DNA of 64,000 bases from an uncultured Enterobacterales bacterium (GCA_964481655.1 CAYZVO010000012.1:4654-68653), one strand, 5' to 3'; positions 1-64,000 are shown, counted from the first letter of the stretch. Notes: generated by a model not told the origin, from the letters alone. Numbers and translations: made by a program.

Positions 1-1260
1 GCCCATCACGTGGGGCCGGGAGATCTGGGCGACGCTGTGGTCCATCTCGGTGAAGACCACCTGGACGCGCAGGGCCTCCGGCGCGGCCGCGACCAGCTCG
101 GGTAGTCGCGCCATGACCGACCGATCCTCCCAGAAGGCCTCGGTCTCACCCGGGTCCAGCAGGTGGCCCGGCCAAGCCTCCGGGTCCAGCACGCCGCGCT
201 CGAGCGCGGCGCTGATCACCTCGCCGCTGTAGACCACCCAGGGCTCGGAAGCCTCGGGGTCGTACCAGGGGACCAGGGGCATGTCCTCGTCGGCGTCCAG
301 GCCGCCGTCACGGTCGAGGTCGAAGCCGCTCTTCGCGTGGAGGTCGAGCTGTCCGCTGCCGTTGCGATCCAGGTAGAGCAGACCCGGCAGCTCCATGGGT
401 TCGTACAGGCCGCCGTAGACCTCGGACAGGGACAGCGCGTCCGACCAGGCCACGTCGTCGTAGCTGAGGACGCAGCCGCTGTCGTCGCAGCCCCCGGCCT
501 CGAAGTCGGTGTTGCGGAAGTCGTCCCAGGCCACGCCGTTGCCGTCGGCGTCCTGATCGAGATCGGGGTCCATCACCGTCAGGCCGAGGTCGCCGGTGAC
601 GATCTGGGGCAGGTGGGGGCTCTCGGCGGCGGACAGCCCGATCACGGCCTCTTCGAGCCCGTCGTCGATACCGGCGAGGGCCTGGGCCGCCGGGATCAGG
701 CCCGCGGACGCCGCCGCGACCACCACGCCGTCACAGACAGGGCCGCCCGTGAGCTGGCGCAGGGTCGTGCCGTCCACGGTCTCGCCGAGGCCCGCGGCGA
801 AGCGGATGGTGTCGGCCAGGGCCGCGGCGGTGACGGGCCCGGACTGGTCGAAGCTGCCGGCCCCCACGACATCCCCCGCGCTCCACCCCGGGTAGATGGG
901 CTGGACCTCGATGATCCCCCAGGACCCGGCGAGCACGGCGCTGGCGGTGCCCACGCTCCGCACCGCGGACCGGGACACGACCGCCACGGGAGCGCCGTCG
1001 TCGTAGGCCCGTTCCTCGGGGTCCGCGGGGAAGTAGATCACCGCGTGCAGCTGCTCGAGCGTCTGGCTGGGCAGCTCGACCACCCGCTGGGAGTACGCCG
1101 GGTCCGGCAGGTAGGGCACCGCCTCGGGCAGATCGTCCGGAGGGTCCTCGGCCACGCAGCGCCGCCCGGGGGCGTCGCTGTCCCCTGGCCCGCCGCTGTC
1201 CGCGACGGGTCTACAGGCCGCGGCGACCACCATGGTGGCGCAGAGGAAGCGAAGGCTCAT
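1..1260 (-). CDS. Acidic secreted lipoprotein of unknown function; 3' end runs off the window
   Basis: ATG at 1260..1258. The reverse-strand translation MSLRFLCATMVVAAAC... has a signal peptide plus Cys. The frame stays open to position 1 (last codons ...ISRPHVMG). It is absent from the ORF track because no stop lies inside the window. Contains DxDxDG-like motifs (DPDLDQDADGNG, DLDRDGGLDADED). Confidence 0.6.
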   Translation of the reverse strand, partial: MSLRFLCATMVVAAACRPVADSGGPGDSDAPGRRCVAEDPPDDLPEAVPYLPDPAYSQRVVELPSQTLEQLHAVIYFPADPEERAYDDGAPVAVVSRSAVRSVGTASAVLAGSWGIIEVQPIYPGWSAGDVVGAGSFDQSGPVTAAALADTIRFAAGLGETVDGTTLRQLTGGPVCDGVVVAAASAGLIPAAQALAGIDDGLEEAVIGLSAAESPHLPQIVTGDLGLTVMDPDLDQDADGNGVAWDDFRNTDFEAGGCDDSGCVLSYDDVAWSDALSLSEVYGGLYEPMELPGLLYLDRNGSGQLDLHAKSGFDLDRDGGLDADEDMPLVPWYDPEASEPWVVYSGEVISAALERGVLDPEAWPGHLLDPGETEAFWEDRSVMARLPELVAAAPEALRVQVVFTEMDHSVAQISRPHVMG

Positions 1261-1307
1261 GCCCGCCCAAGGTACCCCGCCGCGCCCCGGGCCGATACCC
1301 GGCGTGA

Positions 1308-3548
1308 TCAGCCGTCGCGGGGTTCCCGGCGCCGCACCACACCGAGGGCCAGCAGGCCCAGCAACGCAGCGCCACCCGCCGGCAGCGCGTCCACCCCAGC
1401 GACCTGCCCGCAGCCGCAGCCGCCGGGCTCGTCGTCACCGGTGTCGTCCAGCCCGCTGTCATCGGTTGGCGCATCCAGCACGAGCTCGGTGGAGATGGTC
1501 ATGTCCACCGCTGCGCAGTTCATGTGCCGCATGGCCAGGTAGTAGGTGGTGTCGTTGGCCAGCTCCATGGACTCGCTGTCGAAGGTGATGGAGCGGGGGC
1601 TGCCGGCGAACTCGACGTCGTAGTCGAGGGCGTAGGGAACATCCAGGTAGAAGCCCATGCCCGTGTTGACCGACTCCATGTCGAAGGTCACCAGATCACC
1701 CTCTCGCACCAGGAAGCTGTACTCCAGGGTGTCGTCGTCGATGTCGCCGAAGTCCAGCCGCCGCAGGGTGAAGCCCATCGTGACGCTCTCCACCGCCCCC
1801 TCGCTGGCCGGCGGGGTGGTGAAGGCCAGCTGGAAGGGCATGGTGAAGGCGAAGCCTCCCTCGCGGGCCATGTCGCAGGCCGACCCGGGCAGCTCGGTCA
1901 GCCCCATGATCAGGTTGACCTGGACATCCACCGGCTGCTCGAGGTCCAGCTCGAGGGCCCGACCACAGCGCAGCATGCCGCGCTCCTGCATCAGGGCCTC
2001 GACCTCGCCCACCAGATCGGCGTCGAGGCCGCCCGCCTCGGAGCGCTCCCAGGCCACATCGATGCACAGCTGGGCCAGCTCGGCGTAAGTGGGGGAGTCC
2101 GAGAGCATCCCCAGCGCGGTGTAGACGATGATCTCGGCCTCGTCCATGCCCACGACCTGTGCCATGTCCCAGGTGGCCGCGCCCACGATCTCGCCGTCGT
2201 CGTGGGACTCACCGGTCAGGTCCTCGGGACAGACGGTGTCGTTGTCCATGTCGCGCACGGGGATGTACTCGCCCACCATGGAGTCGCCCTGGTAGGAGCC
2301 CGCCCAGAAGTCGGCGACGCCCTCGTGGATGCCGCCGATGGCGTTGTTCCAGCCGTAGTCGTCGTAGACGATGAAGTCCGAGGGGAACGCGGTGCGGGCC
2401 TCGATGATGGCGTGGCCGTGCTCGTGGGCGATGATGTCGGTGTCGTAGCTGAAGTCGCCCAGGCTGCCCTGACCGAAGACGAGCATGTCGTTGCCGAACA
2501 TGTCCTGGGAGAAGTAGGCGTTGTCGTAGGTGCTCCCCTCGTCCTCGCGGTAGTTCACGAAGGCCTGCAGCTGGGAGTCGAACTCGTGGCCCAGGGTGTC
2601 CGTGAAGTAGCGCCGCAGGGTGGAGAGGTGGAAGTAGGTGTGCACCTCGGCGAAGGGATCATCGGCAGCGTCCTCGTCCGGTTCGTAGAGGAAGTCGCCG
2701 CCCTCGTCGGGGAGCGCGAGCTGAGTGGAGGTCTGGCTGCCGCCGTCGAAGACGATGCTCTCCACGTGCACGTCGGCCCCCGTCATGCCGTCCTGATCAC
2801 CGCTGAGGTCCTGCAGCTCCACCTCGATGGTGGCGCCGTCCAGGGGGCTCTGATCCCAGGCCAGGCCCCGGGCCTCCCGGCGCCGGTCGGACACCGCCAG
2901 GACCGCGCCGCTGTGGGCGTCCACGCTCACCAGCACCGAGCGGACAGGGGTGGTGGAGGACAGCGCCACCTGCCACACCAACGCGGCGTGCCCACCCCGG
3001 GGCAGCACCACCAGCCGCGGCTGGGGCTCGCCGTCCAGGGGCCCGGGCAGCCCCGCCGCGTCCACCGCGATGGCGAGCGCGCGGTCGCCAAGGACCACCG
3101 GGCTGGTGTCCACGGACGGCACCCGCTGCTGGCTGACGCGGAGCATGGACACCCGGCCGTCGGCCCGCACCAGGACGCTGGCGTCCACACCCTGCACGGG
3201 GACGCCGTCGATCCGTCGCTGCAGCCGGACGATGGTGTCCTCCCGGACCGGGAGCACCGCTGCGGGTTCAGCGCTGTCCCAGCCCGGCCCGATCAGGGCC
3301 GCGTGGGCGCGCAGGAAGTCCTGAGCCACACGCTCGGGGGAGCCCGCCCAGGGCCCCGCCACGAAGCCGGACACGCGCAGCTCACCGGCGGACCGTTCCA
3401 TCAGCAAGGGGCGGGTGTGGGAGGCCTCGAGCTGGGTCAGCAGCGCGTCGGGCGCCAGCTCCGAGGCCGAGAGGGGCCCCGCGAGAAGGGTGGCGAGGGC
3501 GAGGGCGCAGAGGGGCATGGAGGCTCCAGCGGCGGAGTGTGGGCGCAA
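1308..3548 (-). CDS. Secreted gluzincin (M4/M36-like) zinc metalloprotease with an N-terminal propeptide-like region and a MYXO-CTERM-like C-terminal sorting tail
   Basis: 746-aa ORF with a signal peptide (MPLCALALATLLAGPLSA). Has the HExxH motif AHEHGHAI followed by GIHEGVADFW as a third-ligand Glu motif. The C-terminus GGCGCGQ...ALLGLLALGVVRRR matches the Cys-Gly-rich, then TM, then Arg pattern of the myxobacterial MYXO-CTERM signal. An alternative start is the second Met at 3518. Confidence 0.8.
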   Translation of the reverse strand: MRPHSAAGASMPLCALALATLLAGPLSASELAPDALLTQLEASHTRPLLMERSAGELRVSGFVAGPWAGSPERVAQDFLRAHAALIGPGWDSAEPAAVLPVREDTIVRLQRRIDGVPVQGVDASVLVRADGRVSMLRVSQQRVPSVDTSPVVLGDRALAIAVDAAGLPGPLDGEPQPRLVVLPRGGHAALVWQVALSSTTPVRSVLVSVDAHSGAVLAVSDRRREARGLAWDQSPLDGATIEVELQDLSGDQDGMTGADVHVESIVFDGGSQTSTQLALPDEGGDFLYEPDEDAADDPFAEVHTYFHLSTLRRYFTDTLGHEFDSQLQAFVNYREDEGSTYDNAYFSQDMFGNDMLVFGQGSLGDFSYDTDIIAHEHGHAIIEARTAFPSDFIVYDDYGWNNAIGGIHEGVADFWAGSYQGDSMVGEYIPVRDMDNDTVCPEDLTGESHDDGEIVGAATWDMAQVVGMDEAEIIVYTALGMLSDSPTYAELAQLCIDVAWERSEAGGLDADLVGEVEALMQERGMLRCGRALELDLEQPVDVQVNLIMGLTELPGSACDMAREGGFAFTMPFQLAFTTPPASEGAVESVTMGFTLRRLDFGDIDDDTLEYSFLVREGDLVTFDMESVNTGMGFYLDVPYALDYDVEFAGSPRSITFDSESMELANDTTYYLAMRHMNCAAVDMTISTELVLDAPTDDSGLDDTGDDEPGGCGCGQVAGVDALPAGGAALLGLLALGVVRRREPRDG

Positions 3549-3597
3549 ACCTACTGCGCCCCGGTCCGACCAGGGTGCACCCTACGAGAACCTGACA

Positions 3598-3810
3598 TCA
3601 GACGGAGAACAACACCACCAGCCCGGTGATGCCGGCCACCGCCCCGAGGGACACCAGGCAGCCCACACCCGCCAGCGCCAGCGGAAACACCGGGCGACCG
3701 CCGTCCTCACCGGCGCGACGCCGAGCGACCACGAACCAGCCCGCGCCCACCAGGACCAGGAGCATGCCCACCAGGGCGATGAGCAGGGCGACGAGCAGCA
3801 CGAGGACCAT
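3598..3810 (-). CDS. Small two-TM membrane protein, function unknown
   Basis: 70-aa ORF with two hydrophobic segments separated by RRRAGEDGG. An AGGAG sits upstream of the ATG. High GC3. It fits exactly between the flanking same-strand genes. Confidence 0.5.
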   Translation of the reverse strand: MVLVLLVALLIALVGMLLVLVGAGWFVVARRRAGEDGGRPVFPLALAGVGCLVSLGAVAGITGLVVLFSV

Positions 3811-3824
3811 GGGATCTCCTGGGG

Positions 3825-4976
3825 TCAGCGCTTGCGGCGACGGCGGCGACGACGGCCTTCACCACGCTCGGCGGCCGCGGCGGGCTCCGGCGTGGCGCTG
3901 GGATGGACCGCGGCGTCGAGCAGCCCGGGCAGCTCCGGCAGCAGCGGCCAGGCCGAGGCGCAGCGCAGGCTGCCGAACTTCAAGCGCCGCACGGATTCGG
4001 GGGAGCCGGCTTCTGGGGGATCCGCGTCGTGGAAGTCCACGGCGCTGGGGTGGCCGCACCACCAGCGGTGCCGGGGGTACCAGCCGGTGATCCGCAGGGC
4101 GAGCTCCCCGCTGGCGAGGCCGAAGCGGCGCCGCTGCAGGTGCACCAGGCCGGGCTCGCGCCCCAGCTCGAGGCGCATGCTCAGGGCGGCGGGCCAGATC
4201 AGGAAGGCCGCGGAGACCACCGCCACAGCCGCCCCCACCCAGCTCCACACAGGGCCCAGCTCCAGCGCGGGCGCCGCGGCGGCAAGGGCCGTCGACGCCG
4301 CGAGGATGCCACCCCAGATCAGGATGTCGGCGGGCTGATCCTCGAGCCCCACCATGGGCAGCTCCACCCGGGTGAGGCCGCCCTCGCGGACGATCCGGGG
4401 CCTGAACCACCCCAGGGTTCCCTGAGCCCAGCGCAGGGGCCGCAGCCCCAGGGGCGTGTTGTGGCCGAGGCGCTCGAGGCGCTCATCGGGCGCGCCGTAG
4501 CGAGCCCGCAGGGCCCCCTGCAGGGCCGGGGCCAGGGCGGGGGCGTCCGCCCGGGCGCCCACCCACAGCTCGTCGAGCCGGGCGCCCTCGAGGAACAGCT
4601 CGGTGGCGACGTTGCGGCTGTCGGAGCCTCCATCCCCGTAGTCCCCCAGGCCCATGACCCGCGCCTGCACGGCCTTGGGCAGCAGCAGGCGCCGCAGGGT
4701 CAGCCCCAGCAGCCGGTAGCGGAGCATGGGACCGTCAGGCCCCAGCCGCAGCTCGAAGCGGGCGGTGAGCTGACCGAGGAAGCCCAGCACGATGGCCCCC
4801 ACGGCGAAGCCGCCGGTCACCGCGGGCCCCAGGGGATCGAGCCCCAGGAAGGCCACGCCGCCACCCACCAGCGCCACGAGGATCCACCAGCCCATGGCGA
4901 CGAGGTGATCCCGACCGCCGAAGGTGGTCACGCCGTCGCGATCGCTGCGCTGGAAGCCGGGGGTGCGGGCGCTCAT
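3825..4976 (-). CDS. Integral membrane protein, function unknown
   Basis: The track ORF 3825..5135 is trimmed to the internal ATG at 4976 (MSARTPGFQ...). The longer version would overlap the upstream gene, whose stop is at 4981..4983. Contains several TM segments (WWILVALVGGGVAFLGL, AAVAVVSAAFLIW). Confidence 0.55.
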   Translation of the reverse strand: MSARTPGFQRSDRDGVTTFGGRDHLVAMGWWILVALVGGGVAFLGLDPLGPAVTGGFAVGAIVLGFLGQLTARFELRLGPDGPMLRYRLLGLTLRRLLLPKAVQARVMGLGDYGDGGSDSRNVATELFLEGARLDELWVGARADAPALAPALQGALRARYGAPDERLERLGHNTPLGLRPLRWAQGTLGWFRPRIVREGGLTRVELPMVGLEDQPADILIWGGILAASTALAAAAPALELGPVWSWVGAAVAVVSAAFLIWPAALSMRLELGREPGLVHLQRRRFGLASGELALRITGWYPRHRWWCGHPSAVDFHDADPPEAGSPESVRRLKFGSLRCASAWPLLPELPGLLDAAVHPSATPEPAAAAERGEGRRRRRRRKR

Positions 4977-4980
4977 GGGA

Positions 4981-7677
4981 TCAGCGCTCGCCCTGCTGCT
5001 CCGCCTCGCGTTCCTGGCGCTGGCGCTCGTAGGACTCCTGCCGCTCGCGCTCCTCTTCGGCCTGGCGGCGCTCCTCGGCGGCCTGCTCCTCGAGGAAGGC
5101 GGCCTGGTAGCGGTTGTAGGCCACCAGCACCTCATCGCTGCCCGGGTAGCGCTTGTCGGCCTCCTTGAGCACGATGAGCGCCCGGACGAACTCCTCGCGC
5201 CGGGCGTAGGCCGCGGCGAAGGCCAGGTAGTCGGGCAGATCCCGCAGGGCCTGCAGGGCGGGCCGGGACTCGTTGAGCAGCACCCGGTAGTTGTGGCTGG
5301 AGGTCTCCTCGTACAGGCGGCGCGGCGCCGCGAACTCGATGAGCATGTTGTCGTCGGTGTTCAGCTCCGCCCCCATGGTGAACTCGTCCATGGTGTCCCG
5401 CTCCATCTGGAAGTAGGTGAGCAGGTCGTAGGCGTCGTGGACCTCGATGAGCTCGAGCTCGGCGGCCACCAGGGGGCGGGTGCCGATGACGGTCTGCAGC
5501 CCGTCGATGTCCAGGATCAGGGGTTCGTTGGAGCCCAGGATGACCAGGTCGGCGTCCTCGATGGTGGCGAACAGGGCCACGTGGGGGAACACGGTGCTGA
5601 AGGTGTGCAGCAGGGCGCGCACCTCTTCGGTGCCCATGCCGTACATCTGCACCCACTGGGACCAGATCCCATCGTCGGTCAGCCGGCTCTTGCCCAGCTC
5701 GAAGAACTCCCGGGTGAACAGGTTGGACACGCCGGTGAGCCAGGGGTTCGACGGCTCGCTGACCACGATGTCGTAGGTGCCCGGCGGGGTCAGCATCATG
5801 TGGTTCCGGGCGTCGTTGATGATGGGCACCACCCGGGGGTCGTCCAGGGGGCGGTGGTTGTGCTCGTCGAAGAAGTGGGAGGCCTCGAAGATGCTGGGCT
5901 CGAGCTCCACCAGGTCGATGCGCGCCGACTCGGGGTGCAGGGTCACCGCGCCCGCGGTGATGCCCGACGCCAGGCCGATGACGCAGGCGTTCTCGACGTC
6001 GCGGCCGAAGAAGTAGGGCAGGTGCCCCACCATGACCTGGGTGGGCATGTCGGAGGTGGTGGAGGCGTCGACCTTGCCGTTGTTGGCCAGCCAGATGTTC
6101 CCCGTCTTGCGGTTCTGGGCCACGGTGACCACCGAGGACAGGCCCTCGTTGTAGTAGAGCAGCTCGTAGGGCTCCACGGCGTAGCGGAGCACGTGGGCCC
6201 GGGTGCGCTCGGCCAGCTCGGTCACGTACTTGAACATGCCGGCGGTCATCAGCAGGGGCTCCCAGGGCGGGGGCTTGAGGGCGCCCACCACGACCACCAG
6301 CAGCCCGACGGCCGCCGCAGCGCCGAAGCGGGGCAGGTGCCGGCGCCCGGCCACGACCCAGGCGGCCCCCAGCGCCACAGCCGCCCCCAGCACGTTGATG
6401 CCGTTGGCGAAGGTGATGGTGCCGACCACGTGCAGGTTGGGCAGCAGGATCAGGGCGGCGCCCATGGAGCCGACGATGGCCCCGATGGTGTTCACGCCGT
6501 AGACCTTGCCCACCGGGCCCGCCAGGCTGCCGGTGTCGGCCACCAGGGAGCGCACGGCCAGGGTGAAGGCGGCGCCCATCATGATGGCGGGCGGGGTCAT
6601 CACGGCCATGGACAGGCCCAGCCAGGTGGGCCAGAAGAACCCCTGCTTGCCCTCGATGAGGTCGAACAGCTCGACGTACATGAACGGCAGCTGCTCGAAG
6701 CCGTACATCATGGCCCAGGTGGTGACGGCCACCAGCAGCTGGGTGGCCGCCAGGCCGCAGAGCACCCCGACCCGGCCGAAGCCACGCAGCAGGGTGTCGG
6801 CCAGCTTGCCCCCGGCCCAGCCCCCCGCGGCGATGCCGGTGAGGAAGGCCAGCAGCATGGTGGAGAAGGCGTAGGTGCTGGCCCCCAGGGTCAGGGTCAT
6901 CAGCCGGAACCAGGCCAGCTCGTAGATCAGGGATGCGCAGCCGGCCAACCCCACGACCACCAGCAGGGCCTTGTCCGGCGCGGGCGGGGGCTCGCTGTCG
7001 GAGGCCTCGACGGTGGGCGGCACGTCGCCGTCGGCCTGCCGGGACAACGCGATGGAGGCGATGAGCAGCCCCACGTTGGTCGCGGCGGCCAGGGCGGTGG
7101 TGGTGGCCAGCCCGAAGGCCGGCAACAGCACGAAGCCGGCCAGGAAGGTGCCGGCCACAGCGCCGAAGGTGTTCACGCCGTACAGCAGGCCCACGCGACT
7201 GCCGGCGGTGTCCATCCGCGTGGTCACGAAGCGCGCCAGCAGGGGCAGCGTGGCCCCCATGCAGGTGGTGGGGATGAGGATGAGGGTGCCCACCAGCAGG
7301 GTCTGGAAGAGTGAGAAGACCCAGGGCGTGGGCTCGAACGCCGACCAGAAGCCCAGGTAGATGGGGGTGACCAGGGACAGCAGGACCGGGAAGATCAGCA
7401 CGTAGGCGCCGATGATGCCCTCGAGCACGCCGTACACCAGCAGGGGCTTGGCCACCCGGTCGGCGTAGCGGGCGCCGATCAGGCCCCCCAGGGAGAGACC
7501 ACCCATGAACGCCGCCAGCACGGTGGCGATGGCCACCTGGCTGGTGCCGAAGACCAGGTGCAGCTCCCGGCTCCAGATGGTCTGGTAGACCAGCGAGGTG
7601 GCGCCGGAGAGGAAGAACAGCGGGACGAGCAGCTTGAGCGCCGCCTCGCGCCGGACGAGGGAGAGATCAGTGTCCAT
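4981..7677 (-). CDS. Fused polytopic-membrane / spermidine-synthase-like (polyamine aminopropyltransferase family) protein with a C-terminal TPR-like and charged tail
   Basis: 898-aa ORF. The N-terminal ~480 aa is multi-TM. This is followed by a class-I methyltransferase-like fold with VIGLASGITAGAV and DIVVSEPSNPW motifs typical of spermidine synthase family proteins. The C-terminus is an E/R/Q-rich tail. Confidence 0.75.
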   Translation of the reverse strand: MDTDLSLVRREAALKLLVPLFFLSGATSLVYQTIWSRELHLVFGTSQVAIATVLAAFMGGLSLGGLIGARYADRVAKPLLVYGVLEGIIGAYVLIFPVLLSLVTPIYLGFWSAFEPTPWVFSLFQTLLVGTLILIPTTCMGATLPLLARFVTTRMDTAGSRVGLLYGVNTFGAVAGTFLAGFVLLPAFGLATTTALAAATNVGLLIASIALSRQADGDVPPTVEASDSEPPPAPDKALLVVVGLAGCASLIYELAWFRLMTLTLGASTYAFSTMLLAFLTGIAAGGWAGGKLADTLLRGFGRVGVLCGLAATQLLVAVTTWAMMYGFEQLPFMYVELFDLIEGKQGFFWPTWLGLSMAVMTPPAIMMGAAFTLAVRSLVADTGSLAGPVGKVYGVNTIGAIVGSMGAALILLPNLHVVGTITFANGINVLGAAVALGAAWVVAGRRHLPRFGAAAAVGLLVVVVGALKPPPWEPLLMTAGMFKYVTELAERTRAHVLRYAVEPYELLYYNEGLSSVVTVAQNRKTGNIWLANNGKVDASTTSDMPTQVMVGHLPYFFGRDVENACVIGLASGITAGAVTLHPESARIDLVELEPSIFEASHFFDEHNHRPLDDPRVVPIINDARNHMMLTPPGTYDIVVSEPSNPWLTGVSNLFTREFFELGKSRLTDDGIWSQWVQMYGMGTEEVRALLHTFSTVFPHVALFATIEDADLVILGSNEPLILDIDGLQTVIGTRPLVAAELELIEVHDAYDLLTYFQMERDTMDEFTMGAELNTDDNMLIEFAAPRRLYEETSSHNYRVLLNESRPALQALRDLPDYLAFAAAYARREEFVRALIVLKEADKRYPGSDEVLVAYNRYQAAFLEEQAAEERRQAEEERERQESYERQRQEREAEQQGER

Positions 7678-7753
7678 GGAGCCGTCGAAGCAGGGGATGC
7701 CGCTGTCTATCCGCGGGGGGGCCTATCGTCCGCTCCCGAGCCGCTGCGGTTCC

Positions 7754-8260
7754 CTACACCCTGAACAAGCCGGGCTCGACGACGCGTACCCGCTCGTGGT
7801 CCAGGCCCAGCTGCTGCATGGCTTCCTGCGAGACGGGCTGGATCTCGCGGGTCACCTGGCGCTGGCGCATCCACTCGGCGACCTCGCTGTCCGAGAAGCG
7901 GATGTGCCCGACGAACCAGTCGTAAAGCAGGTAGTGGAGCTTCAGCGCGAGGGGGCGGCTGGGACCATCCACCAGGGCGCGCTCGGACAGCTCGCGGATC
8001 TCGCGGCGGAAGTGGGTGTGCTGCCAGCGGTGGGCCTCGGCCCGGGGAAAGCCCAGCTGCTCCATGGCTTGTTCTTCGGTGGCGAAGTGAAAGCTGACAT
8101 AGGCGTCCAGGTACTTCAGGCCGTTGCAGAGCTCGTCGGGCGACAGCTCGCCGTCATCGGGGAAGAGCAGGGCGTTGCCCCAGGCGAACAGCTGGCGATG
8201 CTGCTCGTCCACGGCCTCGAGCCCGGTCATCAGATCATCGGACAGCACCAGGCGCTGCAT
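7754..8260 (-). CDS. Hemerythrin-like metal-binding protein (bacteriohemerythrin family)
   Basis: 168-aa ORF with the hemerythrin His/Glu ligand pattern: VDEQHRQLF, HFATEE, HRWQHTHF and WFVGHIRFSD. A GGAGAC RBS precedes the ATG. Confidence 0.8.
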   Translation of the reverse strand: MQRLVLSDDLMTGLEAVDEQHRQLFAWGNALLFPDDGELSPDELCNGLKYLDAYVSFHFATEEQAMEQLGFPRAEAHRWQHTHFRREIRELSERALVDGPSRPLALKLHYLLYDWFVGHIRFSDSEVAEWMRQRQVTREIQPVSQEAMQQLGLDHERVRVVEPGLFRV

Positions 8261-8284
8261 GGAGTCTCCGGAGCGAATCAGAGG

Positions 8285-8455
8285 TCAGTTGGCGATGGAC
8301 GCGTCGGTGTAGACGGTCTCGGCCTTCTCGCCCAGCTCGGCCAGGGGCCTCGAGATGTCGGCGAAGAGCCAGTGCACGACGGTGAGCGTCGCGAGGCTGA
8401 TCACGGCGATGACGAGCATGTACTCGGTGGTGGACTGTCCGCGTCGTTTCATCAT
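8285..8455 (-). CDS. flp: Flp/Fap family type IVb pilin (copy 2)
   Basis: Hand-translated sequence, not listed as a separate track ORF: MMKRRGQSTTEYMLVIAVISLATLTVVHWLFADISRPLAELGEKAETVYTDASIAN. It has the G/xSTxEY prepilin motif followed by a hydrophobic helix. Its ATG overlaps the TGA of the upstream pilin (ATGA). A GGAGGTGG RBS is present. Confidence 0.8.
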   Translation of the reverse strand: MMKRRGQSTTEYMLVIAVISLATLTVVHWLFADISRPLAELGEKAETVYTDASIAN

Positions 8456-8652
8456 TGGCCACCTCCGACGTAGCCGTCACGGGTCATGCCCTGCACGTCC
8501 GTGGACATGGAGCGCAGACCCTGGCCGAGGCCGGGCACCAGCAGCTGGGAGACTGACCAGAGGGCGATGACCATGACGCTCACCAGGAGCATGTACTCCA
8601 CGGTGGACTGCGCTGCGCGGGAGCGCCAGGCGTAGGCGAGCTTCGGGCGCAT
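8452..8652 (-). CDS. flp: Flp/Fap family type IVb pilin (copy 1)
   Basis: Corresponds to the last 66 codons of the spurious 1031-aa track ORF 8452..11547: MRPKLAYAWRSRAAQSTVEYMLLVSVMVIALWSVSQLL... It has the QSTVEY motif plus a hydrophobic helix. ATG at 8652..8650, preceded by GGAGGG. Confidence 0.75.
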   Translation of the reverse strand: MRPKLAYAWRSRAAQSTVEYMLLVSVMVIALWSVSQLLVPGLGQGLRSMSTDVQGMTRDGYVGGGQ

Positions 8653-8745
8653 GGACCCTCCAACGGTTCCGGCATAAGGAGAATACGCCACCATCCGCCT
8701 GTTGTCACCCCCGCAGCTCCCCACGCCCCGAGGCACGCCTCCCCC

Positions 8746-10755
8746 ATGTTTCCCCACCAGAAGCTCGACTGGCTCCTCGGACGGCTGGAGGCCGATGTCC
8801 GGGACAAAGCCGACGACCCGGCCGTCCGCCTGGAGTACGCGCGCGCCCTGATCTCGAAGGGGCTGTTCCACGGCGGCGGAGAGCAGTTCTGCTCCCTGGC
8901 CCTGCGCCAGGTCCAGCGCGTGCTCAAGGAAGACGCCCTCAACGGCGAAGGCCTGATCCTCGCCGGCCTCGCGCTCATCGGCATGAACCGTCCCGAAGGC
9001 GCCCGCTCCTACCTCGACGAAGCCTTCAAGCGCGTGCCGGAGCGCCCGGATCTGCACCTCGCCCTGGGTGTGCTGCACCGCTTCGACGGCGATCGCCACC
9101 GCGCCATCGGCCACCTCGAGCAGGCCTGCCGCCTGGCCCCCGACTCCTGGGAGGCCCACTTCCACCTGGGCCGCACGCTCTTCGAGCGCGCCCGCGAGAT
9201 CGGCAACCCCCAGCGGCTGCTCGAGCGCGCCCAGTTCCACCTGGTCAAGGCCCTCGAGGGCAGCATGAACCGCGACCTCGAGGCCGTGGCCGTGCGCGAC
9301 CTGGGCAACACCTGCCTGCTCACCGGCCGCTTCCGCGAGGCCGAGAAGCTCTTCAACCGGCTGCGCGAGCACCCCCGGATGCGCGCCAAGGCCCGCTTCC
9401 ACCTGGGCTGCGTGGCCTACGGGCTGGGCAAGTACAAGAACGCCATCCACCACCTGCGGACCTACCTCACCGACAACGCCAACGACGCCCGCGCCCACGC
9501 CACCATGGCCCAGGCCTACCTCCAGCTCGGTGAGCTGGCCCGCGCGCGAGAGGCCTGCAACAAGGCCCTGCTGCTCGACCCGGACAACCTCGAGGCCCGC
9601 TACACCCTCGGCTGCACCGTCCTCGAAGAAGGCGACCCCCAGGAAGCCATGCGCATCTTCCGGGTCAACCTGCGCGAGTCGCCGGACCACCTCGCCTCCT
9701 ACCTCGAGCTGGTCCGCACCCGGCGCCGCGGCGGCGACGTGCGCTGGCTGTCCCAGGCCCTGCACTCCGAGGTCGGCGACTTCGACCGGCTCAGCCGCGA
9801 CGAAGGCAGCGCGGATCCCCGCGAGGCCACCCGCGAGCGCATCGCCGTGCTGCTCGACGAGCTGCGCTCGGTGGGCCCCAGCTCCGTGGGCACCATCCTG
9901 GGCGCGGTGGGCCGCACCCGCACCGAAGCCATCCGCTTCCAGCTGTTCGAGTCCGCCGTGGGTCTGGCCGCCAGCCAGGCCGCCGACGACGTCGCCCTCA
10001 AGCTGCGAGATCCCGGCCGCCACTTCGGCGGCGAGCTGGGCCGCCAGGCCCACACCACCGCCATGCTGCTGCCCGAGCCGGTGCTCACCCGCGGCCTGGC
10101 CATCGGCGAAGAAGACCTCAAGCGCGAAGCCGTGAACCGCCACGGTCCCGCCATCGACGTCGCCCGCCACCGCCAGAACGTCGAGCGCACCCGCCAGGAA
10201 GCCCGCGCGTACCAGGCCCTGCTGCTGCTGGCCATCGCCCGCCGCCGCTCCCGCGCCGGCCGTCACCTGCTGCAGCGCTGGGCCGAGACCGCCGATCCCG
10301 AGATGGCCACCGTGGCCCGCATCGGGCTGGCGGCCTTCGGCGACCCCGCCGCGGTCATCGCCCTGCGGGAAGCCGCCACCAAGGCCGGCGTGGCCGCCCA
10401 GGCGGAGCAAGCCCTGGGCCGGCTGGCCCCCCGACGCGACAGCGCCGCACCCCGCACCGTGGCCAGCGACGAAGCAGCCCACTGCACCGCCTGCGGCCGC
10501 ACCGCCACCGACGCCCACCACCTCATGGCCGGCGGCAAGGCCGTGGTCTGCGATCAGTGCGTGGTGTCCATCGGGCGCAACCGGGCCAGCCTGCGAGCGC
10601 CGGACGACGCCCGCTGCTCGGTCTGCCAGCGCGGGGCCTTCGAGGCCCGCGGCCTGTACCAGTACAACGGTGTCGAGATCTGCAACCACTGCCTCGAGCT
10701 GTCCCTGGGCCTGCTCGAGCGCGAAGAGGTGGACCGCTTCCTGGCCGCTTGGTAG
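8746..10755 (+). CDS. TPR-repeat protein with two C-terminal ClpX-type C4 zinc-ribbon-like motifs
   Basis: 669-aa ORF. The N-terminal half has multiple TPR-like helical repeats (AHFHLGRTL, ARFHLGCVAY, AHATMAQAYLQLG, ARYTLGCTVL). The C-terminus has CTACG...LMAGGKAVVCDQC and CSVCQ...GVEICNHC, which resemble the ClpX N-terminal zinc finger. Confidence 0.7.
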   Translation: MFPHQKLDWLLGRLEADVRDKADDPAVRLEYARALISKGLFHGGGEQFCSLALRQVQRVLKEDALNGEGLILAGLALIGMNRPEGARSYLDEAFKRVPERPDLHLALGVLHRFDGDRHRAIGHLEQACRLAPDSWEAHFHLGRTLFERAREIGNPQRLLERAQFHLVKALEGSMNRDLEAVAVRDLGNTCLLTGRFREAEKLFNRLREHPRMRAKARFHLGCVAYGLGKYKNAIHHLRTYLTDNANDARAHATMAQAYLQLGELARAREACNKALLLDPDNLEARYTLGCTVLEEGDPQEAMRIFRVNLRESPDHLASYLELVRTRRRGGDVRWLSQALHSEVGDFDRLSRDEGSADPREATRERIAVLLDELRSVGPSSVGTILGAVGRTRTEAIRFQLFESAVGLAASQAADDVALKLRDPGRHFGGELGRQAHTTAMLLPEPVLTRGLAIGEEDLKREAVNRHGPAIDVARHRQNVERTRQEARAYQALLLLAIARRRSRAGRHLLQRWAETADPEMATVARIGLAAFGDPAAVIALREAATKAGVAAQAEQALGRLAPRRDSAAPRTVASDEAAHCTACGRTATDAHHLMAGGKAVVCDQCVVSIGRNRASLRAPDDARCSVCQRGAFEARGLYQYNGVEICNHCLELSLGLLEREEVDRFLAAW

Positions 10756-10791
10756 GGGTCCCCTCCCCTCCCTGCCGCACGCGAGCCCCCC

Positions 10792-11469
10792 ATGCAGATC
10801 CAGACCCTCGCCGTGGGCCAGTTCCAGGCCAACTGCTTCCTGATCACCTGCCCCGACACCGGCGCCTCCGCGGTGTTCGACGTGGGCGAAGACGGCTCCC
10901 TGCTGCGGCGCCTGCAAGGCCTGAGCCCCGTGCCCCGGCTCGAGGCCATCCTGCTGACCCACGCCCACATCGACCACGCCGGTGGGCTGCTGGAGCTGCA
11001 GCAGGGCATGGACGCCACCACCTGGATCGGGGCCGCCGAGCGCCCCCTGTTCGAGACCCTGCCCCAGCAGGGCAACTGGTTCGGGATGCCCCAGCTCAAT
11101 CGCCCCTGCGGCCGCATCGACCACTGGGCCGTCGACGGCGACGTCGTGAAGGTCGGCGAGCTCGCGTTCACCGTGCTCGAGGCCCCGGGACACTCGCCGG
11201 GCCAGATCTGCTACCACGGCCACGGCCACGTCTTCGTGGGCGACACCCTCTTCGCCGGCAGCATCGGCCGCACCGATCTGCCCCTGGGCGACGGCGCCAC
11301 CATGAACCGCAGCCTCGCCAAGCTGCTCGAGCTGCCGGGGGAGACCGTGGTCCACTGCGGCCACGGCCCGGACACCACCCTGCAAGCCGAGCTCGAGGCC
11401 AACCCCTACCTGGGCCATGTGCGCCGGGCCCGGGGCCTGCCGGAACCCCAGCGTCGCTTCTGGTTCTAG
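10792..11469 (+). CDS. MBL-fold metallo-hydrolase (glyoxalase II-like)
   Basis: 225-aa ORF with the THAHIDHAGG (HxHxDH) motif, APGHSPG, and a downstream GDTLF...GR and HGP pattern. Confidence 0.85.
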   Translation: MQIQTLAVGQFQANCFLITCPDTGASAVFDVGEDGSLLRRLQGLSPVPRLEAILLTHAHIDHAGGLLELQQGMDATTWIGAAERPLFETLPQQGNWFGMPQLNRPCGRIDHWAVDGDVVKVGELAFTVLEAPGHSPGQICYHGHGHVFVGDTLFAGSIGRTDLPLGDGATMNRSLAKLLELPGETVVHCGHGPDTTLQAELEANPYLGHVRRARGLPEPQRRFWF

Positions 11470-11473
11470 CGCC

Positions 11474-12457
11474 ATGACCACCGCCCTCACCGTCCGTGAG
11501 TACGAGCCGCTGCCCTGCGTCGTCTGCGGCGCCGAGAAGGCCACCAAGCGCTACCAGGTCCGGGACCTCATCCTGACCCGGCACGACCTGTGGTGGTTCG
11601 CCACCTGCGACAGCTGTGGCCACGGCTTCCTCAGCCCCCACCCCGGAGACGATGAGCTGGGTGAGCTGTACCGCGGCCTGTGGAGCCCAGAGGGCCTGCA
11701 GCTGGCCAACAACGTGGGCAACTCGGGCTTCGAGAAGGGCCTGACGGCCCACCGCCTCGAGGGCCTGCGGGTCGTGCTGGGCGACCACCCTGTGCGCCGG
11801 CTGCTGGACGTGGGCTGCGGCCTGGGCTTCTACCTGCGCGCCATGCACGAGGCCTGGCCCGACGCGAAGGCCCAGGGGGTCGAGCTCGTGGACGCCGCCG
11901 CCAGCCGGGCGGAGCGCCCCGGCGTCGAGGTCCTCCGCCAGCCCTGGGAGAGCGTGGAGCTCCCCGCGGGTGAGTTCGACATCGTGACCCTGATCCACTT
12001 CCTGGAACACCAGACCGATCCCGGCGCCGACATCGAGCGGGCCGCCGCCCTGCTGACCCCCGGGGGCGCCCTGGTGGTCGAGGTGCCCCGGCTGGATGGC
12101 TGGGCCCGACGCCTGTTCGGGCGCTGGTACTGGCCCCACCTGCCCCCGCAGCACCTGCAGGTCTTCTCCACCGCCGGCCTCACCAAGCTGCTCGAGGACC
12201 GCGGCCTCGAGGTGGGCTTCACCCGCGCCCGCAAGGGCTACCCCCTGCAGGCCTGCACGACCCTGGTGCTCTTCGCCCGCTACACCTTCGGCTCGAAGAG
12301 CCCCCACGCGAGCAACTGGGTGGTGCGCCTGCCCCTGATGCTGCTGGGCCTGTCCGTCCTGCCGAGCTTCTTCCTGTGGGACCTGCTGGTGGCCCCCATC
12401 CTCAACCGGCTCGGGATGGGCGACATCCTGCTGCTGGTCGCGCGCAAGCGCGCATAG
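11474..12457 (+). CDS. Class I SAM-dependent methyltransferase
   Basis: The track ORF 11417..12457 is trimmed to ATG 11474 (MTTALTVREYEPLPCVVCG...). It has an N-terminal Cys pair and the SAM-binding motif LLDVGCGLGFYL. The hydrophobic C-terminal tail suggests membrane association. Confidence 0.75.
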   Translation: MTTALTVREYEPLPCVVCGAEKATKRYQVRDLILTRHDLWWFATCDSCGHGFLSPHPGDDELGELYRGLWSPEGLQLANNVGNSGFEKGLTAHRLEGLRVVLGDHPVRRLLDVGCGLGFYLRAMHEAWPDAKAQGVELVDAAASRAERPGVEVLRQPWESVELPAGEFDIVTLIHFLEHQTDPGADIERAAALLTPGGALVVEVPRLDGWARRLFGRWYWPHLPPQHLQVFSTAGLTKLLEDRGLEVGFTRARKGYPLQACTTLVLFARYTFGSKSPHASNWVVRLPLMLLGLSVLPSFFLWDLLVAPILNRLGMGDILLLVARKRA

Positions 12458-12483
12458 CCGTCAGCTGTCAGCTGAACGCTCCC

Positions 12484-14070
12484 CTAGTAGTCCCAGTCGT
12501 AGCTGTCTTCTTCGTCGTCGGCGCCGGCGTCGTCCACGTCGGACCAGCTGACCGAGTTGCGGCCCTTTTCCTTGGACTCGTACAGGGCCAGGTCGGCGGC
12601 CTTGACGATCTGCTCGGCGATCTCGTTGGCGGTCGTGTCCGAGTCCACCCGGCCCGCCCAGGTGGTCCCGCCGAAGGAGCAGGAGACCGGCACGTGGGCG
12701 TCGCCGATGGTGAGGTCCAGCTTGGCGATCGCCTTGCGGACCCGCTCGGCGGTCCTGAGCCCGATGGGCCCCGGGGTCTCGGGCATCAGCAGGTACATCT
12801 CATCGCCGCCCACCCGGGCCTTGATGTCCGTGGCCCGCAGCTCCTTCTGGAGCACCGAGGCGATGGCCGAGAGGACCACGTCTCCGAAGGGGTGGCCGTA
12901 GGTGTCGTTGACGGTCTTGAACTTGTCGATGTCCAGACAGACCACCGACAGGGGGCGCCCGGTGCGGCTGTGGCGATGGATCTCGCGCAGGAAGCCGTCC
13001 TCGAAGTGGCGGCGGTTGGACAGCCCGGTGAGCGGGTCGTAGTAGGCCAGCTGCTCGAGGCGGGCGTTGGCCAGCTCGAGGGCGTGGAAGAGCGACTCCT
13101 TCTCTTCGAGGGCGGCCTGGAGCTTGAGGGTGAGCTCCTGGTAGGAGAGGTGCTCTTCGACCAGCTGCTTGTTGGCTTGTTCGAGGATGCCTTGGAAGCT
13201 GGCCTGCTCCCCGACCCCCAGGCCCAGGGTGGCGCTGACGGCCTCGACCTGCTCCGGCACCGAGGAGAGCAGATCCTCGATCTGGGTGGTGCTCAGGGAG
13301 AACGGTGCTTCGCTCAAGATCCTGTGGCAGGTCTCGAGGCTGCTGCGCTTGTCGCGGGCGGTGAAGACCGAGCCGAGGACTTCGGCCCCGTGGGCGACCT
13401 GGCACATCTTGACCGAGGCCTCGGACAGACCGGCGGGGGGCTCGTCGTGATGGTTGGCGATGGCGACGCCGATCTCTTCGGGCAGGCCCCAGTTGCGAGC
13501 CAGCATCCAGCCCACGTGGGTGTGGGAGGTGCCGAAGTTTTCGTGCTCCACGCGGGGGCGGTGCTCCATGGAGGTGGCGCGGATGATGGGCCAGGACGAG
13601 ACCTTGCCGGGCATCACGTGCAGCATCACCAGGATGCCGAACTCCTGGAGCAGGCCCAGGGTGAAGGCTTCTTCTTGATCGATGCCCAGCAACCCGGCGA
13701 AGTGGCGGGCGCCGACGGCGCGGCGCAGGGCGTCCTCCCAGAAGTCGGTGACGTCGAAGCCCTTCATGCTCTCGGCGCGGGTGGCGTCGCGCACCGCGAA
13801 GCACAGGGCGATGTTGCGCAGGGCCCGGTTGCCCAGCACGGCCACCGCCTGGTTCGCCGAGCGCACCTTGCGCTCGAGCCCGAAGAAGGCGGAGTTCACG
13901 GTGCGGAGGACCTCGACCGTGAGCCGCGGATCCTGGTTGACGATGCTGGAGAGCTGGGTGGCTCCCACTTCCTGGTCTCGGCAAGCCTTGACGATGCCCA
14001 AGGCAGCCTGCGGCGGTGCCGGCAGGTCGGACGGCTTGATCTTGCCAGCAAAGTGTTGCTGGGAGGACAT
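12484..14070 (-). CDS. HDOD domain / GGDEF domain signalling protein (GGDEM variant)
   Basis: The track ORF is trimmed to ATG 14070 (MSSQQHFAGKIK...). The HDOD region includes LPAPPQAALGIVKACRD...VAVLGNRALRNIAL. The C-terminal GGDEF domain has YYDPLTGLSNRRHF, an RATD I-site and RVGGDEMYLL. Confidence 0.85.
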   Translation of the reverse strand: MSSQQHFAGKIKPSDLPAPPQAALGIVKACRDQEVGATQLSSIVNQDPRLTVEVLRTVNSAFFGLERKVRSANQAVAVLGNRALRNIALCFAVRDATRAESMKGFDVTDFWEDALRRAVGARHFAGLLGIDQEEAFTLGLLQEFGILVMLHVMPGKVSSWPIIRATSMEHRPRVEHENFGTSHTHVGWMLARNWGLPEEIGVAIANHHDEPPAGLSEASVKMCQVAHGAEVLGSVFTARDKRSSLETCHRILSEAPFSLSTTQIEDLLSSVPEQVEAVSATLGLGVGEQASFQGILEQANKQLVEEHLSYQELTLKLQAALEEKESLFHALELANARLEQLAYYDPLTGLSNRRHFEDGFLREIHRHSRTGRPLSVVCLDIDKFKTVNDTYGHPFGDVVLSAIASVLQKELRATDIKARVGGDEMYLLMPETPGPIGLRTAERVRKAIAKLDLTIGDAHVPVSCSFGGTTWAGRVDSDTTANEIAEQIVKAADLALYESKEKGRNSVSWSDVDDAGADDEEDSYDWDY

Positions 14071-14294
14071 AGAGGGCTCCCGTCGGATCTGGTCAAGGAT
14101 TGGTGACGCTCGAACGAGAAACCTATCACAAGGCAAGCCCGCCGCGGGCGCGCCGACGCCCACCCGACCGTAACCCGCACCAGAATTTGGGTTTCGCGCA
14201 GATATACCAGTGTGGGCATACAGGAACTACGGCGACCTCGTGGCGCATCCTGGGCTGAGCAGCGGGTTTCCCGGGGGACTCCCCTAGGCGATTC

Positions 14295-15110
14295 TCAGGG
14301 TTTTCCCGGATGCCCGGGACGCCAGCCCCAGCGCCGCAGGGCCAGCTGCCGATCCATCATGGCTTGGATGGCGTCCTGCACGAGCTCATAAACCGCGGTG
14401 ACCGTCGCGTCGTCATCGGCGGCCTCCGGCGGGTGGGCGTCCACCGGGATGGGGGCCCCGACCTCGACCATGGTGCGCACCGGCAGGGGCAGGTGGAAGA
14501 GAGGCCCGACGCCGACGCCCCAGGGCAGGCCCAGGAAGATGGGGAAGGACTCGCTGCGGAAGCGCTCCTTGATCCCCGTCCACTTGGCGATGCGCTCGCC
14601 GCGGCTCAGGACGAAGTAGGCCTCGTGGCCGCCCAGGGACATCACCGGCACGATGGGCACGCCGTTGCGCAGCGCCAGCCGCACGAAGCCCTTGTGGCCT
14701 CCGAAGTCCACCCGGTGGCGTTCCTTCCAGGGCCGGAACGCCTCGTAGTTGCCCCCGGGCCAGACCGCGACCTTGCGACCGGCGGCGAACACGGCGTCCG
14801 CGTTGCGGTGGCTGGCCTTCACCGCGCCGCCCTTGGCCAGCAGCGGGCCGAGGCCGGGGATGGCCATCAGGCTGTCGTGGGCCAGGTAGTAGAAGCCGTC
14901 CTCGCCGTTCATGCGGCGGTGCCACTCGAGCCCCAGCAGCACGGGCTCGAGGAAGGTGATGCCGGCGTTGTGGTTGCCCACCAGCAGCGCCGGACCAGCC
15001 GGGATGTGCTCGATGCCCAGGACCCGCCCGCGCAGGTAGCGGCGGATGACGTGGCCGATGGGCACGAACTTGTCGATGAGCGCTGTGTCGATGAGGGGAA
15101 GCTCTTCCAT
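14295..15110 (-). CDS. Lysophospholipid/glycerolipid acyltransferase family protein (PlsC-like)
   Basis: 271-aa ORF with LVGNHNAG in the position of the acyltransferase HX4D-type block. VAVWPGG and GFVRLALRNGVPIVPV blocks are typical of the family. Confidence 0.6.
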   Translation of the reverse strand: MEELPLIDTALIDKFVPIGHVIRRYLRGRVLGIEHIPAGPALLVGNHNAGITFLEPVLLGLEWHRRMNGEDGFYYLAHDSLMAIPGLGPLLAKGGAVKASHRNADAVFAAGRKVAVWPGGNYEAFRPWKERHRVDFGGHKGFVRLALRNGVPIVPVMSLGGHEAYFVLSRGERIAKWTGIKERFRSESFPIFLGLPWGVGVGPLFHLPLPVRTMVEVGAPIPVDAHPPEAADDDATVTAVYELVQDAIQAMMDRQLALRRWGWRPGHPGKP

Positions 15111-15179
15111 GGGACGCCCGCCGGGCTAAGGGTGTCAGCGCCGATGCTAACCGCCGCGGGCGCCGCGCGAGGAGCTTCC

Positions 15180-15932
15180 ATGCAGCGAGATGAGCTGATT
15201 CACTGGCTGGACTTCGTCCTCGAGACCGACGCGTACGGGGACGCCTCCCTCAACGGCTTGCAGATCGAAGGCAGCGAAGAGATCTCCCGGATCGCCGTGG
15301 CCACCGACGCGTGCCAGGCCACCATCGACGGCGCTGTGGCCGCGGGCGCGCAGCTGCTCATCGTGCACCACGGCCTGTTCTGGGGCCAGTGCGAGGTCAT
15401 CAAGGGGGCCCACGGGCGCCGGATCCGCGCGGCCATCAAGGCCGACCTGAACCTCTACTGCAGCCACCTGCCCCTGGACGCCCACCCCACCATCGGCAAC
15501 AACGCCCGGCTGGCGGCGGGGCTGGGGCTGGTGGAGCGACGCCCCTGGGGCGGAGACCCCGCGCGCCCCATCGGCGCCGCCGGCCAGCTCCCCTCACCCA
15601 TGGCCCCCGCCGCCCTGGCACAGCGCGTCGAGGAGCTGCTCGACACCACGGTGCGCCTGCTGCCCTTCGGTCCCGACCCGATCCGCAGCCTCGGGATCAT
15701 CTCCGGCGCCGCCGGGAGCATGGTGGACCAGGGCCTGCACGAGGGCCTCGACGCCGTGCTCACCGGCGAGCCCCGCTACGGTCAGTTCTTCACGGCCGAA
15801 GAAGGCGGCATCAACCTGCTCTTCGCCGGCCACTACGCCACCGAGACCGCCGGCGTGAAGGCCCTGGCCCAGCACATCGAGGACACACACGGGCTACCCT
15901 GGGTGTTCCTGGACCACCCCACCGGACTCTGA
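15180..15932 (+). CDS. Nif3-like dinuclear metal centre protein (YbgI/GTP cyclohydrolase 1 type 2 homologue family)
   Basis: The track ORF 14310..15932 is trimmed to ATG 15180 (MQRDELIHWLD...). Motifs include SLNGLQIEG, LLIVHHGLFW, LYCSHLPLDAHP and FAGHYATE. A GAGGAG RBS is present. Confidence 0.85.
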   Translation: MQRDELIHWLDFVLETDAYGDASLNGLQIEGSEEISRIAVATDACQATIDGAVAAGAQLLIVHHGLFWGQCEVIKGAHGRRIRAAIKADLNLYCSHLPLDAHPTIGNNARLAAGLGLVERRPWGGDPARPIGAAGQLPSPMAPAALAQRVEELLDTTVRLLPFGPDPIRSLGIISGAAGSMVDQGLHEGLDAVLTGEPRYGQFFTAEEGGINLLFAGHYATETAGVKALAQHIEDTHGLPWVFLDHPTGL

Positions 15933-15939
15933 GGGTTCC

Positions 15940-16491
15940 ATGCTGCACAGCCTGCTCTTCGCCGCCCTTCTCAGCGCACCGGCCGAGCCCTGCGAGCTGG
16001 CCGGGGTCACGCTCCCCGACAGCATCCAGCTGGGGGGGCAGACCCTGATGCTCAACGGCATGGGCCTGCGAGAGTTCGTGTTCATCGACATCTACGTGGG
16101 GGGCATGTACCTGCCCAGCTTCACCGCGTCGGACACCGAGGCCATCACCGCCGACGTGCCCAAGCGCATGGTGATGCACTTCATCTTCTCCGAGGTCAGC
16201 CGAGAGAAGATGATCGAGACCTTCCAGGAGGGCCTCGAGAACAACCCCGACGCCAAGTCCATGGGCGATCGCGCCCAGCGGCTCTACGCTGTGATGGAGA
16301 CCTGCCACGCCGGCGATCAGGTCGTGCTGGACTACGTCCCAGGCCAGGGCCTGGCCATCTACCTCAAGGGCGAGCTGAAGGACACCATCCCCGGCGCCGA
16401 CTTCATGGAGGCGGTCTGGATGTTGTTCATCGGCCCCGTGCCTCCCTCGGCGAAGCTCAAGAAGGGCTTGCTGGGCGGCTGTCCCAGCTGA
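15940..16491 (+). CDS. Chalcone isomerase-like family protein (periplasmic, fatty-acid-binding type)
   Basis: 183-aa ORF with a signal peptide. LNGMGLREFVFIDIYVGGMYLP is the characteristic Chalcone_3-type motif. Confidence 0.7.
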   Translation: MLHSLLFAALLSAPAEPCELAGVTLPDSIQLGGQTLMLNGMGLREFVFIDIYVGGMYLPSFTASDTEAITADVPKRMVMHFIFSEVSREKMIETFQEGLENNPDAKSMGDRAQRLYAVMETCHAGDQVVLDYVPGQGLAIYLKGELKDTIPGADFMEAVWMLFIGPVPPSAKLKKGLLGGCPS

Positions 16492-16505
16492 TCCGGGCGA
16501 GGCGC

Positions 16506-16545
16506 CCAACCTGTGCAGTCTGATCCAAACTGCACAGTTTGGTGA
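16506..16545 (+). terminator. Hairpin followed by a short T tract, 15 nt after the stop at 16491; putative intrinsic terminator
   Basis: CCAACCTGTGCAGT (16506..16519) pairs with ACTGCACAGTTTGG (16529..16542). The core is a perfect 9 bp (CTGTGCAGT/ACTGCACAG) with a 9-nt loop, followed by TTTGG. Confidence 0.5.
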
Positions 16546-16644
16546 AAACCGAGGTTCGACCGTGGCCCCCGGTCCACAGAACACCCACAGCTTGCCTGGC
16601 TGGGGGGCAGCTGATGGCGTGGAGCTGTCCCAGGCCCCCCCGCC

Positions 16645-17859
16645 ATGAACCGAGCCTACAGCGACGATCCGCGAGCGCACCAGCTGCGCGCCCTGGCGCT
16701 GCGTGAGGAGCTCCGGGGGGAGCGGTCCGTCAACGAGATCTGCACCCTGATCGCGGGCTGCCTGCTGCCGGTCCTGGCGGTGACCTTCGCCTTTCAGGGC
16801 TTCACCGCCAGCTACCTGGCGAACTTCCTGAGCTACCTGCTGTTCGTGGGCTACACCGGCGGGATGTACCTCCTGCTGCGGCGCGGCCTGCACCACCCTG
16901 GGATCAAGTACGCCACCGTGGCGCTGCTGGTGACCCTGGTGAGCGCCACCATCGCCGGGTACGCGCCCACCTCCGGCTGGGTCCACGCCACCCGCACCGC
17001 CACGCTGACCCTGTACTTCGTGCCGCTGGTCATCTCCGGGCTCTACCTGCACCCCCGGGTGGCGCTCTTCGCGGGCGCGCTGGCGGCGGCCCAGTACACC
17101 GGCCTGTTCCTCTACGCCGCCCTCGGCGCCGGGGCGCCCATCGCAGAGATGGAGACCTTCGACACCGCGGCCCTGTCCTGGGACGTCCTGGCGGTCATCG
17201 CGCCCGGCCTCCTGATCGCGGCGGGCACGGTGGCGGCCCTGACGCGGCGCTCGCGCTTCGCCCTGCTGCAGGCCGTGTTCTCCGAGGCCAGCCGGACCGA
17301 GCTGGAGCGCGTCCGTCAGCGCCTCGAGACCATGGCCTGGCACGACGTGCTCACCGGGCTGAACAACCGACGCCGCTTCCAGGAGACCTTCGCCGCCGAG
17401 CAGGCCCGGGCCCGGCGCTACCCCGGTGATCTGTGCCTGCTGATGCTGGACATCGACAACTTCAAGCAGCTCAACGACGAGCACGGCCACACCACGGGCG
17501 ACCGGGTGCTGGTGCAGCTGAGCCGCGAGGTCTCGCGCATCATCCGCGAGACCGACCACTTCGCCCGCTGGGGGGGCGAGGAGTTCACCATCCTCTGCCC
17601 GGGCACCGACATCGACGGGGCCCGCCTGATGGCGGAGAAGATCCGCCAGCACGTCGAGAGCATCGAGCTGCCGGGGCTGCGGCTGGGGCTGAGCGTGAGC
17701 ATCGGGGTGACCGATCTGGCCCCCGAGGACGAGCTGGATCAGCTCATCGAGCGGGCCGACAGCGCCCTGTACGCCGCCAAGCGCGCGGGCCGAAACCGGG
17801 TCGGGGTGCGCCCCCACCGGGTGCCGCCCCCCAGCGAGCCGCTGAGGCTGGCGAACTGA
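16645..17859 (+). CDS. Membrane-anchored diguanylate cyclase (multi-TM sensor + GGDEF, canonical GGEEF)
   Basis: 404-aa ORF. The N-terminus has about 6 TM segments. The C-terminus has WHDVLTGLNNRRRF, an RETD I-site and RWGGEEFTILCPG. Confidence 0.85.
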   Translation: MNRAYSDDPRAHQLRALALREELRGERSVNEICTLIAGCLLPVLAVTFAFQGFTASYLANFLSYLLFVGYTGGMYLLLRRGLHHPGIKYATVALLVTLVSATIAGYAPTSGWVHATRTATLTLYFVPLVISGLYLHPRVALFAGALAAAQYTGLFLYAALGAGAPIAEMETFDTAALSWDVLAVIAPGLLIAAGTVAALTRRSRFALLQAVFSEASRTELERVRQRLETMAWHDVLTGLNNRRRFQETFAAEQARARRYPGDLCLLMLDIDNFKQLNDEHGHTTGDRVLVQLSREVSRIIRETDHFARWGGEEFTILCPGTDIDGARLMAEKIRQHVESIELPGLRLGLSVSIGVTDLAPEDELDQLIERADSALYAAKRAGRNRVGVRPHRVPPPSEPLRLAN

Positions 17860-17910
17860 CGACCGGGCTCAGCGGGAACCGCGACGGGTGGGCAAACCCC
17901 TCCCCTACGA

Positions 17911-18738
17911 CTAGAGGTTCTCCTCGAGCCACTTGTCGGTCTCGTCGAACAGATCGTCCATGCCCCACAGGGTGACGTTCATGACGGTGTCCGGATCGTC
18001 CACCGCGCCCGTGGACTCGCTCCACAGGCCCATGTAGCGGTAGGCCCCCCAGCTGCCGCTGGCGCCGGGCAGGAACACGTCGATGCTGTAGCTCTGCTCG
18101 ATGGTGTTGTTGCCGCTCTCGCCGATGCCGGCTTCCTCGATCCAGGTGCGGGCCAGGATGCCCCAGACCTCGGTGCCGGGCTCGCCGTCCTCGGACAGCT
18201 CCACCCAGCGGAAGTCCTTGATCATCTCGTAGGGGATCTCCATCAGGGAGTTCTTCTTGATGAGATCGTTGTTGGTGCGCAGCACCGTGCAGTCCCGGGT
18301 GGGGAAGCAGGAGGGGTCGGTGGGGTCGAGGAAGATGCGCTCGTACTGGTCGCGGGAGTTGGGCTCGATGGGGGTCTGGTCGGCCTGGATGATGGCCTGG
18401 GCGTGATCCTCGGGGGTGAAGACCGAGCCGGCCACAAGGCCCACGCCCAGGGTGTCGGCGGGATCGGTGCCATCGGGCGCGGTGACGCCCACGAGATCGT
18501 CGGTGCCGAGCACATCGATCTGGTAGGAGCGGTCCTGGTAGTCCACGTCCAGGTCCATGGCGGCGAAGTGCTGCTGCAGGTTGAACATCCCCACCTCGAG
18601 CACGCCCTCGTCAGAGGTCTCCCAGTTGCGGAACAGGTAGATGCTCAGCTCGTTGAGGTCGGTCGGGGCCTCGGGGGGCGGCTTGCAGCCGATGAGGGCC
18701 AGGGCGACGACGGGGACGAGCAGGATGCGACGGGACAT
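17911..18738 (-). CDS. Acidic lipoprotein, function unknown
   Basis: The track ORF 17911..19059 is trimmed to ATG 18738 (MSRRILLVPVVALALIGC..., lipobox LIGC). A GGAGG RBS is present. No recognisable catalytic motif. Confidence 0.65.
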   Translation of the reverse strand: MSRRILLVPVVALALIGCKPPPEAPTDLNELSIYLFRNWETSDEGVLEVGMFNLQQHFAAMDLDVDYQDRSYQIDVLGTDDLVGVTAPDGTDPADTLGVGLVAGSVFTPEDHAQAIIQADQTPIEPNSRDQYERIFLDPTDPSCFPTRDCTVLRTNNDLIKKNSLMEIPYEMIKDFRWVELSEDGEPGTEVWGILARTWIEEAGIGESGNNTIEQSYSIDVFLPGASGSWGAYRYMGLWSESTGAVDDPDTVMNVTLWGMDDLFDETDKWLEENL

Positions 18739-18867
18739 GGGGCCTCCAGCGTGTGCGTGGCCCCAGCGTAGCCTCGCGACGAGGCGGCGGCGAATACGGG
18801 CAGACGCCCCGGGGTTCGGGTATGTTGCCGGCGCCAGCCGCCTTGTCCTCCCAAGGAGACACCCCCC

Positions 18868-19788
18868 ATGACCAGCCAACGCGTCCTCGCTGCTGCAGCC
18901 CTGCTTCTCACCGGCTGCGGCACCTACGCCCTCGAGCTGACCGACGACAACAACTTCTTCTTCACCACCTCCCTGACCGCGGACGTGGTGCCCGTGGCCG
19001 ACTGCCCCGAGGACCTGACCCTGGACTGGTCCGCCCTGAGCAGCGACCTGCTCGGCCACGAGATGGACCCCACCACCGACATCGACACCATGCGCGTGGT
19101 GCGCTTCTACGACCTGGCCCCCCAGGACGTGCTGGACGCCATCTCCATCAACGAGCTGTCCCAGTCCGACATCTCCGGCAACGTGGACTACACCATCGTC
19201 GGCGGCGAGACCGTCGCGGACCTGACCCAGTTCAACTTCAACGGCACCGGCATCGATCCCGCCACCGAGGTCTGCTCCGAGCTGGGCGCCACCTTCCTCT
19301 TCACGGCGCTGACCGGGCTGTACGAGTACCGGATGCTGATGTTCTTCGAGCCCACCGACGGTGAGACCAACACCGAGGTGCTCATGGACGGCAGCTCCGC
19401 GCTGCTCGAGTTCGACGCCGACCTCTCCGCCGGCGGCGTCATCGAGGTGCCGGGCAAGCGCGACATCAACATCGACTGGATCGGCCTGACCACCGACGGC
19501 CAGGGCAACCCCTTCTCCGTCTCCAACATCGATCGTCTGATGCTCGCCCGCTACGAGCTGTCCATCGAAGAGATGGAGCAGCAGTTCCTGGACCTGCAGA
19601 TCATCCCCGACGAGATGTACACCGCCGACATCGGCGGCCGCGGCAACTTCGACCTGGTCGAAGCCCTGGACGCCGACGGCAACGCCTTCGAGAGCTTCGA
19701 CGGAGAAGGCCTGTGGCTGCTCGGCCTGTTCTGCAGCACCTGCGCGAATCCCGCGCCGCTGTACCTGGCTGTGATCGAAGCGCGGTAG
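18868..19788 (+). CDS. Acidic lipoprotein, function unknown
   Basis: 306-aa ORF: MTSQRVLAAAALLLTGC (lipobox LTGC). Divergent from the preceding lipoprotein gene. Confidence 0.65.
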   Translation: MTSQRVLAAAALLLTGCGTYALELTDDNNFFFTTSLTADVVPVADCPEDLTLDWSALSSDLLGHEMDPTTDIDTMRVVRFYDLAPQDVLDAISINELSQSDISGNVDYTIVGGETVADLTQFNFNGTGIDPATEVCSELGATFLFTALTGLYEYRMLMFFEPTDGETNTEVLMDGSSALLEFDADLSAGGVIEVPGKRDINIDWIGLTTDGQGNPFSVSNIDRLMLARYELSIEEMEQQFLDLQIIPDEMYTADIGGRGNFDLVEALDADGNAFESFDGEGLWLLGLFCSTCANPAPLYLAVIEAR

Positions 19789-19818
19789 GCGCGCTCACCG
19801 ACGACACCCATGGAGCGC

Positions 19819-19846
19819 TTGCACCGGCGCGATAGCTGGCTATGAT
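19819..19846 (+). promoter_or_regulatory. Putative sigma70-type promoter of the regulator / isoprenoid operon
   Basis: TTGCAC (19819..19824), a 16-nt spacer, then TATGAT (19841..19846), about 40 nt upstream of ATG 19885. This is one of the few AT-rich hexamer pairs in the window. Confidence 0.4.
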
Positions 19847-19858
19847 TCGGACTCCTTG

Positions 19859-19876
19859 TTTCACGAAAACGTGAAA
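19859..19876 (+). promoter_or_regulatory. Perfect inverted repeat TTTCACG-AAAA-CGTGAAA; candidate operator or 5'-UTR hairpin
   Basis: 7-bp perfect arms with a 4-nt spacer. It ends 9 nt before the start codon of the GbsR/MarR-like regulator gene and lies downstream of the putative -10. Confidence 0.5.
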
Positions 19877-19884
19877 GTAGAACG

Positions 19885-20457
19885 ATGAGCCCGACCCAAG
19901 AGCTGAAGAGCTGGCACGAGCACCCCGCGGTGCAGGGACTGGTGGAGCAGTTCGGCCTGTTCTTCCAGGCCTTCGGCTTCAAGCGCAACATCGGCCGCAT
20001 CTGGGCCACGCTGTTCCTGAGCCCGCGGGGGCTGGACCAGGCCGAGCTGTCCGATCTGCTCGGGCTGAGCGCTGGGCTGATCAGCACCGGGCTGCGGGAG
20101 CTCGAGCGCATCGGGGCGGTGCGGGTGACCCACGCCCCCGGCTCCCGCAAGGCCCTGTACGAGGCCGAACGCAGGCTGCTGCGCACCGTCGCCACGATCC
20201 TGACCCGGCGGGACCTCGAGGCCGTGCTGGCCCTGCGCGCCGCCGTGGTCCAGGCCCGGGTGGCCCTTCCCCGGGGCAGCACCAAGGCCTGGTGCCACGA
20301 GCGCCTGGCCCTGGTGGAAGACGTGACCCGCCTCTACGAGAGCCTGGCCCGCCTGGTGGTCAAGGTCTCCCACGGGCCCGAAGGCGCCATGGGCTCCATC
20401 ATCCGCGCCCTGCGCAACACCCGAGCCTGGCTGCCCACCCTGGGCGGCTCGTCCTAG
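19885..20457 (+). CDS. GbsR/MarR-family winged-helix transcriptional regulator
   Basis: 190-aa ORF. FGFKRNIGRIWATLFLSPRGLDQAELSDLLGLSAGLISTGLRELERIGAVR matches the GbsR-type HTH region. Confidence 0.7.
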   Translation: MSPTQELKSWHEHPAVQGLVEQFGLFFQAFGFKRNIGRIWATLFLSPRGLDQAELSDLLGLSAGLISTGLRELERIGAVRVTHAPGSRKALYEAERRLLRTVATILTRRDLEAVLALRAAVVQARVALPRGSTKAWCHERLALVEDVTRLYESLARLVVKVSHGPEGAMGSIIRALRNTRAWLPTLGGSS

Positions 20458-20464
20458 GAGACCC

Positions 20465-21484
20465 ATGGACTTCCGCGACCGCTTCGCCCGTGCCCGAGAG
20501 GCCTGGCTCCCCGGAATCCTGGCCCAGATCGACGACGCCGTGGACGGCTCGGTGCCCGCAGCCTCCACCCTGCCAGGGATGGCCCGCTACCACATGAAGA
20601 CCGGGGGCAAGCGGCTGCGCGCCCTGCTGCCCCTGCTCACCGCCGAGGCCCTGGGCCGTGACCCCACCGCGCTGGTGCCCCTGGGCGCCGCCTGCGAGAT
20701 CCTCCACAACGCCACCCTGGTCCACGACGACCTGCAGGACGGTGACCGCCTCCGCCGGGGCGAGCCCACCGTCTGGGCCCACTACGGCGCCCCCCAGGCC
20801 ATCAACCTGGGCGACGCGATGTTCTACTGGACCCTGCTGCTGGTGCAGCGCCTCGAGGGCCCCGCCGCCCTGCGCGAGGCCGTGGCCGAGCGGGTCCTGC
20901 TCGAGACCCTGCGGGTGATCGACGGACAGGAGCAGGAGTTCCAGCTCAAGTCCCAGCCCCCCTCTCTGGCTGGCTACTTCGCGATGGTCGAGGGCAAGAC
21001 CTCCGGCCTGTTCGCCCTGCCCATGGCCGGCGCGGCCCTGTTCTGCGAGGCCGACGAGGCCGTGGTGAACGACCTCTCCGAGGCCGCCCGCCACATGGGC
21101 GTGCTGTTCCAGATCCAGGATGACGTGCTCGATCTGTTCGGCAGCAAGGGCCGCGACATGGTGGGCACCGACATCGCCGAGGGCAAGCGCTCGGTGCTGG
21201 CGGTGCGGGCCTTGACGACCCTCCCCCAGGCCGAAGCCGCCTGGTTCGCAGGCGTTCTCGACGCCCCGCGCGAGGACACCAGCCCCGCCGACATCCAGCG
21301 CGCCATCGCCCTCATCCGCGACCACGGCGCCCTGGACTTCGCCCTGGACGAGCTCGCCCGCCGCCGGGACGCCGCCCTGGCGACCCCCGCGGTGGCCGCC
21401 AGCCCGGCCCTGAGCGAGCTGGTGGGCGGCATGTGCGCCGTCTTCCTGGCCCCCATCGAGCCCCTGCTGGAGTCCCGCTCGTGA
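20465..21484 (+). CDS. Polyprenyl diphosphate synthase (trans-isoprenyl, FPP/GGPP synthase family)
   Basis: 339-aa ORF. The first Asp-rich motif is LVHDDLQDGD and the second is FQIQDDVLD. Small residues (A, T) at -5/-4 before the first motif suggest a product of C20 or longer (inference). Confidence 0.85.
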   Translation: MDFRDRFARAREAWLPGILAQIDDAVDGSVPAASTLPGMARYHMKTGGKRLRALLPLLTAEALGRDPTALVPLGAACEILHNATLVHDDLQDGDRLRRGEPTVWAHYGAPQAINLGDAMFYWTLLLVQRLEGPAALREAVAERVLLETLRVIDGQEQEFQLKSQPPSLAGYFAMVEGKTSGLFALPMAGAALFCEADEAVVNDLSEAARHMGVLFQIQDDVLDLFGSKGRDMVGTDIAEGKRSVLAVRALTTLPQAEAAWFAGVLDAPREDTSPADIQRAIALIRDHGALDFALDELARRRDAALATPAVAASPALSELVGGMCAVFLAPIEPLLESRS

Positions 21485-22536
21485 GCCTCGCCGCCGATCG
21501 CCGCGCCTGCGTGGCCTTCCTGCCCCAGGTCTCGCGCACCTTCGCCCTCAGCATCGAGGCCCTGCCCCCGGAGCTGCGGGAGCCGGTGCGGGTGGCCTAC
21601 CTGCTGTGCCGCATCGTGGACACCATCGAGGACGAGCCGCGGGTCCCCCAGCCCGAGCGCACCCTGCGCTTCGACACCTTCGAGACCCTGCTGCTGGATG
21701 ACGGGACCGATCCCAGCCAGCTCGAGCTGCTGTTCCGCAACCCGGACCCCGCCGATCCCGAGGCCCTGCTCGCCAGCCAGGCCGGGGCGGTCTTTCGCTG
21801 CTTCCGGGCCATGCCGGAGCCCACCCGCGACGCCATCCGACCCCATGTCCTGGACATGTCCCTGGGCATGCGCATGTACACCCGTCGGGCCGCGGCGCAC
21901 GGCGGGCTGCAGCTGCGGGACATGCCCGATCTGTCCCGCTACTGCTACTACGTCGCCGGCACCGTGGGGGAGCTGCTCACCGACCTGTTCGAGCTCACCC
22001 AGCCCCAGCTCCCGCCGGAGCAGCGTCAGGCCGTGCACCAGCTCGCCGCCGACTTCGGCCAGGGCCTGCAGCTGGTGAACATCCTCAAGGATGTGGCCGG
22101 CGACATGGAGCGGGGGGTGGTCTACATGCCCCGCAGCCTGATGGAGCAGCACCAGCTCGAGCCGGCGCAGCTGCTCGAGCCCGGCCGCCGCGACGCCAGC
22201 CTGGCCTTGATCCGCGAGGTCGCCGACCACGCCCGGGACAGCCTCGAGCGCGCCAAGCTCTACGTGCGCCAGTGGCCCCTGCCCCACGGCGAGCCCATCC
22301 GCCTGTTCTGCTCGGTGCCGCTGCTGCTGGCCATCGCCACCCTGGACGAGCTCGAGTCCAGCGAGGACACCCTGCAGCCTGGACGGACACCCAAGATCAG
22401 CCGGGCGACGCTGGGGAGCCTGCTGCAGCGGGCGGTGAAGGCCGCCGGGGACGACGCCGCGCTGGCCGCGCTGCTGGACATGCCCCTCGAGGACCGAGAG
22501 GCAGGCCAGGGGCGCTGGGCGAGCCGCTCGATATAG
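21481..22536 (+). CDS. Squalene/phytoene synthase family protein (squalene-synthase-like)
   Basis: GTG 21481 overlaps the upstream TGA (GTGA). Motifs are SRTFALSI, YLLCRIVDTIEDE, YCYYVAGTVG and FGQGLQLVNILKDVAGD, which are the head-to-head prenyl condensing enzyme Asp-rich motifs. Confidence 0.8.
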   Translation: MSLAADRRACVAFLPQVSRTFALSIEALPPELREPVRVAYLLCRIVDTIEDEPRVPQPERTLRFDTFETLLLDDGTDPSQLELLFRNPDPADPEALLASQAGAVFRCFRAMPEPTRDAIRPHVLDMSLGMRMYTRRAAAHGGLQLRDMPDLSRYCYYVAGTVGELLTDLFELTQPQLPPEQRQAVHQLAADFGQGLQLVNILKDVAGDMERGVVYMPRSLMEQHQLEPAQLLEPGRRDASLALIREVADHARDSLERAKLYVRQWPLPHGEPIRLFCSVPLLLAIATLDELESSEDTLQPGRTPKISRATLGSLLQRAVKAAGDDAALAALLDMPLEDREAGQGRWASRSI

Positions 22537-22722
22537 GAAATTCAATAGGGATTAAAGCCCGGACGGGGCCTTTCCGATGAGCCTGATGGCCAGGAACTGT
22601 CACCGAATGTCTCCCACCGACCCCGAGAGCACCCTCCCCCTCCGCCAGCAGGGGCTCGAGGTCGCCCCCCGGGCGGCCCCGGCGGTCCGGGTGGGCCCCC
22701 AACGGGGGGTGCGCCCCCCGCA

Positions 22723-22765
22723 CCCCCCCCCCCCCCCCCCCCGGCCCGCGGGGGGGGGGCCCCCC
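22723..22765. repeat. Homopolymer block: C20 (22723..22742), 7 nt, G10 (22750..22759), C6 (22760..22765)
   Basis: Counted directly from the sequence. It is embedded in an extremely GC-rich low-complexity stretch (about 22640..22790) between the SQS-like gene and the first HD-GYP gene. Confidence 0.95.
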
Positions 22766-22805
22766 GCCGCCCCCGACCCCGGCGTTCCTGCTGGACCGCA
22801 AGCTG

Positions 22806-24620
22806 GTGGTGCGCGCGCAGAACCAGAGCGCGGCGAAGCTGTTCGCCAGCGCCGCCAAGCCCGGTCAGGTAAACAGTGTCGGCGCGGCCATGGCCTGCGT
22901 GCACCGGCACACCCAGGGCTGTGCCAAGCGCGAGGGCTGCCAGCGCTGCCAGCTGCGCGCTGCGGTGACCATGGCCCTGGACGCCAACGAGCGGGTCGAG
23001 GCCCGGGAGATCCGCCTGGGCTGCCAGGACGGAGCCGAGGTCACCATGCGGGTGTTGCTGCTTGGAGCCTCGGCGCTGAGGTTCGGCGCCGCCCACCTGG
23101 CCCTGATGACCCTGCAGGATCTCAGCCCCCAGGCCCGGAGCACAGAGAAGGGCTGGGTCGCCACCCGCCTGACCATGCTCGACAGCGTCGAGGGTCCCGT
23201 CGCGGTGGTGGACCCCCGCCTGGGGCAGCTGGTCCACGCCAACCCCGCCGCCGTGCGGTTGCTCGACCTGCCCCCTCGGGGGCTCCAACACGGTGCCTGC
23301 CAGGCGCTGGCCTGCAGCGCGCAGTCCGGCGACTGCCCCGTGCTCGACCGGGGCGCCGAGTGCGACACCTCCGAGCGGGTGCTCATCCGGGGCGACGGCG
23401 AGCTGGCCATGCAGGTCACCGCACGGCCCCTCGACGTGGACGGCCGCAAGCTTGTGCTGGAGAGCCTGCGGCCCTTGGAGGAGCAGCGGCGGGTCGAGGG
23501 CATCATCCAGCGCCACAACGAGCGCCTCGAGGCCCTGCTGGAGCTGGGCCGCAAGCGGGATCAGGACGGCGCCGACGTGCTGGCCTGGGCACTGCAGGAG
23601 GCCATCAAGCTGACCCACTCCAAGTGCGGATACCTCTACTTCGTGGACGCCTCCCAGCAGACCCTGAAGCTGCACGCCAGGACCGGCGAGGCGGCGAAGG
23701 GCACGCTCCCGAAGCTGCCGCGCAACATCGACGCGTACGAGGCCGGCATCTGGGCCGACGCCCTGCGGCTGATGCAGCCGGTGACCCACAACGACTACCC
23801 CGGGCGCGGAGACATGCGCGCCGAGTACCCCGCTTGCTTCCGGGTGACGCGCCACCTGAGCGTGCCCATCACCGAGGGGGGCCGGGTGGCCGCGGTGCTC
23901 GGGGTGGGCGACAAGATCGGAGACTACGACGACACCGATGTGGAGCAGCTGGGCCTGTTCGCCACGAGCGTCTGGGACCTGCTCCGCAGGCGCCAGGCCG
24001 AGGGCCAGCTGCGCAAGTCGGTGGCCAACCTGCGGCTGCTGCTGCGGGGCACCACCGAGGCCATCACCCGGGCCGTGGAGATCCGCGACCCCTACACCGC
24101 CGGGCACCAGCGACGGGTCTCGGACCTCGCCAGGGCCATCGCCGCCAAGTTGAAGCTGGCCAGCCCCCAGGTGGACGCCATCCGCATCGCCGCCATGCTC
24201 CATGACATCGGAAAGATCGCCGTGCCCGCCGACATCCTCACCAAGCCCAGCCGCCTGACTGAGCTCGAGTTCCGGCTGCTGCAGCAGCACCCTGTGCAGA
24301 GCTTCGAGATCCTCGAGCACGTGGCCATGCCCTTCCCCATCCACACCATCGTGCGACAGCACCACGAGCGCCTGGACGGCTCGGGCTACCCCGACGGGCT
24401 CGAGGGCAAACAGATCCGCCCCGAGGCCCGCATCCTGGCCGTGGCCGACGTGATGGAGGCCATGGTCTCCCACCGCCCCTACCGCCCGGCCCACAGCGTC
24501 GAGGACGCCCTGGCCGAGCTCCACCGCCAACGGGGCAGCGCCCTGGATCGGCGGGTGGTGGACGCCTGCAGGGCCCTGTTCCTCCGGGACGGGTACAGCT
24601 TCGAGCGCGACGAGGGATGA
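22806..24620 (+). CDS. PAS-PAS-GAF-HD-GYP c-di-GMP phosphodiesterase family protein; 5' end uncertain or disrupted
   Basis: 604-aa ORF whose start is GTG. It has a GAF-like middle region. The HD-GYP domain includes HQRRVSDLA, MLHDIGKIAVP and HHERLDGSGYP. The same frame is open upstream to 22581 and reads ...PAFLLDRKLVVRAQNQSAAKLF (a PAS N-terminal strand), so the GTG start truncates the domain. No ATG/GTG/TTG exists in that frame upstream. Confidence 0.8.
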   Translation: MVRAQNQSAAKLFASAAKPGQVNSVGAAMACVHRHTQGCAKREGCQRCQLRAAVTMALDANERVEAREIRLGCQDGAEVTMRVLLLGASALRFGAAHLALMTLQDLSPQARSTEKGWVATRLTMLDSVEGPVAVVDPRLGQLVHANPAAVRLLDLPPRGLQHGACQALACSAQSGDCPVLDRGAECDTSERVLIRGDGELAMQVTARPLDVDGRKLVLESLRPLEEQRRVEGIIQRHNERLEALLELGRKRDQDGADVLAWALQEAIKLTHSKCGYLYFVDASQQTLKLHARTGEAAKGTLPKLPRNIDAYEAGIWADALRLMQPVTHNDYPGRGDMRAEYPACFRVTRHLSVPITEGGRVAAVLGVGDKIGDYDDTDVEQLGLFATSVWDLLRRRQAEGQLRKSVANLRLLLRGTTEAITRAVEIRDPYTAGHQRRVSDLARAIAAKLKLASPQVDAIRIAAMLHDIGKIAVPADILTKPSRLTELEFRLLQQHPVQSFEILEHVAMPFPIHTIVRQHHERLDGSGYPDGLEGKQIRPEARILAVADVMEAMVSHRPYRPAHSVEDALAELHRQRGSALDRRVVDACRALFLRDGYSFERDEG

Positions 24621-24744
24621 GCACGCATCCAGAACGGCCCACGGCCCGCCCCCCGTTTACCGGGTGCATCCGGTGTAATTCGATAATTCTCGTAGACCCC
24701 TTGCGCTGGACGGGCGGAAGCCCCACGATGGGGTCGAGGCCAAC

Positions 24745-25785
24745 GTGAGCACATCCCAACCACATCCCCCCGCCAGCCCTCGTGCGCTGCTGGCGCTGCT
24801 GCCCGTGCCGGCGGTGCTGATCGCCGAGGACTGGAGCCTGCGGCACTGGAACCAACCCGCCGCCACCCTGGTCGCCGCCGCCAGCGGACGCCGCCTGCAG
24901 GTGGGCGACAGCATCGGTGAGGCCCTGGGCTGCGAGCACGCCGGGGAGCAGGGCGAGGACTGTGGACGCGCCAGCGCCTGCCGGCGCTGCCCGGCCCGGA
25001 CCAAGAGCCTCGAGGCCCTCGCGGCGGGGACGCAGAGCACCGGCGTGGTGCTCGACATCATCAGCCCCAGCGGCGTGCGCCAGGGCTACCAGCTGTCCGT
25101 GGGCCCCATCGCCCTGGCCGACGGCCCCGGCGTGCTGATGACCATCGTGGAGCACCAGCGGGACGAGCAACACGTCCGCGACACCGTGCGGCGCCTGCGG
25201 CGCCTGCTGGGTGGGTGCGTCGAGGCCATCACCCGGGCCGTCGAGATGGGAGACCCCGCCACCGCCGGCCACCAGCGCCGGGTGTCGGACCTGGCCCGGA
25301 GCATCGCCACCGAGCTGGGCCTGTCGGCCCGGCAGGTGGACGCCATCCGCCTGGCCGCCATGCTGCACGACATCGGCAAGCTGGCGGTGCCCTCGGACAT
25401 CCTCACCAAGCCCGCGGCGCTGACCCCGGCCCAGATGGCGCTGGTCCGCAACCACGCCCCGGCGGGGGCCGAGATCCTGGCCCCCATCGCCTACCCCGAG
25501 GGCTTGAGCAGCATCGTGGGCCAGCACCACGAGCGCGGCGACGGGAGCGGCTATCCGGCGGGCCTGCGAGGGGACGCCATCTGCGTCGAGGCCCGCATCC
25601 TGGCGGTCGCGGACGTGGTCGAGGCCATGCTCTCCCACCGCCCCTACCGTCCGGCTCACAGCCTCGAGGCCGTGCTGCAGGAGCTGAAGCAGCAGCGCGG
25701 ACGTCAGCTCGACGCCCGCGCCGTGGATGCCTGCATCCGCCTGTTCGAGGACCGGGGCTACCGGTTCCCCGAGGACCCGCGCTAG
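24745..25785 (+). CDS. PAS-like sensor / HD-GYP c-di-GMP phosphodiesterase family protein (paralogue of the preceding gene)
   Basis: 346-aa ORF with a GTG start and GAGG upstream. Motifs are HQRRVSDLA, MLHDIGKLAVP and HHERGDGSGYP. The N-terminal sensor aligns with the first PAS of the upstream gene, including the Cys cluster. Confidence 0.85.
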   Translation: MSTSQPHPPASPRALLALLPVPAVLIAEDWSLRHWNQPAATLVAAASGRRLQVGDSIGEALGCEHAGEQGEDCGRASACRRCPARTKSLEALAAGTQSTGVVLDIISPSGVRQGYQLSVGPIALADGPGVLMTIVEHQRDEQHVRDTVRRLRRLLGGCVEAITRAVEMGDPATAGHQRRVSDLARSIATELGLSARQVDAIRLAAMLHDIGKLAVPSDILTKPAALTPAQMALVRNHAPAGAEILAPIAYPEGLSSIVGQHHERGDGSGYPAGLRGDAICVEARILAVADVVEAMLSHRPYRPAHSLEAVLQELKQQRGRQLDARAVDACIRLFEDRGYRFPEDPR

Positions 25786-27089
25786 GCGTAGGTGAAGGTC
25801 GGGAACTTCGCGGTGAAGGCGAAGACCTCTTCCCGCAGGGCCGCGGCGGCGGCCTTGTCGGTGAAGATGCCGGTGCCCTTCTCGATCTTGCCGCGCTTGG
25901 TCAGGGCGCAGGTGCGGTCGATGAAATCGGCGATGGTGGCCATGTCCTCGGCCCCCATGCCGCGGCTGGTCACCGAGGGGGTGCCCACGCGGATGCCGTC
26001 GGGGAACAGCGGCTTCTGGTTGGGGCGGGCGTTGGGCACGGTGTTGAAGTTGCAGACGATGCCGCAGCGCTCCAGCGCGATGGCCACCCGGCGGCCGGGC
26101 AGCTTGCGGGACTCGAAGGTGTTGACCAGCAGCAGGTGGTTGTCGGTGCCGCCGCTCGAGACCTTGTAGCCGCGCTCCACCAGGGCCGCGGCCAGCGCCT
26201 TGGCGTTGCCCACCACGTTGTGGGTGTAAGCCTTGTACTCGGGGGTGGCGGCCTCGGCGAGGGCCACGCCGATGGCGGCGATGGTGTTGAAGTGGGGCCC
26301 GCCCTGCATGCCGGGGAACAGGGCCTTTTCGACCTTCTGGTAGTGCTCTTCCGACTTGGCCAGGATGAGCGCCGCGCGGGGGCCGCGGAGGGTCTTGTGG
26401 GTGGTGAAGGTGACGATGTCGATGTGGGGCCACGGCGAGGGGTGGGCGCCGCCGGCCACCAGGCCCGCGATGTGGGAGATGTCGGCCAGGGAGATGGCGC
26501 CGACGTCACGGGCGATCTTGCCGAACTCCTCGAAGTCGATGGTGCGCGGGTAGGCGGTGTAGCCGCAGACCAGCACGTCGGGCTGGAACTCCTGGGCCTG
26601 GCGCCGGATCTCGTCCATGTCCAGGACGTCGTCGGGGTTGCAGCCGTAGGCGCCGATCTCGAACCACTGGCCGGTCACCGAGACCGGGGAGCCGTGGGTC
26701 AGGTGGCCGCCGTGGTCCAGGCGCATGGCCATGATCTTGCCCTCGAAGGGCTTGATGAAGGCGGCGTAGACGGCGAGGTTGGCGGGGGCGCCGGACAGCC
26801 CCTGCACCACGGAGTGGGGGTAGCCGAAGACCTCGCAGGCCCGCTTCTGGACCAGCACTTCCATCTCGTCGGTGAACTTCTGGCCCTGGTAGTAGCGCTT
26901 GCCCGGGTAGCCTTCGCCGTACTTGTTGGTGAAGGTCGACGCCAGGGTGGCCCGCACGGCGGGCGAGGCGTAGTTCTCGGAAGGGATCAGCCGGATGCAG
27001 CGCTGCTGGCGCGCGTCTTCCTTGGCGACCAGGTCAGCCATGGCGGGATCGGCTTCACGGATGGTGGCGACGATGTCTTCGGGGCGCAT
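25782..27089 (-). CDS. glyA: Serine hydroxymethyltransferase
   Basis: 435-aa ORF. Motifs are LIPSENYASPAV, NKYGEGYPGKRYYQG and the PLP-lysine block TFTTHKTLRGPR. A GAGGAG RBS is present. Confidence 0.95.
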   Translation of the reverse strand: MRPEDIVATIREADPAMADLVAKEDARQQRCIRLIPSENYASPAVRATLASTFTNKYGEGYPGKRYYQGQKFTDEMEVLVQKRACEVFGYPHSVVQGLSGAPANLAVYAAFIKPFEGKIMAMRLDHGGHLTHGSPVSVTGQWFEIGAYGCNPDDVLDMDEIRRQAQEFQPDVLVCGYTAYPRTIDFEEFGKIARDVGAISLADISHIAGLVAGGAHPSPWPHIDIVTFTTHKTLRGPRAALILAKSEEHYQKVEKALFPGMQGGPHFNTIAAIGVALAEAATPEYKAYTHNVVGNAKALAAALVERGYKVSSGGTDNHLLLVNTFESRKLPGRRVAIALERCGIVCNFNTVPNARPNQKPLFPDGIRVGTPSVTSRGMGAEDMATIADFIDRTCALTKRGKIEKGTGIFTDKAAAAALREEVFAFTAKFPTFTYA

Positions 27090-27145
27090 GGGGACTCCTC
27101 GTTTTCCGGGGAAATGGGAGCCCCCCTATAGCGTGTCGCGGCCGC

Positions 27146-28846
27146 CTATTCCTGGCCAAACACGTCCAAGCTGACGGCGTACAGGCCTTCGGTCCAGCTG
27201 CCGTCGGCGTCCTCGAGGCGGACGGAGTCGACGATGCGGGGCTGCAGGTCGATGCCCATGCCGAGGGGGTCATCCGTGCCACCCAGCAGCTCGCCCAGAT
27301 CGATCTCGATCATGCCGCCCAGCAGAGACAGCAGGGACTCCAGGAAGCCGCCCAGGCCGTCGATGACCTCGGCCTCCTCCCAGCTGTCCTCGGTGGCGTA
27401 GTCGAGCACCGCGCCCTCGACCACGTCCAGGTCGATGCCGATGACCGAGCCGTCGTCGGTGACCTCGATGCCCAGCTCCACCGCCAGGCTGGCCTCGAGC
27501 CAGTCCTCGCAGCTCGAGCCGTGCATGGTCTCGATCTCGACCTGCAGATCCGGCAGGTACAGCACCGCCAGGGGCGCGATGCCCTCCTGCATCCGCACGA
27601 CATAGGCGTCGCCGGGCTCGAGGGAGAAGCACCAGCCGTCGTTGTCGGGGATGTCGTCGCCGCCGGGCAGGTTCTCCATGGGGCCGCCGATCATGTCGCC
27701 CATGAAGCCGCCCAGATCCATGCCCTGGTCGAGCATGCCCAGCAGGGTGTCGCCCAGCATGATGTCCAGCAGGCCCTCGTGCAGGCCCAGGACCGCGTGA
27801 GCGTCAGGGGCTTCGTCGAGGCCGGGCATGGGGATCGCGGGGGCGACCTCGGGCATGGGCTCGTCGATGGCGATGCCCAGGCCCAGGGCCAGGCCCTCTT
27901 CGTCGCCGGCCAGCTCCACCAGCTCGGCGGCCAGCATCGTGCCCATCAGGTCCTGCTCGAAGGCGAAGGGCCCGCCCAGCTCGAAGGTACCGAACTCGGC
28001 CAGCACGAAGTCCAGCAGCCACTCGCCGAGGGGCTCGCTGACGTACTCGTTGAGCAGATCGAGGATCCACTCCACCACCCAGCCCTCGAGATCGCCGAAC
28101 TCGGCGTCGGGCTCGTCAAGCGCCACGCCGGTCTCGGACAGCTCGAGCCAGACGATGCCGTCGTCGTCGAGCCAGGGGGTGGCCATGGCCGTGATCTCGA
28201 TGAGGCCGTAGCCGAAGCTGATGTCGGAGCTGAAGCCGTAGCCGTAGACATCGACCACGACCTCGTAGCCGAGCACCAGGTTGTTGATCGCGATGCCCAC
28301 GTCGATGCCGCCCTCGACCGCGTCGAGCACCACCACGGTGGGATCGTGGATCGCGCCGGTGGCGTAGAAGCTGACGAACTCGCCCTCGTAGCTGGGCATG
28401 GCGGCGGTGATCTGATCGGCCCAGCCGGTGTCGTCGATCATGCCACCCAGCTGCTCACCCAGCAGCTCGAGGCCCGCGGGCAGCAGCCTGCCCGTGGCGC
28501 CATCGGGCCAGGTGTCGATGGGGTCGTGGCCCGAGAAGACCGGGATGCGCTCCCGGAGGTACTGATCGCCGTGCCAGGCCTCGACATCGACGATGCGGTA
28601 GGCGTGATCGACGGCGACGGCGGTGCGGAAGGCGCCGTGGGAGAGATCGCTGAGCTCCACACCCTCGACGTGGACGATGGCGTCGTCCGGGTAGACCTTG
28701 CCCTCGACCTGAGCGTCGGCGTCGCCGAGGAAGTCGCCGTAGTGGGGCGAGGTGAGCTCGAGGGTCAGGGTCTCGTCGATGGGGACGAAGGCGTAGTCGG
28801 CGCGGCAGCCGACCAGCAGCAGGGCCGCGAGGGCGAGGCGGTTCAT
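27146..28846 (-). CDS. Large, very acidic lipoprotein, function unknown
   Basis: 566-aa ORF: MNRLALAALLLVGC (lipobox). It is D/E/G/L-rich with no recognisable catalytic motif. Confidence 0.65.
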   Translation of the reverse strand: MNRLALAALLLVGCRADYAFVPIDETLTLELTSPHYGDFLGDADAQVEGKVYPDDAIVHVEGVELSDLSHGAFRTAVAVDHAYRIVDVEAWHGDQYLRERIPVFSGHDPIDTWPDGATGRLLPAGLELLGEQLGGMIDDTGWADQITAAMPSYEGEFVSFYATGAIHDPTVVVLDAVEGGIDVGIAINNLVLGYEVVVDVYGYGFSSDISFGYGLIEITAMATPWLDDDGIVWLELSETGVALDEPDAEFGDLEGWVVEWILDLLNEYVSEPLGEWLLDFVLAEFGTFELGGPFAFEQDLMGTMLAAELVELAGDEEGLALGLGIAIDEPMPEVAPAIPMPGLDEAPDAHAVLGLHEGLLDIMLGDTLLGMLDQGMDLGGFMGDMIGGPMENLPGGDDIPDNDGWCFSLEPGDAYVVRMQEGIAPLAVLYLPDLQVEIETMHGSSCEDWLEASLAVELGIEVTDDGSVIGIDLDVVEGAVLDYATEDSWEEAEVIDGLGGFLESLLSLLGGMIEIDLGELLGGTDDPLGMGIDLQPRIVDSVRLEDADGSWTEGLYAVSLDVFGQE

Positions 28847-28917
28847 GGGGCCTCCGTGGAGTCCTTGGGCCGTTCTTGCTACCTTGGCCCGGCCATACGA
28901 TAGCCAGGGAGTTCGGC

Positions 28918-29136
28918 ATGCGCGAGGTTCGCTTCAGCCTGGTCATCTCCGCCGAGGAGATGCTGCGGTACTACCAGGGTGCGGCCCAGAACGTGCTCGT
29001 CACCACCGACCGCGGCCTCAAGCTCCAGTTCCCCGCCGAGCACCTGCGCAGGTTCGTCACGGAGCAGGGCGTGCGTGGGCGCTTCGCGATCCGCTTCGAC
29101 GCGAACAACCGCTTCGTGGACCTGCGACGGATCTGA
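28918..29136 (+). CDS. DUF2835 family small protein
   Basis: The track ORF 28876..29136 is trimmed to ATG 28918. MREVRFSLVISAEEMLRYYQGAAQNVLVTTDRGLKLQFPAEHLRRFVTEQGVRGRFAIRFDANNRF matches the conserved DUF2835 pattern as I recall it. Confidence 0.65.
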   Translation: MREVRFSLVISAEEMLRYYQGAAQNVLVTTDRGLKLQFPAEHLRRFVTEQGVRGRFAIRFDANNRFVDLRRI

Positions 29137-29217
29137 CGATCCCGGTCATCCCGGAAGCACGGCCGCCCGTGATATGCGGCTCGCCTTGCCCCCAACCGAA
29201 CCCCCAAGGAGTACCCC

Positions 29218-29814
29218 ATGCGCCGCGCTGCCACGTTCTCCGCCCTCGCCTTCGGCCTGATCCTCTCCCTCGCCTGCGGGGGCCTCGGCTCCGAGGCCGA
29301 GCCCTGCCCCGAGCCCGAGCCCTGCCCCGCCGACGGCGAATGCTGCGACACCGAAGATGTGCTCCTGATGAGCGCCATGGGGCTGAGCGACGAGGCCATG
29401 ATCGCCGCCATCGAGACCGACACGGTGGACTTCGAGGTCCCCGAGGCCGATGTGCTGCGGCTGCAGGAAGCCCAGATCTCCCAGGACGTCATCGACGCGC
29501 TGGTCGGCAAGGCGCCAGCCGCCACCACCCAGGGTGCCCCCAAGGTGCCGCCGCTGGATGTGTCCATGACCTACACCGCCGGCGCGCGGACCTTCGTGCT
29601 CAACAACCACTCGGCGAAGACCTACACGACCCTGGTGCTCACCGCGAACGGCGAGTACGTCTACCGGCTCAAGAAGCTGCCCGTGGGCGCCGAGGACAGC
29701 ATCCGGCTCTCCACCTTCACCTCGCGCAACTCGGGTCAGTCGCTCAAGGCCAAGGAAGGCATCCGGACCATGTACATCAGCGCCGACCAGGGCGTGTGGT
29801 CCAAGAGCTTCTAG
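29218..29814 (+). CDS. Lipoprotein with an N-terminal Cys-rich acidic linker, function unknown
   Basis: 198-aa ORF: MRRAATFSALAFGLILSLAC (lipobox), then EPCPEPEPCPADGECCD. An AAGGAG RBS is present. Confidence 0.65.
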   Translation: MRRAATFSALAFGLILSLACGGLGSEAEPCPEPEPCPADGECCDTEDVLLMSAMGLSDEAMIAAIETDTVDFEVPEADVLRLQEAQISQDVIDALVGKAPAATTQGAPKVPPLDVSMTYTAGARTFVLNNHSAKTYTTLVLTANGEYVYRLKKLPVGAEDSIRLSTFTSRNSGQSLKAKEGIRTMYISADQGVWSKSF

Positions 29815-29827
29815 ACGCCGTCGCGCC

Positions 29828-30874
29828 TCAGTCCGAGCGCTCGACGCGGTTCCGACCCAGGCGCTTGGCCAGGTAGAGCGCCTGGTCGGCGCGGCCGATC
29901 CAGGACTCGACCGGCTCACCGGGCCGCAGGCGGGCGGAGCCCAGGGAGACCGTCACCGTGAGGTCTTCGTGGGTGCGGGACCAGTCGTAGGCCATGAAGG
30001 CCATGCGCAGGCGCTCGGCCGCGGCCCAGGCGGTCTCTTCGTCGGTGCCCGGGAGGAAGGCCAGCAGCTCCTCGCCACCGTAGCGCACCCACTGGTCTTC
30101 GTTGCGGCAGGCCTGGACCACGATGTGCGCTGCCTGGCGCAGGACCTCGTCGCCCACCTGGTGGCCGAAGCGGTCGTTGACCTTCTTGAAGTGGTCGATG
30201 TCCAGGAACAGGCAGCAGAGGTAGTGGCCGCTGTTGCGGGACTGGGTGACCATGTCCGGCAGCTTGTCGTCCATGAAGGAGCGCATGAACAGGCCCGTGA
30301 GGGGATCGCGGCCTTCGGCGAGCTGCAGGCGCTTGGCGACCCGGCGCAGGTGGTCGATCTGCGGAGCCTCGAGCAGCTCGAGCATCAGGGAGACGTTGAC
30401 GATGTCGACCTTGGTGCCCGGCTCCACGACCGTGGACTTCACCGGCACGCCGCCGATCTCGACCCCGTTGGTGGAGCCGAGGTCCACCACCTCGAACCAG
30501 CCTTCGTCCTTCCATGAGATGCGGGCGTGCAGCCGGGAGACCCCGGCATCCGACAGCAGCAGATCCGCCTTGGGGTCGCGGCCGATGAGGATCTCGCCCT
30601 TGAGGGCCAGGTTGACGAAGCCGCCGAGATCCGAGCCCGCCGAGACCCGCACGATGGGGTAGAACAGCCGGCCCCCGACCTTCTTGCGGTTGATGCGCCG
30701 CTCGATGGTGGGCTCGGCGTTTTCGTCGACCGTGTAGAAGTCCAGCTCTTCGGAGACGACCTCTTCGGTCATCTTCTCGGCGTCCGCCGTGAGGTCGTCC
30801 CGCCGCCGCCCGATGGAGGGCTGCAGGCCCGAGAGCAGGCGGCTGGTGAACCGGCTGGGACGCTTGCTGGACAT
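29828..30874 (-). CDS. FHA domain-containing diguanylate cyclase family protein (GGEEL variant)
   Basis: 348-aa ORF. The FHA core is ILIGRDPKADLLLSDAGVSRLHARISW...DLGSTNGVEIGG. The GGDEF domain has DPLTGLFMRSF, an RNED I-site and RYGGEELLAFLPG. Confidence 0.85.
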   Translation of the reverse strand: MSSKRPSRFTSRLLSGLQPSIGRRRDDLTADAEKMTEEVVSEELDFYTVDENAEPTIERRINRKKVGGRLFYPIVRVSAGSDLGGFVNLALKGEILIGRDPKADLLLSDAGVSRLHARISWKDEGWFEVVDLGSTNGVEIGGVPVKSTVVEPGTKVDIVNVSLMLELLEAPQIDHLRRVAKRLQLAEGRDPLTGLFMRSFMDDKLPDMVTQSRNSGHYLCCLFLDIDHFKKVNDRFGHQVGDEVLRQAAHIVVQACRNEDQWVRYGGEELLAFLPGTDEETAWAAAERLRMAFMAYDWSRTHEDLTVTVSLGSARLRPGEPVESWIGRADQALYLAKRLGRNRVERSD

Positions 30875-31194
30875 TCACGGGCTCCGAGGGGGACTCTACA
30901 TAATCAACGCCGACCGGCGCGGGTACGTTCCGGACGGCGAACACGACGCTGGGTCGCGACGCTCTACTCCTTATCGACACCTGAAAGGAGTCTCGAAGGT
31001 AGATTCGGTCACAAACTTGTCGAGGCGATCCGCCGATCTGGCCGTCTACGTGGGGGTAGGCGCGTTCCCGAGCAGCCGGCCCCGGAACGGGACCAGGGTG
31101 TGGTCCTGGCCGTCGAATGCCGAGCAGGCCGGGATCGTGCCACACATCGACCTCGCCGCCCTGGCCCAGCAGGTAGCGCCAGCCGGGAGGCACC

Positions 31195-31680
31195 CTACGC
31201 CTCCGCGCTCTCCGCATCCCGCAGTCGCAGCCTCGTCCAATGCAGGTGATCGACCTGCCGGGCCTCGAGCAGCTCGAGCGCGATCTTCACGCCGACGATC
31301 TCGATGCGGGTCCCCACCTGGACACAGCCCCAGTCGATGTCTGTGCCGTCCACCTGGGTGCCGTTGGTGCTCGCGAGGTCCTGGACCTCGAAGCGGCCGT
31401 CCGCGCGCCACCGCACCCGGGCGTGCATCCGGCTGACCCCGGGGTCCTTCAGGCGCAGCCCCGCCGAGGGATCGCGGCCGATGATCACCTCGCCGCTCAC
31501 GGCCAGGCTGGCGTACGCGCCCAGGCTGTCTCCCGAGGTCACCCGGACCACCGGGTAGAGCACCCGCTCACCCCGAAGGGTCCGGTGTAGCTGATGCTCC
31601 ACCGTGGCGCTGATCTCCGTGGTGTGGTCCTCGGATCTCCCGAACCTGCGCGCGAGCTTCCTGAGCTGGTCCAGCGCCAT
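31195..31680 (-). CDS. Stand-alone FHA domain protein (paralogue of the N-terminal half of the downstream FHA-GGDEF protein)
   Basis: 161-aa ORF. The FHA core is VIIGRDPSAGLRLKDPGVSRMHARVRW...DLASTNGTQVDG. The C-terminal helix LELLEARQVDHL matches LELLEAPQIDHL in the neighbouring gene. Confidence 0.8.
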   Translation of the reverse strand: MALDQLRKLARRFGRSEDHTTEISATVEHQLHRTLRGERVLYPVVRVTSGDSLGAYASLAVSGEVIIGRDPSAGLRLKDPGVSRMHARVRWRADGRFEVQDLASTNGTQVDGTDIDWGCVQVGTRIEIVGVKIALELLEARQVDHLHWTRLRLRDAESAEA

Positions 31681-31808
31681 CCTCGACCTCCAAGTCCATC
31701 ATACGCCACGCGGACCGGTACACCAGCTCACCGTGCCCATCCATGCCTGTCACAGCCCCCGCTCCTGACGCGTCTATCCCCCGAGCCCCCTGCAGCAGGA
31801 GCCGCCCC

Positions 31809-32300
31809 ATGCCCCGACGCCTGATCCTCGCCCTGATCGCCCTGACCGGCGCGCTGCTGATCGCCCTGGTCCCCTTCGCCCCCGAGCCCGCCGAGGCGGC
31901 CAAGAACGCGCCGACCTTCACCCTCGAGGACTGCCACGGCAAGCCGGTGACCCTCGACCAGTACTCGGGCAAGCCCCTGGTGCTGAACTTCTGGGCCACC
32001 TGGTGCCCGCCCTGCCAGGTCGAGATCCCGGCCCTGTCCTCCTACGCCAGCGCCAACCCCGGCGTGTCGGTCGTGGGCGTGGCCCTGGACTCGGGGCCGG
32101 CGGATCACATGCCCCAGCTGCGCACCGAGCTGGGCATCGAGTACGAGATCTTCGCGGGCAACAACGACATCGTGCAGGCCTACGGCGTGCGGGGCCTGCC
32201 CACCACCGTGGTCATCGACGCCGACGGCTCGGTGTCGTCGGTGCACACCGGCCCGATCACCGAGCGGGAGCTGGCCGAGCTGGTCGAGAAGGCTCGCTAG
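31809..32300 (+). CDS. TlpA-family thiol:disulfide oxidoreductase (membrane-anchored thioredoxin-like)
   Basis: The track ORF 31743..32300 is trimmed to ATG 31809 (MPRRLILALIALTGALLIAL...). Motifs are LVLNFWATWCPPC and GLPTTVVID. Confidence 0.85.
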   Translation: MPRRLILALIALTGALLIALVPFAPEPAEAAKNAPTFTLEDCHGKPVTLDQYSGKPLVLNFWATWCPPCQVEIPALSSYASANPGVSVVGVALDSGPADHMPQLRTELGIEYEIFAGNNDIVQAYGVRGLPTTVVIDADGSVSSVHTGPITERELAELVEKAR

Positions 32301-34132
32301 CGGCGGCAGCCCACGGCGGGCCCCGGGGCGCTGGCGGTCCACAGCCGGGTGCCCACCCAGTCGTCGGGGGTGAACACCAGCTGCTCGAGGCCCAGCTGCT
32401 GCAGGGCTGCGTCCTGGCGCTCGCCCTGATCCGGCCTCCACCAGTGCACCACGAAGAGGTTGGCAGGCCAGGCGGACTCCGCGCCCACGCCCGCGTAGCG
32501 CAGGGCCAGCTCCCTCACGCGCAGGGCGTCCGCCGGGCCCTGCTCGGTGGCCAGCCGGACGTCGGCGAAGGGCGCGGCGGCGTAGAGCGCGTCGTCCAGC
32601 TGCTGCCAGTCGCAGTGGCCCCCGCAGTGCAAGAGCACGATGGGGGGACAGCCCGGCTCGGCGTGCTCCGCGATGGCCCGGCTCAGCTCGGTCCAGGGCT
32701 CGCCGAAGGGGCGGGGGTAGTTCGAGACCAGCTGGAAGTTCCAGGGCCGCTCCCGCAGCTGGGTGGAGCAGAGCTCGAGGCCCGCGCGGTCGTTGCCCGG
32801 GAAGCCGAAGGGCGAGGCCGCGTCCATGAACGCCGGCAGCGGCAGGGGCACGTCGCGCCCACCCGGCGTGAACAGCCAGCCGATGTGGTAGCTGGCGGTC
32901 CAGAGGAGGACGAGCCCGCAGACCACCCGCATCACCCGACGCCAGCCGGACAGGGCGAGCACCGCGGGCACCGCCAGGGCCGGGAAGGCCGGCACGATGT
33001 AGCGGTCGCAGCGGTAGGGCAGCACCGCCAGGATGACCAGACCGGAGAGCAGCACCAGCCAGGCCCAGCCGCCGACGGGGCGCCCACCGGGCCACAGGGC
33101 CCGGCCGAGCCCGAGCAGGAACAACGGCAGCAGCAGGGTGGGCAGCCGGAACCAGGTCACCAGCGGGTAGTAGGACCAGGTCTCGGCCAGGGGCATCAGC
33201 TCGCCGTCGTAGTCGAACTCGAGGTTCGAGCTCAGGAACTCCTGCATGGCCCCCGCGTTGCCCAGGTACCAGGGGCCCGCGATGAGGCCCACGCCCAGCA
33301 CCAGGATGCCGGCGCCGATGAGCCGCTCGCGGCCGTGCTCGGCCAGCAGGTGCGGGGCCTGCAGCGCCAGCGCAGCCAGGACGAACGCCAGGGCGCCGAG
33401 GATGGCGATGCCGATGAAGGCGCCGCTGTACAGCCAGCCCCCCAGGCCGGCGGCGACGGTGCCCGCGGCCACCACGGCCGCCACTGAGGCGCCCGCGCCC
33501 ATGGGCCGCCGCTTCAGGGTCCGCAGCATCACCACCACCAGGGCCAGCAGCATGGGCGGGCCCAGGAAGAAGCCGAAGGACCACTTGCTCATCAAGCCCA
33601 GGCCCAGGCAGACCGCCAGCCCGGCGGCGGGCAGCTTGCGGCGCAGCCCGTCGCTGGCGTCCCAGCACGCCAGCGCCCCCAGGGCCAGGGCCGCCAGGGG
33701 GATCTCGCTGAAGTAGAAGCCCCGCAGCTGGCTCAAGGAGGCCAGCATGGTCGCCAGGGCCGCGGCGGTGACCCCGGCCAGCACGCCCGCGTGGCGCCGG
33801 ACGAAGCCGAAGGCGGCCAGGGCCAGCAGCAGCCAGGCGGGCCACAACGAGGCCACGGCCATCTGAAGGCTGGTGCCGAAGGCCGCGAAGTGCAGCGCGG
33901 TCCAGGTGGGCAGCAGCGGCGGGTAGGGGCTCAGGGAGAAGCAGCCCATGGAGGACTGGTCGCTGCCCCAGGAGGCATCGAGGCAGGCGGCGGCCCGGAA
34001 GATGTTGCGGTCGTCGCTCAAGGTCCCGGGGTGGTCCATGGAGACCCACAGCAGCTGCAGCAGGCTGACCACCACGGCCACGGCGATGCCGGGGCCCCAC
34101 TGACGCAGGAGCTGTCGCAGGCGCTCGGGCAT
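32297..34132 (-). CDS. GT-C fold membrane glycosyltransferase (ArnT/PMT, GT39/83-like) with a C-terminal periplasmic domain
   Basis: The track ORF is trimmed to ATG 34132 (MPERLRQLLRQWGPGIAVAVVV...). It has about 11 TM segments, an early loop WVSMDHPGTLSDD (Asp-containing first loop) and a soluble tail of about 200 aa. Confidence 0.6.
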   Translation of the reverse strand: MPERLRQLLRQWGPGIAVAVVVSLLQLLWVSMDHPGTLSDDRNIFRAAACLDASWGSDQSSMGCFSLSPYPPLLPTWTALHFAAFGTSLQMAVASLWPAWLLLALAAFGFVRRHAGVLAGVTAAALATMLASLSQLRGFYFSEIPLAALALGALACWDASDGLRRKLPAAGLAVCLGLGLMSKWSFGFFLGPPMLLALVVVMLRTLKRRPMGAGASVAAVVAAGTVAAGLGGWLYSGAFIGIAILGALAFVLAALALQAPHLLAEHGRERLIGAGILVLGVGLIAGPWYLGNAGAMQEFLSSNLEFDYDGELMPLAETWSYYPLVTWFRLPTLLLPLFLLGLGRALWPGGRPVGGWAWLVLLSGLVILAVLPYRCDRYIVPAFPALAVPAVLALSGWRRVMRVVCGLVLLWTASYHIGWLFTPGGRDVPLPLPAFMDAASPFGFPGNDRAGLELCSTQLRERPWNFQLVSNYPRPFGEPWTELSRAIAEHAEPGCPPIVLLHCGGHCDWQQLDDALYAAAPFADVRLATEQGPADALRVRELALRYAGVGAESAWPANLFVVHWWRPDQGERQDAALQQLGLEQLVFTPDDWVGTRLWTASAPGPAVGCRR

Positions 34133-34190
34133 GGCCTCCACCGCGGGCCGCCGCTGGAGTGCGGCGCTGCTTCCTTGTAGCCTATCGCCC

Positions 34191-35120
34191 ATGCCGTGGA
34201 CCGATCACCCCGCCAACCCCCTCATCCGCCCCCGCTGGTGGAGCTGGATCGTGGGCGATCCGTCTGTCCTCACCCCAGCGCAGACCCCCGACGGCAGCTG
34301 GCGGCTGTTCTGCAACAACGTGCAGGGCATCTATCAGTACCGTTCCGCCGACGGGCTGGCCTGGGAGCTGGTCCAGCGCATCGACGCCAACGGCTTCCGG
34401 GCCTGGGTGCTGCCATGGGACGGGCGCTTCCATCTGTACTACCAGCGCTTTCACAAGCTCTGGCAGGCCAGCACGGTGGTGCACCGGGTCAGCGAGGATC
34501 TCGTGCGCTGGAGCGACCACCGGGTGGCGCTGGCGCCGGAGCTGCCCTGGGAGGGCGCCAACGTCTCGAACAGCTGCGTGCTGCCGGCCCCCGACGGCGG
34601 GCTGTGGCACTACTACTCGGCGGACCTGGTCTACCTGAAGGACATGGGCTTCTCCGAGCCCAAGCACATCTCCCGGGCCTGGGCACCAGCGCCCGAGGGT
34701 CCCTGGGACAAGCGCCCCGAGCCGATCCTGGGCCCGGAGCCCGGGCACCGCTTCCGGGACGCCGGTGCCGGCGCCATCAAGGTCTACGACGGGCTGATCG
34801 ACGGGTACTACACCGGCTTCCAGAACGGGATCTACAAGGACGCCCAGGGTCGCTCGGCCTCGGCGGTCCTGCTGCTGCGCTCCCGGGACGGGCTGGACTG
34901 GGAGGAGCACCCCGACAACCCCATCCTCGCCCCCAGCGGCGGCGAGCCCCGCTGGCGCCGGGCCCACGTCTACCAGGTGGACGTCGTGCCCATCGGCGAC
35001 GCCCTGTGGATGTACTACAACGCCCGCGACGGCTGGCGCGTCGGGGTGGAGCGCATCGGGCTGACGATCCTCGAGGACGCCGAGGCGCTCTGGTCGATCA
35101 GTCCTGCACCGCCGGGATGA
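34191..35120 (+). CDS. Five-bladed beta-propeller glycosidase-like protein (GH130/GH43/DUF377-like)
   Basis: The track ORF 34131..35120 is trimmed to ATG 34191 (MPWTDHPANPLIRP...). It shows the repeated pattern W..GDPSVL, DGLAWE, HLYY, DLVRW, LWHYY, DGLDWE and LWMYYNARDG, typical of these propeller families. Confidence 0.55.
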   Translation: MPWTDHPANPLIRPRWWSWIVGDPSVLTPAQTPDGSWRLFCNNVQGIYQYRSADGLAWELVQRIDANGFRAWVLPWDGRFHLYYQRFHKLWQASTVVHRVSEDLVRWSDHRVALAPELPWEGANVSNSCVLPAPDGGLWHYYSADLVYLKDMGFSEPKHISRAWAPAPEGPWDKRPEPILGPEPGHRFRDAGAGAIKVYDGLIDGYYTGFQNGIYKDAQGRSASAVLLLRSRDGLDWEEHPDNPILAPSGGEPRWRRAHVYQVDVVPIGDALWMYYNARDGWRVGVERIGLTILEDAEALWSISPAPPG

Positions 35121-36333
35121 CGTACTCCCGCAGCAGCCAGTAGCCGTCGTAGTCCGGGGCGTAGTCGGCGGTGTTGGTGGTGATCACGACGACCATGTCC
35201 AGGTCGCGGATCAGGTAGACCAGCTGCCCGCCGTAGCCCCAGGCGATGGCCACGTCGTGGCCCTGGATGCGGGTGAGCCAGAACCAATAGCCGTAGCCCC
35301 AGCCCTCCTCGACGTCGGTGTGCCACTGCTCGGTGGCCGCGATCCAGTCGGCGGGCACGATCTGCTCGCCGTCCCAGGCGCCGTCGCGCATGTGCAGCAG
35401 GCCGAAACGCAGCAGCTCCCGGGGGGTGAGGTAGAGGTTGCAGCCGCCGTGGAAGAGGCCCTGGGGGTCTCGCCCCCAATGCTCGGCGGTGATGCCGATG
35501 GGCTCGAGCAGGTAGCGGTGGGCGTACTCGCAGGTGTTCATGCCCGTGGTGGCGGTGATCAGGGCCGAGGCCATGTGGGTCTGGCCGGTGCAGTACTCGA
35601 ACTCGGTGCCGGGGTCGGCCACCAGGGGCAGGTCGACGATGGCCTGCAGCCAGTCGTCGGTGTCGTCGATGGTGTACTCGGTGAAGTCCTCGATCCAGCG
35701 GAACCCGGCGGTCATGGTGAGCAGGTGACGGACGGTGATCTCGAGCTTGCGGGGATCGCTGACGGCGTCGAAGTAGTCGGGGATGATCTCGGCCACCGGC
35801 TGGTCCAGATCCGGGAGGTGGCCCTGCTGGTGGGCCACGCCCATGACGTCGGCCAGGATGCTCTTGGAGGACGAGTGCACCGCGTCGCTGTCCAGGGCCT
35901 GCTTGCCGTGCAGGTAGCGCTCCATCACGATGGCCTCGTTCCGCATCACGATGAAGCTGGTGATGTAGGGGACGGCCTCGAGCTCGCTGGCGGCGTCCTC
36001 GAGCAGGCGCCCGTCCATGCCCTGCTCGGCGGGCTCCGCGTAGGTCCACCAGTCGGCGTCGTCGATGGGCTCTTCGAAGGTGGGGTTGGTCTCGTAGAAG
36101 GTGTGCTCCGCCCCACGGGGCAGGCTGTGGATGGCGTCGCAGTCCACGGCGCTGACCCAGGGCTCGGTGTCGCCGGTCTCGTCCGGGTTGTCGGTCTCCC
36201 AGGGGGTGGCCCCGGTCTCGGTGTCCGGGGTGCTGTCCTGGGTGTCGCCAGGCTGGGTGTCGGCGCCAGGGCCGTCCTGGCAGGAGCAGGCGGTGAGGGA
36301 GAGCAGCAGCGCCGCGGAGACGAGCTTGATCAT
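35098..36333 (-). CDS. Serine hydrolase, beta-lactamase/transpeptidase-like family lipoprotein
   Basis: The track ORF 35098..37083 is trimmed to ATG 36333 (MIKLVSAALLLSLTAC, lipobox), with a GGAGG RBS. The SxxK motif is SSSKS. TVRHLLTMTAGF and EYCTGQTHM blocks are also present. Confidence 0.7.
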   Translation of the reverse strand: MIKLVSAALLLSLTACSCQDGPGADTQPGDTQDSTPDTETGATPWETDNPDETGDTEPWVSAVDCDAIHSLPRGAEHTFYETNPTFEEPIDDADWWTYAEPAEQGMDGRLLEDAASELEAVPYITSFIVMRNEAIVMERYLHGKQALDSDAVHSSSKSILADVMGVAHQQGHLPDLDQPVAEIIPDYFDAVSDPRKLEITVRHLLTMTAGFRWIEDFTEYTIDDTDDWLQAIVDLPLVADPGTEFEYCTGQTHMASALITATTGMNTCEYAHRYLLEPIGITAEHWGRDPQGLFHGGCNLYLTPRELLRFGLLHMRDGAWDGEQIVPADWIAATEQWHTDVEEGWGYGYWFWLTRIQGHDVAIAWGYGGQLVYLIRDLDMVVVITTNTADYAPDYDGYWLLREYVIPAVQD

Positions 36334-36441
36334 GGGGTCCTCCGGACTGTGAGCATACCCCGTTCGACCGCCGCATCCCGGTGACGATCTACCCCGCCGA
36401 CGGTGTCCCACCTGCGTGAACCGCCCACCCGAGGATCGACC

Positions 36442-37293
36442 ATGCGGCACAGCACCTGGGCAGCCTTGCTGCTCACCACCATCACGACAGGCTGCGATCC
36501 GGACCTGCTGGTCCCCAACTTCGCCGACGCCAACAGCGCCACCCTCGGGTACGACGACAGCGATGCCGAGCTGTGGCTGAACGTGGCCACGGTCGCCCTG
36601 GAGGTGGCCGACGATCCCGAGGACAACCTGCTGGCCATGGAGGCCACGGTGGGCACCATCCTCGCGGACGACCCCGAGGTGGAGCTGGTGCTCTTCGGGG
36701 AGACCACGCTGGGCTGGTACTACGTGCCCGACGAGGAGGACTACCAGCTCACGGTGGCGGAGCCCATCCCCGGAGAGGCCACGGACCGCGTCGCTGCGCT
36801 GGCCGCGGCCGAGGGGGTGGCCATCGCCTTCGGCATGGCCGAGCTCGACGGTGACACGCTCTACAACAGCCTGGTGCTCGTCGACGAGCGAGGGGAGATC
36901 GTGGCGGTGGCCCGCAAGCAGGCCCTGATCCCCTGGGACGTGACCAGCGGCTACACCCCAGCCGACGAGACCACCATCGCCCAGCTGGGCGAGCTGTCCA
37001 TCGGGCTGGCCATCTGCAATGACGCCAGCCACCAGCCCATGGTGGAGCAGTTCGCCACCGAGGGGGTGGACGTCATCCTGCACGCTTGGGCCACCAACCT
37101 GGGCAACGGCTCCGACGTGGCCCCCCTGGCTCGCATGACCGGCGCCTGGGTGGTGGCCTCCAACCGCTACGGGGAGGAAGGGGAGCAGCGCTACAACGGC
37201 GACATCTTCGTGGCCGACCCGGTGGGTACCCGACGGGTCCAGCAGCGGGACCAGGCCGGGTGGTTGTCCTGGGACATGGGGGTGATGCGATGA
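36442..37293 (+). CDS. Carbon-nitrogen hydrolase (nitrilase superfamily) lipoprotein
   Basis: The track ORF is trimmed to ATG 36442 (MRHSTWAALLLTTITTGC). The Glu-Lys-Cys triad contexts are LVLFGETT, VARKQAL and GLAICND. Confidence 0.7.
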   Translation: MRHSTWAALLLTTITTGCDPDLLVPNFADANSATLGYDDSDAELWLNVATVALEVADDPEDNLLAMEATVGTILADDPEVELVLFGETTLGWYYVPDEEDYQLTVAEPIPGEATDRVAALAAAEGVAIAFGMAELDGDTLYNSLVLVDERGEIVAVARKQALIPWDVTSGYTPADETTIAQLGELSIGLAICNDASHQPMVEQFATEGVDVILHAWATNLGNGSDVAPLARMTGAWVVASNRYGEEGEQRYNGDIFVADPVGTRRVQQRDQAGWLSWDMGVMR

Positions 37294-37880
37294 TCGGCGC
37301 CACCACCCTGCTCGCCCTGGCCCTGCCGAGCGCGACCCTCGCCACCGAGCCCGTGGAGGACCGCTACTCCGTGGGCATCAACGCGCTGGCCCCGTTCACG
37401 GTCCCCGACGGGATCATGACCAAGATGATGGTGCCGATGCTCACAGGCCTCGAGTATGGCCTGGCGGTCAACGGTGGGGTGCAGCTGCGCCCGGCCTGGT
37501 CCGTGCAAGCCAGGATCTCCCTGGGCTCCCCCACGACCCTGGACCACAGCCTGATGCCCCAGCTGCAGCTGGGCACCAACCTGCACCTGCCCAGGGACAC
37601 AGCCGGCGGGCCCTACGCCGGCGCCCACCTGCGGGGCTGGGATCTGTACTACCGCGACGTGGGCGACCACTACTACAGCCTGCAGCCCTTCGCGGTGCTC
37701 GGCTGGCGCTGGGTCCGGGGGCCGATGTTCTACGACCTGCGGCTCAGTCAGATGCTGGGCGCCTGGAGCGCCTCGAGCGTCGAGCACAGCCAGGCGGACT
37801 ACGACTTCTATGTCTCCCCTGCCCCCGAGATCTACCCGGTGCTTCCGCTCCTGAGCCTGGACATCGGCCTGGTGTTCTAG
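37290..37880 (+). CDS. Putative outer-membrane beta-barrel protein
   Basis: The ATG overlaps the upstream TGA (ATGA). It has a signal peptide (MIGATTLLALALPSATLA), alternating hydrophobic strands and a C-terminal ...DIGLVF (terminal Phe). Confidence 0.45.
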   Translation: MIGATTLLALALPSATLATEPVEDRYSVGINALAPFTVPDGIMTKMMVPMLTGLEYGLAVNGGVQLRPAWSVQARISLGSPTTLDHSLMPQLQLGTNLHLPRDTAGGPYAGAHLRGWDLYYRDVGDHYYSLQPFAVLGWRWVRGPMFYDLRLSQMLGAWSASSVEHSQADYDFYVSPAPEIYPVLPLLSLDIGLVF

Positions 37881-37931
37881 CGCGGGTCCCCGGCCGGGCT
37901 GCTACCCTCCCCGCAGCGACCGGGAGGCCCG

Positions 37932-38996
37932 ATGACCCGCACCCTGCCCCTGCTCCTGCTGCTCGCCGCCTGCGGCGAGCCCGAGCCCAAGGACGACACG
38001 TCACCACCGGAAGGAGACACCGACACCGACACCGACGCCGACAGCGACGCCGACAGCGACAGCGACAGCGATGCTGACACGGACGTGCAGGGGTTCCCCC
38101 GGTACTCCCTGAAGGTGTTGTCGGAGCGCGAAGGCCGCGCGGCCGCCGTGACCGACGCTGGCTACGCGGTGGGCTACACCGTGGATGATCAGGTGCTGCT
38201 CTGGACCCTGGGCGACGAAGGCTGGACCGAGTCCGAGGTGCAGCCCGGGGTGGCCGCGGTCGCGTTCGCCGTCAACAGCCAGGGACACGTCCTGGGGCAG
38301 TACACCGAGCAGCGCCGCGGCTTCTTCTGGACGCCCGCCGACGGGCACATCGACCTGAGCGGCACCGTGCGCGCCATGAACGACGCCGATCAGGTGGTGG
38401 GCTTCGACCCGGACAGCTTCCAGCCCTGGATCTGGGAGCCGGACGGAGAGCGCACACTGGTGGAGATCGACGCTGGGGCCTACGGCGTGACCTCGTTCGT
38501 GGCCATCAGCGACGCGGGCCTGGTCGGGGCCTCCGTGGACCGCGGGGTCTACGGCAAGAACGCCGCCCGCTGGGACAGCGCGGACGGGCTCGTGGAGCTC
38601 GACAACGTCGGCACCAACTCGTTCTGCACGGCCAACGCCATGAACCAGGCCGGAAGCCTCGTGGGTTGGTGCATGGAGAACTCGGAGACCGACGAGATGA
38701 TCGCGGTGACCTGGCCGGCCGACGGGGTCGCCCAACAGCTGACCGAGTGGGCGAGCAGCTGCTACGCCAACGCCATGGACATCAGCGACGACGGCCTGAT
38801 GCTCGGCACGGACAGCTGCGGCCCCAGCCCCTGGCTGCGCCTCGGCGGCGACACCGTGCCCATGCTGGAGCTGGTGGACGACATGCAGGGCTGGGAGATC
38901 TTCACCCCGATGACGATGAGCGCGGGCGGCACCATCGCGGGTCGGGTCGAAGCTCAGGACACGACACGACCGGCGCTGCTCATCCCGGTGGAGTAG
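37932..38996 (+). CDS. HAF-repeat extracellular lipoprotein with a (Asp-Thr/Ser/Ala)n linker
   Basis: 354-aa ORF: MTRTLPLLLLLAAC (lipobox), then GDTDTDTDADSDADSDSDSDADTD. It then has repeated A.N..G.vvG units (AVNSQGHVLG, AMNDADQVVG, AISDAGLVG, AMNQAGSLVG, DISDDGLMLG). Confidence 0.7.
   Translation: MTRTLPLLLLLAACGEPEPKDDTSPPEGDTDTDTDADSDADSDSDSDADTDVQGFPRYSLKVLSEREGRAAAVTDAGYAVGYTVDDQVLLWTLGDEGWTESEVQPGVAAVAFAVNSQGHVLGQYTEQRRGFFWTPADGHIDLSGTVRAMNDADQVVGFDPDSFQPWIWEPDGERTLVEIDAGAYGVTSFVAISDAGLVGASVDRGVYGKNAARWDSADGLVELDNVGTNSFCTANAMNQAGSLVGWCMENSETDEMIAVTWPADGVAQQLTEWASSCYANAMDISDDGLMLGTDSCGPSPWLRLGGDTVPMLELVDDMQGWEIFTPMTMSAGGTIAGRVEAQDTTRPALLIPVE
38026..38093 (+). repeat. Imperfect hexanucleotide tandem repeat (GAC-NNC)n encoding the D-[TSA] linker
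   Basis: gacaccgacaccgacaccgacgccgacagcgacgccgacagcgacagcgacagcgatgctgacacggac, read directly from the sequence. Confidence 0.9.
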
Positions 38997-39014
38997 CAGA
39001 GCCTCCGGGAACGG

Positions 39015-39031
39015 GAGGGGATGAACCCCTC
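39015..39031. terminator. Short GC hairpin between convergent genes (possible bidirectional terminator)
   Basis: GAGGGG-atgaa-CCCCTC is a perfect 6-bp stem. An overlapping alternative is CCTCC(39002..39006)/GGAGG(39014..39018). No U tract. Confidence 0.3.
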
Positions 39032-39033
39032 GC

Positions 39034-40254
39034 CTAGGTCTGGGAGGCGGCCTCCCGCGCCTCGATGGTCTTGATCGTCGCCGTCGCCAGCCTGCGCAGG
39101 CTTGGGCGCATCCCGGGATGCTTCGCCACCATCTCGAGGCTGGGGCGCACGCTGTGGTCGCCCTGGGCGACCTTCAGGATGGCGACCATCAGGCGCACGT
39201 CGGGGGTGCGAGGGGCGAGCTTGACGGCCTGGCGCAGGTGGGCCTCGGCGGCCGCGATGCTGCGCGGTTCCGGGCGGTAGAGGTAGAGCAAGGCCGCCCG
39301 GGTGTGGGGGAACCAGTGGCCCTGCAGCTGGGTGCAGGCCTTGCCGTGCAGCTGGCGTGCGGTCTCGCCGTCGCCCTGCAGCTCGGCCTCGAGGGCCTGC
39401 AGCACGGTGAGCGCGCCGGCAGCCTTGGGGTGCTCCATGTCACCGGCGGTGGCGATGAGGCCCTGGATGGCCTCGAGTCCGGCCTGCTCGCACCACAGGC
39501 GAGCCAGCTCGATGAGGTGCAGGGGCTCGAGGGCCGCGTGCTCCTGCACGGTCTGCAGCATGGGGGGCACGCGCTCACCGCGCCCGGCCAGCAGCTCGAG
39601 CTCGGCGAGATCCATCAGCAGCCCCGGGGTCTGCACCAACCCGCCGGCCAGCAAGCCGGCGATGCGGTCGGCACCCTCGGCCACCTGGCCGGTCATGCGG
39701 AACAGGCGCGCCATGGCCCGGTAGGGGCCCTCGTGGGCGGGGTTGAGCTGCTGGGCCAGCCGCAGCATGTCCAGGGCGGGCTGAAGGCGGCCGGTGGCCA
39801 TGAGCACCAGCCCCAGCCCGAAGTGGGCCTCGGCGCTCTTCGGGTCCTGATCGATGGCGCGGGACAGCTCGGCCTCGGCGTCATCCATGCGGCGCAGCCG
39901 GAACAGGGCGCGACCCACGAGCACCCGTGAGGCAGCGTCGGCTGGATCGTCGGCCAGCAGGCCCCGGGCGGCGTCGAGGCCGGACTCGGTGCGGCCCAGC
40001 TCGATGAGGGCCTCGGCCCGCAGCCGGGCGGAGAAGAGGGCCAGCTCGGGCGCGGGCGCGTCGTAGCCACCCGCGGCGTCCAGCACGGCCTGCCAGCGCC
40101 CTTGCCCGGCGGAGACCGCCGCCTGGCTGATGGTGCTGACGCCGCGCACCCGGTCGGCCAGCGCGGCCTGGTCCTGGGAGACCTGGGCGTAGTCGCCCAG
40201 CGTCGCGGCCACCCGCAGCCGCTCGAGGATGGTGAGGATCTCGCTCGTGTCCAT
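39034..40254 (-). CDS. TPR-repeat protein
   Basis: 406-aa ORF. It is all-helical and Ala/Leu-rich with repeated TPR-like units (AEAHFGLGLVLMATGRLQPALDML, GPYRAMARLF...). It lies 56 nt downstream of, and co-directional with, the 743-aa unknown gene. Confidence 0.7.
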   Translation of the reverse strand: MDTSEILTILERLRVAATLGDYAQVSQDQAALADRVRGVSTISQAAVSAGQGRWQAVLDAAGGYDAPAPELALFSARLRAEALIELGRTESGLDAARGLLADDPADAASRVLVGRALFRLRRMDDAEAELSRAIDQDPKSAEAHFGLGLVLMATGRLQPALDMLRLAQQLNPAHEGPYRAMARLFRMTGQVAEGADRIAGLLAGGLVQTPGLLMDLAELELLAGRGERVPPMLQTVQEHAALEPLHLIELARLWCEQAGLEAIQGLIATAGDMEHPKAAGALTVLQALEAELQGDGETARQLHGKACTQLQGHWFPHTRAALLYLYRPEPRSIAAAEAHLRQAVKLAPRTPDVRLMVAILKVAQGDHSVRPSLEMVAKHPGMRPSLRRLATATIKTIEAREAASQT

Positions 40255-40310
40255 GTGGCCTCACGGTCACGGCCACGGGGCCGCGCGCTGTCAGGAGGGT
40301 CCCGTCGGGG

Positions 40311-42542
40311 CTACCAGAGGTCGAAGAGGTCGTCGCCCACCCAGTCCACCGCGGTGGCCAGGGCCCCGGACCAGCCGCCTTCGGCCTTCTCTTCTTCCAT
40401 CCACTCGTCGATCTTGGCCTGGATGATGTCCACGGCGTCGTCGTACCAGTCCGAGGCCTGCTCGAGGGCCTTGACCAGCCACTCGGTGCCGCGCATGAAC
40501 AGCACGCCGGCGAAGCGCACGCCGTCGATGGCGTCGAGGATGAGGTCCGTGTGCACGCCCGCGCCCAGGCCGACGGTGCCCGCCAGGGAACCGCTGACGT
40601 TGATCTTGCCACCCTTGAGGGTGAGCCCGAACTTGGCCTCACCGCCGATGCCGGCGGAGCCTTCCACGCCGGCCTTGCCGGTGAGCAGGTCGGACTTGCC
40701 GGAGCCGATGAGCACCCGGGAGACCTCGGTCCAGGTGGAGTCGGGGACCTTGTCCACCAGGTAGTCGTCGAAGCCGCCGGGCAGGGACTTGGCGAAGCCC
40801 TTGACCAGCTGGGTGTAGTCGGGCTGGCGGCGCCAACGGATCTTCGCACCGACCTCGACCCCGGCCTTGGCGCCGGCGAAGGCCTTGCCGCCGCCGGAGA
40901 CCTGCACGCCCAGATCGTCGCCCTTCGAGATGTCCAGATCGATGTTGCCGTTGGCCTCGGCCAGGACCGCGGCGCTGACTCCGGCGGTGACGGCCACATC
41001 GACCTTCTCGCCCAACATGGTCCAGCCGAAGGTGGGGGCCTCGATGCGGGCGTTGCCGCCGATGAGGGTGGCCTTGGCGCCGGCGCTGCCGCCGACCTTG
41101 ATGGCGTCATCGGTGATCGTGGCGCGGCCCTTGGCGTTGGCTTCGGCGCTCAGGGCGTTCCAGGAGGCCTCGGCCTCGCCGCCGCCGTTGTCCCACTTGT
41201 GCTGGATCTTCTGCTCGTAGAGGCTGGCCTTGGCGCCAGCGTTGACCTCGGCGTAGCGGTTGCCGTCGTCGTCCTTGCCAGCCTTGGCGCCGGCCTCGGC
41301 TTCGGTCTTGCCCCAGGTGGTGGTGAGGCGGGTGTGCTTGTCGAGCTTGTCGACCGTCTCGCTGTGGGTGTCTGTGATCTTGCGGCTGATGCCGGCGGAC
41401 TGCCGGTCGGCGGACAGGGTGGTGGCGTCCTCGTGCTTGCCGGTGACGATGGGGGAGCCATCCGCCGCCACAGAGCGGGTCTGGGTGGTCTCCTTGAAGG
41501 TCAGGCTGCCGCCGATGCCCTTGTCGGTGCGGTAGCCCACGTCGCCGCGGACACCCTCCTGGGTCTGGTCGCTGACCTTGGTGCCGTCCTCGAGGACGCG
41601 CTCCTCGATGACGCCGGAGGTGTAGCCGTAGCCGACGCCCACGCCGTGATCGACGGTCTTCTCGTCGTCCTTCTTGCCGTGGATCCGTTCGCCGGAGACG
41701 GAGTAGTCGTGATCCGAGGTGTAGGTGGTCTTGCTGCCGTCGCCGTGGTCGGTGGTGATCCTCGAGCCGGTGCCGCCGGTGAACTTCAGGCCGCCGGTCT
41801 TGGTGTCGCCATCCTTGGTCAGCGAGCCTTCGCCGCCGGCCTTCCAGTAGTCGGTGTGGGTGAGGTTCCCATCCGTGCGGGTGTCATCGACCCGGACCTC
41901 CGAGCCCACCTTGTTGGTGCCGCCCCAGTTGACCTTCTTGTCCTTGTCGGCGCCGGGGCCGAACTCGGAGCTGACGGAGCTGTGGCGACCGAAGTCGGAG
42001 GACTCGGTCTGGGAGGTGGTGATGGTGCGGGTGGTGCCGTCGGAGCCGGTGTACTTGGCGCGCTGCTTCTTGTCGTAGTTGAGGTACTGGGTCTCTTCGG
42101 CCCGCTTCCACTCTTCCTCTTCGAAGGCGGCTTCGTTCTGCTCGTCGGACTCACCGACCATCCGGAAGGTGACATCGTCGGAGGTGGTGCTCGCGTCGGA
42201 GACGGGCGCGGCGCCGCGGCCGGCGCTGACCGAGCTGCTGCTCGAACCGCCCCAACCGAACAGATCGCCCAACCAGCCGAAGAACCCGCCCTCGCCCATG
42301 TCGCCGCCCACATCTTCGCTGGGGCCGGCGGATTCGGTGCCCTCGAGCTGCAGCGGGCCGACGGTCTGGCCGGCGATGCTGGTGCTGGAGCTGTCCTGTT
42401 CTTCGGCCGGCGTGCTCAAGGTGGCCACGTCGCCGGAGGCGCTGGTGGTCTGGTTCTCGTTGGCGATGTCCACGCTCTGATCGACCGCGGCCGACTCGAG
42501 GACCTGCTCCTTCTTCTTGGCGCGGGTCTTGGACAACGACAT
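40311..42542 (-). CDS. Large leaderless Gly/Thr/Lys/Asp/Ala-rich protein of unknown family
   Basis: The track ORF 40311..43070 is trimmed to ATG 42542 (MSLSKTRAKKKEQVLES...), with a GGAGGTG RBS. No signal peptide or lipobox. It has an N-terminal GFFGWLGDLFGWGG motif, a long beta-strand-like T/D/K/G middle, repeated AGAKA/EANAKG units and a helical acidic C-terminus ending DWVGDDLFDLW. Confidence 0.7.
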   Translation of the reverse strand: MSLSKTRAKKKEQVLESAAVDQSVDIANENQTTSASGDVATLSTPAEEQDSSSTSIAGQTVGPLQLEGTESAGPSEDVGGDMGEGGFFGWLGDLFGWGGSSSSSVSAGRGAAPVSDASTTSDDVTFRMVGESDEQNEAAFEEEEWKRAEETQYLNYDKKQRAKYTGSDGTTRTITTSQTESSDFGRHSSVSSEFGPGADKDKKVNWGGTNKVGSEVRVDDTRTDGNLTHTDYWKAGGEGSLTKDGDTKTGGLKFTGGTGSRITTDHGDGSKTTYTSDHDYSVSGERIHGKKDDEKTVDHGVGVGYGYTSGVIEERVLEDGTKVSDQTQEGVRGDVGYRTDKGIGGSLTFKETTQTRSVAADGSPIVTGKHEDATTLSADRQSAGISRKITDTHSETVDKLDKHTRLTTTWGKTEAEAGAKAGKDDDGNRYAEVNAGAKASLYEQKIQHKWDNGGGEAEASWNALSAEANAKGRATITDDAIKVGGSAGAKATLIGGNARIEAPTFGWTMLGEKVDVAVTAGVSAAVLAEANGNIDLDISKGDDLGVQVSGGGKAFAGAKAGVEVGAKIRWRRQPDYTQLVKGFAKSLPGGFDDYLVDKVPDSTWTEVSRVLIGSGKSDLLTGKAGVEGSAGIGGEAKFGLTLKGGKINVSGSLAGTVGLGAGVHTDLILDAIDGVRFAGVLFMRGTEWLVKALEQASDWYDDAVDIIQAKIDEWMEEEKAEGGWSGALATAVDWVGDDLFDLW

Positions 42543-42681
42543 GGGCACCTCCAGAGGACACACGAGGGGCGTTGGCGAGCCATCGCGTGAGTGAGCAGTA
42601 TAGCCTCCATCCACGCGTTCCGGAGGGTCGTCTGCACCTCGGTGGGATATGCAGCCCGCCCGCTCGCCCCAGAGGACCTCC

Positions 42682-43314
42682 ATGCTGCTGATGGGCATCG
42701 ACGAAGCAGGCCGCGGCTGCGTGCTGGGGCCCCTGGTGGTGGCCGCCTTCGCCTGCGACGACAGCCAGCTCGAGGCCCTCGCCGCCACCGGCGTCACCGA
42801 CTCGAAGAAGCTGAGCGCCAAGCGCCGGCAGGCCCTGCTGGAGCCCCTGGCCGCCCTCGGCGCGGCGACGCTGCACGAGGTCACCCCGGCGCAGATCGAC
42901 GCGGGCAACATCAACACCCTCGAGCTCGAGGCCATGGCCGCGCTGATCCGCGCGGGGCGGCCCGACGCGGTCTGGATCGACGGCCCGGTGCATCCCCGGG
43001 GCATCCCCCGCTTCGAGCGGCAGCTCCGGGCCCTGCTCGAGCACGACCCCGAGCTGGTCATCGAGCCCAAGGCCGACCTGAACTACCCGGTGGTGAGCGC
43101 GGCCTCCATCTTCGCCAAGACCACCCGCGACGCCCACATCCACGCCCTGGACGGCGTGGGCAGCGGCTACCCCTCGGACCCCAAGACCCGCGCCCACCTC
43201 CAGGCCCTCATCGCCACCGGCGAGCCCCTGCCCCCCTACGTGCGCCAGCGCTGGGGCACGGTGCGGGACCTCTACCAGATGAGCCTGCTGCCGAGCCCGC
43301 CGGAGCGCCCGTGA
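42682..43314 (+). CDS. rnhB: Ribonuclease HII
   Basis: Motifs are MLLMGIDEAGRGCVLGPLVV, TDSKKL, ADLNYPVVSAASIFAK and GSGYPSD. The start is chosen at ATG 42682 (GAGGA upstream). The track ORF begins at ATG 42649, which is the alternative start. Confidence 0.85.
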   Translation: MLLMGIDEAGRGCVLGPLVVAAFACDDSQLEALAATGVTDSKKLSAKRRQALLEPLAALGAATLHEVTPAQIDAGNINTLELEAMAALIRAGRPDAVWIDGPVHPRGIPRFERQLRALLEHDPELVIEPKADLNYPVVSAASIFAKTTRDAHIHALDGVGSGYPSDPKTRAHLQALIATGEPLPPYVRQRWGTVRDLYQMSLLPSPPERP

Positions 43315-52326: not shown

Positions 52327-53664
52327 ATGGCCCGGGTCCTCCTGATCCGCCCTGGGCTGGGGCGCTACTACAGCGGCGTGGGCGCTGGCGCCGCGGTGAC
52401 CACCTCGCCGCCGGTGAACCTGGCGACCCTGGCCGCGGTGCTGGAGCGCGGGGGCCACGCGGTGCGGGTCTGGGATCTCGAGGCGACCCCCCGCCCCTCC
52501 CTGCTCACCGAGCTGCGCGCCTACGCACCGGAGCTGGTGGGCTTCACCTTCCGCACCCCCCAGTGGGCCCAGATCCAGGCCCTGGCGCGCATGGTCCGCA
52601 ACCTGCTGCCCGACGCGCTGCTGGTGGCCGGAGGCCCCCACGCCTCGTCCCTGCCCGAGCAGACCCTCTCGGGCACAGCCCTGGACCTGGTGGTCCGGGG
52701 AGAGGGCGAACGACCGCTACTGGCCCTCGCCGACGGGGGCGATCCCCGCGGGATTCCGGGGGTGGTGGGCCACGGCTTCGACAACGGCGCGGCCCGCCCC
52801 GTGGACCCCCTGGACGCGCTGCCGCTGCCCGCCTGGCACCTGTTCGATGTCGGGAGCTACACCCCCCGCAGCGTGGTGTCCCGCCAGACCCCCACCGCCG
52901 ACCTCGAGAGCTCCCGCGGCTGCCTGGCCCGCTGCGTCTACTGCACCAAGGCCGTCTTCGGCCGCCGCTTCTCGCCCCTGTCGGCGCCCCGCTTCGTCGA
53001 GTCCGTGCTGCATGCCGAGGCCGCCGGCTTCCGCAGCTTCAACCTGGTGGACGACTCCTTCACCACCCACATCGACCGGGCGGTGGCCATCTGCGAGGGC
53101 CTCATCGCCCGGGGCTCTCCCCTCCCCTGGACCGCCACCAACGGGATCCGGGTCACGGGGGTCGACGAGGCATTCTTCCGCACCGCTCAGCGGGCGGGCT
53201 GCCAGCTGCTGGCCTTCGGCCTCGAGTCGGGCTCGGACGCGCGCCTGCGGGCCATCGGCAAGGGCGCCACCACCGCCCAGGCCCGGCGTGCCGTCCAGGC
53301 TGCCCACGCCGCGGGCATCACCACCGTGGGCTACTTCATGCTCGGCCTCCCGGGCGAGACCACCGAGAGCCTGCGGGAGACCATCGACTTCGCCGCCTCC
53401 CTGCCCCTGGACTGGGCCAAGTTCGCCCTGACCCTGCCCCTGCCGGGGACCCCGCTGTGGGAGACCTGGCGGGACCGGCTCGCCCGAGACTTCGACCCCA
53501 CCCTCAGCGGCCACCGACCTCCCCGGGAGTGGTTCGATCACCCCGATCTGGACTGGGACACCCTCGAAGGCGCCCGCCGCCGGGCCTACCTGCGCTTCTT
53601 CGGTCGCCCCGCCTGGGTGCGACGGCGCGTGCTGCGCACCCTGCAGGGCCGCGCCTACCTCTGA
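52327..53664 (+). CDS. B12-binding domain-containing radical SAM protein (class B)
   Basis: 445-aa ORF. It has an N-terminal cobalamin-binding-like Rossmann region (VGFTF...LLVAGGPHAS) and the radical SAM cluster motif SSRGCLARCVYC. It starts 1 nt after the SDR gene stop. Confidence 0.8.
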   Translation: MARVLLIRPGLGRYYSGVGAGAAVTTSPPVNLATLAAVLERGGHAVRVWDLEATPRPSLLTELRAYAPELVGFTFRTPQWAQIQALARMVRNLLPDALLVAGGPHASSLPEQTLSGTALDLVVRGEGERPLLALADGGDPRGIPGVVGHGFDNGAARPVDPLDALPLPAWHLFDVGSYTPRSVVSRQTPTADLESSRGCLARCVYCTKAVFGRRFSPLSAPRFVESVLHAEAAGFRSFNLVDDSFTTHIDRAVAICEGLIARGSPLPWTATNGIRVTGVDEAFFRTAQRAGCQLLAFGLESGSDARLRAIGKGATTAQARRAVQAAHAAGITTVGYFMLGLPGETTESLRETIDFAASLPLDWAKFALTLPLPGTPLWETWRDRLARDFDPTLSGHRPPREWFDHPDLDWDTLEGARRRAYLRFFGRPAWVRRRVLRTLQGRAYL

Positions 53665-54233
53665 GGCACCGCCTTGATGCGGGCCACGCCGTCTTCCACC
53701 TGGACCTTGAACTTCACCGAGCTGCACTTGTAGCGGCTCTGGATGACCTTCACCTGGCGCTTGATGGCGGTTCGGACCCGATCGAACTCCACCTCGGTGT
53801 GCTGGCCGGCGATGCGCCGGGCCTCGAGGTAGCGGTCGTAGACGTCCTTGTAGGTGCGCTCTTCGGCGATGCGCCGCTTCTCGAAGTCGGAGACCTGGGG
53901 CGGTCCACCGCGGCGGGCGGCGAGCTGGGCCCGGAACTTGAAGCGCGGGTGGGTGCCCCGCTCGATCATGAACAGGTTGCGCTGGATGTAGGTGTCGAGG
54001 CTGATGAAGCGCGCGCGCAGGGTCTGGTAGCGGTGCCGCTGGACCAGGGCGATGAAGCGATGGCGGTCCAGCTCGCGCACCTTGCGGCGCATGTCCTCGC
54101 GCTCCTGGGCGGGCTCGATCTTGTCCACGCCCGAGAAGTACTTCTCGTAGCAGATCTTGAGCAGCTGAATCTGACGTTCCAAGCCGTCGAGATCCGCTCC
54201 GAGCTTTCGATCTTTTTTCTGGCGCTTCGCCAT
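53655..54233 (-). CDS. Conserved myxobacterial-type coiled-coil protein (resembles the MXAN_5187 family as I recall it)
   Basis: The track ORF is trimmed to ATG 54233 (MAKRQKKDRKLGADLDGLERQIQLLKICYEKYFSGVDKIEP...), with a GAGGGAG RBS. It is Lys/Arg-rich and noticeably lower in GC than its neighbours. Confidence 0.55.
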   Translation of the reverse strand: MAKRQKKDRKLGADLDGLERQIQLLKICYEKYFSGVDKIEPAQEREDMRRKVRELDRHRFIALVQRHRYQTLRARFISLDTYIQRNLFMIERGTHPRFKFRAQLAARRGGPPQVSDFEKRRIAEERTYKDVYDRYLEARRIAGQHTEVEFDRVRTAIKRQVKVIQSRYKCSSVKFKVQVEDGVARIKAVPQR

Positions 54234-54357
54234 GGGCTCCCTCGGCGCACCAGTGTACACCCTCGCCGGTCGAGGCGCTCACGCGCGGGCCTGTCCACGC
54301 TCCCCACCGTCCGTTATCCTGCCAGGGCTGCCGCACCCGACCGCAGGAGGCCGCCGC

Positions 54358-55278
54358 GTGTCCAGACCCCACCTGCCCACCCACCTGTTGGTGATCGACG
54401 ACGACGTCGCGATCCGGGAACTGCTGGTGGAGTACCTGGCCACCCGCGGGTACCGGGTGGACGGCACCTCCGACGGGCGCATCGCCCTCGAGCTGATGCG
54501 CGCCGGCAGCTACGACCTGGTGCTCACCGACTTCCAGGTCCCCCACCGCGATGGCCTGGACATCCTCCGCGTCGCACGCCAGATGTCACCGCCCCTGCCC
54601 ACCATCCTCATGACCGGCTACGGCACCGTCGACACCGCCGTGGCGGCCCTCAAGGAAGGCGCGGCGGACTTCCTGCTCAAGCCCTTCAAGCTCAAGCGGG
54701 TCCACGACGCCATCCAGCAGGCCCTCGAGCGCGCGCGCCAGCACGAAGCCGACGGCCGCCTGATGTCCACCGTGGCCCTGTTCGACTTCGCCGGCTCGGT
54801 GCGGGACCGCTGGCAGCTCCGGCTGCTCTATGAGCAGATCGCCTCCCGCCTGGCCACCGACCTGGATCTCACCGAAGCCGGGGTCGCGGTCCGCGACGCG
54901 GCGGGGCGCTGGGAGATCATCAGCCCGATGCTGCCCGGTGGGGCCTCGTCGATGCTGGCGCACCTCGACCTGGCCGCGCTGGCCGCCGCCGCCGGCCACG
55001 CCGCCACCCTGGTCGACGCCGAACCCGCCGGGCCCTACCCGGCGCTGCCGCCCAACGCCCGTTCCGCCGCCTGGCTGGCCGCGCGCTGCTTCCACATCGA
55101 TCGCGCCCCCGGGGACACCGAGCTGGCCGGGATGCTGATCCTGGCGGCGGACCAGACCCACGGCTGGGGCGCCCACGTGGACCTGCAGCCCCTCACCCGC
55201 TTCGCGACCCTGGCCGGCAACGTCACCAGCCGCGTGCACCTGCTCGATCCATCTGGCGCCCCCGCGCACGGCTCCTAG
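54358..55278 (+). CDS. Response regulator (REC) with a C-terminal GAF-like/uncharacterised domain
   Basis: GTG 54358 is preceded by AGGAGG. It reads LLVIDDDVAIRELL...DLVLTDFQVPHRDGL...ILMTGYG...KPF (the phospho-acceptor Asp is in LTDFQVP). The C-terminal 170 aa have no DNA-binding motif. Confidence 0.8.
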   Translation: MSRPHLPTHLLVIDDDVAIRELLVEYLATRGYRVDGTSDGRIALELMRAGSYDLVLTDFQVPHRDGLDILRVARQMSPPLPTILMTGYGTVDTAVAALKEGAADFLLKPFKLKRVHDAIQQALERARQHEADGRLMSTVALFDFAGSVRDRWQLRLLYEQIASRLATDLDLTEAGVAVRDAAGRWEIISPMLPGGASSMLAHLDLAALAAAAGHAATLVDAEPAGPYPALPPNARSAAWLAARCFHIDRAPGDTELAGMLILAADQTHGWGAHVDLQPLTRFATLAGNVTSRVHLLDPSGAPAHGS

Positions 55279-55281
55279 GCC

Positions 55282-56073
55282 ATGCTCCAGCTGGCGCTGG
55301 CCCTCGCGCTGCTGCCTCAGGCCCCGGCTGTCGAGCTCGAGGCCCTGCCTGGCGAGCGCCTCACCCCCCTGGCGCCCGCCGACCCCTTCGAGACCGCCAA
55401 CGCGCTCACCTTCCGCAGCGGCGAGCCGCCCCTCGAGGGCGTGGTGGGCGACACCGCCGGCCTGGTGCGGGTGGATCTGGGCGAGGTGGCGCTGCAGCTC
55501 GAGCTGGGCGCCGCGATCTTCCTGGGCTTCCTGCCAGGGGAGTCCTTCACCTTCGGCATCGCCACCGTCGACGGCCTGATCCGGGTCCCGGTGAGCATGC
55601 GCTGGCGCAACCTGCGGGCGAGCCTCGAGTGGGCTCACATCAGCGCCCATCACGCCGACGGCGTGCGCTACGGCGAGCTCCCCGAGAACACCGAGGCCTA
55701 CTCGCGGGAGCACCTGCGCCTGCTGGCGGCCTGGGACCTGCCCTGGGTGCAGCCCTACCTCGGGCTGCGGCAGCTGATCCACAGCATCCCCAAGGAGCCC
55801 GGGTTCGCGGTGCAGACCGGCCTCGCTGCCCGCGGCGAGCGAGCCGTGACCTGGTACGCGGCGGCGGATCTGGCCTGGGCCGCGGACACCGACTGGGTCA
55901 CCCGGGCCAGCGCCCAGGCCGGGCTGCTGGTGACGCGCCCCGGGGCTCAGGCCTTCCGCACCGGCGTGGCGGCCTACCGGGGCCCCGCGCTGGCGGGCAA
56001 GCGCTGGGAGGAGCCCGACGCCTGGATCGGCGGCGTGTTGGCCTTCGACTGGCACGGAGGATGGAGCGAATGA
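55282..56073 (+). CDS. Putative outer-membrane protein (DUF1207-like)
   Basis: 263-aa ORF with a signal-like N-terminus. The EWAHISAHHADG block resembles the H.S.H..D motif of DUF1207. It has alternating beta-strand character. Confidence 0.4.
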   Translation: MLQLALALALLPQAPAVELEALPGERLTPLAPADPFETANALTFRSGEPPLEGVVGDTAGLVRVDLGEVALQLELGAAIFLGFLPGESFTFGIATVDGLIRVPVSMRWRNLRASLEWAHISAHHADGVRYGELPENTEAYSREHLRLLAAWDLPWVQPYLGLRQLIHSIPKEPGFAVQTGLAARGERAVTWYAAADLAWAADTDWVTRASAQAGLLVTRPGAQAFRTGVAAYRGPALAGKRWEEPDAWIGGVLAFDWHGGWSE

Positions 56074-56897
56074 GCGAACCCGAACACCTCCACCTGAGCA
56101 CCGAGGCCGACGGCCACCTGGTGATCCTGCGCTTCGACCACGGCAAGGCCAACGAGATGGGCCGAGCCCAGGTGGCCGAGCTCGCCCGGCTGGTGGACCA
56201 GCTCGAGCACAGCGACGCCCGGGCACTCATCACCTGGTCCGAGCGGCGCACCCGCGCGGGCACCCCCGTGTTCTGCGCTGGGGCCGACGTGCGCGAGCGG
56301 CGGGCGTGGGACGAAGGCTCGGTCCTGCTGCACGTGCGCGGTCAGCGGCGCACCCTGCAGCGCCTGGCCCAACTGCCGCTGCTACACATCTGCGTCGTGG
56401 ACGGCCTCGCCCTGGGCTGGGGCACCGAGTACGGGCTCACCGCCGACTACGTCATCGCCAGCCCCCAGGCCCGCTTCGGGCTGCCCGAGACCGGGCTGGG
56501 CATCGTGCCCGGCGCCGGGGGTACCGCCGATCTGGCCAGCCGGATCGGCATCGGCCACGCCCTGCGCATGGGCATGACCGGCGAGCTGACCGACGCCGAT
56601 GAGGCCCTGCGCATCGGCCTGGTGCACGAGCTCTGCGCCAGCGCCGAGGACGCCCTGGCCCGGGCCCGCGCCCTCGCGGAGCGCTGCATCGGCCGCTCCC
56701 CCACCGCGGTGGCGGCCTTCAAGCAGGCCGTGCGGGCCGGCGCCGGCCACCCCGCCGACGTCCGGGGTGCCCTCGAGAGCCGCGCCTACGAACACTGCGT
56801 CGCCTGCGGCGAGGCCGCCAGAGGCCGCGAGGCGTTCGAGGCCCTGGCCAAGGGTGAGCTGGTGGACTGGGGGCCGCGGAGGCCGATGGAGGGCTAG
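56070..56897 (+). CDS. Enoyl-CoA hydratase/isomerase (crotonase) family protein
   Basis: The ATG overlaps the upstream TGA (ATGA). Motifs are FCAGADV, GWGTEYGLTADY and FGLPETGLGIVPGAGGT (oxyanion-hole motifs). Confidence 0.8.
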   Translation: MSEPEHLHLSTEADGHLVILRFDHGKANEMGRAQVAELARLVDQLEHSDARALITWSERRTRAGTPVFCAGADVRERRAWDEGSVLLHVRGQRRTLQRLAQLPLLHICVVDGLALGWGTEYGLTADYVIASPQARFGLPETGLGIVPGAGGTADLASRIGIGHALRMGMTGELTDADEALRIGLVHELCASAEDALARARALAERCIGRSPTAVAAFKQAVRAGAGHPADVRGALESRAYEHCVACGEAARGREAFEALAKGELVDWGPRRPMEG

Positions 56898-56962
56898 CGA
56901 TCCCCAGGGACGCTGGGGGAGGCTCACCATGCTATGTGGGCGGCCACGCTCGGGAGCGCTCG

Positions 56963-57328
56963 ATGGGTCCTCGCCTCACCTCGTTGCTGCTGCTGATCGC
57001 CACGACGGCGCTCGGTCCCGGCTGCCCGGCGGCCGGGGACGACTGCGCCGGGATGAAGGACGAGGTCGCGCGGGAGAACTGCCAGTTCGAGCGGGTCTCC
57101 GCGCTGTTCGACGCGGGCGATGCAGGGTGGAAGGAGCAGCTGGCGGCCATCCCCAGCGCCGCGAGCAGGGATCTGGTGCGGCTGCGCCTGGCCGTGGTCC
57201 AGCCCCAGCAGGGACCGGCCATCTGTGCCGAGGTCGAGACCGAGTCCGCCAAGGAGCGCTGCCGCCAGGTCGTGGGCCGCCCCCACCTGGCCTCGCCACC
57301 GACGCTCCCACCCCAGCGTGCGCCGTGA
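56963..57328 (+). CDS. Small Cys-containing lipoprotein, function unknown
   Basis: The track ORF is trimmed to ATG 56963 (MGPRLTSLLLLIATTALGPGC, lipobox). Confidence 0.5.
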   Translation: MGPRLTSLLLLIATTALGPGCPAAGDDCAGMKDEVARENCQFERVSALFDAGDAGWKEQLAAIPSAASRDLVRLRLAVVQPQQGPAICAEVETESAKERCRQVVGRPHLASPPTLPPQRAP

Positions 57329-58419
57329 TCCCCCTGCTCGCCGTCCTCGCGCTCGGGTGTGGCGGCGACGCCGCCGATCGCGCCATGGGCACGGTCCCCA
57401 CCGACGAGAGCGACCCCCTCGCCGCGTGCGCCGCGCAGCAGTTCGAGGAGATGCGGGTGCTCTGCCACATCCAGGTGGCCGCCGAGGCCGGCGCCGAAGG
57501 TGATCTCGCCCTGGCCGAGCGGGCCTGCGCCGAGGTCCCCGAGGGCACCTGGACCCACGAGTGCCACTTCCGCACCGGCGAGGAGCTGGGGCGCGCCGGC
57601 CTGCCCGCCGACGCCGTGTCCCACTGTGCCCGGGCCGGGCGATTCGCCCGCTTCTGCATCACCCACGCCGCCTGGGCCATGCCCGCGAAGGACGCCCTCA
57701 GCGCCCTGCGCCCGGCAGCCGAGCTCATCCCGGCCATGGACGCCGAGCTCGGCGCCGTCGAGGACGCCCTGCCCGCCCTCGAGACCACGCTCCAGCCCGA
57801 AGCCATGGACAGCTTCCGCATCGCCCTGTGGAGCGGCGCCTACCTGGGCACCGGCCGCGCCGACCCGGCCGCCGCGCTGGGGGCCAGCCCCGGGCAGGAG
57901 CCCCAGGCACGATCCGCCTTCATGATGGAGGCCGCCCGCCTGGCCTGGCCCCGGGGCGAGGTCCCCGCCGACGCTGTGGGTCAGCTCCTGGCCCTGTGGA
58001 GCGCCGACGCCGAGGCCCTCGTGGGCGAGCCCCTGCCCCCGGACCAGCGCCACGGGCGCTACACCGTGCCCCTGCCCGTGCCCTGCGAGCGCGAGCTGCA
58101 GCCGGTCCCCCTGTACGGCGGCGGTCGGCGCATCATGGGAGCGACCCCCGAGGACGACCTGCTGATCGCGGCGCTCGAGGCGCTCTTCTTCCGCGACGAC
58201 ACCACCGCAGAGCTCTTCCAGCCCTGGATCGAGGATCCCCGCGACCACGTGCGCTGGACCGCGGCGCGCCTGATGCGCATGGCCGAGCCCGGCCCCATCG
58301 ACATGGAATCCACCCTGAAGGGCCTGCTGGACCACCCCGACGAGTGCGTGGCCTGGCACGCCCGCGATGGCCTCTCGAAGCGAGCCTGGGCCCGCAAGCC
58401 CGGAGGACCACCCCGATGA
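57325..58419 (+). CDS. Lipoprotein with C-terminal HEAT-like repeats, function unknown
   Basis: GTG 57325 overlaps the upstream TGA (GTGA). It reads VIPLLAVLALGC (lipobox). The C-terminus DHVRWTAARLM...LLDHPDECVAWHARDGL resembles PBS-lyase HEAT repeats. Confidence 0.5.
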   Translation: MIPLLAVLALGCGGDAADRAMGTVPTDESDPLAACAAQQFEEMRVLCHIQVAAEAGAEGDLALAERACAEVPEGTWTHECHFRTGEELGRAGLPADAVSHCARAGRFARFCITHAAWAMPAKDALSALRPAAELIPAMDAELGAVEDALPALETTLQPEAMDSFRIALWSGAYLGTGRADPAAALGASPGQEPQARSAFMMEAARLAWPRGEVPADAVGQLLALWSADAEALVGEPLPPDQRHGRYTVPLPVPCERELQPVPLYGGGRRIMGATPEDDLLIAALEALFFRDDTTAELFQPWIEDPRDHVRWTAARLMRMAEPGPIDMESTLKGLLDHPDECVAWHARDGLSKRAWARKPGGPPR

Positions 58420-59351
58420 TCGTCTTCGTCACCCGCCCCGTGCCCGATGAAGCCCTCGCCCTGCTGTACGACGCCGGCCTCGAGGTCGAGCTCCGCGCGG
58501 TCGAGAGCCCGATCCCCCGGGATTCCCTGCTCGCGGGCGTGGCCCGGGCCGACGCGTTGCTGTGCATGCTCACCGACCGCGTGGACGCCGAGGTCCTGGA
58601 CGCCGGCGCGCTGAAGGTCGTGAGCAACGTGGCCGTGGGCGTGGACAACATCGACCTGGACGCCGCCAGGGCTCGAGGCATCCCCGTGACCAACACCCCG
58701 GGGGCCCTGACCGACGCCACCGCGGACATGACCATGGCCCTGCTGCTGGCCGTGGCCCGCCGGGTCCCCGAGGGGGATCGCTTCGTGCGCGAGGGCCGGT
58801 TCAACGGCTGGGGTCCGATGATGTTGCTGGGCGCCGATCTGCGGGGCGCCACCTTGGGCATCGTGGGGCCGGGGCGCATCGGCGCCGCCGTGGCCGAGCG
58901 GGCCCGGGCCTTCGGGATGCAGATCGTGGTCGCGGCGCGCAGCGAGCACCCCGACGTGGGGCCGCGGCTGCCCATCGACGAGCTGCTCGCCTGCTCGGAC
59001 GTCGTCTCGCTGCACTGCCCGCTGACCGCCGAGACCCGTCACCTGCTCGACGCCCGCCGCCTGGGCCTGATGAAGCCCAGCGCCTACCTGGTGAACACCG
59101 CCCGCGGCCCCGTGGTCGACGAAGCGGCCCTGGTCGAGGTCCTGAAGGGTGGCGGCATCGCCGGCGCGGCGCTGGACGTCTACGAGCAGGAGCCCAAGGT
59201 CCACCCGGGCCTGCTGGAGCTCGACAACGTGGTGCTGGCCCCCCACACGGGCAGCGCCACCATCCGCACCCGCACCGCTATGGCGACCATGGCCGCGCGG
59301 GACATCGTCGCCGTCTCCCAGGGCCGTGAGCCCCAGCACAGGGTGGTGTGA
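58416..59351 (+). CDS. D-isomer-specific 2-hydroxyacid dehydrogenase (glyoxylate/hydroxypyruvate reductase-like)
   Basis: The ATG overlaps the upstream TGA. It has the NAD motif GIVGPGRIGAAVA, the catalytic blocks LVNTARG and DVYEQEP, and HTGSAT. Confidence 0.85.
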   Translation: MIVFVTRPVPDEALALLYDAGLEVELRAVESPIPRDSLLAGVARADALLCMLTDRVDAEVLDAGALKVVSNVAVGVDNIDLDAARARGIPVTNTPGALTDATADMTMALLLAVARRVPEGDRFVREGRFNGWGPMMLLGADLRGATLGIVGPGRIGAAVAERARAFGMQIVVAARSEHPDVGPRLPIDELLACSDVVSLHCPLTAETRHLLDARRLGLMKPSAYLVNTARGPVVDEAALVEVLKGGGIAGAALDVYEQEPKVHPGLLELDNVVLAPHTGSATIRTRTAMATMAARDIVAVSQGREPQHRVV

Positions 59352-59352
59352 C

Positions 59353-60363
59353 ATGGCCCCGACCCAGCGTGACGTCCTCGGCATCGGCATGGCCGTGGTG
59401 GACAGCTTCGTCCGCGCGGACGACGCCTTCCTCGAGCGCAACGGGCTGGCCCGCGGCGGGACCACCTTCCTGGACAGAGCCGCCCTCGTGGCCCTGATGG
59501 AGCAGGCCCAGGAGCTGGGCCTGCTGGCCCACTGCCCCGGCGACAACGCCCGCAACATGTGCACCGCCGCCACCGCGCTGGGGGCCCGCGCCACCTTCCT
59601 GGGCGCCACCGGCAACGACCAGCTCGGCGGCCTGTTCGAGGGCGAGCTGCGGGCGGCGGGCGTGGAGACCCGGCTCGAGCGGCTCCAGGGTCCCTCGGGC
59701 TCCATCCTGGCCGTGATCACCCCCGACGGCGAGCGCAGCTTCGCCCTGCACATGGGCGTCGCCGACCAGCTCCAGAAGCTGCCGGACGACTACCCCGGGG
59801 GGTTCCGCTACCTCTACGCCACCTCCACCACCCTGCTCGAGCCCAGCGACACCCGCGAGGTCGTGCGCGAGGCCATCGCCCGCACCGCCGAGGCGCCCAC
59901 CGGCGTGGCCCTGTCCCTCGAGAACGCCCCCTTCCTGCGCATGAAGCGCTCCGAGCTCGATGCGCTGCTGGGTGGCGATTACGCCCTGATCATGGGCAAC
60001 GAGGAAGAGATGGAGGTCGCCTTCGGCGCCGGGCCCTTCATGCTCGGACGCGCGCTGCAGGTCGCCCAGGTCGCGATCCTCAAGCGCGGCGGCCAGGGCT
60101 CCACCGTGGTCACCCGTGGTGGCGACCAGTGGGACGTGCCCGCCTGCCCCGCCAAGCTGGTGGACACCACCGGCGCCGGGGACTTCTTCGCCGGGGCCGT
60201 GCTCGCGCGGCTCTGCCAGGGCGCCGATCCTGCCAGCGCAGCCCTCGCCGGCTCCTGGGTCGCCGCCCGCGTGGTGGAGCTCATCGGCGCCCGCTTGCCC
60301 GACGACTTCGACCCCAAGCTGGTTCCCGTAAGCTGGACACCTCCCGCCACCAGCGCTCGGTGA
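59353..60363 (+). CDS. PfkB-family carbohydrate/nucleoside kinase
   Basis: ATG lies 1 nt after the upstream stop. It has an N-terminal GIGMAVVD and the C-terminal signature DTTGAGDFFAG. Confidence 0.8.
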   Translation: MAPTQRDVLGIGMAVVDSFVRADDAFLERNGLARGGTTFLDRAALVALMEQAQELGLLAHCPGDNARNMCTAATALGARATFLGATGNDQLGGLFEGELRAAGVETRLERLQGPSGSILAVITPDGERSFALHMGVADQLQKLPDDYPGGFRYLYATSTTLLEPSDTREVVREAIARTAEAPTGVALSLENAPFLRMKRSELDALLGGDYALIMGNEEEMEVAFGAGPFMLGRALQVAQVAILKRGGQGSTVVTRGGDQWDVPACPAKLVDTTGAGDFFAGAVLARLCQGADPASAALAGSWVAARVVELIGARLPDDFDPKLVPVSWTPPATSAR

Positions 60364-60397
60364 GCATGTTCGCGGGTGAATACACCCCAGTGCCGCC

Positions 60398-61195
60398 ATG
60401 AACGAAAACCTGCTGCTCGCCTTCGGCCTGACCCTGATCGCCGGCTTGTCCACCGGCATCGGCAGCGTGGTGGCGCTGCTGGTCAAGCGCACGAACACCC
60501 GCTTCCTGGCCTTCTCCATGGGCCTGAGCGGTGGCGTGATGATCTACGTCTCCTTCACCGAGATCCTCGGCAAGGCCCACGAGGCCCTGGGGGAGCGCTT
60601 CGGTGACAACGGGCCGCTGCTCACCGTGGTCGCCTTCTTCGCCGGCATCGCGATCATCGGGCTCATCGATCACTTCGTGCCCGCCCCCAGCAACCCCCAC
60701 CACGCCGGCCGCGTCGAGGACCTCGAGCCCGCCAAGCGACCGGACAAGCTGCTGCGCATGGGGGTGTTCACCGCCCTGGCCATCGCCATCCACAACTTCC
60801 CCGAGGGCATGGCCACCTTCGCCTCCGCCCTGGCGGACCCGGCGCTGGGCATCTCCATCGCCGTGGCCATCGCCATCCACAACATCCCCGAAGGCATCGC
60901 GGTGTCGGTGCCCGTCTACTACGCCACCGGCAGCCGCAAGAAGGCCTTCTGGCTCTCCTTCGCCTCGGGCCTGTCAGAGCCCCTCGGCGCCGTGGTCGGC
61001 TATCTGCTGCTGCGGTCGTTCATGGGCCCCGGGGTCATGGGCATCCTGCTCGCGGGGGTCGCGGGGGTGATGGTCTTCATCTCCCTGGACGAGCTGCTCC
61101 CCACCGCGCGGGAGTACGACGAGGGCCACCTGGCCATCTACGGTGTGGTCTCGGGCATGGCGGTGATGGCCGCCAGTCTGCTGTTGCTGGGGTGA
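60398..61195 (+). CDS. zupT: ZIP-family zinc transporter ZupT
   Basis: 265-aa ORF with 8 TM segments. Paired HNFPEGMA and HNIPEGIAV motifs are present. Confidence 0.9.
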   Translation: MNENLLLAFGLTLIAGLSTGIGSVVALLVKRTNTRFLAFSMGLSGGVMIYVSFTEILGKAHEALGERFGDNGPLLTVVAFFAGIAIIGLIDHFVPAPSNPHHAGRVEDLEPAKRPDKLLRMGVFTALAIAIHNFPEGMATFASALADPALGISIAVAIAIHNIPEGIAVSVPVYYATGSRKKAFWLSFASGLSEPLGAVVGYLLLRSFMGPGVMGILLAGVAGVMVFISLDELLPTAREYDEGHLAIYGVVSGMAVMAASLLLLG

Positions 61196-61255
61196 GCCAG
61201 CCCCCTCGATCCCCGGGTGGTGCCTCGCTATGAGGGGCCTCCACCCGAGGACCCC

Positions 61256-61609
61256 ATGCGCGAGCGCGAACCCCAGCCAAACCCCGACGCCGCCCGGCTG
61301 ATCGCCAGGCTGCTGGGCCCTGTGCTGCTGCTCGCGCTGCTCGGCGCCCTGACCGCCGCCTGGCTCGGACCCGAGCGCGACGCCGCCCGCTTCGTGGCCC
61401 AGCAGGAAGCGGGCCTCGAGGAGCTTCCCCCGCCGCCGCCGCCGGACAACAAGCCCGGCATCGACAACCGCCAGCTCGACCCCCGCGTGGAGCCCCATGA
61501 GCCCCCACCGCCCGCCTTCCAGCCGCCGCCCGGCCACCGGCCCGGTGAAGGCCCGGGCAAGGGCAAGGGCAAGGGCACGCCACCCCGGCACCCGCCGAGG
61601 TCCCTGTGA
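61256..61609 (+). CDS. Small single-TM proline-rich protein, function unknown
   Basis: The start is chosen at ATG 61256 (GAGGA upstream). The track ORF starts at GTG 61217. It has the TM segment LLGPVLLLALLGALTAAWL, then PPPPPP and PPPPAFQPPPG, then GKGKGKG encoded by (GGCAAG)3 at 61556..61573. Its stop overlaps the next gene's GTG. Confidence 0.45.
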   Translation: MREREPQPNPDAARLIARLLGPVLLLALLGALTAAWLGPERDAARFVAQQEAGLEELPPPPPPDNKPGIDNRQLDPRVEPHEPPPPAFQPPPGHRPGEGPGKGKGKGTPPRHPPRSL

Positions 61610-62670
61610 GCGCCGAACGCCGCACGACCCTGCGCGGCCTGGGCGTCATGGCGTGGGCGCTGGCGACCAGCCTGCTGTGCACCCTGCTGGTGGAGCAGCG
61701 CGGGCTGCGCTGGGTCCAGGGCGTGGTCTGGCCCACGGAGCTGTACAGCTACCAGCAGGTCGAAGACGGCCCCGTGGACGTCGCCATCATCGGCTCGAGC
61801 CGCGCGGCCTTCGGCCTGTCGCCCTCCAGCATCGACCGCTGCCTGAGCCAGGAACTGGGGCGCCCCACCCACACCGTCAACATCTCCCGAGCCTTCGGCA
61901 CCGCCTACACCCTCGACCTGCTGGCCGAGGATCTGCTCTCGGGAGCCCGCCGGCCCGAGGTCCTGGTCCTGGTCGCCGAGCCCGAGCTCTTCGACGAGCA
62001 CAACCCGCGCCTGCCGGTCAACGTCTCCACCACCGCGGGCCTGCGGGACATGCCCGACGCCCTGGCGGCCGCCTACGACCTGTCGGGTGTCTTCGCGGCC
62101 CTGCGCCCCATCGCCCGGGGCCCGGAGACCATAGCCCTGTACCTGAGCGGCCGCTGGGACACCAAGCCCTGGCTGCGCTGGCTGATGCTGCACCACGGCG
62201 GCGGGCTGTACTGCAGCGGTGGTGAGCACTGCCGGGCCCACAACCACGCCATGGAGGCCACCCTCGAGGACTGGTGGGACGTGGTGATCACCGGCCTGCT
62301 CCCGCAGCTGGATGAGGAGCGCTACCCCGCCTACGAGCCCGGGACCGGCCGGGTGCACGCCCACGCCGAGCGCCTGCTCGAGCGCGCGGAGGCTGATGGG
62401 ACCACCGTGGTGCTGGCCGAGCTGCCCCGCCACCCGGCCTTCCTGCAGGCCATCCCCGACGAGGTCGAGCCCGCCTACCGCGCCTACCTCGAGCAGCTGG
62501 GGTCCGCGCACCCCTGGGTCCACCACCCCGCCATCGACGCCAAGTGGACCCGCCAGCGCACCTACTACCTGGACGCCGAGCACCTCACCGCCGCGGGGGC
62601 GCACAAGGCCTCCAAGGAGCTGTGCACCGCCACCCTCGTCCCGCTGCTGGCCGCGGAAGGGGGCGAGTAG
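61606..62670 (+). CDS. Membrane-anchored DltD/AlgX/SGNH-like accessory protein of an MBOAT O-acylation system
   Basis: 354-aa ORF with a GTG start overlapping the upstream TGA. It has an N-terminal TM segment, VAIIGSSRAAFG (a GDS-like block with Ser) and a C-terminal YLDAEHLTAAG (SGNH block V-like DxxH). It lies immediately upstream of the MBOAT gene. Confidence 0.55.
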   Translation: MSAERRTTLRGLGVMAWALATSLLCTLLVEQRGLRWVQGVVWPTELYSYQQVEDGPVDVAIIGSSRAAFGLSPSSIDRCLSQELGRPTHTVNISRAFGTAYTLDLLAEDLLSGARRPEVLVLVAEPELFDEHNPRLPVNVSTTAGLRDMPDALAAAYDLSGVFAALRPIARGPETIALYLSGRWDTKPWLRWLMLHHGGGLYCSGGEHCRAHNHAMEATLEDWWDVVITGLLPQLDEERYPAYEPGTGRVHAHAERLLERAEADGTTVVLAELPRHPAFLQAIPDEVEPAYRAYLEQLGSAHPWVHHPAIDAKWTRQRTYYLDAEHLTAAGAHKASKELCTATLVPLLAAEGGE

Positions 62671-64000
62671 GTGCTGTTCAACACCTTCGAGTTCGTGTTG
62701 TTCCTGGCCGTGGGCTGGACCGTCTACCGGCTGCTGCAGCGCTGGCGCTGGCCCCGGCTGCTGTGGCTGCTGGTCATCAGCTACTTCTTCTACGGCTGCT
62801 GGAAGCCCTGGTACCTGCTGCTGATCGCGGCCTCGACCCTGAACTCCTACCTGTTCGGCTTCCTCATCGACCGTGCCGAGGGTGAGCGCCGCAAGCTGTG
62901 GATGGCCCTGAGCGTCACCGCGGACCTGCTGCTGCTGGGGGTGTTCAAGTACGGCAACTTCCTGCTGGGCAACATCGAGGCCGCGCTGATGCTCGGCATC
63001 GAGATGGGTCCCCTGCCCCGCCTGCCCACCGCCCTGCCCGTGGGCATCAGCTTCTACACCTTCCAGACCATCAGCTACACCGTGGATCTGTACCGGAAGC
63101 GGATCCCCAGGGCCAAGAGCCTGCTCGAGTTCTCGGTCTTCGTGGCCTTCTTCCCCCAGCTGGTCGCCGGCCCCATCGTGCGGGCCAAGAACTTCCTGCC
63201 CCAGCTGCTGGCGCCTCCGAAGCACGACCCCAAGGCCATCGGCGCCGGGCTGTTCCTGATCCTGGCGGGCCTGGCAAAGAAGATGATCCTGGCCGACACC
63301 CTGTACGCCACCGTGGTCAAGCCCTACTTCGAGCACGTGGCCGGCTACAACGCCCTCGAGACCATCGGGGTGCTGTGGGCGGCCAACTTCCAGGTCTACT
63401 GCGACTTCTCCGGCTACTCCGACGTCGCCATCGGTGCGGCGCTGCTGTTCGGTCTGAAGCTCCCCAAGAACTTCGACCGCCCCTTCTGGTCCCAGACCCC
63501 GATGGAGCACTGGCGGCGCTGGCACATCAGCCTGTCCACCTGGCTGCGGGACTACCTCTACATCCCCCTGGGAGGCTCGCGATCCACCACGGAATCCCGG
63601 GTCTCCATCAACCTGGTCATCACCTTCCTGCTGGGCGGCCTGTGGCACGGCGCGGGCTGGACCTTCGTGGTCTGGGGCCTGTGGAACGGTGTCCTGCTGG
63701 TGGCCTGGCGCAAGTGGGGCCCGGGTCCTGCGAAGACCACCTGGGGCAAGGCCTGGCGCATCTTCGCCACCTACAACGCCCTGTGCGTGGGCCTGATCTT
63801 CCTGCACGCCGACAGCTTCCGCGAGGCCTGGACCGTGATCCTGTCCCTGGGGGCCATCGCGACCCCGTTCAAGGGTGCGTTCGGCTGGTTCGGGCTGCTG
63901 ATGCTGGGCCTGGCCATCGCCCTGCACGCCACGCCACAGCGCTGGAAGGCGACGTTGAGGGAAGCCTTCTCCATCGCCCCGGCCTGGAGCCTGGGGCTGG
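62671..64000 (+). CDS. MBOAT family O-acyltransferase (AlgI/DltB-like); 3' end runs off the window
   Basis: Hand-translated from GTG 62671; it is not in the track because no stop lies inside the window. Motifs are VLFNTFEFVLFL, GISFYTFQTISYTVD, FFPQLVAGPIVRA, WRRWHISLSTWLRDYLYIPLGG and GGLWHGAGW. Confidence 0.9.
   Translation, partial: MLFNTFEFVLFLAVGWTVYRLLQRWRWPRLLWLLVISYFFYGCWKPWYLLLIAASTLNSYLFGFLIDRAEGERRKLWMALSVTADLLLLGVFKYGNFLLGNIEAALMLGIEMGPLPRLPTALPVGISFYTFQTISYTVDLYRKRIPRAKSLLEFSVFVAFFPQLVAGPIVRAKNFLPQLLAPPKHDPKAIGAGLFLILAGLAKKMILADTLYATVVKPYFEHVAGYNALETIGVLWAANFQVYCDFSGYSDVAIGAALLFGLKLPKNFDRPFWSQTPMEHWRRWHISLSTWLRDYLYIPLGGSRSTTESRVSINLVITFLLGGLWHGAGWTFVVWGLWNGVLLVAWRKWGPGPAKTTWGKAWRIFATYNALCVGLIFLHADSFREAWTVILSLGAIATPFKGAFGWFGLLMLGLAIALHATPQRWKATLREAFSIAPAWSLGL

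Follow-up and report, generated by a model that had tools for sequence, protein, structure and literature searches.

A conserved gene pair encoding a protein with a predicted long beta-hairpin domain, possibly an exported effector, and its TPR partner

Introduction

What is the function of a 743-aa protein of unusual composition that carries no signal peptide and whose gene is followed immediately by a gene for a TPR protein? This question is raised by gene X, which lies within a 64-kb stretch of bacterial DNA (the window, meaning all 64,000 nucleotides analysed). The gene and its partner are arranged as follows.

40311..42542, minus strand: gene X, 743 aa, with its stop codon at 40311..40313 (open reading frame and translation)
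42548..42552, minus strand: ribosome-binding site of X, GGAGG, 5 nt 5' of the ATG (direct sequence reading)
40255..40310, minus strand: 56-nt spacer between X and the TPR gene, with GAGG 4 nt 5' of the TPR start
39034..40254, minus strand: TPR gene, 406 aa, all-TPR, without a signal peptide (Pfam TPR_16, E=2e-15, and other TPR families)

Results

X and the TPR gene form a conserved pair

Translation of X yielded 743 aa without an internal stop, and the identical protein is called on six public contigs. We favoured the ATG over a TTG further upstream, at 43070, because 11 homologues (58-77% identity) begin, as X does, with M-S-L-S-K-T-R. The GC3 of X is 0.94, compared to 0.90-0.98 in the other genes of the window. 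The protein is rich in G (14.4%), A (9.7%), T (9.3%), D (9.2%), S (8.6%) and K (7.0%) and has no Cys. No signal-peptide-like stretch was found in X, whose highest 19-residue Kyte-Doolittle mean is 1.29 (residue 509). Thus the sequence check agreed with the original prediction of this reading frame, its odd composition, the missing signal peptide, a good ribosome-binding site and a host-like GC3. The motifs that had been quoted were also located in the translation: GFFGWLGDLFGWGG at aa 86-99, the small-residue units, and DWVGDDLFDLW at aa 733-743. In addition, a single regular expression matches both the N-terminal W..DLF.W and the motif in the C-terminal tail that was said to echo it.

The TPR protein that had been placed 56 nt downstream was found there, and a terminator scan detected no terminator-like site on the minus strand of the spacer; the scan returned two sites only, both on the plus strand and both within gene X. 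About 2 of the ~50 genes in the window encode TPR proteins. Co-occurrence of the two genes across genomes, a check proposed in the original prediction, was observed in eight different genomic neighbourhoods, in each of which a TPR gene lies directly 3' of the gene for the X domain on the same strand (the window clade, L010, L012, L014 from cultured Archangium primigenium, L018, L019, the DUF4157 fusion L021, and L022). The TPR orthologues at L012, L018 and L019 are 27-39% identical over nearly their full length, with weaker similarity at L010, L014, L021 and L022. These partners are without signal peptides, and their divergence tracks that of the X partners. We conclude that X and the TPR gene are a real, conserved gene pair.

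X lies among syntenic housekeeping genes (RNase HII, GT2, phosphodiesterase). The genes next to it are those for RNase HII and the TPR protein, and no DUF4157 gene is among these. We saw no signs of a mobile element around X, whose GC3 is host-like. No secretion or injection machinery was found in the 64-kb window; in particular, its genes gave no match to the sheath, tube, baseplate or AAA ATPase Pfam families of injection operons, and included no T3SS genes.

X has a C-terminal domain predicted to form long amphipathic beta-hairpins

An exhaustive profile search yielded ~108 cluster representatives, whose common region is a ~270-aa C-terminal domain (aa 425-700 of X). X itself matched nothing in Pfam (E<=1), NCBIfam, PADLOC, PHROGs or the PDB sequences, in keeping with the earlier description of its family as unrecognisable. 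The suggested Foldseek comparison of an AlphaFold model likewise gave no analogue of the core domain, and no match to a characterised fold, in PDB or BFVD. The domain belongs to a new, unnamed family within known logic. The parts of X are listed below.

42171..42542, minus strand: N-terminal region, aa 1-124; polar, with a Lys-rich start (MSLSKTRAKKKEQ), then acidic and Ser/Thr-rich; predicted disordered
42246..42290, minus strand: aromatic/Gly motif GGFFGWLGDLFGWGG, aa 85-99; conserved, echoing the C-terminal tail
41274..42083, minus strand: polar beta-hairpin region, aa 154-423; Thr/Asp/Gly/Lys-rich strands with Asp-Gly turns; length differs among homologues
40443..41270, minus strand: core domain, aa 425-700; very long antiparallel strands (seven or eight), with an insert of three helices and a helix at the C-terminal end
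40830..41009, minus strand: amphipathic beta-hairpin 1, aa 512-571; strands 512-539 and 545-571, turn KGDDL; holds the AFAGAKAGVEVGAK.xW motif
40698..40829, minus strand: helical insert, aa 572-615; three short helices (AF2) with conserved LPG..DD.L.D..P...W
40536..40697, minus strand: amphipathic beta-hairpin 2, aa 616-669; AGVEGSAGIGGEA, a GG turn, then GTVGLGAGV
40347..40532, minus strand: acidic helical C-terminal region, aa 671-732 (AF2)
40314..40346, minus strand: C-terminal tail DWVGDDLFDLW-COOH, aa 733-743, ending the protein exactly

Conservation within the X clade is highest in the C-terminal domain, and the N-terminal and middle regions vary. AF2 pLDDT is below 50 across aa 1-124, of which the first 13 residues are conserved among homologues and the remainder is variable. 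The N-terminus of X is polar and basic. Across the family the N-termini average -0.8 on the Kyte-Doolittle scale, and 63% of their residues are polar, which resembles the DUF4157-bearing relatives; aa 1-124 are a candidate non-Sec export or loading signal. The region includes a short helix modelled at low confidence (aa 88-94) and residues that are invariant in 12 homologues (G85, G86, F87, W90, L91, F95 and W97). In aa 154-423 the strands span 12-23 residues at pLDDT 70-90 (AF2), are polar on both faces, and are joined by DG, GD, DDGN or EDGT turns. Relatives of 1304-1477 aa have ~1000 aa N-terminal to the core.

The core domain was modelled confidently by AlphaFold2 (pLDDT 90.4, pTM 0.77) as very long beta-hairpins. 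Alignment A4 identified F555, G557, W570, G613, G631, G633, G658 and G660 as invariant and E512 as nearly so. Four strands of 24-28 residues each alternate between hydrophobic and polar residues, with a gap between faces of 2.8-4.1 Kyte-Doolittle units across 29 divergent family members (means of 3.8 and 3.5 for hairpin 1, and of 2.8 and 4.1 for hairpin 2). Hairpin 2 is the most widely conserved piece across the family, whereas the helical insert is missing from short forms (an Archangium homologue by hhalign; alignment A6). The C-terminal helix comprises aa 671-699 (residues 247-275 of the domain model), or aa 676-734 at low confidence in the full-length model. Every complete long form listed (550-1427 aa) terminates exactly in D[WF]xGD[DK][LVI]F[DN]LW, and short forms have related acidic/Trp tails such as DWAGDRFEDV...TPWN and GDWVTPW. 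We regard the tail of X as a candidate ligand for the TPR partner.

The hairpins envisaged in the original prediction were present in the AF2 model (aa 154-571 and 616-669), but they are not short, having strands of 15-28 residues. The accompanying "Gly/Ala-zipper" label was misleading because the segments in question are predicted to be beta-strands rather than helices. A glycine-zipper toxin of the Tse4, TelE or CdzC type was rejected on similar grounds: AGIGGEA and GTVGLGAGV fall in high-confidence strands, and no hydropathy window in X reaches the level of a TM helix. Known glycine-zipper toxins use short helical GxxxG segments, whereas the X domain is a beta-rich unit of 270 aa.

The AF2 model, a long beta-meander, could also be taken for an outer-membrane beta-barrel, a porin or a "transporter". 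TonB-dependent receptors and autotransporter barrels head the Foldseek list, and the source records call the Archangium and Hyalangium homologues "transporter". This name, like "Circumsporozoite protein", carries no family evidence because Pfam and NCBIfam are unmatched. The Foldseek TM-scores are at most 0.26 with rmsd above 15 A, and the strands of aa 154-423 are polar on both faces. Given that X has no signal peptide and no global fold match, we consider an outer-membrane barrel or TonB-dependent receptor highly improbable and effectively refuted.

X was also compared to the beta-barrel pore-forming toxins (alpha-haemolysin, aerolysin, MACPF/CDC), with which it shares paired long beta-hairpins and strict hydrophobic/polar alternation. 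In MACPF proteins the hairpins that insert into the membrane are about as large as the two 55-60-residue hairpins of X. For the pore-forming or self-assembling role suggested in the original prediction, which remains hypothetical, the one supporting observation is the set of four long amphipathic strands conserved in the family. Amphipathic hairpins fit for a membrane barrel, which X has, are necessary for assignment to this class and not sufficient for it. Unlike these toxins, X has no recognisable oligomerisation or receptor-binding domain, and its hydrophobic faces are mostly Ala, Val and Gly. A comparison of X with pore-forming toxins (haemolysin, aerolysin/ETX, MACPF/CDC) returned no match in sequence or fold, the best Foldseek E-value being 0.04 and TM-scores being less than 0.2.

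Relatives of X carry the domain behind export modules

In other proteins the domain is preceded by a variety of N-terminal modules. PF13699 (eCIS_core/DUF4157) lies ahead of it in 10 of 66 distant homologues plus 5 more; at least 16 relatives have DUF4157, and 16 of 187 full-length family members have the HExxHxxQ motif. WXG100, YukE or PF21725 (T7SS_signal) precede the domain in some relatives, as do the peptidoglycan-binding PG_binding_1 and SH3_3, and nine family members have Sec-type signal peptides. A secreted role, which had been suggested for X, is made plausible by the DUF4157/eCIS_core, WXG100, T7SS_signal and Sec signal peptide arrangements found elsewhere. We tentatively propose, at somewhat under an even chance, that X is an exported effector whose domain may insert into membranes, and that its cognate TPR protein, as chaperone or immunity protein, holds it in the cytoplasm of the producer.

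Two other explanations were weighed. First, X could be a cytoplasmic housekeeping scaffold, membrane-associated or cytoskeletal, that acts with the TPR protein and is never exported, the export fusions being secondary re-use of a membrane-binding domain. The housekeeping context, the absence of export machinery nearby and the missing signal peptides of both X and its partner are consistent with this idea, and the DnaJ J-domain of one relative suggests a cytoplasmic setting. However, the domain occurs in fusions with no fewer than four kinds of export or extracytoplasmic module, and the disordered polar N-terminus of X is like that of DUF4157 cargo. We consider such a scaffold distinctly unlikely.

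Second, X could be exported and yet non-toxic, forming a surface sheet, fibril or coat through its Ala/Gly/Val-faced hairpins, with the TPR protein as an assembly or holding chaperone. Strands of up to 28 residues with small-residue faces are suited to sheet-on-sheet packing, and polar hairpins of variable length in proteins of 550-1477 aa are reminiscent of fibrous repeat proteins. The gene is vertically inherited and syntenic and appears to be single-copy; conserved short forms occur in Corallococcus, Hyalangium, Archangium, Pyxidicoccus and Melittangium; and a secreted structural protein would be equally compatible with the export-module fusions. Against this, DUF4157, WXG100 and T7SS_signal fusions have been described mainly in toxins and effectors, known amyloid, S-layer and adhesin families are unmatched, and a bactofilin match in 1 of 66 members is too little to serve as a basis. 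A structural role is therefore, in our view, on the unlikely side, although it retains an appreciable chance.

X resembles several delivered proteins in part

In the published architecture of eCIS cargo, the N-terminal domain is disordered, DUF4157 may or may not follow, and the C-terminal effector domain varies (PMC8213781, PMC11297309, bioRxiv 10.64898/2026.05.27.728243). X fits this architecture except for the missing DUF4157. Like the DUF4157-carrying eCIS-associated toxins and cargo (AlgoCIS Cgo1/Cgo2, EAT), it has a disordered, polar N-terminus of low hydrophobicity, which is a feature of other classes as well, and then a variable linker that leads to a C-terminal domain. Many DUF4157-bearing proteins have C-terminal domains homologous to this one. 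In eCIS toxins, too, the linkers that join the N-terminal module to the C-terminal domain are reported to be long (PMC8213781). Unlike these toxins, X has no DUF4157 in the protein or within two genes (Pfam) and no injection genes in the 64 kb, and the class is not known to have a conserved TPR partner.

A narrower form of the effector proposal would make X a cargo of an eCIS or T6SS whose genes lie at another site in the genome, with the disordered N-terminus serving to load it. Many relatives contain DUF4157/eCIS_core, and the published loading signal is the disordered N-terminal domain, DUF4157 being dispensable. One relative, P0145, is encoded in an eCIS operon with sheath, tube, Pvc16_N, AAA ATPase, base_V and gp25 proteins. 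However, P0145 is a distant partial homologue that combines DUF4157 with the last hairpin only (an hhalign match of 45 residues), and L021, in which DUF4157 is fused to the full domain, shows no CIS genes next to it over 10 kb. For about 88% of the eCIS toxins known, the operon is no more than ten genes away (PMC11297309); among the proteins considered here P0145 alone is so placed, and in the window CIS genes are absent for at least 21 kb to each side of X. This more specific assignment is, we judge, rather improbable.

Polymorphic-toxin C-terminal domains are usually recognised by their sharing across trafficking modules, and the X domain does occur behind several unrelated modules. With polymorphic toxins and T7SS WXG100/LXG effectors that have membrane-active C-termini, such as TelE, X shares a C-terminal domain combined with interchangeable trafficking modules and a same-strand partner gene; the domain is Gly-rich and presumably membrane-active. 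In contrast to polymorphic toxins, X varies in its middle and has a conserved C-terminal domain; related N-termini with differing C-terminal toxins were not seen in the X clade. The partner differs as well, being a cytoplasmic TPR protein rather than the small membrane immunity protein of T7SS and polymorphic systems.

The T3SS translocators (YopB/YopD-SycD, IpaB/IpaC-IpgC) also pair a putatively membrane-inserting protein that lacks a signal peptide with a cytoplasmic all-TPR protein that would maintain its solubility until export. X is predicted to consist almost entirely of beta structure, unlike the translocators, which are helical and have transmembrane helices, and class II chaperones are ~160 aa with three TPRs, compared to 406 aa for the X partner. 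We rejected the X partner as a T3SS class II chaperone, since it scored 16.2 bits against TIGR02552 (LcrH_SycD; cut-off 104.8) and no T3SS is nearby.

Proposed role of X and its partner

As an exported effector, X would be modular and non-Sec. Its disordered N-terminal region (aa 1-124) would be the candidate signal, the polar hairpins of aa 154-423 a spacer of variable length, and aa 425-700 the effector domain, in which the two ~55-residue amphipathic beta-hairpins lie. The cytoplasmic TPR protein would keep X soluble and inactive in the producer, as a chaperone, an immunity protein or both, perhaps by gripping the invariant D-W-x-G-D-D-L-F-D-L-W tail or the hydrophobic hairpin faces. Once X was delivered, its hairpins might insert into a membrane and so attack the target-cell envelope. 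Our leading guess for the route is contractile injection or another system encoded elsewhere in the genome.

The presence of one C-terminal domain behind interchangeable export-associated modules argues for an effector, as do P0145 in its injection operon, the cargo-like architecture of X, the four amphipathic strands, the recurring TPR partner and the DcrB-like partner of one fusion (L011, below). Several points argue against it, among them the host-like GC3 without mobile-element signs, the J-domain of one relative and the position of L021 away from CIS genes. The domain is conserved, whereas classical polymorphic toxins vary most in this part; the neighbourhood is a housekeeping one without secretion machinery in the window; and X has no sequence or fold similarity to known toxins. 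A cytoplasmic TPR protein would be unusual as immunity against a membrane toxin. In addition, the strands are two to three times the length that a bilayer requires, and tight packing of sheet on sheet in a soluble rod would also fit the small-residue faces.

A bolder version, which we regard as unlikely, is that the ~270-aa domain founds a new class of beta-hairpin membrane-attacking effectors for which three or more unrelated delivery routes exist (contractile injection, type VII and Sec), with a dedicated cytoplasmic TPR protein that reads the free ...DDLFDLW tail and handles the effector in Myxococcota and related marine lineages. If true, this would be an effector-chaperone/immunity logic not described before, and it could indicate that proteins without signal peptides leave these predatory bacteria by an export route that has yet to be recognised.

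The partner position is occupied differently in one fusion. In L011, where WXG100 precedes the domain, the downstream gene encodes a DcrB/DUF1795-family protein in place of the TPR protein. In type VI systems the DcrB/DUF1795 family includes chaperones that shield hydrophobic effector segments. A conserved gene follows the domain gene both in the eight TPR contexts and, as a DcrB-like gene, in L011.

The 743-aa protein and its gene

The analysis concerned two neighboring genes:
40311..42542, minus strand: gene of a 743-residue protein, here called X
39034..40254, minus strand: gene of a 406-aa protein, TPR throughout, 56 nt downstream of X

The original prediction had described X as an open reading frame with a good ribosome-binding site, host-like GC3, an unusual composition and no signal peptide, and had placed the TPR gene directly behind it; all of this was confirmed. 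The ribosome-binding site, GGAGG, lies 5 nt before the ATG, and GC3 is 0.94, similar to that of other genes in the window. The protein consists largely of Gly (14.4%), Ala (9.7%), Thr (9.3%), Asp (9.2%), Ser (8.6%) and Lys (7.0%), with no Cys, and no segment of X reaches the hydrophobicity of a signal peptide or transmembrane helix. The motifs previously cited were all found, among them GFFGWLGDLFGWGG in the N-terminal part and DWVGDDLFDLW at the end (aa 733-743). X and 11 homologues have the start MSLSKTRAKKKEQ in common. Because the longer frame from an upstream TTG would extend into the RNase HII gene, which is transcribed divergently, we deduced that this alternative start is not real.

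X belongs to an unnamed domain family

X matched nothing in Pfam, NCBIfam, PADLOC or PHROGs, and PDB sequences yielded nothing credible with either X alone or the family profile from A4, a curated alignment of 29 diverse copies. The earlier statement that the protein has no recognizable family was thus borne out. A word-indexed search of 5.8 billion proteins gave only 12 close relatives (58-77% identity), all from metagenomes or MAGs; in this close clade the C-terminal half is nearly invariant, and the N-terminal third differs in sequence and length. When 1.84 billion cluster representatives were searched exhaustively with an HMMER profile, a wider family emerged, with 108 proteins at E<=1e-3 (70 at E<=1e-10). 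A narrower family alignment gave only 6 loci in a metagenome locus scan. The block common to the wider family, ~270 residues corresponding to aa 425-700 of X, is referred to here as the core domain. It is usually C-terminal, in proteins of 260-2118 aa. The most fitting description of X is as a member of a new, unnamed domain family used within known logic.

Conserved motifs of the core domain in A4 (29 copies), in order
1: G-x-AGA-x-x-TLV-x-G
2: F...GE
3: AEA.G
4: AFAGAKAG.E.GA.L.W.KK..Y
5: AG.EGSAGIGG.A
6: GG.....G...GT.GLG.G
7: LD..DG.R

The model of full-length X was poor overall (pLDDT 57), with aa 1-124 predicted to be disordered and aa 160-500 confidently predicted (pLDDT 70-90) to form long antiparallel hairpins in one unbroken meander. 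Modeled alone with the deeper alignment A4, the core domain reached pLDDT 90.4 and pTM 0.77; this model has strands 20-28 residues long, an insert of three helices and a helix at the C-terminus. Between aa 154 and 423 every strand is polar on both faces, with Asp-Gly type turns. This polar hairpin region varies in length, and the part ahead of the core extends to ~1000 aa in relatives of 1304-1477 aa. At two loci, L018 (6701..10948) and L019 (747..5180), the homologues have 1415 and 1477 aa, respectively, with a ~1000-residue Thr/Gly/Asp/Ser-rich, hairpin-like part before the core; their C-terminal domain, tail and TPR partner are unchanged.

Across Archangium, Melittangium, Corallococcus, Hyalangium and Pyxidicoccus there are conserved short forms that do not have the helical insert. 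In the source records they are labeled 'transporter' or 'Circumsporozoite protein', neither of which has a basis in a known family. An outer-membrane barrel or 'transporter' is effectively excluded for X, which has no signal peptide and has strands that are polar on both faces.

The core domain is joined to several export modules

In 10 of 66 distant homologues, PF13699 (eCIS_core, formerly DUF4157) lies N-terminal to the core domain; PG_binding_1 was present in three and SH3_3 in one of the 66. Additional searches contributed five more PF13699 fusions, WXG100 fusions and one J-domain fusion. Actinobacterial proteins carry the core domain fused to 'YukE' and PF21725 T7SS_signal, and nine family proteins have clear Sec signal peptides. 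Across lineages, one C-terminal domain is therefore combined with no fewer than four kinds of export or extracytoplasmic module. We consider this the strongest functional clue, and it supports the secreted role proposed for X. A single domain behind varied export modules is the usual way in which effector and toxin domains are recognized.

DUF4157 is a marker of eCIS toxins, and eCIS cargo begins with a disordered loading sequence at the N-terminus, may include DUF4157 and has a variable effector domain at the C-terminus (PMC8213781, PMC11297309, PMC8894135, bioRxiv 10.64898/2026.05.27.728243). DUF4157 occurs in more than half of predicted eCIS toxins, and in most of these it is the only annotated domain (PMC11297309). 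One relative, P0145, consists of DUF4157 and the last hairpin of the core domain (hhalign probability 96%, 45 columns), and its gene lies within an operon that also contains sheath, tube, Pvc16_N, AAA, base_V and gp25 genes. The N-termini of members without a signal peptide equal those of DUF4157-bearing members in polarity. The core domain is one domain of the kind found in predicted DUF4157 toxins that are otherwise unannotated, now delimited. X itself lacks these marks of eCIS toxins, having neither DUF4157 nor an eCIS operon nearby.

Two other fusions were observed in their own surroundings. In locus L011 (stretches 160..1239 and 7078..7539), a WXG100 fusion, P0134, is found near a protein with WXG100 and a C39 peptidase and near a Ser/Thr kinase. 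P0124, in which PG_binding_1 precedes the core domain, is surrounded by small unannotated ORFs. A phage lysis role for P0124 was dropped because none of 10 neighbors had a PHROG match and its contig, assembled from long reads and polished, shows apparent frameshifts.

Hydrophobic/polar alternation is almost perfect in four strands of X (512-539, 545-571, 616-643 and 646-669), with a face difference of 2.8-4.1 Kyte-Doolittle units (mean over 29 divergent sequences). These strands pair into two amphipathic hairpins, each ~55 residues long; the second (616-643 and 646-669) is conserved more widely than any other element of the family. Given the combinatorial fusions and these conserved hairpins, we ranked first, although tentatively, the reading that the core domain is an exported effector domain held by its cognate cytoplasmic TPR protein, which would serve as chaperone, immunity protein or both. 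The conserved amphipathic hairpins suggest that the membrane would be the target.

The evidence against an exported effector is substantial. The strands far exceed the length that a bilayer requires, and their small-residue faces could also fit a self-assembling sheet or rod. X might instead be an exported structural or self-assembling protein, an unlikely yet serious alternative to which the export modules apply as well; if true, the family would represent a novel type of surface or coat protein in bacteria. Also against an effector, the C-terminal domain shows conservation instead of polymorphism, we found no similarity to any known toxin, and one relative is a J-domain fusion. A purely cytoplasmic scaffold, the other main rival, with which the export modules of the relatives sit poorly, we consider improbable.

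Among known systems, the X-TPR pair would most resemble effectors that have a dedicated chaperone or immunity protein. The original prediction is supported in part, with pore formation staying hypothetical. X has no homology to known pore-forming toxin families, and it differs from glycine-zipper toxins in having strands, not helices. The core domain has well-defined limits, conserved motifs and a confident structural model, and it is spread over several export systems; it is a concrete candidate for work on toxicity and membrane activity. The short forms in culturable predatory myxobacteria (Corallococcus, Archangium, Hyalangium, Pyxidicoccus) make genetics and secretome work feasible.

A TPR gene accompanies X homologues

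The suggestion that the two genes form a conserved pair was supported: in eight neighborhoods a TPR gene lies directly 3' of the X homologue on the same strand.

X homologues followed by a TPR gene
Window clade: TPR gene directly downstream, same strand
L010: 602-aa homologue, whose stop overlaps the TPR start
L012: 558-aa homologue, TPR gene directly downstream
L014: Archangium primigenium, 339-aa homologue, TPR gene directly downstream
L018: 1415-aa homologue, TPR gene directly downstream
L019: 1477-aa homologue, TPR gene directly downstream
L021: DUF4157 fusion P0036, then an apparently split TPR gene
L022: 364-aa homologue, then a split TPR gene

Since only ~2 of the ~50 window genes encode TPR proteins, this adjacency is far beyond chance. 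The genes upstream of the pair were different in every annotated case. GCA_046766455.1 and CALDOK01 are examples of MAGs that have both genes. Exceptions were L009 (an eCIS-operon protein), L011 (the WXG100 fusion, with a DcrB/DUF1795-like gene in place of the TPR gene) and L013. In the window, a separate GAGG ribosome-binding site precedes the TPR gene, and the stretch between the two genes shows no terminator-like site on the minus strand. The TPR proteins of the window, L006, L012, L018 and L019 share 27-61% identity over nearly full-length alignments, and the relationship of the remaining partners is weak but detectable. None of the TPR partners compared has a signal peptide. A T3SS class II chaperone was ruled out for the TPR partner by both score and size.

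In every complete long form listed, D[WF]xGD[DK][LVI]F[DN]LW forms the exact C-terminus, and the short forms end in related acidic/Trp tails. Some other TPR proteins bind C-terminal peptides. The motif fixed at the free C-terminus, together with the adjoining TPR gene, suggests that the TPR protein may recognize the tail of X. If this specific interaction exists, TPR-chaperone logic would reach beyond type III secretion.

At L019, a T2SSE-family ATPase with a MshEN (c-di-GMP-binding) domain (6331..7926, plus strand) directly follows the TPR gene. The only other T2SSE gene noted, at L012, is ~6.4 kb upstream on the opposite strand. We did not accept this ATPase as part of the X-TPR system on these two cases, since there is no T2SSE gene in the window.

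Genomic context in the window

In every contig examined, X lies between the TPR gene and a divergent block (RNase HII, GT2, a phosphodiesterase and a 532-aa gene); beyond the TPR gene, content differs from contig to contig. This housekeeping, vertically inherited context argues against an exported effector, as does the lack of machinery near X: no secretion or injection machinery was found among the annotated window genes, which include c-di-GMP signaling proteins, SHMT, a polyprenyl synthase, a radical SAM enzyme and glycosyltransferases. No tRNA genes were found in the window. Judging by homologues in Archangium and Melittangium and by the genes present, the DNA may come from a marine lineage allied to Myxococcota.

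Just past the TPR gene is a 354-aa putative lipoprotein (37932..38996, plus strand; lipobox LLLLLAAC) with no Pfam match on record, whose Cys is followed by a long Asp-Thr/Asp-Ser linker, DTDTDTDADSDADSDSDSDADTD; it is missing there in some relatives. Strong AT skew (0.3-0.4, 1-kb windows) was observed at 32297..34132 (minus strand), a 611-aa gene with no Pfam match on record, and at 3582..4980, where no ORF passed the GC3/GC2 filter. A 1283-aa ORF (47322..51173, minus strand) in a stretch of 80-83% GC is extremely Pro/Ala/Arg-rich, has no Pfam match and looks intrinsically disordered; its length (1242-1325 aa) and position are kept in syntenic relatives. Cyclic-di-GMP signaling genes are densely clustered at 12484..30874.

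Signaling and FHA genes
12484..14226: HDOD-GGDEF
16615..17859: GGDEF
22587..24620: GAF-HD_5
24679..25785: HD_5
29828..30874: FHA-GGDEF protein
31195..31680: FHA protein

A second large TPR protein (8557..10755, plus strand; 732 aa) also matches, close to the C-terminus, the ClpX C4-type zinc finger (E=3.6e-10); the two are unusual together.
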